Source of the DNA: Antedon mediterranea
Taxonomy: Eukaryota; Animalia; Echinodermata
Length of the DNA stretch: 64,000 nt
Reading direction: 5' to 3'
Assembly (NCBI RefSeq): GCF_964355755.1
Contig: NC_092672.1
Location: 12,462,001 to 12,526,000 of the forward strand
A program made the position numbers and the translations under genes. Within the stretch, counting starts at the first letter, position 1. Every line of letters begins with the position of its first letter. This document shows positions 1 to 64,000 of this stretch, one piece after another. The notes under the pieces are model-generated. The model saw nothing but the letters and a program-made list of their open reading frames with translations, had not been told where the DNA came from and did no database searches.

Positions 1-3000
1 AATTTGTGCACGCTGCTTCTCTGTAACGCGTTAACATGACATTTTGTAACTTGTTCAACATATAGACATTTTACTGAAATTGTCCAGCCAAGCTTTTTGA
101 CGATGTCAGAGCCGCGTAGCGTAAGTTACGCGTGATTTTCTGAAAATCTTAAATTGGTTATAACTTCGAAACAAATGAATATTTTTTAACGTCATTTTCA
201 GCCACGTTTGCTTCACATCAATAGTTAACTTTTTTAACGCTATCGCAATTTGTAACATTAGAAAGTGCGCGCGTAAATGGCGTTTGAAATTTTAAAATGC
301 TTCAAATCAATTTCTGATTAAATTAGAGCACGATTCAGGTCATTTTAAGCGTTTAAAAAATTGCCACTGGTGCGCACATTTTTACGCGCGCACGGCGCAG
401 GGAACAGGTATGAGCATTTCTTTTACACGATTTGTGTTTTTAAATCTTCGGTTAACAATTTTACGTTATTTTATTCACTTTTTAACTTGAAATGGCGTTC
501 TACGAGCACGTTAAACATGACAGGTTGCGCACGAAAACGTCAACAAATTGTGAAAATGTTCCAAAATATGTCTACTTTTAAAAATGAAACAGTTCATCAG
601 AATGCAAGGTTACCCCCATTTTTTATTTTAATTTCTTGCAGTGTATGAATCATAGGTCTGATTTATTATAGTGTTGAATGCTAAAACGTGTTTGATGGCT
701 ACATTATTTGCATATTAAATATAATTTTTGAAATATTTATCATCAAACAAATATAAACTTATTCAAAGAGCAAAACAATAAACATAACATTTATCTTTTT
801 TCTTTACATGTTAATATATAAAACTTGAAAGTATGTACTTTCATAAAATATCAGCGTTTAAAATTTTTGAAGATTTCATCATAGTAAAATTTATGATTTA
901 AGTTTAATATGTAATAATCAACTTGCATCGAGGGGGTTCACGACATACCGAATGAACGAGGACTCTTTCTTCGGATTTTCGTCAGCAGGTGGTCATATGG
1001 CTCGATGTGTAATGCAACCGACTTTTGTATCAGAGGTACCGGGTTCGAGTCCCGTCACGGGAAAACAATTAATTAAAATGGTTTAGTTGGTTATTACACT
1101 GAGAGGGCAGTTTTAATTTTGAATAGCCTACTTTTTTTGGAAAAGTCATAACTTGGAAGTACTTGAATACGCAAGATACGCTTTGTTGCTGGCGGATAAC
1201 CAAACTCGTCCTCAAGTGACGAGTTTAAGTTCTAGTTATTCTTCTTTCTTTCTCAGATTTTGTGTACGCGTTTTCTCTTGAACGTGTTAACGTAACATTT
1301 TGTAACTTGGTCAACATATTGACAATTAACTGAAGATGTACTGCCAAGCTTTTCGACAATGTCAGATCCGCGTAGCGTAAGTTACGCGCGATTTTCTGAA
1401 AATCTTAAATCGGTCATAACTTCGAAACCGATAAATATTTTTTAACGAAATTTTCAGACACGTTTTCTTCACATCAATGGCTAACCTTTTCGCTCTTCAG
1501 CAAATTTTTGAACACTAGAAAGTCTGCGCGTAAACTGCGTTTGAAATTTTAAAATGCTCCTAATTTGTGCACGCTGTTTCTCTGTAACGCGTTAACATAA
1601 CATTTTGTAACTTGTTTAACATATAGACATTTTACTGAAGTTGTCCAGCCAAGCTTTTTGACGATGTCAGAGCCGCGTAGCGTAAGTTACGCGTGATTTT
1701 CTGAAAATCTTAAATTGGTTATAACTTCGAAACAAATGAATATTTTTTAACATCATTTTCAGCCACGTTTGCTTCACATCAATAGTTAACTTTTTTAACG
1801 CTACCGCAATTTGTAACATTAGAAAGTGCGCGCGTAAATGGCGTTTGAAATTTTAAAATGCTTCAAATCAATTTCTGATTAAATTAGAGCACGATTCAGG
1901 TCATTTTAAGCGTTTAAAAAATTGCCACTGGTGCGCACATTTTTACGCGCGCACGGCGCAGGGAACAGGTATGAGCATTTCTTTTACACGATTTGTGTTT
2001 TTAAATCTTCGGTTAACAATTTTACGTTATTTTATTCACTTTTCAACTTGAAATGGCGTTCTACGAGCACGTTAAACATGACAGGTTGCGCACGAAAACG
2101 TCAACAAATTGTGAAAATGTTGCAAAATATGTCTACTTTTAAAAATGAAACAGTTCATCAGAATGCAAGGTTACCCCCATTTTTTATTTTAATTTCTTGC
2201 AGTGTATGAATCATAGGTCTGATTTATTATAGTGTTGAATGCTAAAACGTGTTTGATGGCTACATTATTTGCATATTAAATATAATTTTTGAAATATTTA
2301 TCATCAAACAAACATAAACTTATTCAAAGAGCAAAACAATAAACATAACATTTATCTTTTTTCTTTACTTGTTAATATATAAAACTTGAAAGTATGTACT
2401 TTCATAAAATATCAGCGTTTAAAATTTTTGAAGATTTCATCATAGTAAAATTTATGATTTAAGTTTGATATGTAATAATCAACTTGCATCGAGGGGGTTC
2501 ACGACATACCGAATGAACGAGGACTCTTTCTTCGGATTTTCGTCAGCAGGTGGTCATATGGCTTGATGTGTAATGCAACCGACTTTGGTATCAGAGGTAC
2601 CGGGTTCGAATCCCATCACGGGAAAACAATTAAATAAAAGGATTTGTTTGGTTATTACACTGAAAAGGCAGTTTTAATTTCGAATAGGCTACGTTTTGGA
2701 AAAGTCACAACTGAAAAGTACTTGAATACGCAAGATACGTTTTGTTGCGGGCGGATAACCAAACTCGTCCTCAAGTGACGAGTTTAAGATCTAGTTATTC
2801 TTCTTTCTTTCTCAGATTTTGTGTACGCGTTTTCTCTTGAACGTGTTAACATAACATTTTGTAACTTGGTCAACATATAGACAATTAACTGAAGATGTAC
2901 TGCGAAGCTTTTTGACAATGTCAGATCCACGTAGCGTAAGTTACGCGCGATTTTCTGAAAATCTTAAATCGGTCATAACTTCGAAACCGATAAATATTTT

Positions 3001-4356
3001 TTAACGAAATTTTCAGCCACGTTTTCTTCACATCAATGGCTAACTTTTTCGCTCTTCAGCAAATTTTTGAACACTAGAAAGTCTGCGCGTAAACTGCGTT
3101 TGAAATTTTAAAATGCTCCTAATTTGTGCACGCTGTTTCTCTGTAACGCGTTAACATAACATTTTGTAACTTGTTCAACATATAGACATTTTACTGAAGT
3201 TGTCCAGCCAAGCTTTTTGACGATGTCAGAGCCACGTAGCGTAAGTTACGCGTGATTTTCTGAAAATCTTAAATTGGTTATAACTTCGAAACAAATGAAT
3301 ATTTTTTAACGTCATTTTCAGCCGCGTTTGCTTCACATCAATAGTTAACTTTTTTAACGCTATCGCAATTTGTAACATTAGAAAGTGCGCGTGTAAATGG
3401 CGTTTGAAATTTTAAAATGCTTCAAATCAATTTCTGATTAAATTAGAGCACGATTCAGGTCATTTTAAGCGTTTAAAAAATTGCCACTGGTGCGCACATT
3501 TTTACGCGCGCACGGCGCAGGGAACAGGTATGAGCATTTCTTTTACACGATTTGTGTTTTTAAATCTTCGGTTAACAATTTTACGTTATTTTATTCACTT
3601 TTCAACTTGAAATGGCGTTCTACGAGCACGTTAAACATGACAGGTTGCGCACGAAAACGTCAACAAATTGTGAAAATGTTCCAAAATATGTCTACTTCTA
3701 AAAATTAAACAGTTCATCAGAATGCAAGGTTACCCCCATTTTTTATTTTAATTTCTTGCAGTGTATGAATCATAGGTCTGATTTATTATAGTGTTGAATG
3801 CTAAAACGTGTTTGATGGCTACATTATTTGCATATTAAATATAATTTTTGAAATATTTATCATCAAACAAACATAAACTTATTCAAAGAGCAAAACAATA
3901 AACATAACATTTATCTTTTTTCTTTACATGTTAATAATATAAAACTTGAAAGTATGTACTTTCATAAAATATCAGCGTTTAAAATTTTTGAAGATTTCAT
4001 CATAGTAAAATTTATGATTTAAGTTTGATATGTAATAATCAACTTGCATCGAGGGGGTTCACGACATACCGAATGAACGAGGACTCTTTCTTCGGATTTT
4101 CGTCAGCAGGTGGTCATATGGCTCGATGTGTAATGCAACCGACTTTGGTATCAGAGGTACCGGGTTCGAGTCCCGTCACGGGAAAACAATTAATTAAAAG
4201 GGTTTAGTTGGTTATTACACTGAGAGGGCAGTTTTAATTTTGAATAGCCTACTTTTTTTGGAAAAGTCATAACTTGGAAGTACTTGAATGCGTAAGATAC
4301 GCTTTGTTGCTGGCGGATAACCAAACTCGTCCTCAAGTGACGAGTTTAAGTTCTAG
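1..4356 (+). mobile_element. Three tandem headless bodies of HINE/DINE-1-like family A (~1560 bp period; first copy truncated by the window edge)
   Basis: Near-identical units end at CTAG 1232-1235, 2791-2794 and 4353-4356. Each ends in subterminal GCGGATAACC, a hairpin AAACTCGTC-ctcaagt-GACGAGTTT, then CTAG|TT. Each unit has an internal ~320-bp direct duplication. Confidence 0.8.
990..1062 (+). promoter_or_regulatory. tRNA-derived Pol III internal promoter-like cassette in HINE family A (repeated in every A copy)
   Basis: A-box-like TGGCTCGATGTG (998) and consensus B-box GGTTCGAGTCC (1042) are 44 nt apart, matching tRNA positions 8 and 52. T-arm CGGG-TTCGAGT-CCCG is present. Confidence 0.6.
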
Positions 4357-4470
4357 TTAGGTTATATGCATGATATGCATATAACCTCTTGATTCTGTCA
4401 AAATCTTTATTTATTAGGTTATATGCATTATCATGCATATAACCTCTTGATTCTGTCAAAATCTTTATTT
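4357..4470 (+). mobile_element. Two isolated 5' heads of HINE family D
   Basis: AGGTTATATGCAT..ATGCATATAACCT hairpin + CTTGATTCTGTCAAAATC + (TTTA)n, twice. The left arm is the reverse complement of the family D 3' subterminal ATGCATATAACCT seen at ~15829, 17275, 18693 and 30871. Confidence 0.75.
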
Positions 4471-6090
4471 ATTGGTTATCCGCCTCAAGCGGATAACCTT
4501 TGTTATTGTAGTGTTACTTTTTTTTTTTATTATTCTTCTTTCTTTCTCCGATTTTGTGTACGCGTTTTCTCTTGAACGTGTTAACATAACATTTTGTAAC
4601 TTGGTCAACATATAGACAATTAACTGAAGATGTACTGCGAAGCTTTTTGACAATGTCAGATCCGCGTAGCGTAAGTTACGCGCGATTTTCTGAAAATCTT
4701 AAATCGGTCATAACTTCGAAACCGATAAATATTTTTTAACGAAATTTTCAGCCACGTTTTCTTCACATCAATGGCTAACTTTTTCGCTCTTCAGCAAATT
4801 TTTGAACACTAGAAAGTCTGCGCGTAAACTGCGTTTGAAATTTTAAAATGCTCCTAATTTGTGCACGCTGTTTCTCTGTAACGCGTTAACATAACATTTT
4901 GTAACTTGTTCAACATATAGACATTTTACTGAAGTTGTCCAGCCAAGCTTTTTGACGATGTCAGAGCCGCGTAGCGTAAGTTACGCGTGATTTTCTGAAA
5001 ATCTTAAATTGGTTATAACTTCGAAACAAATGAATATTTTTTAACGTCATTTTCAGCCACGTTTGCTTCACATCAATAGTTAACTTTTTTAACGCTATCG
5101 CAATTTGTAACATTAGAAAGTGCGCGCGTAAATGGCGTTTGAAATTTTAAAATGCTTCAAATCAATTTCTGATTAAATTAGAGCACGATTCAGGTCATTT
5201 TAAGCGTTTAAAAAATTGCCACTGGTGCGCACATTTTTACGCGCGCACGGCGCAGGGAACAGGTATGAGCATTTCTTTTACACGATTTGTGTTTTTAAAT
5301 CTTCTGTTAACAATTTTACGTTATTTTATTCACTTTTCAACTTGAAATGGCGTTCTACGAGCACGTTAAACATGACAGGTTGCGCACGAAAACGTCAACA
5401 AATTGTGAAAATGTTCCAAAATATGTCTACTTTTAAAAATGACACAGTTCATCAGAATGCAAGGTTACCCCCATTTTTTATTTTAATTTCTTGCAGTGTA
5501 TGAATCATAGGTCTGATTTATTATAGTGTTGAATGCTAAAACGTGTTTGATGGCTACATTATTTGCATATTAAATATAATTTTTGAAATATTTATCATCA
5601 AACAAACATAAACTTATTCAAAGAGCAAAACAATAAACATAACATTTATCTTTTTTCTTTACATGTTAATATATAAAACTTGAAAGTATGTACTTTCATA
5701 AAATATCAGTGTTTAAAATTTTTGAAGATTTCATCATAGTAAAATTTATGATTTAAGTTTGATATGTAATAATCAACTTGCATCGAGGGGGTTCACGACA
5801 TACCGAATGAACGAGGACTCTTTCTTCGGATTTTCGTCAGCAGGTGGTCATATGGCTCGATGTGTAATGCAACCGACTTTGGTATCAGAGGTACCGGGTT
5901 CGAGTCCCGTCACGGGAAAACAATTAATTAAAAGGGTTTAGTTTGTTATTACACTGAGAGGGCAGTTTTAATTTTGAATAGCCTACTTTTTTTGGAAAAG
6001 TCATAACTTGGAAGTACTTGAATACGCAAGATACGCTTTGTTGCTGGCGGATAACCAAACTCGTCCTCAAGTGACGAGTTTAAGTTCTAG
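4471..6090 (+). mobile_element. Complete HINE family A element (head + body)
   Basis: 5' TT-GGTTATCCGC-ctcaa-GCGGATAACC (4474-4498), then a T/TTA tract and the family A body, ending in GCGGATAACC + hairpin + CTAG (6087-6090). Confidence 0.85.
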
Positions 6091-7693
6091 TTATTTTTTG
6101 GTTATCCGCAACGAAGTTGCAGGATAACCTCTTGTGATTGTACGAAATCATCATCATCTTTTTCTTAATCTTCTTTCTTTCTGTATGATTTTTGTGTAAC
6201 GCTTTTCTCTAAAACTTGCAAACATAACATTTTGTTAACTATGTTAACATTTTGACATTTATGTAACGTCGTCAAGCGAAGCTTTTCATGATGTTTACAA
6301 TCGCGCAACGTGACGTACGCGCGATTTAACGATTTTCTCGTATTTAACATATGTCGAAAACCAAATAACATTTTAAAGTGAAACTTTGCAAAAGTTTAAT
6401 TTATATCATGCGCTAACCTTCTGTTGAAAAAAAATTGCGTGTTTTACACAAAGTTACGCGCGCACGCGCATTTAAAATTTCAAAATGCGCAAAATTAATT
6501 TCTAATCAACTTTCTACGCGTTTCATGTCGGTTTAAGCATGTCAAAAATTCCCACGCATGCGCACAATTTTACGTGTGCGGAGCGCACGTAGCATTGAAA
6601 ACGTATTTTTTTCGCGTGATTTATGTTTTTCCAGCCTTTTCTAGTAATTTTACCAAATTTTAAACAATTTTGACTTAAAGATACGTCATAAGAGCACGTC
6701 GAATTGGACAATTTGCGCGCGTTTTTTATGAAAACGTTAAAAAATTCGTTTAAAATATGCCTTTTTTAAAACAGTCGTAATTTCTAAACTAAACGGTCAA
6801 CTTTTTGTGGATGGCATTTTCTGGAAGTAAATGAGTTGTAGATATTGGATCAGGTATTAATATGGCTAACCGGACATTGTGATGTCATCGTATGGCCACG
6901 CAAATATAAAATTTAGGATTTTGTATCTTTCGTCATAGCTCATCACATTGAATAGAGCGCATCTCCACTTATCCGTTTTCCATTTTCACCCTGATTTTGA
7001 TATTGTCTAGGTCAATCAACTATCTTTCGCATGAGTTAAAAATATTTTAATTTTTTTTACGTCATCGTGCTTAAAAATTTAAATCACGTGTGGCATTAAT
7101 TTCATCTTTACAGTAAATTTTAATCTGTTATAGCTCGTAAGAATAAAATGTGATAATCACGATTAAAACTTTTTCTGGAAGCTATTGGACTGTAGATACG
7201 AAATTATGTAAAAATGTTGCCAATCGGATGTTGTGACGTCATCATATGGCCAGTTAAATAAAAAAGGTCGTATTTTCATCTTTTGCGTCATAATTCATTA
7301 CATTTAAACGAGCGCGCATCAATATTTCACGTATTCAAATTTCTTCTACATGCTAATACGTTTTTGCTGAGATAATTTCCTTTCGGAATTGCTACCTTCG
7401 CGTTTCATTTTAAAACCGTCAACATGTTAAAAATTGCAATAAATAGCGGGTCCCGTAATTTCACCTATTCTACACTGTATGTGATATGGATACAGATTAT
7501 ACTGTGTATACTACAGTATATATGAATTTAAACAATAAATTTCAGCAATAACAACATATCATATTCTTCAGTTCAGGTCATAATGCCAACGTGAACACTT
7601 CCTTTTGTCCTCAACCTATCCCCTTAATGTTAATGTTGCACCACTTGCGCGGCGGATAACCAAACTCGTCAAAGTGACGAGTTACATGTCTAG
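6091..7693 (+). mobile_element. Complete HINE family B element
   Basis: 5' GGTTATCCGCAAC-gaa-GTTGCAGGATAACC at 6100 and a (TCA)n/TTC tract. 3' end is GCGGATAACC-AAACTCGTC-aaagt-GACGAGTT-acatgt-CTAG|TT. The body is diverged from A but shares motifs with A and C. Confidence 0.8.
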
Positions 7694-10600
7694 TTTTTTT
7701 TTCTTTCTGTACACTTTTTGTGTAACAAATATCTCAAAAAGTTGAATAACAATGATCACAAAAATTTCACAATGTCTTTCAAATACTTTAACTTAGCCAT
7801 AATAAGCTTTTCAGCGTGATCACTGACCCGTGACGTCACGTATACGCCATTTTGTGAAATCACACTATCAATCATATATCTATAATTCATTATCACATAT
7901 TTATGAAATTCACTACACGTAAACTTCAGGTCAAGGGTAAAAATATTAGCAAATAAAAACGCGCGCGCACGTAGGGTGATACGCGTGAAATCGCGCATTA
8001 AAAATTTAAAAAGCTCAAAATTACGTTTTAATCAATTTAGAGCATGAATTAGGCCATTTGCGTGTTTCAAAAAATTACTGCGCAAAAAAATTATTTTGCG
8101 CGCGCGATACTTACAAAGTGTAAAAATTGCAATTTTTTATACAAATCGCATTCTACTCACCATCCTTAGTACATTCACCAAATTTGAGTCAGTTCCGACT
8201 TAAAATAACGGTATACGAGCAGGTTAAAAATATCAAAATGCGCAAATTAATTTCATCAAAGTGATGAAAATGGTGAAAAATAAGGCCTTTTTAAAATGAA
8301 TATAACTCTTCAGAATGGCAGGTGACCCCCAATTTTTTTATGTTATTCGGGAAGCCATTGGGTTTTAGATACATATTCATGTACACATTAGACGTACAAA
8401 ATGGTATGACGTCATCAAATGGCCACTTCAATTTAAAAATTAGTAATTTTTATCTTTTTGTATGGGTTTTCACATTCAATAGAGCGCATCTCCGTTATTT
8501 TAGCTCGATTTTCGGAGAAGTTTTAGTATGTGCTTGCTCAATTAATTATCTTTCTCAGGAGTTGTCAATATTTTTATTTTGATGACATCATCACGCGTAA
8601 AAACTTGAATAACCTAGGTCGTGTAATTTCAGCTACACCTTACATTTGAATATATTATAGCTCTTCAAAATTAAAGGTGACCTTGAAGATTATAACTTAT
8701 TATGAAAGCTGATGAAATGTAGATATGAATTAATATAAAAATTAAGCCTATCGGATGTTGTGATGTTATCATATGGCCAGTTGAAGTTAAAACGTTGTTT
8801 TTAAATTTCTTTAGTCGAAGTTATACAAATTTCAAAGAGCGCGCATTGCGCTTCTACGTGTCAAATTCTCTTCCAATCCTTATATTTATTTGCTCAATTC
8901 ATTATCTTTCGAAATTGTCATCTTCGAGTTTATTTTGATAATTCCATCATACCGACAAATTTGAACATGATGTGGGTCCAGTAATTTCACCTATGCTACA
9001 CTGTATATAGATATACAGTATATACTGTACATAATAGGTACAACTCAGCACTATAAGTGTATATGCATCATGTCATAGGATGGCGTACATCAACTTTTTA
9101 CGATCGTATGTTAACGTACGTGCATGTTTAAAAAATGTTAATTTCATTAAAACGATAAATATGATCACCTATAATTCGTCAAAGTGACGAATTAAATTCT
9201 AGTTAGGTGATCATTTAGAATAAAATGATCACCTATTGTTATTGTACAAAATCTTTATTGTTATTATTAGGTGATCATTTAGAATAAAATGATCACCTAT
9301 TGTTATTGTATTAAATCTTTATTATTATTTTTTTTTTTTTTCTTTCTGTACACTTTTTGTGTAACAAATATCTCAAAAAGTTGAATAACAATGATCACAA
9401 AAATTTTACAATGTCTTTCAAATACTTTAACTTAGCCATAATAAGCTTTTCAGCGTGATCACTGACCCGTGACGTCACGTATACGCCATTTTGTGAAATC
9501 ACATTATCAATCATATATCCATAATTCATTATCACATATTTATGAAATTCACTACACGTAAACTTCAGGTCAAGGGTAAAAATATAAGCAAATAAAAACG
9601 CGCACGCACGTAGGGTGATACGCGTGAAATCGCGCATTAAAAATTTAAAAAGCTCAAAATTACGTTTTAATCAATTTAGAGCATGAATTAGGCCATTTGC
9701 GTGTTTCAAAAAATTACTGCGCAAAAAAATTATTTTGCGAGCGCGATACTTACAAAGTGTAAAAATTGCAATTTTTATACAAATCGCATTCTACTCACCA
9801 TCCTTAGTACATTCACCAAATTTGAGTCAGTTCCGACTTAAAATAACGGTATACGAGCAGGTTAAAAATATCAAAATGCGCAAATTAATTTCATCAAAGT
9901 GATGAAAATGGTGAAAAATAAGGCCTTTTTAAAATGAATATAACTCTTCAGAATGGCAGGTGACCCACAATTTTTTTAAGTTATTCGGGAAGCCATTGGG
10001 TTTTAGATACATATTCATGTACACATTAGACGTACAAAATGGTATGACGTCATCAAATGGCCACTTCAATTTAAAAATTAGTAATTTTTATCTTTTTGTA
10101 TGGGTTTTCACATTCAATAGAGCGCATCTCCGTTATTTTAGCTCGATTTTCGGAGAAGTTTTAGTATGTGCTTGCTCAATTAATTATCTTTCTCAGGAGT
10201 TGTCAATATTTTTATTTTGATGACATCATCACGCGTAAAAACTTGAATAACGTAGGTCGTGTAATTTCAGCTACACCTTACATTTGAATATATTATAGCT
10301 CTTCAGAATTAAAGGTGACCTTGAAGATTATAACTTATTATGAAAGCTGATGAAATGTAGATATGAATTAATATAAAAATTAAGCCTATCGGATGTTGTG
10401 ATGTTATCATATGGCCAGTTGAAGTTAAAACGTTGTTTTTAAATTTCTTTAGTCGAAGTTATACAAATTTCAAAGAGCGCGCATTGCGCTTCTACGTGTC
10501 AAATTCTCTTCCAATCCTTATATTTATTTGCTCAATTCATTATCTTTCGAAATTGTCATCTTCGAGTTTATTTTGATAATTCCATCATACCGAAAAATTT

Positions 10601-12838
10601 GAACATGATGTGGGTCCAGTAATTTCACCTATGCTACACTGTATATAGATATACAGTATATACTGTACATAATAGGTACAACTCAGCACTATAAGTGTAT
10701 ATGCATCCTGTCATAGGATGGCGTACATCAACTTTTTACGATCGTATGTTAACGTACGTGCATGTTTAAAAAATGTTAATTTCATTAAAACGATAAATAT
10801 GATCACCTATAATTCGTCAAAGTGACGAATTAAATTCTAGTTATTCTTCTTTCTGTACACTTTTTGTTCGTCAAATATCTCAAAAAGTTGAATAGCAATG
10901 ATCACAAAAATTTCACAATGTCTTTCAAATATTTTAACTTAGCCATAATAAGCTTTTCAGCGTGATCACTCATCCGTGGCGTCACGTATACGCCATTTTG
11001 TGAAATCACATTATCAATCATATACCCATAATTTATTATCACATATTTATGAAATTCACTACACGTAAACTTCAGGTCAAGGGTAAAAATATTAGCAAGT
11101 AAAAATGCGCGCGCACGTAGGGTCATGCGTGTGGAATCGCGCAGTAAAAATTTAAAAAGCTCAAAATTACGTTTTAATCAATTTAGAGCATGAATTAGGC
11201 CATTTGCGTGTTTCAAAAAATTACAGCGCAAAAAAAATATTTTGCGCGCGCGATACTTACAAAGCGTAAAAATTGCAATTTTTTTATACAAATCACGTTC
11301 TACTCACCATCCTTAGTACATTCACCAAATTTGAGTAAGTTCCGACTGAAAATAACGCTATACGAGCACGTTAAAAATAACAAAATGCGCAAATTAATTG
11401 CATCAAAGTGCTGAAAATGGTGAAAAATAAGGCCTTTTTAAAATGAATATAACTCTTCAGAATGGCAGGTGACCCCCAATTTTTTTAACTTATTCGGGAA
11501 GCCATTGGGTTGTAGATACATATTCATGTACACATTAGACGTACAAAATGGTATGACGTCATCAAATGGCCACTTCAATTTAAAAATTAGTAATTTTTAT
11601 CTTTTTGTGTGGGTTATCGCATTCAATAGAGCGCATCTCCGTTATTTGAGCCCGATTTTCGCCGAAATTTTAGTATGGGCTTGCTCAATTAATTATCTTT
11701 CTCAAGAGTTGTCAACATTTTTATTTTGATGACGTCATCATGTGTAAAAACTTTAATAACCAAGGTCGTGTAATTTCAGCTACACCATACATTTGAATAT
11801 GTTATAGCTCTTCAGAATTAAAGGTGACCTTGAAGATTATAATTTATTATGAAAGCTGATTAACTGTAGATATGAATTCATATAAAAATTAAGCCTATCG
11901 GATGTTGTGATGTTATCATATGGCCAGTTGAAGTTAAAACGTTGTTTTTAAATTTCTTTAGTCAAAGTTATACAAATTTCAAAGAGCACGCATTGCGCTT
12001 CTACGTGTCAAATTATCTTCCAATCCTTATATTTATTTGCTCAATTCATTATCTTTCGAAATTGTCATCTTCGAGTTTATTTTGATAATTCCATCATACC
12101 AAAAAATTTGAACATGATGTGGGTCCCGTAATTTCACCTATGCTACACTGTATATAGATATACAGTATATACTGTACATATTGTATATGACACATAATAG
12201 GCACAACTCCGCACTATAAGCGTATAACAGGATGGTATACATCAACATTTTCCTATTGTATGTTAACGTACGTGCATGTTTAAAAAATATTAATGTAAGT
12301 AAAGCGATAAAAATGATCACCTATAATTCGTCAAAGTGACGAATTAAATTCTAGTGAGAAATTGTTTTTGTAAAAAAAAATATTTCTTCGCAATTTCTTT
12401 CTGTACAGATTTTGTGTAACAAATATCTCAAAAAGTTTAATGTCAATGATTACCAAAATTTCTGAATGTCTTTCCAATACTTTAACTTGGTCCTAATAAG
12501 GTTTTCAGCGTAATCACTCATCCGTGACGTCATTTATACGCCATTTTGTGAAATCACATTATCAATCATATCTCCATAATTAATTATCACATATTAATGA
12601 AATTCACTACACACGTAAACTTCAGATCAAGGGTAAAAATATTAGCAAATAAAAATGCACGCGCACGTAGGGTCATGCGCGTGAAATAGCGCGTTAAAAA
12701 TTTAAAAAGCTCAAAATTATGTTTTGATCAATTTAGAGCATGAATTAGGCCATTTGCGTGTTTTGTTATTGTACAAAATCTTTATTAGGTGATCATTTAG
12801 AATAAAATGATCATCTATTGTTATTGTACAAAATCTTA
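7694..12838 (+). mobile_element. HINE family C array: body (7694-9202), two heads (9203-~9330), two bodies (ending 10840 and 12354), partial body (~12395-12762), partial and full head (12763-12838)
   Basis: Head is AGGTGATCATTT-agaata-AAATGATCACCT + ATTGTTATTGTACAAAATC. 3' end is ATGATCACCT-ATAATTCGTC-aaagt-GACGAATTA-aatt-CTAG. Confidence 0.8.
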
Positions 12839-14458
12839 TTGGTTATCCGCCTCAAGCGGATAACCTTTGTTATTGTAGTGTTACTTTTTTTTTTTATTAT
12901 TCTTCTTTCTTTCTCAGATTTTGTGTACGCGTTTTCTCTTGAACGTGTTAACATAACATTTTGTAACTTGGTCAACATATAGACAATTAACTGAAGATGT
13001 ACTGCGAAGCTTTTTGACAATGTCCGATCCGCGTAGCGTAAGTTACGCGCGATTTTCTGAAAATCTTAAATCGGTCATAACTTCGAAACCGATAAATATT
13101 TTTTAACGAAATTTTCAGCCACGTTTTCTTCACATCAATGGCTAACTTTTTCGCTCTTCAGCAAATTTTTGAACACTAGAAAGTCTGCGCGTAAACTGCG
13201 TTTGAAATTTTAAAATGCTCCTAATTTGTGCACGCTGTTTCTCTGTAACGCGTTAACATAACATTTTGTAACTTGTTCAACATATAGACATTTTACTGAA
13301 GTTGTCCAGCCAAGCTTTTTGACGATGTCAGAGCCGCGTAGCGTAAGTTACGCGTGATTTTCTGAAAATCTTAAATCGGTTATAACTTTGAAACAAATGA
13401 ATATTTTTTAACGTCATTTTCAGCCACGTTTGCTTCACATCAATAGTTAACTTTTTTAACGCTACCGCAATTTGTAACATTAGAAAGTGCGCGCGTAAAC
13501 GGCGTTTGAAATTTTAAAATGCTTCAAATCAATTTCTGATTATATTAGAGCACGATTCAGGTCATTTTAAGCGTTTAAAAAATTGCCACTGGTGCGCACA
13601 TTTTTACGCGCGCACGGCGCAGGGAACACGTATGAGCATTTCTTTTACACGATTTGTGTTTTTAAATCTTCGGTTAACAATTTTACGTTATTTTATTCAC
13701 TTTTCAACTTGAAATGGCGTTCTACGAGCACGTTAAACATGACAGGTTGCGCACAAAAACGTCAACAAATTGTGAAAATGTTGCAAAATATGTCTACTTT
13801 TAAAAATGAAACAGTTCATCAGAATGCAAGGTTACCCCCATTTTTTATTTTAATTTCTTGCAGTGTATGAATCATAGCTCTGATTTATTATAGTCTTGAA
13901 TGTTAAAAAGTGTTTGATGGCTACATTATTTGCATATTAAATGTAATTTTTGAAATAATTATCATCAAACAAACATAAACATATTCAAAGAGTAAAACAA
14001 TAAACATAACGTTTATCTTTTTTCTTTACATGTTAATATATAAAACTTGAAAGTATGCACTTTCATAATATGTCACTGTTTAAAATTTGTGAAGATTTCA
14101 TCATAGTAAAAATTATGATTTAAGTTGATTATGTAATAATCAACTTGCATCGAAGGGGGTTCACGACATACCGAATGAACGAGGACTCTTTCTTCGGATT
14201 TTCTTCAGCAGGTGCTCATATGGTTGGATGTGTAGTGCAACCGACTTTGGTATCAGAGGTACCGGGTTCGAATCCCATAATGGGAAAACAATTAATTAAA
14301 AGGATTTATTTGGTTATTACACTGAAAGGGCAGTTTTAATTTTGAATAGGCTACTTTTTTTGGAAAAGTCATAACTGAGAAGTACTTTAATACGCAAAAT
14401 ACGTTTTGTTGCGGGCGGATAACCAAACTCGTCCTCAAGTGACGAGTTTAAGTTCTAG
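12839..14458 (+). mobile_element. Complete HINE family A element
   Basis: Same head as at 4474 (GGTTATCCGCCTCAAGCGGATAACC at 12841) and the same 3' hairpin + CTAG (14455-14458). Confidence 0.85.
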
Positions 14459-15873
14459 TTTATTTATTCTTTCCTTAGCACTATTTTGTCCGTGAATTAT
14501 CTTGATATCAGTTTCATCTATCTAAGTCAATTTTTCAGAGTATATTCCTTATGGCCAGGAATCGATGTGGTTATATTTTCACGATGCGTAATCAAAAATT
14601 ACGCGGTCTACGCGCGATTTTACGAAATCACGTTTGTAATCATATCTTCACAAGCATGAATCACAATTAAACAAAATTTGGTACTCATAAATTTCAGGTC
14701 ATATTTCATCATATGGCAATACAATTACGTGCGTAGCGCATATAACGCTTGCGTACGCGCGCTTAAAATGTTCAAAATTGTCAAAATTTATTTTCGATGA
14801 AATTAGAGTACGTTTCAGGCAATTTTAAGCGTTTAAAAAATTGCCATGAGTGCGCAGATTTTTGCACGCGCACTGCGCGTTATACGTTAATGCGCACTCT
14901 TTTTGTCCGATTTCGGTTGTACAACCTTTCTTTAATAATATCATCATATTTTATTCACTTTTCAACGCGTAATTGCCTTATACGAGCACGTCAAAAGTGA
15001 CAGGCTACGCACGTGTAAGTTAACAAAATGGTGAAAATATGCTAAATTTTAAAATTAATATAGATCGTCAGAATGCTCGGGAACACATATTTTTTATTTC
15101 ATTTTCTTGAAGTGTATGTATCTTATGTATGATTTATTATTAAACTAAGGGAACAAAAGTTGATTAAGCCATAATTAATTGCATATTAAATTAAAAAAAA
15201 TTCATTTCGACAATCAAACAAATTATGACATTTTCTTAGGCCAAAATAACAAACTTAACATTAACTTTCTTCCTTCAAAAGTTTATATATTAAAGTTAAA
15301 AGTATATAGTTTGACAGTGCATCCTTTTTGTACATTTTTAGAGATGTCATCATAGTAAAAAATTATAATTCATTGCGGTATGTAATAATCTATCTGCACC
15401 AAAGTGGTTACTGCATAGTAAATACACGGAGGAATTTTTCTACAATTTTTAGTCAGCTGTGTATGGCTCGGTGGTGTGTGCTCGTGTCTATGGCACTCAA
15501 GGTACCGAGATCGAGTCTCACCTTGGGAAACGAAATAAGATTTTTTTTTTATTATCCGTATTGTTTGTTCAAATTTATTTCTTAGTGTATATATTATACA
15601 CATGATTTGTAATGAAATCTAGATAAAAAATAACTTATGTCTTTATTATTATGTAACAGCAAATGTGGTTTATGACATTATACGCAGAGGGATCTTTGAT
15701 CGGATTGTGATACCGGCTATTGTATTCGCGTTAGCAAGGTCCTATCATATATTATAAATAATTAAAGAATCTGAGAAAATCAATGAATCAAAATATCTTT
15801 TAAAAATCAATTATCTTTATTTAAATCAATGCATATAACCTATAATTCGTCATAGTGACGAATTAAATCTAGT

Positions 15874-15916
<43 letters not shown>

Positions 15917-18900
15917 TTCTTTCCTTAGCACTATTTGTCCGTGAATTATCTTGGCATCAGTTTCATCTATCTAAGTCAATTTTTCAGAGTATATTCCTTA
16001 TGGCCAGGAATCGATGTGGTTATGTTTTCACGATGCGCAATCAAAAATTACGCGGTCTACGCGCGATTTAACGAAATCACGTTTGTAATCATATCTTCAC
16101 AAACATGAATCACTTTTAAACAAAATTTGGTACTCATAAATTTCAGGTCATATTTCATCATATGGCAATACAATTACGTGCGTAGCGCATATAACGCATG
16201 CGTACGCGCGCTTAAAATGTTGAAAATTTTCAGAATTTATTTTCGATGAAATTAGAGTACGTTTCAGGCAATTTTAAGCGTTTAAAAAATTGCCATGAGT
16301 GCGCATATTTTTGCACGCGCACTGCGCGTCAAACGTTAATGCGCACTGTTTGTGTCCGATTACTGTTGTATAACCTTTCTTTAATAATATCATCATATTT
16401 TATTCACTTTTCAACGCGAAACAGCGTTATACGAGCACGTCAAAAGTGACGGGCTACGCACGTGTAAGTTAACAAAATGGTGAAAATATGCTAAATTTTA
16501 AAATTAATATATATCGTTAGAATGCTCGGGAACACCTATTTTTTATTTAATTTTCTTGAAGTGTATGTATCATATGTATGATTTATTATGAAATTAGAAG
16601 AACAAAAGTTGATTAAGTCATCATTAATGGCATATTAAATTTAACAAAATTAATTTCGACAATCAAACAAATTATAACATTTTCTTAGGCCAAAATAACA
16701 AACTTAACGTTAACTTTCTTCCTTAAGAAGTTCATATATTAAAGTTAAAAGTATATAGTTTGACAGTGCATCATTTTTTTAAATTTTTAAAGATGTCATC
16801 ATAGTAAAACATTATAATTCATTGCGGTATGTAATAATCTATCTGCACCAAAGTGGTTACTGCATAGTAAATACACGGTGGAATTTTTCTCCAACTTTTA
16901 GTCAGTTGTGTATGGCTCGATGGTCTGTGCTCGTGTCAATGGCATTCAAGGTACCGAGTTCAAGTCTCACCTTGGGAAACGAAATAAGATTTTTTTTTTA
17001 TTATCCGTATTGTTCAAATTTATTTCTTAGTGTATAGATTATACACATGATTTATAATGAAATCTAGATAAAAAGTTACTTTATGTCTTTATTATTATGT
17101 AACAACAAATGCGGTTTATGACATTATACGCAGAGGGATCTTTGATCGGATTGTGATACCGGCTATGGTGTTCGCGTTAGCAAGGTCCTATCATATATTA
17201 TAAATAATTAAAGATTCTGAGAAAATCAATCAATCAATATATCTTTTAAAAATCAATTATCTTTATTTAAATCAATGCATATAACCTATAATTCGTCATA
17301 GTGACGAATTAAATCTAGTTTATTTATTCTTTCCTTAGCACTATTTTGTCCGTGAATTATCTTGATATCAGTTTCATCTATCTAAGTCAATTTTTCAGAG
17401 TATATTCCTTATGGCCAGGAATCGATGTGGTTATATTTTCACGATGCGTAATCAAAAATTACGCGGTCTACGCGCGATTTTACGAAATCACGTTTGTAAT
17501 CATATCTTCACAAGCATGAATCACAATTAAACAAAATTTGGTACTCATAAATTTCAGGTCATATTTCATCATATGGCAATACAATTACGTGCGTAGCGCA
17601 TATAACGCTTGCGTACGCGCGCTTAAAATGTTCAAAATTGTCAAAATTTATTTTCGATGAAATTAGAGTACGTTTCAGGCAATTTTAAGCGTTTAAAAAA
17701 TTGCCATGAGTGCGCAGATTTTTGCACGCGCACTGCGCGTTATACGTTAATGCGCACTCTTTTTGTCCGATTTCGGTTGTACAACCTTTCTTTAATAATA
17801 TCATCATATTTTATTCACTTTTCAACGCGTAATTGCCTTATACGAGCACGTCAAAAGTGACAGGCTACGCACGTGTAAGTTAACAAAATGGTGAAAATAT
17901 GCTAAATTTTAAAATTAATATAGATCGTCAGAATGCTCGGGAACACATATTTTTTATTTAATTTTCTTGAAGTGTATGTATCTTATGTATGATTTATTAT
18001 TAAACTAAGGGAACAAAAGTTGATTAAGCCATAATTAATTGCATATTAAATTAAAAAAAAATCATTTCGACAATCAAACAAATTATGACATTTTCTTAGG
18101 CCAAAATAACAAACTTAACATTAACTTTCTTCCTTCAAAAGTTCATATATTAAAGTTAAAAGTATATAGTTTGACAGTGCATCATTTTTGTACATTTTTA
18201 GAGATGTCATCATAGTAAAAAATTATAATTCATTGCGGTATGTAATAATCTATCTGCACCAAAGTGGTTACTGCATAGTAAATACACGGAGGAATTTTTC
18301 TACAATTTTTAGTCAGTTGTGTATGGCTCGGTGGTGTGTGCTCGTGTCTATGGCACTGAAGGTACCGAGATCGAGTCTCACCTTGGGAAACGAAATAAAT
18401 TTTTTTTTTTATTATCCGTATTGTTTGTTCAAATTTATTTCTTAGTGTATATATTATACACATGATTTATAATGAAATCTAGATAAAAAATAACTTATGT
18501 CTTTATTATTATGTAACAGCAAATGTGGTTTATGACATTATACGCAGAGGGATCTTTGATCGGATTGTGATACCGGCTATTGTATTCGCGTTAGCAAGGT
18601 CCTATCATATATTATATATTATTTAAAGAATCTGAGAAAATCAATGAATCAAATTATCTTTTAAAAATAAATTATCTTTATTTTAATTATCAATGCATAT
18701 AACCTATAATTCGTCATAGTGACGAATTAAATCTAGTTTATTTATTCTTTCCTTAGCACTATTTTGTCCGTGCATTATCTTGGCATCAGTTTCATCTAGC
18801 TAAGTCAAGTTTTCAGAGTATATTCCTTATGGCCAGGAATCGATGTGGTTATATTTTCACGATGCGTAATCAAAAATTACGCGGTCTACGCGCGATTTTA

Positions 18901-20019
18901 CGAAATCACGTTTGTAATCATATCTTCACAAGCATGAATCACAATTAAACAAAATTTGGTACTCATAAATTTCAGGTCATATTTCATCATATGGCAATAC
19001 AATTACGTGCGTAGCGCATATAACGCTTGCGTACGCGCGCTTAAAATGTTCAAAATTGTTAACATTTATTTTCGATGAAATTAGAGTACGTTTCAGGCAA
19101 TTTTAAGCGTTTAAAAAATTGCCATGAGTGCGCAAATTTTTTCACGCGCACTGCGCGTTAAACGTTAATGCGCATTCTTTTTGCCCGATTTCTGTTTTAC
19201 AATCTTTCTTTAATAATATCATCATATTTGATTCAGGTTTCAACTCGGAATTGCGTTATACGAGCACGTCAAAAGTGATTGGCTACGCACGTATAAGTTA
19301 ACAAAATGGTGAAAATATGCTAAATTTTAAAATTAATATATATCGTCAGAATGCAGGGGAAAACCTATTTTTTATTTCATTTTCTTGAAGTGTATGTATC
19401 ATATGTATGATTTATTATCAAATTAAGAGAACCAAAGTTGATTAAGTCATCATTAATTGCATATTAAATTTAAAAAAAATAATTTCGACAATCAAACAAA
19501 TTATGACATTTTCTTAGGCCAAAATAACAAACTTAACATTAACTTTCTTCCTTCAAAAGTTCATATATTAAAGTTAAAAGTATGTAGTTTGACAGTGCAT
19601 CATTTGTTTACATTTTAAAGATGTCATCATAGTAAAAAATTATAATTCATTTCGGTATGTAATAATCTATTTGCATCAAAGTGGTTACTGCATAGTAAAT
19701 ACACGGAGGAATCTTTCTACAACTTTTAGTCAGTTGTGTACGGCTCGATGGTCTGTGCTCGTGTCTGTGGCATTCAAGGTACCGAGATCGAGTCTCACCT
19801 TGGGAAACGAAATAAGATTTCTTTTTTTATTATCCGTATTGTTTGTTCAAATTTATTTCTTAGTGTATAGATTATACACATGATTTATAATGAAATCTAG
19901 ATAAAAATTAACTTATGTCTTTATTATTATGTAACAACAAATGTGGTTTATGACATTATACGCATATGGATCTTTGATCGGATTGTGATACCGGCTATGG
20001 TGTTCGCGTTAGCAAGGTC
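14459..20019 (+). mobile_element. Four tandem headless bodies of HINE family D (~1415 bp; the last is 3'-truncated at 20019)
   Basis: Units end in ATGCATATAACCT-ATAATTCGTC-atagt-GACGAATTA-aat-CTAG at 15872, 17318 and 18736. Units start with (TTTA)nTTCTTTCC, and there is an expanded (TTTA)n at 15873-15917. Confidence 0.8.
15457..15550 (+). promoter_or_regulatory. tRNA-like cassette in HINE family D (repeated in every D copy)
   Basis: A-box TGGCTCGGTGG (15464), degenerate B-box/T-arm GAG-ATCGAGT-CTC at the same 44-nt spacing, then an oligo-T run at 15541. Confidence 0.5.
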
Positions 20020-21789
20020 GTTTTCAAAATTACGTTGTATAAGTTGCGATGTGAAAAACTGTTATTTGATCGTTAGTTGTCGTGTACTTATAGACCACCT
20101 ACTGTAAGTGAATTACTATTAATTATTATTAATCAGATGTCTTGTAAATTTTGGACTGAACAAAAGATGCATGTTTCGAATTCATTCATAATTCATATCT
20201 CTGTTTCTTTGCAAGTACAGATCGTTTCTCATTCGAAATGCCACTGAAGATGTTGTCATTTGCTCCCCAGTGTTTTCTTTAACTACATATTTTTCCACTA
20301 TATTGCTTCTTCTGTCTTAAAATATTTTTTTAATGATGGCAAAGTAATAGTAGGCCCCTACTAGATTTAATGCTCCATCTGCATTCAAAGTTTCGATTCC
20401 ATTTCCTGAAATTGTTTTCCAAGGAAGTTAAATACGGCTTGTTGTAGAAATTTAAATACTGTAATTAAGTACCAATTATCAATTTATTCACCATTTCAAA
20501 TTATTTCAAATTCATAAAGATTTATAACAAATGCTGGTGTGGATGACTTTAAACAAAGCTTGTTTACCGGTCACCGGTAGTGATGGCAAGTTAGAAAATT
20601 ACCCAAACCCTTTGAATACCGTTGATATGTAGTATCTTTAACTGATGGTTCTTCATCCTTGTTGGCACAATATAATGTCCTTTATGCTCGATGAATCTTG
20701 GAAACAGCATTATAATATAAGCCAAAAACGTTGTTGACTTGGTCACCAAACAGGTTAAATTCTGGCAATGAAATAGCAACTTTGATTGCAGATGAAGATG
20801 CTCACTTGTTATACCAAAAACTGCAATATGACATTATTTATTTCATGTGTCATTTCAATTTTGGATGTTTCCATACACGTTTGATCCAATAGACTGGGGT
20901 AATAATGTTTCACAACATTAGGCGCTATATAAATCCACGATATTATTGTATGAAAACTATTAATTTGATATCTAATTATTATACTATAAATTAAACTTAT
21001 ATTTATGTGTGTAGGCCAACATATTACCACTAATTGCAAAGCATATATAGCTTAATGTTTATTGCGTAATAATTGTTTAATGGGCTAGGCCGGCTATGTG
21101 CAGGTGTCCACAGGTTCCCAGGGCACAGAGAACTACATGCACAGCAGGCCTAGGATATGCGCAAAAGCAAAGCAAGTCAGAAATTTATGCGAGGCATCGT
21201 TTTACCATCATCAAAAAATGCGAGGCATCATTTTATCATTTCCCAAAATTTAGGATCGATTATTATTCTTTGAAAACAGAACAGTATCAGCAGTAACATA
21301 TTACAGCATTTTTATTGACAAATTAACTAATATATTGAGATTAAACGTGTTTTCACCAATAAATGCATGAGAAATTGACGCATTCCACTTTGTTTTAGTC
21401 CTCTATTATCATTTTGGCCGTGAAGCTTAATTCTATTTCCTTATTCTGAATTGAAGGCATTATATATAATACTGTAGATGAAAAAACCTCAAAACGAAAC
21501 CTCTACTTCCTCTGGTATCCAGTGTCATTTACTACTATGGCTAATGCTATCATCTTACACTATTGATAATTTTATAAATTACAGTACCTTTTTTTGTAAA
21601 CATTTTGTACTGTACTTTTATAAGTGTTACCCCAAATTTCACAACAATCATTAATATATGGTAATATCAATGCATAAATAAAAGAAATGATACACTACTT
21701 TTTAGCAGTTTTCTCAATTTATATTATTATTATTATACTGATGTCTTTATCAATTGTTGTTTGTATACATTTAACATGTTTGTTTCTTT

Positions 21790-24700
21790 TAGTCCAGGAG
21801 CTTATGTCGAAAAAAAGGCACTTGTAGGCTTTTGATGTTAATTGTCGGCACCAACGTTTTTCTGACTCAGAATTTTTCGCTGAACAAGAAAAACTTTGGT
21901 GCCATTTTTTTCGACCATGGCAAGTGGCCGCCATTTTGATTTTTTGGGATTTTATTTATATTACACAAGCTTGTTGAAAATAAGCACTTTCTTATCAGTG
22001 GGGGGGGGGGGGTAGTTCAAATTACACAGCAAAATCTCTATTCTTTTGTACACAAATGTTGTAAATAGAGAGAATTTTTAAAAAGCTATGAAAAATAAAC
22101 GATGTGGTAAAAAATCTTATCAGATGACTAAATATAGGTGAATAACTAGAATTTTACGTTTATGGTATTTTTATTCAACTTCAGAGTTTTATTTTTATGC
22201 TATAGAAAAATTATCCACTGTATATCCACCATCTTTTTTGTCCTTCTAGGGAGTCATCAGACATGTTATTACATTAGGCTTAAAAAAAGTCTTCCTGGTT
22301 TTTATAGCAGAATTTTTGTCAAGTTTTGTATTTGACTATTTTAAGGGAAATTAACGTTTTTTCATCTAGATTTTTATTACAAATATTTGATTTATGTACT
22401 ATTAACCAGATATTATGTTTAAAATTCATGCCTGTACCTGAGCTTTAACGGATTCTGCCAAAAAAGGAAAGAAAATTATTTCAGCAATGAGACAACGTCA
22501 TGATAAGCATATAGCAATTGTACGATGTTCATACGTTACCGTTATCTTTTAATCATAATTAACCTTAGAACGTACATTTAAGACAAGACATTACCTGGTT
22601 TATTGTTTTTGAAATTATATATATACATTATTTTTACAAAACGACAACAATTGCAGGTTTTGGGGATTTAACATACAAAATGACTATCAGATGTATTGTA
22701 TAAATGAAGCCTATACAGTATGCTACCAAGTATAGTCAGGGCACAGGGTGTTGCAACACCCTTAATTTCATACTAAATGTTTTTTGCCAATAAATTAAAA
22801 TTTAGATCCCATTTCATCATATATAAGAGCCTATATGTAAATTGACAGACCGCAGCGTACAATTGACCAGCAGTCAACAATACCGCGCACATAATATTAT
22901 GTAGATAATTATGTTTGTGAACATGTTCAGAATGAATTTCTGACTGTTTAGTAGAATGCTTGTGCATCATGCGAAGGTACTGTATATCTTCATTTCCCAT
23001 GCCCGTAATATTGGACCAAAATTCCGTAATAATTATGGACGTTCCGAACTTTGAAATAACAGTGTTAAAATTGCTTCTTTCTGCAAATTTCGATTTTTTT
23101 TCTTTTCTGGAGTGTGGTTTAAGTAACACTGTTGTACAGTTTATAGTAGATAAATGAAATTTTTTTTTGGAAATTGTGGTTTTACTGACTTATTTAGCAT
23201 TTATTTCAAAATATTTTTTATCTAACTTGTTTTATCCTATAGTCGCGTAGTGTGTGTTACCGGCGGAAAAAATATGCGGTATACGATCAGTATTGCTGTT
23301 TGCTACTGTAGCCCGATATCGAGTTTCATTTTCGGCGGTGAACTAGAGCTGCCATTTATCGTGAATTTTACGTGCGAGAGTACCATGCTAGGGGTGTCAT
23401 TTAACCATGGGGGCCTGTGGCGCATATGCTCAGTACCGACAGCCCTGGATTCTTGGGCAACCCTATTCAAATGGTCCTGCTACCGCCCCTAATAGTACTT
23501 CAGAACTACCAGTGGATATATAAAATATACCAAGATAATAACATTATCTTTCAATTCAAGATAATAACATTTCCATATCTGACGTGACCATGTCCAAACT
23601 GACATTCAATATTGTGTATTGGGTACACTTAGCTAACCTAGTCAAATTTCAACATCGCTTTCCTCTGAATCAGAGGCGGTAGATGGGTCAGTGTTTTCAC
23701 ATATTAATTTAATTTTGTTAAACTATATCGGGCTACAGTAGCAAACAGCAATACTGATCGTATACCGCATATTTTTTCTGCCGGTAACACACACTACGCG
23801 ACTATGGAATAAAAACAAGGTAGATAAAAAATAATTTTGGAAAAAATGCTAAATAAGTCAATAAAACCACAATTTCCAAAAATAAATTTCATTTATCCCC
23901 TATAAACTGTACAACAGTGTTGCTTAAACCACACTCAAGAAAAGAAAATATCGAAATTTGCAGAAAAAAGCAATTTTATTTTATTTATTTTTTTTATTTC
24001 ACATCCAAACAGCGAAAAATCGCCAATTACAGGATGCCTTAAAACTCTTTAGATATAAATATAGAATTAAAACACATAAAAATACAAAACATGAAACATA
24101 CAAAATGGCAAACTTAAATCGATTTAAGAATTTTAGACCTAAATTTGGACAAAGTGTCAAAAATATCGATAGTTTTATCCTTATAGAAATTGAATTAAAA
24201 AGCTTGGATAATCTTTGAATGAAACCATTTTTGGTTACGTTGACTCGACAACAGGCAATAGAAAATAAGTCGGTGTTGCGAGAGTTTGGTCGACTAATTT
24301 TGAGAGAAAAAAATAATAAAATATTGCATTTAAAAAGGGAGTTGAAGCATTAACACTGTTAAAAACTGTTATTTCAAAGTTGGGAACGTCCATAATTATT
24401 ACGGAATTTTGGCCCAATATTACGGACATGGGAAATGAAGATATACCTTCGCATAATGCACAAGCAATCTAAACAGTCAGAAATTCATTCTGAGCATGTT
24501 CACAAACATAATTATCTACACAGTATATCTGTGCGCGGTATTGTTGACTGCTGGTTAATTGTACGCTGCGGTCTGTCAATTTACATATAACAAGTTTATG
24601 GTTCTCTTATTTGTTTTCATGATGGCCGACCGATACTGGCCGTGCATCCATATCAACATGAAAATATCAATCCTCGCGCACGATGCCTTGTGGGATTTAC

Positions 24701-25358
24701 ATCGGGCCGATTAAATTATTAGAATCAACATATTTTTCACATTTTGAACAGTTTAAAAACGATAAAAGTTATCGAAATAGGATCATTATAGTATTTATTT
24801 GTACATAAAATCTAGTTTGTGACCTTAAATTAGGTCGAAAAAACATAGGTTGTAAGGCTTAACATATCGTTACAGTAATAAACTCACTTATTTTAAACTT
24901 GAAATAAGTTGTTAGCTATATTATTTATAGACAAAATTAAAAATTTCTAGAAAATGGTGTGAAGAATGTAAAAACTATGTGTACAGCTGTACAAAGTATA
25001 AAAAAAGCTTTCCGTCGATACCAAACACAATTCATAAGTGGTCGAAATTTGACATTTGACCTCATTTTGATCACATGATATAATGTAATTGCGATTATCT
25101 TTGTTGCTATCCATTTTGGGGTATGGATGTAATGGCAATAAATGATCAGTATTGTATTCCCTTTCCAATGATACCACACATGATCAGTTTTGTTAAAGTT
25201 AGTCCGCCATCTTGAAAATCAAAATGGCGGCCACTTGCCATGGTCGAAAAAAATGGCACCAAAGTTTTTCTTGTTCAGAGGAAAATTCTGAGTCAGAAAA
25301 ACGTTGGTGCCGACAATTAACATCAAAAGCCTACAAAATGACATTAGCCCCTTTACTA
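21790..25358. mobile_element. Non-autonomous TIR DNA transposon, Academ-like (TAG...CTA termini, 3-bp TSD TTT)
   Basis: ~120-bp near-perfect inverted repeats at ~21822-21943 and ~25213-25336. Flanks are TTT|TAGTCC...TTTACTA|TTT. The paralogous empty site GTTTC-TTT-GCCAATTTTAC is at ~28156-28174. Superfamily assignment rests on termini and TSD length only. Confidence 0.75.
22830..24590. repeat. Long foldback inverted repeat inside the Academ-like element
   Basis: Left arm ~22830-23320 is the reverse complement of ~23726-23970 plus ~24360-24590. The right arm is interrupted by ~390 bp, and the loop is ~400 bp. Confidence 0.85.
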
Positions 25359-25899
25359 TTTACCAATTTTACAATCTATTTCTATTCCGAGAAATGTTTT
25401 GATATAAATACGTTGTTGTTGTATTGAATTAATTCTGTGAAGTCTTTTTGACCAACTCTTTCATTATCATTATGAACAAACAATTTGAATATTGTAGTCA
25501 ACTTATACCATATGACTTGAATGAAAAAAACAATCGTTACATAAAAATAAACAACGTAGCATGGTGAGTGTATACACGAATCTATTTCGATACGCTAGGC
25601 CTATTTTAAAAATATAAATAATTAATTATTAGGCGCAAACACTACTTTTATTCACATTCCTATTATCTCATGTCATTAAATCATATTATTTAACACATTG
25701 TTGTTAATTCCAAATGTCATCAGTAACATTTTTACATTTATGAATTCCGTATTATTTATTTCATGTGTCATTTCAATTTTGGATGTTTCCATACACGTTT
25801 GATCCAATAGACTGAGGTAATAATGTTTCACAACATTAGGCGCTATATAAATCCACGATATTATTGTATGAAAACTATTAATTTGATATCTAATTATTA

Positions 25900-27356
25900 T
25901 CTATATATAAATTTACGTAATGGCAAAATTCAGTAAATCGCGCTTTACTTCTAGAATTTTTACTCGATGGTATATTCATTTGGTTCGTACTTTCGGTACT
26001 GATTTTAACCACCTGGTGTAACCCTGTTTACTAATTAAATTAAGTTAGATAATTAGTTATTGACGATTAAAACGAATTTAGGTTCAACGATTTGCCCCAA
26101 ATAGGGGTGTTTAACGATCGTGGTATACACTGTCTAATGAATGTCCATCTTGAAAAATACCCGCATACAATAATACGAGGATGATTCGCATTTTCCTATC
26201 TCCTCCTACGATAATTGTTTTTAATAGCTGAAAACGGGTTGAACAGCTCGAGTACAGTATCATAATGTTGAAGACAGGCCGATTTTCTTAAAAAAATACT
26301 ATTTTGATAGATTTAATATACGTTTATGCAAATGTATTGATTTGAAATGAATGGAACATTTCAATCTCTGTTCCACAAGTGTCTATTCCCTCAGGCGTCG
26401 TAAAGGCAAGTACTGTATACTCATAACAGAAATTCGATCCATTTTTTTTTTCAATCTGTGCTGCAGAGGTTGGATATAGATTTTTTTTAACGGATAATGA
26501 GCTAGCGTTTTCAGTTGCCGTATATTATGTACAAATCTTTATTATTGCAGTTAAACCACCCACGTGACATCATCACCCTTCCCTCACTGGCATGAGTAGC
26601 GTTGTAAAGCCAGTAGAGGATAGGCCTACGGTGCATCACATGCCCTAAACGCAGAACAACTTTGGTGGGTAGGGTTAGGAACCAACTTAAGTATGAATTG
26701 GCTCTAAGAAACAATTGAAAACCATTAGGCCTACTAATTAAGTTGAGTTAGATAATTTAATATTTATTGACGATTAAATCGAATTTATGATTTGCCACGA
26801 ATAGGGGTGGTTTTCACAAATTGTTTTACATTATATAAACATATTATACACGTCGTAGTGATGTATCGTTATCATGTACTGTACTATTTCAATCGACTAG
26901 GACGGTGATAGTTTCAACAAAGTATTACATCGCAATGTTTTACACTGTGTTTAGTGGTATATTATTTGTAAAACATGAAAACAATTAATATTTCGTTACT
27001 ACATGTATAAAGAATATATTTAAAAATTGTTCCTCTTTGCACCCATCCTCTTTCCCATCCCTCAACCCTAATGTTACATACAAAACACAAATTAAGTTTG
27101 TTTAAATTTGACTTAAACAATTGGTCTCATTTTGTGACAAGTTTCTCTTTCGGAAGTAATTCCCAGGGTGCTAATTTTAGTTCAGTACATAAATCACAGT
27201 GTCTATTTATTCGTTCCCGTAAACGACATGTATTATTGTCTTGCGGTACGTACATTTGAAATCGCCAGTTTTTTAACGCTGAAATTATTATGTATTCGAG
27301 AACCATCTGTGGGCACGACCTAGATGGTACGCGAGCGAAGCGAGCGTACCATCTAG
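25900..27356 (+). mobile_element. Non-autonomous Helitron (canonical TC...CTAG, inserted between A and T, no TSD)
   Basis: Termini are A|TCTATATATAAA ... GATGGTACGCG-agcgaagc-GAGCGTACCATC-TAG|T. The empty site ATTATTA|TACTATAAA is at 20981/20982. Confidence 0.92.
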
Positions 27357-28610
27357 TACTATAAATTAAACTTATATTTATGTGTGTAGGCCTACATATT
27401 ACCACTAATTGCAAAGCATATATAGCTTAATGTTTATTGCGTAATAATTGTTTAATGGGCTAGGCCGGCTATGTGCAGGTGTTCACAGGTCCCCAGGGCA
27501 CAGAGAACTACATGCACAACAGGCCAAGGATATGCGCAAAAGCAAAGCAAGTCAGAAATGTATGCGAGGCATCGTTTTACCATCATCAAAAAATGCGAAG
27601 CATCATTTTATCATTTCCCAAAATTTAGGATCGATTATTATTCTTTGAAAACAGAACAGTATCAGCAGTAACATATTACAGCATTTTTATTGACAAATTA
27701 ACAAATATATTGAGATTAAACGTGTTTTCACCAATAAATGCATGAGAAATTGACGCATTCCACTTTGTTTTAGTCCTCTATTATCATTTTGGCCGTGAAG
27801 CTTAATTCTATTTCCTTATTCTGAATTGAAGGCATTATATATAATACTGTAGATGAAAAAACCTCAAAACGAAACCTCTACTTCCTCTGGTATCCAGTAT
27901 CATTTACTACTATGGCTAATGATATCATCTTACACTATTGATAATTTTAAAAATTACAGTATCTTTTTTTGTAAACATTTTGTACTGTACTTTTATAAGT
28001 GTTACCCCAAATTTCACAACAATCATTAATATATGGTAATATCAATGAATAAATAAAATAAATTATACACTACTTTTTAGCAGTTTTCTCAATTTATATA
28101 TTATTATTATACTGATGTCTTTATCAATTGTTGTTTGTATACATTTAACATGTTTGTTTCTTTGCCAATTTTACAATATATTTCTATTCCGAGAAATTTG
28201 TTGATATAAATACGTTGTTGTTGTATTGAATTAATTCTGTGAAGTCTTTTTGACCAACTCTTTCATTATCATTAGGAACAAACAATTTGAACATTGTAGT
28301 CAACTTATACCATATGACTTGAATGAAAAAAACAATCGTTACATAAAAATAAACAACATAGCATGATGAGTGTATACACGAATCTATTTCGATACGCTAG
28401 GCCTATTTAAAAAATATAAATAATTAATTATTAGGCCTATAATATAGCATAATAGCACGTTAAGAAATGCCTCGCACCTTTTTGAAATTGTAAACTATAT
28501 GCCTCGCACCTTTTGGAAATTGTAAACTACAGTATATGCCCGCATGCCTCACACTTATATTTGGTGTGCCTTGCTGCCTCGCACAATCGAATTGGAACAA
28601 TACAATGAAA

Positions 28611-28682
28611 ACCCCAGTGGTCTAATGGTTAGGAGATCTGCATATCAAGCAGAAGGTTCCGGGTTTGAATCTCGGACAGGGC
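28611..28682 (+). pseudogene. tRNA-derived sequence (degenerate tRNA or SINE head)
   Basis: A-box TGGTCTAATGG, anticodon-type arm TCTGC-ATATCAA-GCAGA, and T-arm CCGGG-TTTGAAT-CTCGG with a mutated TTC. The acceptor stem pairs poorly. Confidence 0.6.
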
Positions 28683-29112
28683 ATTTTCTCATTCTCACAG
28701 GTTTCGTCATTTTTATTTTTTCTAATTAATTAAATTTCATTATATCGGGCGGATTAAAATTTATTCTGTGATGTTTATATACTGTATATATATATTGTTT
28801 TCTCTTTTGTGGCGCAAACACTACTTTTATTCACATTCCTATTATATTATGTCATTAAATCATATTATTTAACACATTGCTGTTAATTCCAAATGTCATC
28901 AGTAACATTTTTACATTTATGAATTCCGTATTACCGGTACCTCCTTTTTTCATTAATTTTCTTATATTTTTCTAAACACTTGACAATGATCATCATTATC
29001 ATCTATCTCGTTTTAAAATATTTTACACATAAAGAACAATCCCTTTGTGAGTTTTTCATTTTCATTTGTTTGTTTGCCTCGCACTTGTTACTACCCTGTG
29101 TGTGTGTGTTTA

Positions 29113-29913
29113 AAATAGGCGCCATCTTTGATTTCAACATGGCGGCTGTTTACAACTTTAATAACAATATATTTTGAATCCTCAGTATCACAAACATAGG
29201 TACTGTATAGACATCATTTCTAACCTACTATGTTACTTATGTTAAGTTATAAGCCAAAATACGTTTTAAATGGCGACCATCTTGAATTCCAACATGGCGA
29301 CTGAAATAGAATATTTACAACTTTAATAACAATATATTTGGAATCCTCAGTATCACAAACATAGGTACTGTATAGACATCATTTCTAACCTACTATGTTA
29401 CTTATGTTAAGTTATAAGCCAAAATACGTTTTAAATGGCGACCATCTTGAATTCCAACATGGCGACTGAAATAGAATATTTACAACTTTAATAACAGTAT
29501 ATTTGGAATCCTCTGTATCACAAACTTAGGTATAGAAACTATTTTTAACTTGCTATGTTAATTAAAAGTCAAGTTATAAGTCAAAATACGTTTAAAATGG
29601 CGGCCATCTTGGATTTCAACATGGCGGCTGAAATAGAATATTTGCAACTTTAATAAAAATATAGTTGGAATCTTCACTATCACAAACATAGGTATAGACA
29701 CCATTTTTAACTTGCTACGTCAAGCCAAAATAAGTCTGAAATGGCGGCCATTTTGTTTTTCACATTTTAAGGGTGAAGATCTAAAAATTGAGCTGGGTAA
29801 ACAGCAAATTTGAATTCAGCACCCCAAAATTACCCTAAAACACATGTTTATTCGCTTTTAACACGAAATGACTACAGCATCTTATTAGAGTGGAAATATG
29901 ACTATCTGGACTA
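29113..29913. mobile_element. Terminus of a second Academ-like element with four ~165-bp subterminal tandem repeats
   Basis: Repeats are anchored on ATGGCG(A/G)CCATCTTG..AACATGGCG at ~29115, 29270, 29435 and 29597. It ends ...TATCTGGACTA, whose reverse complement TAGTCCAG is the same 8 nt as the terminus at 21790. Confidence 0.6.
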
Positions 29914-29916
29914 GTC

Positions 29917-30914
29917 TAAGCGTTTAAAAAATTGCCATGAGTGCGCAGATTTTTGGACGCGCAGTGCGCGTCAAACGTTAATGCGCACTGTTTTTGTCCG
30001 ATTACTGTTGTATAACCTTTCTTTAATAATATCATCATATTTTATTCACTTTTCAACGCGAAACAGCGTTATACGAGCACGTCAAAAAGTGACAGTTAAG
30101 TTAACAAAATGGTGAAAATATGCTAAATTTTAAAATTAATTAACATATATCGTTCGAATGCTCGGGAACACCTATTTTGTATTTAATTTTCTTTAAGTGT
30201 ATGTATCATATGTATTATTTATTATGAAATTAGAAGAACAAAAGTTGATTAAATCATCATTAATGGCATATTAAATTTAACAAAATTAATTTCGACAATC
30301 AAACAAATAACAAACTTAACAATAACATTAACTTTCTTCCTTAAGAAGTTCATATATTAAAGTTAAAAGTATATAGTTTGACAGTGCATCATTTTTTTAA
30401 ATTGTTAAAGATGTCATCATAGTAAAACATTATAATTCATTGCGGTATGTAATAATCTATCTGCACCAAAGTGGTTACTGCATAGTAAATACACGGAGGA
30501 ATCTTTCCACAACTTTTAGTCAGTTGTGTATGGCTCGGTGGTCTTTGCTCGTGCCTATAGCATTCAAGTACCGAGTTCGACTCTCACCTTGGGAAACCAA
30601 ACGAAATAAGATTTTTTTTATTATCCGTATTGGTTGTTCAATTGTTTTCTTAGTGTATAGATTATACACATGATTTATAATGAAATCTAAATAAAAACAC
30701 AAATGTGGTTTATGACATTATATACGCAGAAAGATCTTTGATCGGATTATGATACCGGCTATTGTGTTTGCGTTAGCAAGATCCTATCATATATTATAAA
30801 TAACTAACGATTCTGGGAAAATCAATCAATCAATATATCTTAAATCAATCAATTATCTTTATTTAAATCAATGCATATAACCTATAATTCGTCATAGTGA
30901 CGAATTAAATCTAG
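29917..30914 (+). mobile_element. 5'-truncated HINE family D body
   Basis: Starts at internal TAAGCGTTTAAAAAATTGCCATGAG and ends with the family D subterminal repeat + hairpin + CTAG|TT. Confidence 0.8.
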
Positions 30915-33662
30915 TTTTATTTAGTTTTATTATTTATGTTTTAGGCCTATTTGTTTTTGTAATTAGCTATCGTTCTAAACGGTAGTATACTAAATGTATG
31001 CATAAATAAATCAAGAGGATTCATACACATTTATTTCTGTTTTATTTTTGGATCTTATGAATGTATAGCCTGATAAGACAACAGCACGGTCGGTGCCAGA
31101 CACTAGTATTATATACGGACGGTGGTGGTATTATTATTCACGAAAAGCGTGGCACAAGCTTCGACATGATAGCAAACTTAATTGTTGTATTGTATAAACT
31201 TGGATGTTAGAATATGTTCCATTGTTTCCAACTGATCGAAACGTGTATTTATTAATAAACCCATGATCGGTTATTTGATAAAAATGTTATATTTGTGAAG
31301 GTACCTTCCCGAATTCATTAAGTGTCAAGACAAGAAATCGGTTAGAACCATGTTGCAATAAGTAGAATTCGTTTCTTCTTCGACTTAATTTAATTCAATA
31401 TTTGGATTCAATTCTCTCGATATGTCATTCCCGGAGTGACAATTCTATTTTACTACATATCAACATCATGCCTGTATCTGTCATTCCATGTGGACAATAT
31501 GTATCTAGCTAACAACATTTATTTTCAAAGTTGTGAGTACATCTATGAGCAATTATAAAAGTTATTTTTAATTTCTTAAACATTTCAAAACATTTAGGAC
31601 AGCCTAAGAATTGGGCGATGATGTAATAAACCCCAGTTTTTAATATGTTGCTAATCTATAGTAGATAATATGTTATGTTACTGTTTATTGTAATTCATCA
31701 TTACATTTTCAACAGTAATTATAAATCACAAATTTAAAATTGTCGGTAACTAAATTATATAACCAACCGTACCAATTGCTATTTTTAATAGACTATTTCA
31801 TTTACAATCAATTGTATTTGTTTTTAGAAACAATTTAAACATTATAATTTAACTCTAAACTATAACGAATATCCTGTGGGATAATTTAAAGTTCATCGAC
31901 TGTAAAATTAAATATATTGTGATTTATTTATCATTATAAAATTGTTTATAAAATATATTGATTTAGTGTTTTGAGAAATGTTTTAGTCTAACGAATCTGT
32001 AAAAATTACACGGTCCGCTAAGAGACATTTTAGGCTTACCAATCTATAATAGAAAATGTAATTTTTATTTTACTGTCCGTTATCTGTTTATGAGAAGTTT
32101 CACCAATTAGGCCTACCTGTTTACTAAGTAATACATTGTTTTGCTCTATTTTGAATTTAGTAGGCCTATAACATTATGTTCAAAACAGGTGGAAATTCAT
32201 TTAGTAATGTTCCAGTATATTTTATAAACATTTAAATTACGTTTATTCATTCTTTCAAAACGTAATATATAATGTATTGATGTGTTCGTCGTCTACGCAT
32301 CCTGTCTTTATCTGCTTACAAAGGAATGCAAAATGGCTAGCGTATTCCTAATTTAGGTCAACATTAAGACTTGTTATCGTACATTTTATAATATAGTGTG
32401 TAATCTTACAATCATCTCTCATGATTATATGTTTACGGTAATACAGTATTTCAATAAAATAAATACTTACAATTCATCTTATAAGTAAATATGATTATTC
32501 CTTAATTTAAATCTTTTATTTCTCCCGTGTTGCCGTGTATGTGTACGACTTGCACAATATCAATAATATTGTTTGTGACTAGATTGGTACAGAGAATACC
32601 GAGTATATGTGTTCGCTCAAAAACATAAAAGCGACTGGAAATGGCATGCTGAATAAACACAACAGGTAGTAGATCTGAATAACGATATTTCCATAATAGG
32701 GGTCGAATAACAATATTAGGTACCGAACTATATTGTACTCAATGTATTGTTGATATTAAAAAGAAGTTTATCAATGCAGGAAGAGGTAGGTCTACTATGA
32801 GACGAATAGCTAGAATTCCATTAAAACAGCCTTTGATGTTTAATTCTTACTCAATTTCTTGATAGAGAGTACGTTATTATTAGCATTGGTAATAGAGTGC
32901 TTGGTTCATTTATTTTAATGGAGAAAATGATGCAAAGGTAACATTTAAAACAAGTTTGATAATATTATGAGAAGGCTTGATTTAAAGAACATTTAGAATA
33001 ATCATAATAGATTGCTACTTTAAAGTGGAGATAACTCAGTGTCAATAATCTAAGTTTTTTTTTTATAAAATATTGAATATGAATAATTATGAAATCAATT
33101 TAATCTATGTTTTCAGTAAAAATAACTTTGTGAATAAGAAAATTTTTAAAGAGAAATATTATGTTTGAGAAAAATAATTTAATAAAAAAATTAGAATGTA
33201 CATAAAAATAAGAAATCAAGCATAAAGTACGACCTTAAGAGTATCTAAATGGTTAATAAAACACTTTTTTAAATTAATCAGTAATAGCCATCTTGTTAAC
33301 TAAGGTAACCTATATCTATCCAATCATGTACACATGTACCTCTCATTTAATTTACATTTAAAAGAGAAAAACATTTTTTACTAACATTTGTTCTTGATCT
33401 GAAGAACAAGTTAATAGGTCTAGTAACAAAATGCGTCCGTGGTCTTTAAACTCTAACTGTTCTTTATGCCCTAAAACACTCTATTACATATGGGTCGTAA
33501 CTGCATTGCATTAGCATTCGCACTTAAAGAAAGAGATCACAGCAGATCAGCAAACAGGTATTTTGTACCAAAGGCAGCAAAACAAATATAGGTGAAATCT
33601 CAGTGAATCGAAACACACTATTACTCTGGAATATAATAATTTCAACTCAACGGGTTTAACAA

Positions 33663-34066
33663 GGTCAATCACAACTGACCTCAGAAAAAGATCGGAAAGC
33701 TGTGAGATGTGGTTTCTAAGGAGAATGATGAGAATTCCTTGGACAGATAGAGTTAGTAATGAAGATGTATTGATAAGAGCTGGAGTGTGCAGGAAACTAC
33801 TGAAGGATATTAAGATTAGACAGATGAGATTCATGGGACATGTGTTGAGGAAGGGAGGTCTGGAGAACTTGGCATTAACGGGGAAAATAGAAGGAAGAAG
33901 GAGCAGGGCGAGAAAAAGAGTCACTTGGTTGGCCAGCATAGCTGAGTGGATTCGGAATAGAGGCGAAAATGCCAAAGAAGTGGAGTTGCTGAACATGGCA
34001 ATAGACAGGGAATTGTGGCACAACATGATCGCCAAAGTCTCGTGATATGGCACTTCGAGAGAGAGA
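33663..34066 (+). mobile_element. 5'-truncated RTE-clade LINE (C-terminal end of the ORF) with 11-bp TSD
   Basis: Translation SCEMWFLRRMMRIPWTDRVSNEDVL...RQMRFMGHVLRKGGLENLALTGKIEGRRSRAR is typical of RTE C-termini. There is a (GA)n tail, and the TSD GGGTTTAACAA lies at 33652-33662 and 34067-34077. Confidence 0.9.
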
Positions 34067-34241
34067 GGGTTTAACAAATGACTAAGCTGATATTGTAAAG
34101 ACCAAACATATACAGGAAAAGAAACACAACTGTTTTATAGGTATATTATTAAATAAACACCGTTAAATTAAATGTTTGATACATTTTATAGGACCACATC
34201 TATGCAAAACAAAACTATTACTGTGTGTCGGGCGTTAATGT

Positions 34242-34569
34242 CACCCGATTCTGTAACTGTTACCATGTATGGTTCACCGTTGTGTAGTTGTCAAGCATGT
34301 ACATGGATACTGTCTGTCATTGGTCACCAGTGACGAAAGTTATTAAGTACATACTTGTCCTGTGTATTAAACATAGTCGTCTAGAACCAATAGCAGACGA
34401 TGTTTCGGGCAAGATTGTATTATAACAACATGCAAGAGCAATATCATCATGCATGTACTTGATAACTTTCGTCACTGGTGACCAATGACAGACAGTATCC
34501 ATGTACATGCTTGACAACTGCACAACGGTGAACCATATATATACATGGCAACAGTTACAGAATCGGGTG
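34242..34569. mobile_element. Palindromic MITE, termini CACCCGATTCTGTA, 8-bp TSD GTTAATGT (P- or hAT-type)
   Basis: ~110-bp inverted arms, with the TSD at 34234-34241 and 34570-34577. Confidence 0.88.
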
Positions 34570-35251
34570 GTTAATGTACTATATTCGATTATCATACGTT
34601 TTATGTGTCAAGTGGTTAAAATAAGAAATTTACATTTAGGTTAGGTTCAAGTTTAATTTTAATTTTCAAGTAAAAAGCAATTGTTCTTCAAAATGATTCT
34701 TCATTTGTGTGAAAAACATACCATATATTTTAAATATAATATAATAATAAATAGATATGTGTATATTTATTGAACATAATTTCCAGACAAATTTTAGTTA
34801 GGCCTACATTGTTTTAAAAATGCTAACGTTTAATGAATAGTTAGCCATAAACCTAGTAGGTGTGAGTTATTGTAAAGTTAATCAATTGCAACAACTGTAC
34901 ACAGTAGTCACGAGTCAGAGAAAAGATGTTAGATGGAAATGGTCCGTTAAATGGTTAAAGTTATTCTGATCTACAATGTATACATGTAGGAATTTACTAG
35001 TATTCATATTTCTCATTTTTAAAACGTGTGTCGCACTACAATTTCTTCTAGAACCAGTAGACACGGATGCAGTGGAAGACAAAAACAATTATGAACCACT
35101 TAAACCGAAGAAACAAAAACAAACAATTAACAGAACAAGCCTGGAAATACACCAGATTAATATGACATACTTAATTAGTTACCGTACTCCATTTAACATA
35201 ATTTAGTATTCACATATTAAATCCCTATTTCAACCAACATTGTTATGATAA

Positions 35252-35588
35252 GTGTATAACATATAACATATTATACAAATAATGAATGTTTATGAGTGCA
35301 ATGGTACAAATAATGCCACGAGGTGAATGATGAAAGGTTATATCAACGAGGCAAAGCCGAGTTGATATAACCTTTCATCATTCACCAAGTGCCATTATTT
35401 GTACCATTACACGAATACAAAACATTCATTATTTGTTTTATATAACATCTAGACGTTTTTTTTTCGTACACAAAAATGTTTCAAAAAGTACTATTTAACG
35501 ATCGTTGAATAGTGCGTACTATTGCACGCCATGTGACCCACATTCGTCCAATCAAATGACAGGAATTTATATAGGTGTTATATAAAAC
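35252..35588. repeat. Short palindromic interspersed element (~160-bp hairpin plus a second short inverted repeat)
   Basis: Arms 35275-35347 and 35361-35436 surround GAGGCAAAGCCGA. GTTTTATATAACA (~35435) pairs with TGTTATATAAAAC (~35576). Confidence 0.7.
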
Positions 35589-37265
35589 GTAATATATCAG
35601 TGTACACTGTTACTATAATAAACACACTATTTGCAGCCGTGACATTACAAGAAGGCACTGATGCCTTATTACAAATATTAAGCCCACATGCTATACGTCA
35701 ATCCTCTTCGTAACGATAATTTTGATTAATTCAAAACTTTAATACAATTTATGAAATTATTAATTAATAATAATTTGTTTTCTCTTTTTTATATTAAAAA
35801 ATTCCTAAACATTCGAAGCACATGATTAAAACTATATTCTAATGGTTTATAATTGTTTAATTCTACTGTTTTAACTGGTTTATATACAGTGCATTTTATA
35901 ATCTGATTTGAGTTAATTAAATGGACTAATGGATTTATAAAGGTTGCTATAATTTAAATTCGAATGCTAACATTTTTATCATCACAAGATGGCGCACTAC
36001 GACTAATTAGAGTCGTTATAATAAGTAGGCGTGGCTTACTTATCCCTCTACGTTCAAATATCTTCTGAACGATTCAGCCCGCAAGAGGGCTCTATATAAA
36101 TTTGATATACCATTACGTACTTCATTCAATATGTATTTTTTTGTCGCATAGCGTCTTTTTGTCGAATTGTTTAAACCGTTTGATATTCTTTAAACGGATA
36201 TTATTGCATCATATTCAATAAGCTGGTGATAGCGTCGGCAACAAAGAGGTTAAACAAACAAAGTGAAAGTAAATAATACAGTATCATATATACACATACA
36301 TTCTTACATTGTATTTATTACTGTAAGTTCCATTTTAAATAGGATTTCAGAAATAATCGGTAAATGAAATATCTTACTATTATGTTATGTGATATAATAA
36401 TATGTACACTTTAATAAATAATACAACTAATTGATTACAATGTTAACTAGAAGAAAACATTTTGTCTCAATCCGTATTATTAAATAATCAATAAGTGTGA
36501 AACCGAACTTGTTATAAGTTCAATCAGTTCATTGCTAAATAAGCAAAACCAATTTATATCGTTACCCATTTCATGTTTGAATCAATTATTGTGACCGCTA
36601 TTGTTTGCATATAGTATATTGACGATTTTTAAATTATCAAATAATGACATCACACGTTATGTGGCAGATTTATTTTCAAATCTAACATTATGTACATTGA
36701 ATTTCTATAAGATAATTTTAGAACAGTAGATAATGTATGTTTTGTACTGGTGGTACTGAGCTATTATTGTTTTTTTTAATTTTTTTTTTATCATGTATAT
36801 AAATATATTGTATAATCCGGTTTGTAAAATGAAAACAAACAAATGAAAATGTGTGAACTATTTTAAAACGGGATAGATGATAATGATGATCCTTTAAAGT
36901 GTATAGCAAAATATAAGAAAATTAATGAAAAAAGGAATAATACAGAATTCATATATCTAAAAATGTTACTTATGAACTGTAACGACATTTACAAGTTAAA
37001 TAATACGATTTTATGTAATATGAAATAATATGAATGTGAATAAAAGTGGTGTTTGCGCCACAAAAGAGACAAAAAAATGTATGTTTTGTCATTAAAAACA
37101 AACATTTTATTTTACTTAAGAAAGTGATGCACTGTTGTCTAAATCTTCAATAAAAAAAAGAAATAATTTATAAATAAGCTAGCCTCAGTTGCTTGTTAAT
37201 GTTCGTGCTTGAGACAATTAATAACTATACTAGATATTATTATAAAGTGAAGTGTTTTAATTAAT

Positions 37266-37411
37266 AAGAAAATGAAAATGGTATCAGACTTCTTTTAATT
37301 AAGAAAATGAAATTGGTATCGGACTTCTTTTAATTTTTAAGAAAATGAAATAGTATCAGACTTATTTTAACTAAGAAAATGAAATGGTATCAGAGACCTC
37401 TTTTAATTAAG
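37266..37411. repeat. Minisatellite, ~35-38 bp x4
   Basis: AAGAAAATGAAATGGTATCAGACTTCTTTTAATT units. Confidence 0.8.
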
Positions 37412-37961
37412 ATTTTTTATATACATTATTAGTTAGGCCTATACGCATTCTTAAAAATTGTTTTTCCGCTGAAATACAGTACACGAATTGTAGATACCAT
37501 ACCGATACTACCCCGTATGTCTGTATCTCATTAAACTTGGCTAAAATTTAATGAATACCAAGTGCAATATTAAATGGAATAGTGTTTCTTAATAATTTCC
37601 ACATAAAAACAACAGTATTCATCTGAATCTCGCCTAACTTACCACAATTATCAATGATCTATAGGAACTTTCAAATGGAAGGACAAAACTGCTATTAACT
37701 GCGTAGTGCAATTATAGAGAAAAACCTTTTCTTTTAGTTGGATATTTTTATGTAAGAAAATAATACTGTAGGCAGGAGTATACACTCTCGGAGTACCCTC
37801 TAGTTTGCTTTACAAACAGCCCCGAAATGTTAGTCGAAAGTTATCGAATAATATTTCCTTGCCTTTTATAATTGATTTTTTATTTGGCGAATTTAAATCA
37901 ATTAATATAATATTTACTGGCTTCAAAGCTCTGTCTACATTATTAAACTTTGAAACAAATT

Positions 37962-38027
37962 TGATGTACCCATATATGGACGTGATGTACCCATATATGG
38001 ACATGATGTACCCATATATGGACGTGA
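37962..38027. repeat. 21-bp tandem repeat x3 in the presumptive 3' UTR of the ROCO gene
   Basis: TGATGTACCCATATATGGAC(G/A) units. Confidence 0.85.
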
Positions 38028-38144
38028 TGATGTCTGGGCATATAACACCTTTTTTTGCTCAAAATACTTTGAGCTTTATATTGTTTACCCAAACACTTGA
38101 TTGATTTACCGACATTGAGTTTGGTAATATACTCGGCATCAATG

Positions 38145-38674
38145 CTAAGCATTATATTCTAACTTTTCAGCAGGAACAGTCATGTTATTCTCCTTTAAAA
38201 ATGCAATAAATGATTGCAAGTTATCCTCCCTTAGAATCCCCCTATGTTCAAGATCTAATATCACAGTCCATTGGTTGTTACTTTGTTTTTTTAGAACACT
38301 TTTCAAACGGATGAGATCTCTTGTATTTTCTTTCGAAAGTGCGTCACCAAACTGAATTAGGTGTTGTCGATATGTTGAGAAGGATGTGATACACTGGTTG
38401 GTTTTATCGAATGTCTCCTTTAACAGTTTGTTGACCTCCAAAACACCATTGGTACTAGTGACATTAATTGCGTCAATAAGAACTTTCACGTTGGTAGTGG
38501 TAACATTGCCAGATCGTTTCAATAAGTTGAAGAAATCTATGCAGTCAGCATTCTGTAGATCATTGTAAGGTGTTATCAGATCTTTGCATAACACCTTCAG
38601 TTTATCAAGAGAGCCATGTTCATCATACCAGCTCGATACGTTTACCACGATTTTTTCAAACTCTTCAGATGATT
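38145..38674 (-). CDS. Terminal exon encoding two divergent death-effector (DED)-like domains
   Basis: Two ~80-aa helical units: FEKIVVNVS...LDKLKVLCKD...IDFFNLLKRSGNVTTTNVKVL and FSTYRQHLIQFGDALS...WTVILDLEHRGILREDNLQSF. The second resembles the S.YR.LL..i...L...LE..g.l...NL pattern of caspase-8/cFLIP DED2. Confidence 0.7.
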
Positions 38675-41600
38675 CTGCAGTAAGGCATTGTAGAAAGAAA
38701 AGAATATTGAATAACATTGTACTAGTATCATTATAAACAAATACACTTTTGTTATAAACGAAGGTATAGTCAAAGAAACACACATTTTTACTTATTCCCG
38801 TCTTTTAAATAGCTTAGACAATATGTCAGTAGGCCAAGTGCGTTTACTATTAGGCCTACTGTATACGGTTTTTCTGTATTTATTTTGCGAACCTAAAGTG
38901 AATGACTCAATGAACCAATTGAATAAATCTGTGATTAGGATACATTTATCACAGTTTCTAAAGTGCTAACACATTTTCAAAATGTTTTCAAATATAAAAG
39001 TTTTAGTGAGCTTCCACCAGTAGGGATTACTGATACGGACTCTATATGATAAAAATACATTTTCAGCGCAATATGTTCAACTTTAATTCTTTATGAAATG
39101 ATATGCCACAAATCATGATGAGAATCCTACACAAGTGTTTGTGTGACGCAGATTTTTGGGGCAGGCTTCCATTGAACTACCCAAAAGTGGGAATCATTAA
39201 AGATAAAGATAACTTCACATCACATTTAAAGAGGGTAAATTATATGGTATTCAAACGTGAAAACAGGGCTGCAAATTAACTTTTTTACTTGGTAGCACTA
39301 TCAAATTTGTATGATGGCTCATAATAATTTTTGGTAGCACCACCAATTTTTTTAGTAGCACCTTTTCATCGACAACTAACCCCCCTTCCCTCAAACAAAC
39401 CCCATCCGCGCAGATCCGTTTTTAGTTTAGTGGTGGGGGGGGGGGGGTGTATAAAAATGAAATACAGTACAACCTTAGGCTAGGGGTCAGGGGGGCCGCC
39501 AATGGCCCCGCTTTGGGGGGGGGGGGATTTTTGAGTAATTATAGGTTGTTTCAATCGATTTCTGAGCACATAAAAATTCAGCACTGAAGAATTCAATTAA
39601 TTTGGGTTATGCACGTTTAGGCACTGGTCCTGATGCGCCACTTATATTCACGCAAGATCTATTCTTTTTACGGTACAGAAAGAAATTACTGCTTTGTATA
39701 TACGCGTAATCTTTCGTAGCCTACGCGTAAATAGATCGTAGGTCATTGTTCGCTAAACATATCCTGTAATTTCCAAAGTATTGTTCGTTGCCATGCCTAC
39801 GATGTATTGTTTATGATAATATCTACCCGTCGATCGTATGGTGGTTCGTAGGGTTAGTAATTTGTAAACACCAATGTCATCGCCTTTAGGAGCATGAACA
39901 ATGGAAACAAACATGTATTGTTGGCTAATTAAAATCCTAGACGTTAATTTTTGTAGCCGCCCTACACATCGGTTGTCCTAATTTGGCAGGACATCCGCCG
40001 ACGAGACGACATCGGGCCCGAGGCCCTCAGCTCACGCAGAGAGAGTTTTCGGCGGCCTACCTACATGATTCAATCCTACCTTGGTTTAGCGAATTATAAA
40101 AACAACACCTTGGCTAGGACACCAACAAAATATATGCAAAATAAATATATATTCCATGTTAAGATTTAACATAGGCCTTTGTAAATTATTATTACGACAA
40201 AAGACCCGACCAGAATTTAACATAGGCCTTTGTAAATTATTCTTACGACAAAAGACCCGACCAGAATTTGGAGGGGAAACACGTGCGAACCGTGGGAACA
40301 GTTTAGAGCTGTATTACGTTTCATGTGACGCAAAATTCAGGTACACTGTTTTGTAGCCATCATCACCCCCCCCCCCCCCCCCTCGTACCGAGTAAAAAAA
40401 AACATGCGAGAGGTTTGCGGTGGTAAAACAGAGTATCGCGTTTCATGACATGTGACCAAAAAACTAGGTCTGTATTAATTACGATCTTCTGTCGGCAGTC
40501 TTTTTGGGCAACCGATTGAACGTTCTGATACTATATTTAGAATGAATTGTTTACGATCCTTTTGTTTGCATGTTTCTGGATTGACTGGACGTTCGCTATA
40601 TTATTTTTATTAGTTGGCATAGTTCATTGTGTTGGATCGTGTCTCTACGTTTACATTGTGGGAAATTTATATTCGCCGTTGAGAGTAAAGAAAAACACAC
40701 GAATGAAACATTTACGAATAAAAACTATTAGCCTATATTATATATTTCTTAGTAATGTACAAATTGGTCCTCCTCCGCCAGTCAAAAATAACACATTAAA
40801 TAATAATTTTCACACCTTGTTACTTCACATCGTGGGGTTGTTTATTGAGGTTACTAATGAAGCCAAACAACGTAACCTACAAAGCCAACAACGTAGCCTG
40901 TTTTATCTACGAAGCTAATTCGTAGGAAAAGTTGCGGTATTCTGGATATATAATTTTCGATAATCAGAATCTGGAATAAAGTATTAAATCTACTGATAAA
41001 CAATACTGCTGTTTAATCTATATAATGAATAGATATTATTATATATATCATTAATTACATTATTTAGTAATCATGATATATAACCGTTAAACCTAAAAAT
41101 ACTGATGGCTGCGCGGCGACAATCCTTTGTATCTGCCGCGCCCGCCCTGGCTAACTTCTGTGTACGGCGGTACAATTGTTTTTATATTTTCTTCCTTCTT
41201 TAATAACGGAGGTGATTTTCCACGAGGTTTGTGTCGTCCGCGCGTCACACTGTGCTGTGTGTTTGGTGTCCTTTTGTGTGATTGGGTAAGGCAGCATGCA
41301 ATAAATGGACGAATTTCCAATCACAACGAGTGTAAAATGTTTAGGGGCTTTGTACGCTTGAATGAACCTGACTCCTTTGCGGCGGCGGTGACTTGTGGAA
41401 ACTCCTGAGCCTTCCGTAGTAGAGAGATTAAATTAAAACACAGTGTTTGAAATAGGGAAAACACACCTGACTTCAATTTGAAACAACTCGCACAAGCAGA
41501 CGATCTTGTCGCGCTATGCGCGACCTATTCTGTTTCTTTAGTCGCAAAGAGAAAAATTAGGTCGCAAATGCGACCAAATACCCCTTAATTTGCAGCCCTG

Positions 41601-44600
41601 GAAAATGGCCTTGTGGCAATACCATTATTACAAATATAAAGCTACCTCTATAGTGCAGTGTTGCTGGCTCTACACAACTTCTTTCTGAAAATGAAAAAGA
41701 TAATTACGATAATGATTGATAGACTGTTTTACTGCTCTTATTTGTTTGGGTTTTCCTACTTCTAACAGTTTCAAAAGTTGTGTTGGCATCACTATTGATA
41801 ATCTAGTTTTTAGTCGCGTGGAAGCGACTCTATAGTTCACTATGTCGGTCGGTCGGTCTGTCTGTCGGTCTGTCTGTCTGTCTGTCGGTTCGGTATCACT
41901 ATGCGTTTTATCGCTTTCTGACCTTATCTTGATATCAGTTTAATCTAGCTAGGTCAATTTTTCACAGTATATTCCTTATGGCCAGGAATCAATGTGGTTA
42001 TGTTTTCACGGTGCGCAATAAAAAATTACGCGGTCTACGCACGATTTAACGAAATCACGTTTGTAATCATATCTTCACAACCATGAATCACAATTAAATA
42101 AAATTTGGTACTCATAAATTTCAGGGCATAAATCATCATATGGCAATACAATTACGTGCGTAGCGCATGTAACGCATGCGTACGCGCGCTTAAAATTTTC
42201 CAAATTTATTTTCGATGAAATAAGAGTACATTTCAGGCAATTTTAAGCGTTTACAAAATTGCCATGAGTGCGATATTTTTGCGCGCGTACTGCGCGTTAA
42301 ATGTTATTGCGCACTCTTTTTGCCCGATTTCTGTTTTCTTGACTTACTTTTTAACTCGAAATTACGTTATGCGAGCACGTCGAAAGTGACAGGCTACGCA
42401 CGTGTAAATTAAAAAAATATAAATGTTTTTAAACATTTCAACATTTTTAAACATGTTCAGTAATTTCGGTCAGTATAGTTCACTATGTCGGTCGGTCTGT
42501 CGGTCTATCGGTCTGTATGTCGGTCCGGTATCACTATGCATTGTAGCACGCGACTTAATGGCTGTTGGCCTTGTTAAATTGTAGGGTACAGTAATGGTAT
42601 TTCTAGGGCTGGTATATGTAATGCATTTTAACAGATGGTTAATTTATCAAGACTTTACTCAAATCTTGGAAGAAAGAAGAAAACATACAATAACATTGTT
42701 CTTCATAACTTTCGAAAACAAGTTATGTTTTAAAAACACTCATTCATTTTTAAAAGACTTATGTATGGTCAGATGATAACGTATAGTTCAATATTTCTAA
42801 TACTTGTATTTAATAATAGTGGTTGGTACAGTATGTCAGATAGTACAATATGTGTATAATAATGATCATAGTAAGTAATTATTAGGTTTCATGAATAGAT
42901 TGCACGTAAAAGTTGAATAATGTTTTCATTATTTATACAGATATCATTCCAATAGTAAAAGTGTGAAACTGTAAAATCAACCTACTTACTTGTTTTTTCT
43001 GATGTTGAAGACATACGTGTTTCAAATGTCTTTTCTCTTTCTCCTTCAGTGGCATTTTGTTCAGCTGTAAAAAACAATTCATTTTGTAAAAAAGCAACAT
43101 AAAAATTGGAAAAGTTATTGTTTTGAATTCCTTTCCAATCGTGTAGAATTCTTATAAATAAATTCAATAAATAAGTGTAAACAATACCATTCAGTTACTT
43201 TAGAGAACATAAAATAAAAGTAAATAAATGTTCAGACAAACGTACCGGGCAAAAACAGACGCTTGATATGAGCAGTATCCATAGCGTCATTCTTTCCACA
43301 TTCAACCGAATTCTCGTTTAAACACCTTTTGAGATTGTGTAAGTGATGTTTATTTGGATCACAAACAGTGCATAATACACGAAGTTTGTAACCGATACCC
43401 TCGTATATAGTACAGACAGTTTGTAGTTGTTTCTTCAAGTAGCTTAGTACCTAAAATGAGACGGACATTTTATCTCAAGATATAATTTATTATTACATGT
43501 CATAGTATGTTAATTTGTTAATTTCGTGTTCATTACCTCCATGCAGACACTTGGTTGTAGTTCTGGTTTAACTTTCAACTCTATGTTAGTGTCATCAATA
43601 GCTGTAGTAGGACTCCAGATTCTTAGGCGATATATTTCAAGCTGTTAAAAAAACGAAGAGAAACATGTATACATGGGACCATTACTAATTTCAGAATCAC
43701 CTTTTGTTAAATTGAATACAAAATACATCATTAAGTTTACAACTTTAAGTAGGGCTAATATAAACGGACATATTCGATGAGGTAGGTGATTATTAAAGTA
43801 ATCCAGATTTTATGATATTTCCTTTTGCATATATCTTAATTGAAAATGTAAATGAAAGTAAAAGAGCATGTCAATAGATATACTGAATGTATATACCTTC
43901 AATGCATATGGCTTTTCTTGTGTATTGTTAATTTTGACGACACCTAGACTGACTCTATGTTCTTTAAAGTTGAAGTCACTACGATTCCGATATACTAGTG
44001 GATCATCACTGTCGGCTTTCGTCGTCAATTCAAGAAATGCAACAACTAAAGTGTGGTACACAGCATCAGGGAGAAAGTCGGTCGGAGTAAGGTAAATTGA
44101 TACCATTTGCACATTATCATCTTTGGTGACTTCCAGACGCTCGTTGTCCACTTTCATCCGACACGGAACCAAGAACACTCGGTTACTATCTTCAACCCCC
44201 TGTTATGAACATAGTTACATAATTTAAAAGACAAACTTATTTTTTTATTATTCTTAAAATATTAAAATAATGTACTAGTTTTACTATCTACAGTTTTTTC
44301 TTCTTACATCACATTTATGTTTATTTTCATACAATAATGATGTTCATAATGATACTATTATTTTTATTCCTAAAAATAGAAAAAAACTAATTTAAACATA
44401 AAATGATATCAGTCTAGTGAACGTAAAATACGGAACAACTTCCTAAAAACATCACAGATTCATCTACAAAAAAACATGCGGTTCTTTCTTAAAAGATTTT
44501 TCATTTAACTCTAAACTGTTATATTAAAAAATGAAAAAACAGTCAGTTAATGTTTAGCTTTGTTTTTTTCTGTCGCTAATTTGTATTTCCATATACAATT

Positions 44601-47600
44601 ATAACTTGGTTTAATTTGTGTTAGAATTAAACTGTTAATTAATAATTGTGAATCAAAAGCCGAATTATAAATTTATCTATACCATTATCACATTTGTTTT
44701 ATTATTAATTTGTTTGATAATCATTATTTTAAACATGTATTGTTAACTTTGTTTAGATTGCATTTATAATTTAGACCATACATGCATACATAATAATTGT
44801 TAATAAACCTTAGTTTAGGAGTGTGTACTTACCGCCATTTCAAAAAGTAACCGAAACTCCTTCATTACTTCTATAAACACTTCAATGTGGCCTTCTTCCT
44901 GTTGCCATAGATAACGTAGTAACTTCTCCTCGAGAATCCCTTTCTCACTTAGCTTATTCCATAACTGCATCAGTTGCTTCTGTGTAAAAATCGTCTTAAC
45001 TGTATCACTAAACACACGGTAATAATTATGTTTGACGAATCAATGAAATTAAGTCAAGAACAACAATGCAATTCCTGCCTACCTTTTTAATAGTCGGTTT
45101 AACTACTGTGATCACCTTTGTCAACATCTGAATCATTATGTGAATATTTGTTATCACTGTGTTTTCTAATTTCTTGTTAGTATTTGAATACATGATTGCT
45201 CCAATGTCATTTAGGTACGTTAATGCATGTAATAGCCCATCTGTTGAAATTCCACATTCAGTGCAAATCACAGAAGCCTAATAACAAATTGAGATTATTT
45301 AAAGAATTTGCGTACACTCTATTAAATCATAGATGATTATTATAGATCTTACTATAGTTTATTATAATATCTCTATGATTGAATGTAGACGATGGTTTTT
45401 AGAAATTAGAATAATATATTGGGTAAACTCTCAAATTGTTGTAAAAAAGAGACGTTTTGACCAAATTAAAAATATTTGAATTGATGTAAAATATATAAAG
45501 AAACCTAAAATTTTATCAGTGTCTTTAAACTTACTCTATTCTGTCTGATGTCAACTTATTTTATTAGCTGCATTATGGGAGTATGTTTGAATAGGTGTAA
45601 AACATGACCGAAGTAATAATATGTACCGCGTTTAGAGCGTTCAAAACAATTGGCTCTTTATAAATCTAGGATCATCATTATCATTTTGGCTCTTTATAAA
45701 TCCAGGATCATCATTATCAGTGTTATTACCGTTGTCGTCGTCGTCATCGTAATTTTTAATAACGTTCTACCATTTTTGCAGAATTATAAAATTCTGCTAA
45801 AATGGGCAAGCCAGAATGATATACATTGTCCCAAGACCTACAGTATATTTTATAACCAACAAAAGTCAATACATGATTATTATCTTTAAAAAATAAAAAA
45901 CATACCTCAATGAAGGTAATGCATAGTCTGGTTTTTCCCATTCCTTGCAACCTTTCTTGCAAATCAAGCCACTTGAATGGAACGGTTCTCACCATGTCCT
46001 TCATGTAACGACCAACGTTTCTTCTTAGTTGTTTAATACCTTCATGCGATTTTACAGTGTTATCTACCATGTACATCTCACGATCTACATGATCGGCATA
46101 TGGCATTCCTTCCATTGTTCTAAACATTAACTGAAACTTATCCTCCACTTCCTTTAATAAAAATATTGTTTTCATTACAAGCGTAAACAAAACAACACAA
46201 ATTTATCTTTTATTACAAAATGTTCATCCACATTCTGATTTGAATACATCTAGACCGTATACTATTAATTACCGATTATTTAATATAAATGCAGAACCAA
46301 TATTACCTCCATCCAAATTTTTGATTTTGACTTTTTCAATTTGTCCATATGTGTAGCAACCAAACAGATAGGAGGTGACTGGATAATCTTGCCAACAACG
46401 TCAATGGGACTTCCTGGACCATGTCGTTTCACAGTATGTTCATAAATGGACCTTATCCAGAACATATTCATTTCCAAATTGGTCATTCCTAGTGTACTCT
46501 AATATCACAAATAAAATGCAATCTTAAGAAGTAAGCTAAAATATTCTCAATAACAAAGATATGCATATTTAATAAGTGTCGAGCGAAATAAGTAGGTAGT
46601 CAACTTACTGTGGTTGAATCTCGCGGATTAGCTGGTTCATCCAAGTTATCACACGCATTAAACGTTACACAGTAGGATACTCTATTTGTGAGGAAAAACT
46701 AAACAAAATACAATTGATAATAATAACTTTTTTTTAATACTCCAACACATTTATTAGGGATGTGTTAATTGATACATGCACTAATACTTTATTGAAAATG
46801 TTATACCACAACACAATGCCGTACTGTCACTATGAGCAAATCTCTTTATTTTTTAATAATCATTTAACATATAAAACAAAAAATATGAACAAAAGAAAAA
46901 ATATGTAAATCAAACAAAATTTAAAATATAATTTAAAGGTCTGTATAATAGAATAGATACGTAAACAAGCAAATCAAGGCCCTTTTTTTAAACATGCGCC
47001 AATAAATTTATTTTTTAATTTTTAAGACATTTTTAAGTAATAGCAAATAACAAAATAGGAACATACCCTATGCGTTATGTAGTAGTCCAGTTGACCTGCG
47101 TAGTCCCATATAGTAGTTACGTCACTTGGAATACTTTCTGAATCATCACTTTTTACAAATTTCCTAATCATTTTCATCGCCCAACTATCTTTCTGTCTTC
47201 GCTTTTTTATTTTAGCAACAACTTTTCTTTGAATTGAGTCGGGAATTGTCAGATTTTCTTTTAGTTGACTCTCTAAATTCAAATAATTACTACAAATCAA
47301 TGGTGTGTGTGTGTAAATTAGATATGGATATGGATAGATGGACTGGTCTGATATGTTGTGAGTAGACATAATGAATGTTAAAATGGATAAAAACTGTATA
47401 CAATAAATAAATACAACAGGATGATTAAAGAATTGAACGAGCAGCGAATATTTTTGATTGCCCAGTTTTAATACCAATGCAATATTTGCATTTTAATACA
47501 TTTATTTGTTTTCAACAAGAAAAGAAACCTCACTCTTCCCTGGTTGGACTAACTTTTTGAGAACAAAATTTTCCAGAATGTTTCATAATAATGGTATAAT

Positions 47601-50600
47601 GCCATACATATTATTTTATCAAATATAAAGAAAACCAAATGATGAGTCTAACCCTTTCTTGCCGATTCCACTGCCAATGACGTGTAATCAGACTCTCTGG
47701 AATCAGATGTAGAAGCCTCGTCTAAAGAAAGTTCGTTGAAAGATGTTCTTTCTTTCATCTTTGATGTAATTTCTTCCACTACAGCCTCTTCAAATATTCT
47801 CTGGGATTGCTTGAATCTGGAGTTTTCTGTCGGCGAAAATGTATAACTAAAAATGATTATTTGTGTCGTGTTGCACTCATAACGAATAAAATGGTTATAT
47901 TATTATATACTAGAGCAGTGAAATATCACTTATATGCCTGTATAAACTCCACAGTTTAACAAGTACTACTTTATATTAATAATAATAAAACAATAATATA
48001 AACAACACTCCTATGAAGTTATAGTGTGATAATTTTGTGTTTCTTTCAGTATCAGCATGTATAATACACTACATTAATTTATTATTTACATTAAGTTGGT
48101 TTATTTACTTTTTTTTAAGAAAAGAAATTACTATTTTAGATCTTGTCATGCAATTAATTTGTTGTTTATTAATTCGTGCGAGGACTTGTTAGGCCTATTA
48201 CTATTAGTAAAGTGATTATATGCGAAACGACCACACTTTACTTATGCAAAATGATCGTCAAAAATATTAAAAAAAATAATCAAACCTTCCACTGAAAACA
48301 CAGAGTCAGAAGATATAGAACATTCGAAATCAGATATTGAAGGTGTTGAAACTGCACCTTGTAAATGGAATTTGGTTTCAGTTGACGTTTGTTTTTCCAT
48401 CTTTGCTGTGATGTGTTCAGGCGTTTTCTGAGATCTTCCTGCAATTCATTATAATATATTTTTTATACAATATATAGAACGTCTAACATTTCACTTTTAT
48501 GTATGTTTCTATACTGTATGAGTGCATCTTAACTTGATTATGATCACCAATACTGTTTGTTTAGAATAATAAAAATACCCTTGTAATAGAAATTATAGTA
48601 GATAATCATCATACCTGTTTTTACTGGATCCAAAGAAGAGATTGCTGATGATTCCAGTTGGGAATCAGATTTAGATGTTGACATATCTGAACTTCCTTCA
48701 CCATCATCCATTTCTTCCTTTATTAACTGTGTTGCAAGTTTTTCTGCAAGTGCATCTTCCCGTATTTCCTTGTTGAGCTCCATAACTGTAAAAAAAAAAA
48801 GCAAGGTTGTACGGTACACATCTTAGAGATAAATTAAAATATGAAAATTAGAGAAATGAGATCTATCAAAAAATCATCATCATCACATGTAAATAAAATA
48901 AATATAGGCCTATGTAAGTCATATAAGTAATTATAGACCAAAATGCATTTAAGTATTTAATTAAAATATTATTTCCAATGTACCTTACCGGTACGTGTTT
49001 ACCTTTATTATGATACTAATTAATCTCTATAAACAAATTGGCCAAAGCACGCAATTATGCGTATGTTGAACGAAGAAGAAAGAGAGAGTTTCTCTCTTTT
49101 GTGGGGACAGCCCACTTTGAACGAACAGTTAATGTGTCATTTGGTATTGTTGACTTCTTCTTTTCAAACTTACCGTCGATATCTTCCTTCTTCCACTTGT
49201 CACAGTCTTTTCCAATTGCTTGAAACAATGTCGTTGTAATAACAATACCATCAGTAGATGGTTCGTTGGATTTAAATCTACAATATATGAATAATGAACT
49301 CCAAAAGGTCGGATTTAAAAAAAGTAGAATGTATCCAATAGTTCATCTTAAAATATTAATATATTTTAAATAAAAACACAAGTAAATAAGCAAATGACAT
49401 ACCTTCAGCAGCAGCATTTGCATAAAAAGCGTCGTCACCATCACTGTCAATATCATTATCATCATCGTCATTATAATCATCATCATCATAATCATTATTA
49501 TCAATCGTTGATACCTGAAGTTTCGTGTTTGAGTAACGGGTTTTCATTCCTTTTCGAATATTTATTATTATTCGAAAAGGAATGAAAACCCGTTACTCAA
49601 ACACGAAACTTCAGGTATCAACTATTTATAATAAGAACCTCACTAATGCCAATTTCTGTATTTTATATATTAATATACTCAGCACCAAACTTACTATAAA
49701 AAGGTAAACCAAACAACTCTTTTAATGTTGTCAATTGCATTAAAGATAAAGTTGTTTATTAAATGGTTCAAATAACAAAAGAGTGATGTATATTTTATTT
49801 TATAAAAAAACTTTGTTCTTTTGTTACCTTTGTCCAAGCATGGCCTTTACACAACTAGTTTTTCCAGCACCTTCTTTCCCGAGAAACATACATCTTGAAT
49901 TTACAACTGCAATATGGCCATTTTCAAGTTCATTTTGAAATGATCTAATTGCGCTCTCACCTCTAGCTAATATTTCAACTGGAACTAAATTGCAATTAAA
50001 ATAAATGCAAAATATACAAAAACAAATACAAATATTTTGAATCAATTCAAAGCCATAGTTTAAAAAATGTCATTATGACAGCTCATCTTTGTCACATTCG
50101 TACAGTTCAAAGGTACAGTACAATGTTCAATGTGTGTCATTAGTAATACACAGTTTAATATTCATGTTGCAAAACTCAATCAAAGTGTATTAATAAAAAC
50201 TTACTGTCAAATAACTCCAATATCTTATTTTTCTTTTCTTTGGAGATATCACTATTATCCTTCAAAGCAGATGCTGGTGTTTGTCCACGCTATACAAAAA
50301 AAATGTATTAAAGTATTATCCACTGTTACTTTACTAATCTATATATACATTTACGTAAGGGAAACAATCAATCACCCCTTACTTCTAGAATTTTTACTCG
50401 ATGGTATATAAAGTTGGTTCGTACTTTCGGTACTGATTTTAACCACCTTATGTAACTCTGTTTACTAATTAAATTGAGTTAGATAATTATTTATTGACGA
50501 TTAAAGCAAATTTACGATTTGCCCCGAATAGAGATGTTTTTCACAAATTGTTTTACATTATATAAACACATACAAATAAACTTTATTACTGACAGTTGCT

Positions 50601-53600
50601 TCTCAACGTTTGTATTACTTAATAATGTAATTACAAAAAAAATATAAACGTCGTAGTGGTGTATCATTACATGTACTGTACTGCACTTTAATCGACTATG
50701 ACGGTGACAGTTTCAACAAAGTATTAAATCGCAATGTTTAAATGTATTTAGTGGTATATTATTTGTAAAACATGAAAACAATTAATATTTCGTTACTAAA
50801 TGGATAAAGAATATATTAACAAATTGTTCCTATTTGCACTCATCCTCTTTTCCATCCCTCAACCCTAATGTTACATACAAAACACAACTTAAGTTTGTTT
50901 AAATTTGACTCAAACAATTGGTCTCATTTTGTGACAAGTTTCTCTTTCGGAAGTAATTCACAGGCTGCTAATTTTAGTTGAGTACATAAATCACCGTTTT
51001 TATTTATTCGTTATTGTAAATGACATTTATTGTCCTGTGGTACGTACATTTGAAATAGCCAGTTTTTTAACGCTGAAATTACTATGTATTCGAGAAGCAT
51101 CTGTGGACGACCTAGATGCGAGCGAAGCGAGTAAACTATAGTAATTTACATATTCCGGATTGTAATAAACACATGCATAAGCTAATAGTGTGCACACGTT
51201 AATATGACACAATCTGAGTACGTTTGCACTAACAAACAACAATACTGCGCTATATCAAGTACCAGTTATTATTTTTAAAAAGGCTATTAAAAAAAATATT
51301 ATAAAAGAATGGTTGATACTGATTAAATGTACATGTTAATTATCGCATCTATGAGAAATTATCACCACTAGCAGTAACCCGTGCTCCGCATGGTCTTTGT
51401 CGGCTTTAATATATGATTATATACTAATTCGCATGGGATGAGTAAGTATCATATAAGCGCACTCTTCCCTCATAAAACGCCATGGATTTTTTATACACCA
51501 AGTATTCCCTCACTTTTAAGTAACTATGAGCTACAAAATGAAAGCAATACTGGATATGGGACTTTCCGGAAATGGAAAAATTGTGCTGTGTGAATAAGAT
51601 GATGCGCGCAATAACATAACGAAAGTATAAAATGGCGAACTATATTATTTTGGGTGTTTTCGGTGGTATTAATTATTATTTTGATACATTGAAATAAAAA
51701 GTGAACAAAAATTGAACGGAATAGAAAGTGCATGAGATTAAAACATTTTAATAAAGTATTGGAATAAATCAACACAAAAAATAGTCGAATTTGGCAATGA
51801 GCTCGGACACAAACTATTACTTTTTGGGTGTATGTTTTTTTTTAGACAAAAAAATTACTGCTATTGTTTGCATTTTTTGTGTTTATCCTTAAAAAAAATC
51901 AGGAAAGTGACATAGCCTATCGTGTGCGGCCCATCAGTAAACATCAGTGTGCCAAATGTAAGTTCAGTGGTTTTGGAAGAGATACATAAAATTTAAAAAA
52001 ATTAGTAGCATTAATATTTAGATGCTAACATAATGTCTTTAAACAATTGCCGCCCTTTCTGATATTGTTTGGCTCCATCAAGATAATGATTACTGTGTAT
52101 TAGTTAACAAAAGATTTGTAATATTTTAAAGTTGATAGATACTCCTAATCAAAATAAGAGTATACCTTGGATATGTAGGCGTAATGGTTTGCTAATAAGC
52201 ACAATTTAAAAATGCAAATGCAATGTTGTTGCATTAATTGATGGTACCTTGTTTGTTGCTTTAAGTGATGCTCCGTACGCTATGAGACTGTTCACTATTT
52301 CTAGATTACCACTCGTGCCAATCCTAACGTGTTCATGTAGCGGTGTGTTTCCCTCCTGGAAAGCAGAAAGTTGTATGTATAATAATATACATTTTACACT
52401 TTAGATACTAGAACTAAGGTTTAAACAAATTTAATATGTATTCGTTCTGCTCCTACAATTATAACAAGCAATTAACTACTACATCTAATTATTGTATATT
52501 TTGCTTCTCGTGGGCTACTCGTCTTTCAGTAGGTAACTTCGATGATCATCCCTGCCAAATCGGAAGGACTTGTCTGGCGGGTGTAGGCGATTATACAAGT
52601 ATAATTATTTAAACTCTGGCGGCAAATGGAAATGCGTCTGGCAGATGGACAGCCGAGAATGAGTCCAACGGATGTGAAGCATATATGTCTATCGATTATA
52701 GAATGAAAGTTAGATGATAAATCTGAATTAGGGTAAAAAATTGACTTCAGTAATGTAAACGGAGTCCCATCGTTTTATGACTTTTTATGAAATCATACAC
52801 ATAAGCGCCATTATTGGTTCGGCATCATAGTCCGCAAGGTCTATGGTCAAGAAATTATTAAGTAAATGGAGTATGTTGTTAATTGTCTACGATACTGTAG
52901 ACCACAGTATGACATTACTGTAAATAATACAACTAGTTGATTTTAATTGGGACGTGGAGAGGTGTTAGCAATGAACATACTTTTGAAAGTATTGGTATTA
53001 CCGTCTTTGATAAATAAATAACTTTTTACACAATGAAAATAAATTAAACAAACACAAGGTTTGTTTATAATAATGGGAGCTCATTCAAAATAATAACATT
53101 AATAATTGTTTAAATCATTTTAAAAGAGTAATTTACATTGTTTGTTGCTGTGATTGATGCTCCGTGAGCTATGAGACTGTTCACTATCTCTACATTACCA
53201 TGGCCATACCTAACGTGTTCATGTAGGAGTGTGCTTCCATCCTGGAAAGAAGAAATTAGATTAAACTTGACGCATTTTTTTTAAGAATACAGGTAGTATT
53301 ATATTACATATTTATCCTTTTCTACATTCATTTTGTAATTATTTAATAGTGACTGTAAATCATAATAAGGTAATAAGAAAATAAGAAGAAAATAATACAA
53401 TTTGCTGAGTTTAATTATTATAATACAGATGGGTTAGCATTGAACACATTTTAAGAAAATAATAATACAACTTGTACCCTGGAAAGAAGAAAGTTAGATT
53501 AAACTTGACGCATTGTTTTTAAAGAATACAGGTAGTATTATAATTATTACATATTTATCCTTTTCTATATCTCATTTTGTAGTTTATTGAGAGTGACTGT

Positions 53601-55893
53601 ATTATAAAGAAGATATGGTTTTAAGAAAATAATACAACTTGCTGATTTTAATTATTATAATACAGAAGGGTTAGCAATGAACACATTTTAAAAGTATTAA
53701 TTTAGGCTCTTGTTCAATCTAAAATGCTACAGCTACACAATTTTAATATATTTTAAATTGTATTTTTGCTTTGATAATAACTATACATTTTTCAAATGAA
53801 AAACACATTAAACGAATCTAGGATTTGCTTATAACGGGGGACAATTTAAATTCAATTGTAATGTTAACTAATACGAATAATTACGTTACGATTTTTAAAT
53901 CATTGTAAAAGAGTAATTTACATTGTTTGTTGCTGTGATTGATGCTCCGTGAGCTACGAGACTGTTCACTATCTCTACATTACCACGGCCATACAAAACG
54001 TGTGTATGTAGCGGTGTGTTTCCATCCTGGAAAGAAGAAAGTTAGATTAAACTTGACGCATTTTTTTAAGAATACAAGTATTATTATATTACATATTTAT
54101 CATTTTCTATATTCATTTTGTAGTTTATTGAGAGTGACTGTAAATTATAAAGAAGACCTGGTTTTAAGAAAATAATACAACTGGCTGATTTTAATTACTA
54201 TAATACAGAAGGGTTAGCAATGAACACATTTTAAAAGTATTGATTTAGCGTCTTGTTCAATCTAAAATGCTACAGCTACACTATTTTTAATATATTTTAA
54301 ATTATATTTTTGGTTTGATAATAACTATACATTTTTTCCAATGAAAAACACATTAAACGAATCTAGTGTTTGTTTATAATGGTAGGTAATTTAGATTAAT
54401 TTATAGTGTTAACTAATGCGAATAATTACGTTAATGATTTTTAAATCATTTTAAAAGAGTAATTTACATTGTTTGTTGCTGTGATTGATGCTCCGTGAGC
54501 TATGAGACTGTTCACTATCTCTACATTACCACAGCCATACCTAACGTGTTCATGTAGCGGTGTGTCTCCATTCTGGAAAGAAGAAAGTTAGTTTAAACTT
54601 GACGCATTTTTTTTAAGAATACAGGTAGTATTATATTACATATTTATCCTTTTCTACATTCATTTTGTAATTATTTAATAGTGACTGTAAATTATAATAA
54701 GGTAATAAGAAAATAAGAAGAAAATAATACAATTTGCTGAGTTTAATTATTATAATACAGGTTAGCATTGAACACATTTTAAGAAAATAATAATACAACT
54801 TGTACCCTGGAAAGAAGAAAGTTAGATTAAACTTGATGCATTTTTTTTTAAGAATACAGGTAGTATTATATTACATATTTATCCTTTTCTATATTTCATT
54901 TTGTAGTTTATTGAGAGTGACTGTAAATTATAAATAAGACATGGTTTTAAGAAAATAATACAACTTGCTGATTTTAATTATTATAATACAGAGGGGTTAG
55001 CAATGAACACATTTTAAAAGTATTGATTTAGCGTCTTTTTCGATCTAAAACGCTACAGCTACACGATTTTCAATATATTTTAAATTGTATTTTTGCTTTG
55101 ATAATAACTATACATTTTTTCTACTAAAGAAAAACACAATAAACGAATCTAGAGTTTGCTTATAACGGGGGACAATTTAAATTCACTTGTAATGTTAACT
55201 AATACGAATAATTACGTTACGATTTTTAAATCATTGTAAAAGAGTAATTTACATTGTTTGTTGCTGTGATTGATGCTCCGTGGGCTATGAGACTGTTCAC
55301 TATCTCTACATTACCACGGCCATACACAACGTGTCTATGTAGCGGTGTGTTTCCATCCTGGAAAGAAGAAAGTTAGATTAAACTTGACGCATTTTTTTAA
55401 GAATACAAGTATTATTATATTACATATTTATCCTTTTCTATATTAATTTTGTAATTCATTAAGAGTGACTGTAAATTATACAGAAAAACCTGGTATTAAG
55501 AAAATAATACAACTTGCTGATTTTAATTATTATAATACAGAGGGGTTAGCACTGAACACATTTTAAAAGTATTAATTTAGCGTCTTGTTCATTCTAAAAT
55601 GCTACAGCTACACGATTTTCAATATAATTGTATTTTTGCTTTGATAACAACTATACATTTTCCAATGAAAAACACATTAAACGAATCTAGGGTTTGCATA
55701 TAACGGGAGATAATGTAAATTCACTTGAGTGTTAACTAATACGAATAATTACGTTAATGATTTTTAAATCATTGTAAGAGCAATTTACATTGTTTGTTGC
55801 TGTGATTGATGCTCCGTGAGCTATGAGACTGTTCACTATCTCTACATTATCAACGCCAAACAAAAAGTATTCATGTAGTGGTGTATTTCCCTC
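38145..55893 (-). CDS. ROCO-family protein: 6 ankyrin repeats - ROC GTPase - COR - tandem death-effector domains (24 exons; 5' start exon not located)
   Basis: Hand-spliced GT-AG exons: 55893-55789, 55357-55253, 54572-54468, 54026-53922, 53241-53137, 52355-52248, 50289-50205, 49984-49828, 49277-49174, 48785-48615, 48438-48286, 47826-47653, 47272-47067, 46698-46609, 46498-46307, 46151-45906, 45277-45083, 44979-44833, 44199-43897, 43641-43537, 43450-43246, 43064-42990, 41684-41646, 38674-38145. Phases are compatible and the total is 3810 nt. Motifs: P-loop GKEGAGKTS, G2 STDGI, G3 WDYAGQ, G4 VATHMD, COR-like ALTYLNDIGAIMY and FLVPC. Confidence 0.88.
39264..41600. mobile_element. Non-autonomous hAT-like TIR element in the last ROCO intron
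   Basis: Perfect 16-bp TIR CAGGGCTGCAAATTAA / TTAATTTGCAGCCCTG with repeated subterminal motifs (GGTAGCAC; GTCGCA/TGCGAC). Only 5 bp (GAAAA) are duplicated at the flanks. Confidence 0.7.
41807..42575 (+). mobile_element. Solo HINE/DINE-1-like element (family E) in a ROCO intron
   Basis: TTTTTAGTCGCGTG-gaa-GCGACT head, (GTCG/GTCT)n microsatellite, 3' CACGCGACT + small hairpin GGCTGTTGGCC + TTGTT. The interior 41925-42410 is homologous to the family D body. Confidence 0.85.
49507..49622. repeat. Perfect 54-bp inverted repeat with 8-nt loop (intronic)
   Basis: GTTGATACCTGAAG...TTCGAATA / TATTCGAA...CTTCAGGTATCAAC. Confidence 0.92.
50338..51141 (+). mobile_element. Shorter copy of the 25900-27356 Helitron, in a ROCO intron
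   Basis: A|TCTATATATACATTTACGTAA start. Colinear with 25900-26110 and 26735-27345. The 3' hairpin is degraded and the element ends ..CTATAG|T. Confidence 0.82.
51368..52022 (-). mobile_element. Non-autonomous Helitron of a different family, minus strand
   Basis: The minus strand reads A|TCTAAATATTAA ... ACCATGC-gga-GCACGGGT-tactg-CTAG|T. Confidence 0.62.
52248..55893 (-). CDS. Six single-ankyrin-repeat phase-0 exons (5 x 105 nt, 1 x 108 nt)
   Basis: Each reads xGxT(P/L)LHxxxxxGxxN(V/L)EIVNSL(I/V)A(H/Y)GAS(I/L)xATN(N/K) and is flanked by TTTCCAG| and |GTA. Confidence 0.92.
52530..52600 (+). pseudogene. Decayed EGF-like exon antisense within an ankyrin intron
   Basis: After TCTTTCAG| it reads GNFDDHPCQIGRTCLAGVGDYTS, compared with the EGF consensus C..xPCQNGGTCxDGVxxYTC. 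A stop follows shortly after. Confidence 0.45.
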
Positions 55894-56015
55894 CTGGAAA
55901 GAAGAAAGTTAGATTAAACTTGACGCATTTTTTTAAAGAATACATGTATTATTATTATATTACATATTTATCCTTTTCTACATTCATTTTGTAATTCATT
56001 AAGAGTGAATGTAAA

Positions 56016-56194
56016 CACCCGATTCTGTAGCTGTGGAAGTGTGGAAGACTGTCGACAGTCTACCAGAGACCTATCTGACTATATTAAGTACCTTTAATAC
56101 ACGATATCGCTGTCATTAATACAGTCAGATAGGTCTCTGGTAGACTGTCGACAGTCTTCCACACTGAGTGTACTAACAGCTACAGAATCGGGTG
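56016..56194. mobile_element. Palindromic MITE with CACCCGATTCTGTA termini, inserted in an ankyrin intron repeat
   Basis: Inverted arms; flanks ATGTAAA / ATATAAA form a 7-bp TSD with one mismatch. The empty site GAGTGACTGTAAATTATA is visible in sister intron units (e.g. ~55464). Confidence 0.85.
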
Positions 56195-58409
56195 ATATAA
56201 ATTATAAAGAAATACCATGGTATTAAGAAAATAATAACTAACTGATATCAATTAAGAAATGCAGAGGATTTTGCAATGAACATCATTTTGAAAGTATTGA
56301 TTTTAGCGTCTTGTTAAATGATGTTTAAAATACTTTTAAATTATAATTTATCTTACTTTGATAACAAAAATATTACTTGTGTTTCACAATGAAAAACAAA
56401 TTATACAAATACAGGGTTGGTTTATACGTGAGCTCATTTATATTAACTATTGAGTGTTAATTAATACGGACAATAACGTTAATAATATTAATTCATTAAT
56501 TTAGTAATTAACATTCATTTTGTAATTCATTAATAGTGACTGTAAACTGTAAAGAAAACACCTGATAGTAAGAAAGTAATACAACTAGCTGATTTTAACT
56601 TAGACGTGCAGATGTGTTACCAATGAACATTTAAAAGCTGATTTTAACTTAGACGTGCAGAAGTGTTTAGCAATGAACATTTAAAAGCAGATTTTAACTT
56701 TGAACATGTACTGTAGATGTGTTAGCAATGAACATACATTTGAAAGTATTGATGTTAGTGTCTTTTTTAATCTAAAATTTGACAGCTGTACATGGTATTT
56801 ATATATCGTAATTTTTATGGTGATAGTTAATAACTATAATTAATTTAATTATTATTATTATTTAATAAAGGACGTTTAATTTATCATTTTATTACAAAAT
56901 GTAATGACAAAAATAGAGATAGCCGACCAATTTGGTGCTTAGTGAACTTAATATTATTATTTTGTATACTTGATCTTGAAAATGGTTCTATGATGCTACC
57001 GGTTTGCTTAAAACGAGAGCTGACTAAAATTAACTTTTTAACTACTACGAATTATAACGTCACTGATTTTTAAGTAATAATAAATCTCTGTCTACGCTAC
57101 CAAACTCTATCAATAAAGCATCACATGAAATGTGACTGAACGATATCATTAGTAGAAAGGACACCAACTTGCGGGAAGCGATCCAGCACATCACCTTTTA
57201 AGCCTGGTTTCCAGTCTGCGTAAGACCTGCTTCTGTTTCCGATTGAGCCATTTTCTTACGATAACGCTTGCCTTCCGATCAGTTGACCAAAAACTAAGGT
57301 GGACAATGATCATGACCGCGTTGGACCGCAAAGATTAAGATCATTACATGTGCTGATTCCTTCCTTGTTGAAGTATGTCCTTCCTGACGTTAGGTCGAGT
57401 TGAAATGTTTTCCTGCTTTTACAATGCATGACACGGTTAACAAGAATTTATTTATGATTGCCTATAAAATTCCGTAGGTAAATGGCATCTTTTGAAATGA
57501 AGTGCCTAACAAAACTGGACCCGCAAGGATGTACAGTACATAATTAAATGGTGATAGTCGCCGACAAAATTTAATCTTGTTGCTGACAATTTGTTTCATG
57601 ATTTTTACCCGGTTTTGAATTCCTCTTTTTCACACGTGGCTAATTGAAATGATACAAACATCAAATGATCCTATACATTTCGTTTAGATTCAAGTAAACT
57701 TTTGTGAATACTGAATTTGTAGATCTGTATGTATTTATCAAACCGCCTTCAAAAAATAATTGCGAATTCCACCAATACACTCTACGGTGAATTCACTAAA
57801 TATTGTTTATTATTAATCTATTATCTATCCCACCTTCATTCTACAATTAAAAAAGAAAATATTACGTATTTCGGGTGAACGGTTTTTAAATATTTGTTGC
57901 TTTTGTATTTTATCCTATGGGTGTCGTACTGTCTGCATTTTACCCATGTTATCATATTTTTACTATATTTATATAATAAAAAGTGACAAGAAAGACAATT
58001 TATTTTACATTTCTCAGAGCTATTTGGTATTTCATCATTATTACATTTTTCACAAATTAAAATATTGTGGTTTAGGGCCTACATAGTTATTGTCAAACAT
58101 TCTCATATACAGTACTTCATTGCCTCTTTGTGCTGTATTTCACCTTTCCAAGCTGTGGATGCTTGCCAACGCCGCATAATTCACCCCCGTCATGTCAGTG
58201 ATCGGCTAGTTTTTACGATCCATTGTTGGGTTTACGCTTCCGAAAAAGCTGACTTCAAGTCATGTGCATCTACAGTTATCAGTTATCACCAATGTCCGCG
58301 TTTCTGTTCTTTCTCTTTATTTTCCAGTTATATGCACTTTATATATTTTATTTGTTGCTTGTATTTTAAAAGATACTAATAGATATAGATGAGAACTGAG
58401 CTAAGATGA

Positions 58410-58550
58410 ACTATTTTAGGTTCTATTTGTTCGATTTATGATCCATTTAGTTTCGCAGCTCCTGTACATTACAGGAAAGTTTTACAGGCTATGTGCAAGC
58501 AGAATTTACACTTAGACGAACCGTTAGCATCTGAATTACGGACCAGTTGG
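58410..58550 (+). mobile_element. BEL/Pao LTR retrotransposon pol remnant, part 1
   Basis: Reads TILGSICSIYDPFSFAAPV..KVLQAMCKQNLHLDEPLASELRTSW, matching the Pao-type SIYDPLG..AP....K..LQ.LC.....WD.PL motif. Confidence 0.8.
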
Positions 58551-58836
58551 TTAATTTCTTTCGTTCCTTTGAATGATCCAAGAAACACTTATTATTATGG
58601 TCTTTGGCCGAAATAATATAGGCCTAGGCCTACATGTGCCGGTGCCAACCCGAGGTATGGTCAATAAAGAAACACACTATATGACATTTCGGAAACTATT
58701 CTTTATTAATGTACTTTCTTACAATCCGGTGAAAACTAGAAAGAAATGCAACACAACAGGATTAAATAAAACCTACAACGTTGCTAGCCCACCGCTACAC
58801 ATTATACGGAGTATATAGGGCCTCACAATTTGGCTA

Positions 58837-59722
58837 GCGTCTAGTTCCGTTTCGCACCTGTTTTTATTTCGACTTCCTTTTGACTCCAAATTGTTAAGCA
58901 ACTTATTGTGAATACCACACCTTAAAATTGGGCCTCATAAGTACTTTTATGAAGAAGAATCACATAAAAAGTAACAAATAAATCCTTAAATTGATGATTT
59001 TACAGACATGTTTCTCGCATACCGTTCGCCGCGAATTTAGCATACTCGAAGTTCAATATTTTCCTTTCTATGGAGCGCCAAAAGAGCAACAACAATAGAT
59101 GGTTAAAACCTCAGTGGAATGCGTCTTCTTTTAATGCATTTATTATTGAAATACACGTTTAATTGTAATATATTTTGTCAATAAAAATGCTGTAACATTT
59201 TACTGCTAATAATTTGCTGTTTTCAAATAGCAACCAACCTAAGAGTAAGACTAAGAGGCATATTATTTAGATTAAGGTATACCCCTACAGTACATGTAAT
59301 ATGATGATGAATTTGTCGATTTTCATTCCTAACTAAAAAAAAGCTCCTGAAAAAACCATGTACAGTATCAACAGTAATATTTTTGTTGCATTGACAAAAT
59401 ATGATAAAATTGAACGTAATTTTCACCAATAAATGCATTAAATATACACAATTTACTGAGTTTTTAGCCCTCAATTATGATTGCTCTTTTAGCGCTCCAT
59501 AGAAACAACAACATTGAACATCGAGTATGCGAAATTCACGAACCGATGTGCGAGAAACACGTCTGTAAATTCATCAATTTAAAGGATTTATATTTTACTT
59601 TTTGTGTGATCTCCTTCGTAAAAGTATTAAAGAGGCTTAATTCTAAGGTGTGGTACTCACGATAAAGTTACTTAACCAATTTTGAGTCGAAATAAACGAC
59701 AGGTGCGAAACGGAACTAGCGC
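58837..59722. mobile_element. Diverged long-TIR/foldback MITE
   Basis: CTAGTTCCGTTTCGCACCTG.. (58841) pairs with ..CAGGTGCGAAACGGAACTAG (59720). Inverted similarity extends more than 250 bp inward. Confidence 0.75.
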
Positions 59723-59962
59723 CGGCCTAGAATAGGTAGGCTAGTAGGCTAGGGCTAAAATAAAATGCTCGTTTAACTATCAAATAACAAATAAACAGTA
59801 ACAAAATCTGTCTCACCACATTTGGCCAGTGTCATTAACAAACTTCTTGGAATAACAATAAATGCGTTAAAATTGAATCAAACAACAATACTAACAATTA
59901 AACTACTAGGCCTAGCTAGGCCTACTAGGCCTAGGGCCTATTTATCAACTGTGAGATTTAAA

Positions 59963-61606
59963 CAGCGTTGCCAGCGATAAAATTTAAATTATGCCGTATC
60001 CTGTCTCAAATAATGCCAGATTGGAAAAAATAATGCCAGATCCCCAAAATTAGGCCCTAAACAGCGCCACCAACGGTTGTATGTCTAATAAACGTTTGTA
60101 AAACCCCAACTGACACAAAATAGGGCCTAAATTGTATCCCTATGTCGTTCAAAAATTGTATTTTTAGTTTTGTGAGTAATAACTAATAATTCTAAAAATA
60201 TGGGGTGCGAAAATGGTAATTGCAAATGAAACAAACACCAACCCACGAACCCTTCTCCCCCCCCACCCCCCAAAAAAAACCTGTTACAGCCATGGAAATT
60301 TAGAATTTTTGAGCTGAAATATGAGAGCTGCTCGATCTTTGCACTTAATTTCAAATATGAAAGGATCTTAGCCCACCATAATTAGAAAATGGCAATTATA
60401 ATTTAAAATAGGAAATAAAAATATATATTAAGTGTCTCCAGGACCTCAGCCCCACCATGGTTGATAAGAAAATTTTGAAAAATGCTGATTTAAATGCCAC
60501 TTAATTTAAAATATGAAATAAAAATATATTTATTAGTGTCTCCGGGATCTTAGCCCACCATAGTTCGAAAATGGCAATTATAATTGAAAATACAGTAGGA
60601 AATCAAAATATATATTAAGTGTCTCCAGGACTCAGCCCCACCATGGTTGGGACTGGAGGTACAAACATTTGGAAAAATAGAGCTGCTCAATGGCCGGAAA
60701 TGGCACTTAATTTCAGATATGAAATAAAAATATATTTATTAGTACCTCCAGGATCTTAGCCCACCATAGTTCGAAAATGGCAATTATAATTTAAAATAGG
60801 AAATAAAAATATATATTAAGTGTCTCCAGGACCTCAGCTCCACCATGGCTGGTGCTGAGGTAAGAAAATTTGGAAAAATAGAGCTGCTCAATGGGCGGAA
60901 ATGGCACTTAATTTGAAATAAAAATCTCGCCCACTACTGGGGCTGAGAGGTGAAGAACATTTGGAAAAATAGGGTTGCTACGACGATTCAAATGGAACAT
61001 AATTTGAAATATGGAAAACAAATTCTCTAGAAGAAATTCTTTTTAAAATTAGAGCTTCTAAGTTACCAGAAATTGACATTTTAAGGGTTGGGGTAGGGGT
61101 GCGGCCGCTTTATAATTATGAACTGAAAAAACAAAACCCCTTTCATAATGTTTTCGTTCAATTGTCTCTATATCTGGGGATCCAATAACCTGCATGAACT
61201 CTGAAATAGAGCAACATAATTGGCCAATAGCTAGCCTCTTCGGATTTGTTGTACTGCCTATAATATCGCACACACGGTAGTTTTCGAGCAGCCTTCCTAT
61301 CCGAAGAGTCGATTAAGTCCGAAACGAAAGGATGGAAGAACTACTGTATTGTACGGAAAACCCGAACAGATCTGTTTTGTACGATATGATATTGTATAAG
61401 GTGATAATATGTATTAAATTGCAAGATTTATAAACAAAATATTTTAATTTTGTTCTGTGAAATATTATTTTTTTGGTTGTTCAAAAAACACAAAATTATG
61501 CCAGATTATGCTAAAAACGGCTAAATAATGCCGCGGCATTATGCCAGATGCCGTGGGCCTCCAAATAATGCCAAAAAGCATAATAATGCCAGAAATGGCA
61601 ACTATG
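59963..61606. mobile_element. Non-autonomous hAT element with 8-bp TSD GATTTAAA and internal ~180-205-bp tandem repeats
   Basis: Termini CAGCGTTGCCA / TGGCAACTATG with subterminal TAATGCC/TTATGCC motifs. TSD at 59955-59962 and 61607-61614. Internal repeats start at ~60363, 60546 and 60751. Confidence 0.85.
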
Positions 61607-62412
61607 GATTTAAATGCGCTGCATGCTTGCCGTTAAATAATTATAGAGGGGGTAGTTTCAATAAACTTTGGCGCAGACGGCTACAATGTATATAGAGTGC
61701 GTTTAACAATATTTTCTGAGCTTAAATGAGATCAGTATTTGTAGTAGACATAAGGACAATATATTTTAATTTAGATGGATTATTTGTGTAAGAGGAAAAC
61801 ATACTTAGTTCTACTATCTGAATAAACTAAAGGGAATTTATCTTCAATTGATTGTAGAGAGCATAATTTTCATAGTTTATCATTAGGCTACTATTAGGCC
61901 TAATACGATTCCATCTTCCTTTTTCTAGTTATAATATTCCTAGTCTTTGTTTAGTCACAATGTGTCTATGTTTGTAATTTTAATTAAGTATTCTTCCGTT
62001 CCAACATAATTTATATTGATTGCGTGTGAAATATTGGAGCTATAGAGAGTGTAACCTATTATCTCATAGAATTGTGTCGTTCAATAAGCCTCGCCTTTGT
62101 AAATTTTGAAATAAAAAATATTGTTGACCTGTTGAGCATGCCATGTTGCCAAATCCATTTATAGGCCTACATAATAAGTTTTACATCATTCACCCAAATC
62201 GCTCATTTTGTTGCACTTTTCTATGTTGAAAATCATAACATTGTTTAATGATTTGTTCATAATCTATTTGGCTTACTCTCAGCCACTAACGAATTCAATT
62301 AATGATACTTTGAGTTTGGATAGGGAATTCTCGATATTCTCCACTCACTGCATCACTTGGTGCAAAACTTTCTATTCCTAAAAGATATTTTTATTCTAAA
62401 ATCAAAATATAA

Positions 62413-62780
62413 TCCAAGTGGTATGAAGACATTGTTCATCTGCTGGAAAACTACAAGTCAGTCGATGCTACAAACCACAAGGAAATTCATTATATCTCAG
62501 ATGGTAGTGAAGTAGTATGTGGTCAATGCACGTATTTAAGATTGATGACTCATGATAATATTCCTTCTATTTCTCTACTATTAGCTAACGCCAAAGTTAC
62601 CCCAGCTAAAAAAAACAAGGTATCAAGTGTATGTAGCTAACCGGGTACAACAAATCAACGATGCAACTTCCATAGAAAACATCTTCTAATCCGAGTGATA
62701 TAGTCAGTAGAGCCGTGCGTGCTGACAGTAAGCAATCACATACCGGATGGGTGAGTAGTTCAACACTTCTTCACCAGGTA
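62413..62780 (+). mobile_element. BEL/Pao pol remnant, part 2 (RNase H region, frameshifted)
   Basis: Reads SKWYEDIVHL / LQVSRCYKPQ / EIHYISDGSEVVCGQCTYLRL...SLLLANAKVTPAK / YVANRVQQINDAT / NPSDIVSR. Confidence 0.82.
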
Positions 62781-64000
62781 CAAAACAAAGGCGGTTGGCC
62801 GAAATCGATGACGAATTGCGTATAAGGTAGTTGCTTCAGAACTAAAATATATTCGCTCATTCCACACTAATGTTGACAAAGTTGCTTCAGAATGGGTTTA
62901 TAACAGACAGATAAAATGAACTATAAATCACATTAAATGTATTGAATGTTCATTCCCCTTAAAGGAACCAACACGTAGTAAGGCATATTTTTCACGCTGC
63001 TGCTCTAGCCCGCTACTACGTCACACGAGATGACTCATTAATTAGATGAAATCAAGCAGCAGTTATAGTACTACACTTTGACATTTTTGTTAAAATGGAA
63101 ACTCCACTATAATTTATAGGTAGCAGCTGCATTTCTGGTATTTATGAGTCCCATGACAATACTGTATTTCACTGTCAGATCATTGAATTATTATCAAAAC
63201 AGTCCATGAAAGTTTTTGTTTGTAATATGATACTTCACACTTGAAGTATCTAAGGCCTGATGAAGTGACCCCCAGACTTGACCTTAGCAATAAAATAAAC
63301 TAAATTGAGTCTGTTTCATATCAAAGTTATTCACTTCTGTAACAAAATTCACATTATAGAAAGAGAAAAGAAACGTTTAATTATAACTAAAAAACCACAT
63401 TGTCTGACACTGACAGACAATTGAAGTATTTGGTAATTACATTTTTTCAGGTAAAATAACTATTATGTGACAATAAAATGACACATTCAAAAACAAATTT
63501 GAAATAAAAAAATATTTTTCAGAGGGACAATATATCTTTAAAACTGTTACTCAATAAGCGAGGAGCGTTTTTTGTAAGAAATATTTCTTGTTTAGATATG
63601 CCTATCAATGGTAAACTTAAAGGGGGGTTCCGGGTTTAAAATGAATAGTAAAAAATGTAAAATATATTTGTTTGTCTCTTGAACGGTAAAAGTTTCAATT
63701 TATATAAGCGCCCAGTGAAGCAGAACGAAGGCTGTGAAATGAGGCCAGATTACAAGTGCAGCTACGGCAAAATCACACTGTGGTTACAGAATAGGAAATT
63801 CGTGAAATGGTCAATCTTCCGACGACTCGTTATCATTAACCATATCAATTACTTGTAAAATTATACTTATCTGATGTAATTTTAGTCGGTCTTCCCATTT
63901 ATAAAGTCAATTTTCTATGAAAATCCATCAAAACAGTGAAAAATTAGATAAGTTTGCACTTTACGTTTGCCGATTTTCGCACTGACTTAGGGAAAGCCTT

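Follow-up and report, generated by a model that had tools for sequence, protein, structure and literature searches.

The gene described here lies on the minus strand of a 64,000-nt window (the whole stretch of Antedon mediterranea DNA analysed), in which Rfam and tRNA scans came back empty. A splice-site scan with translation yields 24 exons that run from position 55893 to a stop codon at 38145 and form a single open frame of 3810 nt (1269 aa). All acceptors are AG and all internal donors are GT; for one COR-A exon, acceptor 45007 was discarded as it breaks the frame, which 44979 preserves. The gene encodes a kinase-less protein that consists of six ankyrin (ANK) repeats, a ROC GTPase domain, a COR domain and two DEDs, confirming the architecture proposed by an initial annotation of the locus. 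Its features are listed in Table 1.

Table 1. Features of the ANK-ROC-COR-DED-DED gene and its surroundings, numbered by position in the window.
Feature	Position	Strand	Basis
Candidate upstream exon	57096..57197	-	open 34-codon frame, two ATGs, phase-0 GT end
Exon-plus-intron tandem array, origin of ANK exons 1-5	53089..56515	-	self-comparison
ANK exon 1 (one repeat, 105 nt, phase 0-0)	55789..55893	-	splice scan, Pfam Ank 2.9e-6
ANK exon 2	55253..55357	-	splice scan, exon comparison
ANK exon 3	54468..54572	-	splice scan, exon comparison
ANK exon 4	53922..54026	-	splice scan, exon comparison
ANK exon 5	53137..53241	-	splice scan, exon comparison
ANK exon 6 (108 nt)	52248..52355	-	Pfam Ank, RefSeq model
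ANK C-cap / linker exon	50205..50289	-	splice scan, RefSeq match
ROC exon, P-loop G1 GKEGAGKT	49828..49984	-	Pfam, motif
ROC exon, switch I region (G2 by eye)	49174..49277	-	splice scan, RefSeq match
ROC Ser/acidic insert, three phase 1-1 exons (48785-48615, 48438-48286, 47826-47653)	47653..48785	-	
ROC exon, switch II, G3 DYAGQ	47067..47272	-	motif
ROC end and COR-A start, three exons (46698-46609, 46498-46307, 46151-45906)	45906..46698	-	Pfam, motif
COR-A exons (45277-45083, 44979-44833)	44833..45277	-	Pfam
COR-B exons (44199-43897, 43641-43537, 43450-43246)	43246..44199	-	Pfam COR-B E 0.0045, below cut-off
Linker exon, phase 1-1	42990..43064	-	splice scan, RefSeq match
39-nt linker exon, phase 1-1	41646..41684	-	splice scan; in RefSeq model too
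Terminal exon: entire tandem DED (175 aa) and stop, phase-1 acceptor	38145..38674	-	Pfam, profile, fold model

Residues 176-1269 of the model are identical (1094 of 1094) to the RefSeq protein XP_071944625.1 of Antedon mediterranea, annotated as uncharacterized. The match includes the 41646>38674 junction, by which the initial annotation had joined the terminal exon to the COR exons. The contigs of sequencing run X1, which is probably RNA, diverge from the genome at the 38674 acceptor, and run X2 reads on into the intron; in a contig from a paralogue, a homologue of the 39-nt linker exon is joined to the DED exon. Run X1 also contains low-depth intron contigs, and its RNA nature is a guess. 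The X1 contig is 99% identical to the gene and could derive from the paralogues P0001 or P0002 (98-99% identical). The rows listed from these contig-level data for a 20-kb stretch contain no splice joint of any kind, joints among the ANK exons included; they are dominated by repeats and so carry little information on splicing, including any alternative splicing or somatic shuffling of the repeat exons.

According to Pfam, XP_071944625.1 contains COR-A (2.3e-15) and Roc (6.4e-10) above the cut-off, with DED (5.2e-6, 27 bits against a cut-off of 35.9) and COR-B below it. No kinase family is found at E<=0.01, and the full-length paralogues P0006 and P0014 likewise have none. ANK exons 1 and 6, the two that were scanned, exceed the Pfam Ank cut-off; a PDB search with paralogue P0006 returned generic ankyrin proteins among the 60 matches listed. 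The protein belongs to the ROCO family, having a ROC GTPase with G1, G3 (DxxG) and G4 (ATHMD, encoded in exon 46498-46307), directly followed by COR, whose COR-B exons terminate in a Cys/His cluster. Paralogue P0016 has its best structural matches in 4WNR, 3DPU and 6HLU, all of them solved structures of Roco proteins. With the Ser/acidic insert, G1 and G3 lie 274 aa apart here; in five further Antedon paralogues the distance is 105-108 aa. Pfam gives no match to a NACHT or NB-ARC ATPase core, the core being ROC-COR; the protein resembles an NLR in its working at most and is not a member of the NLR (STAND) class. An orthologue of DAPK1 was considered and rejected: the N-terminal kinase is missing (from a model that lacks the gene's own first exon), and two DEDs form the C-terminus where DAPK1 has a single DD.

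Each of the six ANK exons encodes one repeat in phase 0-0 and is part of a duplicated exon-intron unit; the repeats are ANK, not LRR. The exon-bearing units of the array are 85-92% identical to each other. Some units of the array, ending near 54806 and 53478, have no exon, and the unit at 56198-56515 is degenerate; an inverted-repeat insertion occupies 56016-56194. Ten of the 19 variable columns of the ANK exons fall in codons 8-15, and all ten change the amino acid. The mismatch rate in this interval, which was picked after seeing the data from the five exons compared, is 0.237, versus 0.041 and 0.067 in the flanking intron and 0.013 in codons 16-35. Over whole exons the excess of amino-acid change (20 non-synonymous versus 4 synonymous alleles) is not significant (p=0.23). 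Codons 16-35 vary less than the flanking intron, which indicates purifying selection on exons 1-5.

The 5' end of the gene requires closer consideration. ANK exon 1 has an acceptor and therefore needs an upstream exon, yet the first exon, for which the initial annotation had proposed a search, is found neither by an N-cap profile over 55894-64000 nor, at significant scores, by tblastn. The RefSeq model leaves out ANK exons 1-5 and places a 29-aa leader, unmatched in the paralogues, ahead of ANK exon 6, its only ANK exon. Together with the exon-less and degenerate units and the many partial models in the family, these features would fit a 5'-decayed or truncated copy, whose ANK exons 1-5 are unspliced or whose start exon is lost, the product being absent or sensor-less. 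We consider such decay unlikely. The frame stays open through all 24 exons, their splice sites are canonical, the ANK exons appear constrained as described above, and the paralogues P0006 and P0014 hold the entire architecture including the start Met. The first exon may sit at 57197-57096 or outside the window. An old copy of the array intron (57084-56930) starts at the GT of this candidate exon (score 81 versus a shuffle maximum of 63); the candidate itself has no N-cap similarity.

The terminal exon is, as judged from its predicted structure, a tandem DED of two consecutive six-helix folds. An AlphaFold2 model built with 37 sequences reaches a pLDDT of 94.2 and a pTM of 0.89, replacing an earlier, poor model from 10 close paralogues (pLDDT 69.9, Foldseek E ~0.09). 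All 23 Foldseek matches listed (of 167 at E<=10) are DED structures of caspase-8, cFLIP or vFLIP (probability 1.00, TM 0.51-0.71, identity 15-20%), although the best E-value is only 1.0e-3. Profile matches in the PDB at E<=1 are cFLIP or FADD in 8 of 8 cases, and the best ESM Atlas matches are DED clusters (0.94 and 0.91). Scanned alone, the exon matches Pfam DED at 1.3e-7 (32.2 bits, under the cut-off of 35.9), and a single-sequence PDB search gives one weak RhoGAP match only (E 0.46). These results support the two DED-like units seen by the initial annotation.

The same type of DED recurs in other crinoid proteins. In 81 matches scanned (of 144 new ones), a denominator that retains two likely false matches (P0144, DUF7507; P0177, fasciclin), it occurs together with NACHT in 23, Roc/COR in 12, TIR in 3 and caspase in 2 proteins, and once each with RIG-I, Rel, kinase and USP. 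All 20 matches whose source organism was looked up are crinoid, and crinoid NLRs employ the DED type of this gene.

The DEDs of canonical caspase-8, cFLIP and FADD are characterised by two motifs, the RxDL charge triad and the hydrophobic FL motif. RxDL is present in 0 of 37 crinoid rows versus 51 of 116 caspase-search matches, and the F position of the FL motif in DED1 is V in 29 of the 37 crinoid rows; contacts of the canonical filament are consequently not assured. On the crinoid DED profile this gene scores 194 bits and canonical caspase-8 DEDs at most 43 (Antedon's own 37). The crinoid tandem DEDs and the canonical caspase-8 DEDs, including that of Antedon, form separate clades (100/99), and an AU test speaks against grouping the latter with the DED clade of this gene (p=0.00036, for a group named only after the tree was seen). 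Recruitment of FADD and caspase-8 into a canonical DED filament, as put forward by the initial annotation, is therefore improbable in our estimate, even though the fold is like that of the tandem DEDs of caspase-8 and cFLIP and Antedon owns a canonical caspase-8 with DEDs (P0193). The presence of this DED type on crinoid NLRs, caspases, RIG-I, Rel, TIR and kinase proteins supports the receptor logic; a clade of its own that lacks these motifs makes canonical caspase-8/FADD an improbable partner.

Better partner candidates, judged by their sequences, would be crinoid-specific caspases that carry the same DED type. Twice, ROCO DEDs are sister to DEDs of non-canonical caspases (Anneissia, 100/97; a second Antedon type, 100/99), and these caspases retain the catalytic His and Cys motifs. 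The subclade to which the DED of this gene belongs contains, among the 42 tree rows, neither a caspase nor an adaptor. We note that common DED ancestry may reflect exon traffic instead of binding.

A DED pair could also act in the manner of cFLIP or vFLIP, as a regulated decoy or scaffold that sequesters DED assemblies formed by crinoid NLRs or caspases, or caps them, and so damps or redirects signalling. Both cFLIP and vFLIP rank near the top in the structure and profile searches, the present protein is without a catalytic effector, and its filament motifs are altered. We nevertheless rate this role as quite unlikely: at 15-20% identity, the DED pair is no closer to cFLIP/vFLIP than to caspase-8, the 23 NACHT proteins carry the same DED type at the N-terminus, the usual activating position, and paralogues have HEPN or Death domains in place of this tail, consistent with an effector slot.

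This exchange of tails takes place within an expanded family. A ROC-COR search gives 33 matches, of which 28 are crinoid, with at least 11 in Antedon and at least 17 in Anneissia, as counts from protein searches alone are lower bounds. Many of the family's models are partial. Crinoid ROCO tails comprise tandem DED, Death, HEPN and ZU5; for the 17 Anneissia models they are DED (6), HEPN (3), Death (1) and no recognised tail (7). In the COR tree, the Anneissia rows form a single clade (100/100), within which HEPN tails occur in two subclades; the three rows from outside crinoids sit on long branches, and root and family origin are therefore not inferred. Paralogues within one chromosome cluster appear as mosaics, although in automated gene models, which tandem clusters can render chimeric: P0187 is 88-95% identical to this gene in ROC and only 29% in DED, and P0003, P0011 and P0012 are 88-89% identical in ROC-C, 56-66% in COR and 90-92% in DED.

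The protein might instead serve outside immunity, in trafficking, in development or in cell death linked to regeneration, like DAPK1, MFHAS1 or LRRK proteins; characterised animal ROCO proteins have functions of this kind (PMC4104024, PMC6337361). We hold such a role to be very improbable. A conserved housekeeping switch would not be expected to expand at species level, to swap tails or to show ANK variation in clusters, and just 5 of the 33 ROC-COR matches lie outside crinoids, at 23-24% identity.

Our preferred reading, to which we assign a probability of slightly over one half (about 0.55), is that the protein is an intracellular immune receptor whose DEDs recruit crinoid proteins with the same type of DED. 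An immune sensor is likely because the protein combines fast-varying ANK repeats with an LRRK2-type GTPase module and a DED type common to feather-star NLRs, caspases, RIG-I and NF-kB-like proteins. The sensor/switch/effector reading of the initial annotation gains in plausibility from the family expansion, the tail swapping and the DED type shared with the NACHT proteins. Ligand binding would fall to the variable ankyrin repeats, and the nucleotide cycle of ROC-COR, presumed to be an active GTPase, would set the dimer or oligomer state. Clustered DED pairs may then recruit non-canonical caspases or kinase, TIR or Rel proteins of the same DED type, with death or an immune response as the putative output. 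The direction of the switch previously suggested, GTP-controlled COR dimerisation, is doubtful: CtRoco, the one well-studied Roco, is monomeric when GTP-bound and dimeric when nucleotide-free (PMC6337361). By analogy, clustering may belong to the dimer that is nucleotide-free or GDP-bound, and not to the GTP form.

On a larger scale, and more tentatively, the intracellular innate immunity of crinoids might have been rebuilt on a tandem-DED adaptor private to them, encoded by a mobile phase-1 exon that was added to NLRs, RIG-I, Rel, TIR adaptors, kinases and new caspases. Under this possible but less probable scenario, ANK-ROC-COR-DED proteins would be a second, GTPase-switched NLR-like class, its ligand repertoire diversified by duplication and mutation of single ANK exons, with ROC, COR and tail exchanged between neighbours. 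If true, crinoids would possess parallel, insulated death-fold circuits. Neither the ANK-ROC-COR-DED-DED architecture nor the crinoid DED network was found in print.

DAPK1 bears ANK repeats. As in the present protein, its ROC-COR is followed by a C-terminal death fold, in the same order, with a kinase ahead of RocCOR and a DD at the end (PMC6337361). By contrast, the crinoid protein has no kinase and ends in two DEDs where DAPK1 has one DD, and it comes from a multigene family, whereas DAPK1 is a single conserved gene. With caspase-8, cFLIP and vFLIP it shares two six-helix DEDs in tandem, located C-terminally instead of N-terminally and separated from theirs by clade, motifs and low identity. 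The DED-NACHT NLRs of amphioxus, sea urchin and Nematostella likewise unite a repeat sensor, an NTPase switch and a DED connector in one chain (PMC2575513); here a ROC-COR GTPase takes the place of the STAND ATPase as the switch, and the domains run in the opposite order, with the sensor N-terminal and the DED C-terminal.

ROCO immune receptors have already been proposed for brown algae, Trichoplax and bacteria (PMC11378527, PMC4104024, PMC8195603). Trichoplax adhaerens has at least 17 ROCO genes, in which ROC-COR is flanked by repeats (TPR, LRR) and death folds (CARD, DD); the accessible text names neither ankyrin repeats nor DED (Civiero et al. 2014, PMC4104024), whereas the sensor here is a one-repeat-per-exon ANK array and the tail a tandem DED common to NLRs and caspases. 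The LRR-ROCO candidate immune receptors of brown algae (Teng et al. 2024, PMC11378527; also Zambounis 2012, as cited there) are kinase-less, clustered genes with one repeat per exon, variable sites on one face and stray repeat units in introns, as here. They differ in having LRR instead of ANK, no death-fold tail, and positive selection by PAML, compared with a whole-exon p of 0.23 in this gene. Prokaryotic AP-GTPase (Roc)-COR proteins, predicted to counter invaders, resemble the crinoid protein in having N-terminal repeats that evolve fast, a switch made of Roc-COR and, at the C-terminus, an effector slot of variable content; they differ in being bacterial, in using LRRs and in being known from prediction only (Kaur et al. 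2021, PMC8195603). The same paper, whose accessible text does not mention crinoid ROCO-DED proteins, describes the 'EAD principle', by which the core system and the effectors of one organism both bear a small helical adaptor. A crinoid-wide DED module with matched receptor and caspase DED subtypes would, if true, be an animal case of such effector-associated domains. The ROCO immune proposals in these papers draw on domain architecture and evolution rather than on direct tests. A kinase-free animal family with a simple candidate read-out, DED clustering followed by caspase activation, makes the idea of ROCO receptors testable, and raises the question, which concerns LRRK2 too, of what the ROC-COR nucleotide cycle switches without a kinase.

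The ROCO gene consists of 24 exons totalling 3810 nt, which form a single open frame of 1269 aa by splice scan and translation within AT-rich animal DNA. All 24 acceptors are AG and all internal donors are GT. The RefSeq protein XP_071944625.1 (Antedon mediterranea, "uncharacterized protein") is identical to residues 176-1269 at 1094 of 1094 positions; therefore an independent annotation shares the junctions, including the 39-nt exon and the splice 41646>38674. The RefSeq model begins at ANK exon 6, exons 1-5 being left out. A Pfam scan of this protein yields COR-A (2.3e-15), Roc (6.4e-10), DED (5.2e-6, under the cut-off) and weak matches to COR-B and Ank, and no kinase. The open frame, the RefSeq identity and Pfam thus bear out the ANK-ROC-COR-DED-DED architecture without kinase proposed in the initial annotation. 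The gene is a member of the ROCO family, neither a DAPK1 orthologue nor an NLR, and its product likely works like an NLR. The ROC motifs G1, G3 and G4 are intact, and an insert in ROC, encoded by three phase 1-1 exons, is ~170 aa longer than in five paralogues. No start exon was found upstream of ANK exon 1 in the window by N-cap profile and tblastn. That the gene is a decayed or truncated copy is unlikely. Protein P0009 (XP_071944617.1) is 100% identical to residues 654-1269 and represents an isoform record or else a second copy that arose very recently in the cluster.

Features of the window, in window coordinates
Feature	Position	Strand	Remark
ROCO gene	55893-38145	-
DED exon	38674-38145	-	last exon
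Candidate upstream exon	57197-57096	-	from intron homology and an open phase-0 frame
Imperfect inverted repeat, 179 bp	56016-56194		MITE-like, inserted in an ANK-array intron
Cys/His cluster CxxC...H...C...C	43246-43450		end of COR-B; kept in crinoid paralogues (by eye); possibly zinc-binding
Intronic segment	41924-42418		shared with the third tandem-repeat family
Three related tandem-repeat families	1-20000		units of 1.4-1.7 kb; 92-99% within family, ~70% between two of them
Open frame, 149 aa	33596-34042	+	no Pfam match; presumably similar to the C-terminus of a LINE protein of RTE type

The last exon matches Pfam DED over two stretches (1.3e-7; the 32.2 bits stay below the cut-off, 35.9). 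The top ESM Atlas clusters are DED: one at 0.94, in which 51% of members have DED and Echinodermata are commonest, and a v-FLIP-like one at 0.91. AlphaFold2 with a 37-sequence alignment gives pLDDT 94.2 and pTM 0.89. Among the 167 Foldseek matches at E<=10, all 23 listed are DED structures of caspase-8, cFLIP or vFLIP (probability 1.00, TM 0.51-0.71, best E 1.0e-3, none under 0.001), and a PDB search with the alignment profile returned cFLIP or FADD in 8 of 8 rows (E 0.13-0.76). Because these individually modest Pfam, ESM Atlas, Foldseek and PDB-profile scores all agree, the exon is a divergent tandem DED, and the two DED-like units first read from the sequence stand confirmed by structure and profile searches.

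The splice 41646>38674, by which the initial annotation joined COR to this exon, is present in the RefSeq model. Sequencing run X1, probably RNA from its behaviour at the DED exon (no run is recorded as RNA), has zero depth over most of the intron adjoining the DED-exon acceptor, while run X2 stays at 400-700; low-depth intron contigs are also present in X1. One X1 contig (3 differences in 371 letters) departs from the genome at this acceptor with 66 further letters. The loose end of a second, 88% alike, agrees with the 39-nt exon in 23 of 30 letters (hand count) and encodes the linker of the ROCO paralogue P0004; thus this junction type is observed in a paralogue. In the studied gene's own transcripts the junction, not read directly, is likely used.

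ANK exons 1-5 (105 nt, phase 0-0) are products of duplication of an exon-plus-intron unit; the array also includes two units without exon and one degenerate unit. Codons 8-15 (24 of 105 nt) hold 10 of 19 variable columns (Fisher p=0.0016, for a stretch picked after looking), with 57 non-synonymous and 0 synonymous pooled pairwise differences. Mismatches run at a rate of 0.237 in this stretch and of 0.013 in codons 16-35; for flanking intron the rates are 0.041 and 0.067. Over the whole exons the excess of amino-acid change is not significant (20 vs 4 alleles, p=0.23). In paralogue P0014 most ANK variation lies just past the first helix motif, with some elsewhere. By analogy with DARPin design, the variable positions would form the ankyrin binding face.

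The ROCO family is expanded in crinoids. A ROC-COR search, scoring the 7993 best-sharing candidates (662-2109 aa), yields 33 proteins: 11 from Antedon, 17 from Anneissia japonica and 5 others at 23-24% identity. Two models, P0006 and P0014, span ANK-ROC-COR-DED in full and have a start Met. Tails are swapped: of the 17 Anneissia models, 6 have a DED tail, 3 HEPN_DZIP3, 1 Death and 7 nothing recognised, and none of the 17 combines ANK, Roc, COR and DED (Pfam, E<=0.001). Among Antedon variants, P0005 carries ZU5 and a further DED pair, P0013 has a second ROC-COR, and P0047 bears a DED pair at each end. In a COR tree of 32 rows, which omits P0008, P0029, P0031 and P0032 (COR <200 aa) and P0009, P0036 and P0039 (redundant or distant), the 14 Anneissia rows form a single clade (100/100), and the HEPN tails fall in two of its subclades. 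On the studied gene's chromosome, P0187 shares with this gene 88-95% identity in ROC, 53-64% in COR and 29% in DED, and P0003, P0011 and P0012 share 88-89% in ROC-C, 56-66% in COR and 90-92% in DED; as read from automated gene models, these neighbours are module mosaics. P0037 (Oculina coral), P0035/P0036 and P0038 (Mytilus) are distant ROC-COR proteins without kinase. With PNP_UDP_1 as the tail of P0037, swappable ROCO tails reach beyond crinoids.

The DED type is shared among crinoid proteins. With the DED exon as query, a full HMMER scan returned 150 clusters, 144 of them new. Domain scanning of 81 of these, the longer proteins, found NACHT in 23, Roc or COR in 12, TIR in 3, caspase in 2, and RIG-I, Rel, protein kinase, USP and fibrinogen-C in one each, besides further domains; 2 of the 81 look false. 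Of the hits, 20 were checked for source organism: 11 are from Anneissia and 9 from Antedon, all crinoid. In the NLR P0040 (XP_033103043.1, Anneissia), five tandem-DED units in a row precede NACHT-LRR. In P0108 (XP_071955940.1, Antedon), a protein of Rel homology (NF-kB-like), a tandem DED of crinoid type sits at the N-terminus and could tie DED assemblies straight to a transcription factor. P0197, P0204 and P0208, Antedon caspases on one chromosome, carry a second subtype of crinoid tandem DED, missing from the precomputed Pfam list; their DEDs cluster with the second-type DED found in ROCO paralogues.

The initial annotation had proposed DED filaments that recruit caspase-8. In trees of 42 selected DED pairs (34 crinoid-type, 8 canonical caspase-8/10; two models), the crinoid-type DEDs split from the canonical ones, including Antedon's and Anneissia's own (100/99), and grouping the studied gene's subclade with crinoid canonical caspase-8s is rejected (AU test, p=0.00036, the group being named after the tree was seen). 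The RxDL motif is absent from all 37 crinoid-type rows but present in 51 of 116 caspase-search hits, and 29 of the 37 have V in DED1 at the canonical F or Y position. The separate clade, the AU test and RxDL speak against canonical caspase-8, and the DED partner probably differs from the one first proposed; a canonical caspase-8/FADD filament is quite improbable. The DEDs of Anneissia ROCOs P0023, P0028 and P0033 are sister to that of the non-canonical caspase P0182 (100/97), and those of Antedon P0005 (second pair) and P0016 to those of P0197, P0204 and P0208 (100/99). In these caspases the catalytic His and Cys motifs are preserved. The studied gene's own DED subclade (5 rows, 100/99) has no sister caspase among the 42 sampled pairs. 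That the protein is a cFLIP-like decoy is just as improbable.

We favour, at a probability of roughly 0.55, an intracellular receptor in which the variable ANK repeats would bind a ligand, the ROC-COR nucleotide cycle would change the oligomer state, and clustered DED pairs would recruit crinoid proteins bearing the same DED type. The architecture, the fold, the family expansion, the swapped tails and the shared DED type are established by the analysis, and from there ligand, switch, partner and output are inferred. CtRoco is reported as a monomer with GTP and as a dimer without nucleotide via the C-terminal half of COR (PMC6337361), so clustering upon GTP loading is not to be assumed. A non-immune role is very improbable.

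Full-text literature searches, with few subscription papers covered, yielded no description of ANK-ROC-COR-DED-DED or of the crinoid DED network. A figure of PMC11378527 contains about forty animal ROCO domain combinations, so this architecture may be drawn there; one supplement of that paper holds no DED or crinoid terms. The receptor logic of ROCO, repeats and effector tail is not new. In Trichoplax, ROCO genes with TPR/LRR and CARD/DD number at least 17 (PMC4104024). Exon-shuffled LRR-ROCOs, proposed as immune receptors, are reported in brown algae (PMC11378527), ROCO-TIR proteins in Aplysia (PMC9334734), and LRR-Roc-COR proteins, whose tails are of at least 24 types, in bacteria; the shared-adaptor principle is also set out (PMC8195603). 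DED-NACHT proteins are described from amphioxus, sea urchin and Nematostella (PMC2575513). In the RIG-I-like helicase P0102 (XP_033103796.1, Anneissia), a tandem DED takes the usual position of the CARDs; DED-RLRs are reported in Lingula (PMC8998645).

Follow-up and report, generated by a model that had tools for sequence, protein, structure and literature searches.

The likely product of a gene on the minus strand of the genome of Antedon mediterranea, a feather star (crinoid), is an intracellular sensor for immunity or cell death that diversifies fast. The gene lies in the window, which is the whole stretch of 64,000 nucleotides that was analysed, and carries six ankyrin (ANK) exons that probably serve as the variable sensor at the N-terminus of an ANK-ROC-COR-tandem-DED protein predicted to be cytoplasmic. 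This protein would belong to an expanded family, with repeats multiplied by tandem duplication and predicted ligand-facing codons shaped by positive selection, and would act through its GTPase and DED modules in death or immune signalling. The locus is an animal, ankyrin-based counterpart of the brown algal LRR-ROCO genes and of the fungal NLR repeats with high internal conservation.

Structure and growth of the ankyrin exon array

Ankyrin exons 1 to 5 (55789..55893, 55253..55357, 54468..54572, 53922..54026, and 53137..53241) are each 105 nt long, exon 1 being the most divergent unit, and exon 6 (52248..52355), which encodes the last repeat and has flanks of its own, measures 108 nt. All six lie on the minus strand, are bounded by an AG acceptor and a GT donor in phase 0-0, and score above the curated cut-off of the Pfam family Ank (PF00023). 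The six phase-0, one-repeat exons described in an earlier note on this DNA were all found in place, and their peptides were reproduced. One repeat per symmetrical exon is a criterion for exon-shuffling ROCO genes of the brown algal type, and the ankyrin array displays it; phase 0-0 by itself is weak evidence for a shuffling design, and 7 of the 18 non-ankyrin exons of the same gene are also phase 0-0. With a mean pair identity of 0.84 over 31 anchored positions, exons 1 to 5 show the pattern of high internal conservation (repeats 80-100% identical, few hypervariable sites). The reported homology of the introns holds for introns 1 to 4 (92.5% over 1615 columns) and for the 5' part of intron 5, and fails for intron 6.

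The array has grown by tandem duplication of a two-exon unit, in which exon 4 pairs with exon 2, from which it differs by 4 nt, and exon 5 with exon 3 (7 of 105 columns different, against 1 of 119 in the upstream flank). One duplication accounts for 9 of the 11 informative sites (runs test p 0.49), and no signal of mosaicism or exchange was detected among the four units. The earlier idea that exons may be skipped, duplicated, or swapped is supported as regards gain and loss. Losses may have left several traces on the same strand, in that exon-less acceptors would be relics of deletions. At 54573..54806, a duplicated acceptor that lacks an exon is followed by an extra half-intron, a probable relic of a deleted unit, and a second exon-less acceptor relic (53242..53478) was copied along with the two-exon unit. 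Upstream of exon 1, an intron-unit relic (55894..56640) contains a palindromic insertion at about 56016-56194, and its acceptor side joins its donor side near 56512, where an exon was presumably deleted. Further exon copies, including inverted intronic exons, were found on neither strand.

Introns 2 and 4 have cryptic acceptors, at which coding micro-exons were rejected, given the stops in the ankyrin-frame read-through, as was a joint in run X1 skipping 55013-55496, which has 28 letters on one side and is out of register with the repeat unit. Tandem repeats are generally prone to mis-assembly, but an assembly artefact is hardly credible here, since divergence between units amounts to 3-15% per 110 columns and their indels are distinct, and since the paralog P0001, a single annotated protein in which an N-cap is combined with six repeats built on this framework, a cap, and a P-loop, possesses a like array with other residues.

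Selection and the ankyrin surface

Of the 105 columns of exons 1 to 5, 19 are variable; codons 1-15 account for 17 of them and codons 16-35 for the other 2, in agreement with the earlier statement that the last 20 codons are almost nucleotide-identical. Codons 1, 3, and 8-15 had been singled out as variable with nearly all changes altering amino acids; the nature of the changes was borne out, with 7.3 amino-acid-changing versus 0.4 silent differences per pair, but codon 13 is invariant, codons 9, 10, 12, and 15 differ in exon 1 only, and codon 5 varies too. Compared to the introns (66 of 1268 columns different), codons 8-15 have changed about three times faster (12 of 72; p 6e-4), and codons 16-35 more slowly (2 of 180; p 0.013).

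The diversifying selection on the binding surface proposed in the earlier note is favoured by site models, which identify positive selection at codons 8, 11, and 14 (LR 12.5-16.5). Such selection on repeat surface codons, another criterion for brown-algal-type ROCO genes, is seen here in a small sample, namely four to five short sequences and one tree; exon 6 was excluded from every codon test because of its extra codon and unrelated flanks. The comparison of M1a with M2a resulted in an LR of 12.5 for four exons with the intron flanks as neutral reference and of 15.3 for five exons, and the latter value was reached in 0 of 46 null simulations and in 0 of 58 with 10% doublet mutations (best null 14.2). 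Short tracts imported from paralogs could mimic this signal, and 7 differences also fall within a single intron window of 24 columns. A purely neutral origin, in which an ordinary ankyrin scaffold expanded in tandem within a repeat-rich region and the surface codons vary only for lack of constraint, is already disfavoured, and we consider it very improbable. Non-coding tandem arrays of 1.4-1.6 kb, in which the window is rich, would suit such an expansion, and the excess of pN (0.102) over pS (0.058) in the whole exons is based on very few silent changes. However, relaxed sites should not exceed the intron rate threefold, all 10 variable columns of codons 8-15 are first or second codon positions (p 0.004, for a region chosen after looking), and the site models reject neutrality.

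The variable codons coincide with the ankyrin positions that are varied in engineered binders. In 13 repeats from three close paralogs, three or more residues occur among codons 1-13 only at codons 1, 3, 8, 11, and 12; P0003 and P0287 entered this comparison without their first repeats, whose initial residue depends on an uncertain 5' model. The codon-to-ankyrin register was fixed with the structural model of P0001 (pLDDT mostly 85-98 over the repeats), which matches ankyrin and DARPin structures and in which helix 1 spans codons 5-12 with high confidence; the five codons correspond to ankyrin positions 3, 5, 10, 13, and 14. A binder library randomises six positions on one surface, including these five (PMC3308923), and an overlap with 5 of the 6 would be expected in 1 of 1287 cases if random. 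This would place the variation at the turn and helix-1 positions randomised in DARPins, as had been anticipated. Library position 2 (codon 35) is invariant across the ten 35-aa repeats, and the highly variable codon 14 sits in a two-residue insert that DARPins lack. The crinoid repeats resemble DARPins and ankyrin libraries in combining a constant framework with variation at the five positions, but they are natural, have 35-36 aa and a variable inter-helix insert, and keep position 2 fixed.

The ROCO gene and its family

The array forms part of an open frame of 24 exons (3810 nt, 1269 aa) with GT-AG borders at all 23 introns and with the domain order of six ANK repeats, cap, ROC, COR, and predicted tandem DED. 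That the array runs on in frame through exons for ROC, COR, and a DED-like module as far as 38145 is not mentioned in the earlier note. From exon 6 onward, the product is identical to the A. mediterranea RefSeq protein P0020 over 1094 of 1094 residues, which bears out the apparent animal origin of the sequence. The P0020 model (1123 aa) lacks exons 1-5, begins within intron 5, and has exon 6 as its sole ANK exon.

The remaining exons are likewise on the minus strand. The C-terminal cap exon of the ankyrin stack (50205..50289, phase 0 to 1) is supported by the P0001 model, in which two helices follow the last repeat. The predicted ROC GTPase exons (46307..49984) were assigned through Roc (PF08477) and a contig of run X9 that splices them together across introns. 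They include exons with the G1 P-loop (49984-49828), G2 (49277-49174), an acidic Ser-rich insert of about 200 aa (48785-48615, 48438-48286, and 47826-47653), and G3 (47272-47067), a further exon (46698-46609), and one with a G4-like motif (46498-46307). The end of ROC and COR (COR-A, PF16095) occupy 46151-45906, 45277-45083, 44979-44833, 44199-43897, 43641-43537, and 43450-43246, and two linker exons (43064-42990 and 41684-41646) lead to the last exon (38145..38674), which encodes 175 aa of a predicted tandem death effector domain with a stop at its end.

On P0020, PF08477 scores 39.7 bits (cut-off 27) and PF16095 57.2 bits (cut-off 35.3), in the ROC-then-COR order of ROCO proteins. As P0020 is the window product from exon 6, the window gene is itself a ROCO, and the analogy with the LRR-ROCO genes of Ectocarpus drawn in the earlier note is closer than stated there. 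The G1-G3 motifs, named according to PMC6337361, are intact in P0020 (P-loop at residue 129, switch I Thr near 154, DxxG at 403). The kinase domain of DAPK, which is N-terminal and of the Ca/calmodulin type, had no match in P0020 or 10 relatives scanned, nor was there a match to the NACHT or NB-ARC domains of NLR/STAND proteins, the NTPase being Roc. A strong hydrophobic segment is absent (maximum 19-residue hydropathy 1.62), and Rfam had no match in the window. When the model of the last exon was compared with 48,161 chains, the 11 highest-ranking hits were DED proteins without exception (Z 6.8-9.6), and tandem DED structures aligned with it over 127-148 residues at an rmsd of 4-7 Å; the Pfam DED match is under the cut-off (27 of 35.9 bits), Foldseek E-values are >0.2, and confidence in the model is middling (pLDDT 69). 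The predicted fold is like the tandem DEDs of caspase-8, cFLIP, and viral FLIP, whereas identity to these is 13-21% and the crinoid module is C-terminal on a GTPase.

It is unlikely that the gene has lost its first exon and that exons 1-5 persist as a silent or detached 5' remnant, with variable codons that reflect past selection or short conversion tracts from paralogs and no present function. Such a remnant would agree with the failure to find a start or N-cap exon in the 8.1 kb upstream (55894-64000; tblastn with one and then four N-caps, and an ATG-to-donor scan), with the omission of exons 1-5 from the RefSeq model, with the decay seen in several exon-less relics, and with the neighbouring annotated genes, which are often truncated or split. 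However, a stop, frameshift, or broken splice site is found in none of the six exons, the framework codons are better conserved than the introns, and the first intron may reach beyond the window. The omission is likely a modelling fault, since the annotation also puts an ankyrin exon in the wrong frame where P0003 begins, and because the public annotation omits five of the six ankyrin exons, such arrays are probably undercounted.

The family is present on at least five large contigs, its cluster includes the RefSeq entries XP_071944617-27, its tree groups the window gene with P0002 and P0003, and the paralog proteins are mosaic outside the repeats. Relatives with an N-cap begin directly at the ankyrin stack. 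In a paralog, the annotated isoforms P0286 and P0188 are distinguished by a single complete 36-aa repeat, which keeps the register. Hypervariability is not universal among family members, as exemplified by P0285, in whose 7 repeats no position has more than three residues. A homolog search with the P0001 ankyrin region returned mostly generic ankyrins, with one Antedon sequence in the best 120 of 2965 matches; ANK/Roc clusters resembling this family were seen in molluscs, sponges, arthropods, and oomycetes.

Proposed function and related systems

In a variable sensor of the kind that we consider probable, exons 1-5 would be spliced into the message, and the variable residues would recognise a ligand that comes from a pathogen or from altered self. 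Once bound, this ligand would switch the ROC-COR GTPase, and the DEDs would then cluster, perhaps assembling with caspase-8/FADD-like partners, and elicit cell-death or immune signalling; alternatively, the protein may be a cFLIP-like brake. The most likely source of diversity is germ-line unequal crossing-over and selection, with some added exon skipping. There is some, lesser chance that dozens of ANK-ROC-COR-DED loci, regulated splicing, and paralog swaps of one-repeat exons provide individuals or cells with different surfaces wired to a DED death switch; somatic DNA rearrangement, to which nothing points, makes up a small part of that chance. If true, this combinatorial repertoire would represent Dscam-like diversification in a deuterostome cytoplasmic sensor, with DARPin-like receptors. 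That the diversifying sensor serves a polymorphic self ligand instead of pathogens, in allorecognition, gamete or tissue compatibility, or the cell death of autotomy or regeneration, appears rather unlikely: fungal repeats of the same pattern govern allorecognition (PMC13449251), and a tandem DED suits any regulated cell death, but a co-varying partner gene is not seen in the window, and the spread over several large contigs seems to resemble invader-driven expansions.

Brown algal LRR-ROCO genes (Ectocarpus; PMC3341825, PMC11378527) share with the crinoid gene an N-terminal repeat sensor on ROC-COR, an exon per repeat, diversifying selection, membership of an expanded family, and introns with non-coding relics of repeats, which in the crinoid are probable; the algal isoforms that differ by repeats may have a counterpart in the annotated pair of a crinoid paralog. 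The crinoid gene differs in being of animal origin, in having ankyrin instead of LRR repeats and a C-terminal tandem DED-like module, in intron phase (0 versus 2), and in an array without inverted intronic exons or detected exchange between units. Fungal NLRs with WD40, ANK, or TPR repeats (HNWD, het genes; PMC13449251) are similar in their near-identical repeats with few hypervariable positions, in repeat gain and loss, and in a link to an NTPase and to an effector of cell death, which in the crinoid is predicted. Unlike these, the crinoid protein has a ROC-COR GTPase instead of NACHT/NB-ARC, an N-terminal sensor, and a C-terminal effector, and homologous introns separate its repeats. DAPK1, invertebrate DAPK-like ANK-ROC-COR proteins, and LRRK1/2 also have ANK adjoining ROC-COR, and DAPK1 has a death-fold C-terminus (PMC6337361), whereas the 1123-aa P0020 has no kinase match, and the crinoid gene has a tandem DED-like module instead of a death domain and near-identical, hypervariable repeats.

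The design of the positively selected ROCO sensors with one exon per repeat in brown algae and of the hypervariable repeat sensors in fungi recurs here in an animal, in which natural selection picks nearly the same ankyrin positions that engineers randomise in binders. The family is a candidate group of intracellular receptors for echinoderm immunology, and it allows the idea that the ROCO expansions of invertebrates serve as sensors of invaders to be tested directly.

The ankyrin exons and the position of their variable codons

The six phase-0 exons that the earlier note had read as one ankyrin repeat each are present on the minus strand. Ankyrin exons 1 to 5 (55893-55789, 55357-55253, 54572-54468, 54026-53922, and 53241-53137) measure 105 nt, exon 6 (52355-52248) measures 108 nt, all are bounded by AG and GT, and 6/6 matched Pfam Ank above the cut-off. 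Their phase is not special in this gene, in which 13 of 24 exons are phase 0-0, and the one-exon-per-repeat layout occurs in ordinary ankyrin genes too. Among exons 1 to 5, 19 of the 105 columns are variable; 17 of these fall in codons 1-15, and 10 are packed in the densest 24-nt window (permutation p = 0.037). The near identity noted for the last 20 codons was borne out (pN 0.009 for codons 16-35); codons 8-15 have a pN of 0.32 and a pS of 0, and the whole exon a pN of 0.102 and a pS of 0.058.

In the alignment of the duplicated array blocks, 12/72 columns differed in codons 8-15, 10/63 in codons 1-7, 66/1268 in introns, and 2/180 in codons 16-35; codons 8-15 are thus above the introns (p = 6e-4) and codons 16-35 below them (p = 0.013). 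A single intron window also reached 7/24 differing columns. The per-codon comparison proposed earlier was made with a purpose-written codon site model (M1a versus M2a), applied to a small sample and without paralog conversion: exons 1-4, for which 311 columns of flanking sequence served as the neutral reference, gave an LR of 12.5 and an omega of ~8, with posteriors of at least 0.98 at codons 8, 11, and 14. Exons 1-5 alone gave an LR of 15.3, reached by 0/46 neutral simulations (maximum 14.2) and by 0/58 simulations with 10% doublet mutations (maximum 10.6).

The related protein P0001 (XP_071944626.1), 91% identical to the window gene outside the repeats, possesses an N-cap and six repeats that share the framework of the window array but differ from it in their residues. 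Of the five window positions with at least three residues, four also have at least three in P0001 (p = 0.006), and the residue counts at codons 1-13 in 13 repeats of the window, P0001, and the paralog P0287 are 6, 1, 3, 1, 2, 1, 1, 7, 2, 2, 6, 5, and 2. The AlphaFold model of P0001 matches ankyrin structures and has helix 1 at codons 5-12, so that codons 1, 3, 8, 11, and 12 would correspond, by register, to ankyrin positions 3, 5, 10, 13, and 14. Positions 2, 3, 5, 10, 13, and 14 have been randomised as one exposed face (PMC3308923), and DARPin chains vary at corresponding places. Two points depart from this pattern: codon 14, among the most variable, sits in a two-residue inter-helix insert, and position 2, randomised in the library, is invariant in the ten 35-amino-acid repeats.

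Origin of the array and neighboring elements

Segments 53089-54691 and 54421-56015 share 92.5% identity at an offset of 1332, introns included, which indicates duplication of a two-exon unit and agrees with the intron homology noticed earlier. Among four units, 9/11 informative sites group 1+3 versus 2+4, and no clustering of the two dissenting sites was detected (p = 0.49). Of the duplication and swapping of exons originally proposed, the data thus demonstrate tandem duplication but not an exchange of sequence from unit to unit. Both intron 2 and intron 4 contain an extra acceptor that leads into half an intron with no exon, and near 56512 acceptor-side sequence passes straight into donor-side sequence; these features are probably the traces of two deletions, one of which has been copied. 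Additional exon copies were found on neither strand.

The intron unit upstream of exon 1 carries a MITE-like palindromic insertion of ~180 nt with terminal inverted repeats (56016-56194). Elsewhere, positions 1-20019 contain several non-coding tandem arrays (1-6096, 7655-12355, and 12836-20019) with units of ~1.4-1.64 kb and 93-99% identity, and related pieces lie near 29900-30300 and 41840-42210. Short open frames occur on both strands at 33547-34134, and the plus-strand frame at 33596-34045 looks like the C-terminus of a LINE reverse transcriptase. Nested inverted-repeat elements at 58903-59665 (~760 nt) and 22832-24589 (~1.75 kb) are likely non-autonomous DNA transposons, and minisatellites have periods of 165 (29149-29694) and 201 (60492-60920).

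The gene product and its relatives

Eighteen more exons follow exon 6 on the minus strand, the first of them encoding a cap and the second the P-loop. The 24 predicted exons join into a single open frame of 3810 nt (1269 amino acids) with GT-AG at 23/23 introns, and between exon 6 and the stop codon its translation agrees at 1094/1094 residues with P0020 (XP_071944625.1), a RefSeq protein of the feather star Antedon mediterranea, so that the window almost certainly derives from that species. P0020 matched Roc (39.7 bits, cut-off 27) and COR-A (57.2 bits, cut-off 35.3), its DED match was below the Pfam threshold, and a domain profile scan found no kinase match; the window product has no strong hydrophobic segment. 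The last exon was modeled with middling confidence (pLDDT 69). Foldseek ranked the tandem DEDs of FLIP and caspase-8 first, none at E 0.001 or better, and in a wide structural search the best 11 of 48,161 chains were all DED proteins. The predicted architecture is six ankyrin repeats, cap, ROC, COR, and a tandem DED-like part. An acidic, Ser-rich ROC insert of ~200 amino acids lies between G2 and G3 across four exons (47067-48785) and is far shorter in the related proteins P0006 and P0014.

The RefSeq model leaves out exons 1-5 and begins inside intron 5, from which the first 29 residues of P0020 are drawn (52615-52811); the model of the relative P0003 opens with an ankyrin exon in the wrong frame. 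The RefSeq annotation counts too few ankyrin exons in this cluster. Searches of the 8.1 kb upstream of exon 1 revealed neither a start exon nor an N-cap exon. P0019 (XP_071944617.1), a separate RefSeq protein identical to the last 614 residues of the window product (38145-46151), may come from this gene as an isoform or from a locus that was duplicated very recently. A 905-nt contig of RNA run X9 has three pieces on predicted ROC exons, and its record positions 716/717 adjoin across an intron, so that organism B has spliced RNA either from this gene or from a close relative of it.

A COR exon search retained 17 proteins from 103 candidates, all of A. mediterranea and on four large contigs; a fifth holds further family members. 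Queried with P0020, a profile-free search yielded 104 representatives at E values no higher than 1e-30, and the 15 new relatives looked up were from A. mediterranea (8) and Anneissia japonica (7). By annotation counts, the P-loop is preceded by 1-8 ankyrin motifs in 12 of 13 selected Antedon proteins; variation is highest at codons 11-12 in P0006, and there is little among the repeats of P0285. Of 141 new proteins from the P0020 search, a motif scan picked out 17; each had 1-4 matches, and none a long array of nearly identical repeats. Such arrays were thus observed in Antedon records only.

Identity to P0020 is 91-98% in residues 201-400 for P0143 and P0287 and falls to 52-68% in residues 601-900, whereas P0003 remains at 91-100%; neighboring paralogs are mosaic. 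The C-terminus of P0287 differs from that of P0020, and P0079 has 13 related repeats fused to a different C-terminal part. P0004 carries a second ROC-COR and a hydrophobic tail there, P0009 a ZU5, and P0287 another helical domain; P0079 is without ROC. P0286 and P0188, which are annotated as isoforms X1 and X2 of a single paralog, differ by exactly one 36-amino-acid repeat, in the window's exon register.

Comparison with known systems and proposed function

The array is a real feature, and the gene is a member of the ROCO family. ANK-ROC proteins as such are common among invertebrates. ANK-ROCO proteins are known in oomycetes and Gonium, and Trichoplax has at least 17 ROCOs bearing LRR, TPR, CARD, and death domains (PMC11378527); ROC-COR fusions to TIR and death domains are described in a mollusc and sea anemones (PMC9334734, PMC5094078). 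Brown algal ROCO genes have one exon per LRR, with selection, recombination, and alternative splicing (PMC3341825, PMC11378527), and near-identical hypervariable repeats are described for fungal NLRs and also for animal NLRs (PMC13449251). In its way of working the window gene resembles these algal LRR-ROCO genes and the high-conservation repeat sensors of fungi, without being a member of either group. Among the matches listed in a search of mostly open literature, no paper dealt with animal ROCO genes of a hypervariable exon-per-ankyrin type, or with an ANK-ROCO family in crinoids or other echinoderms.

Unequal crossing-over in the germ line, together with positive selection, is the best explanation for the diversity of the repeats, to which exon skipping possibly adds; no observation pointed to somatic rearrangement. 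Judging from domain homology, the most likely course is that in the cytoplasm the ankyrin stack would bind a variable ligand, the ROC-COR unit would change its nucleotide or dimerization state, and the predicted tandem DEDs may nucleate, or restrain, a caspase-8/FADD-type assembly.
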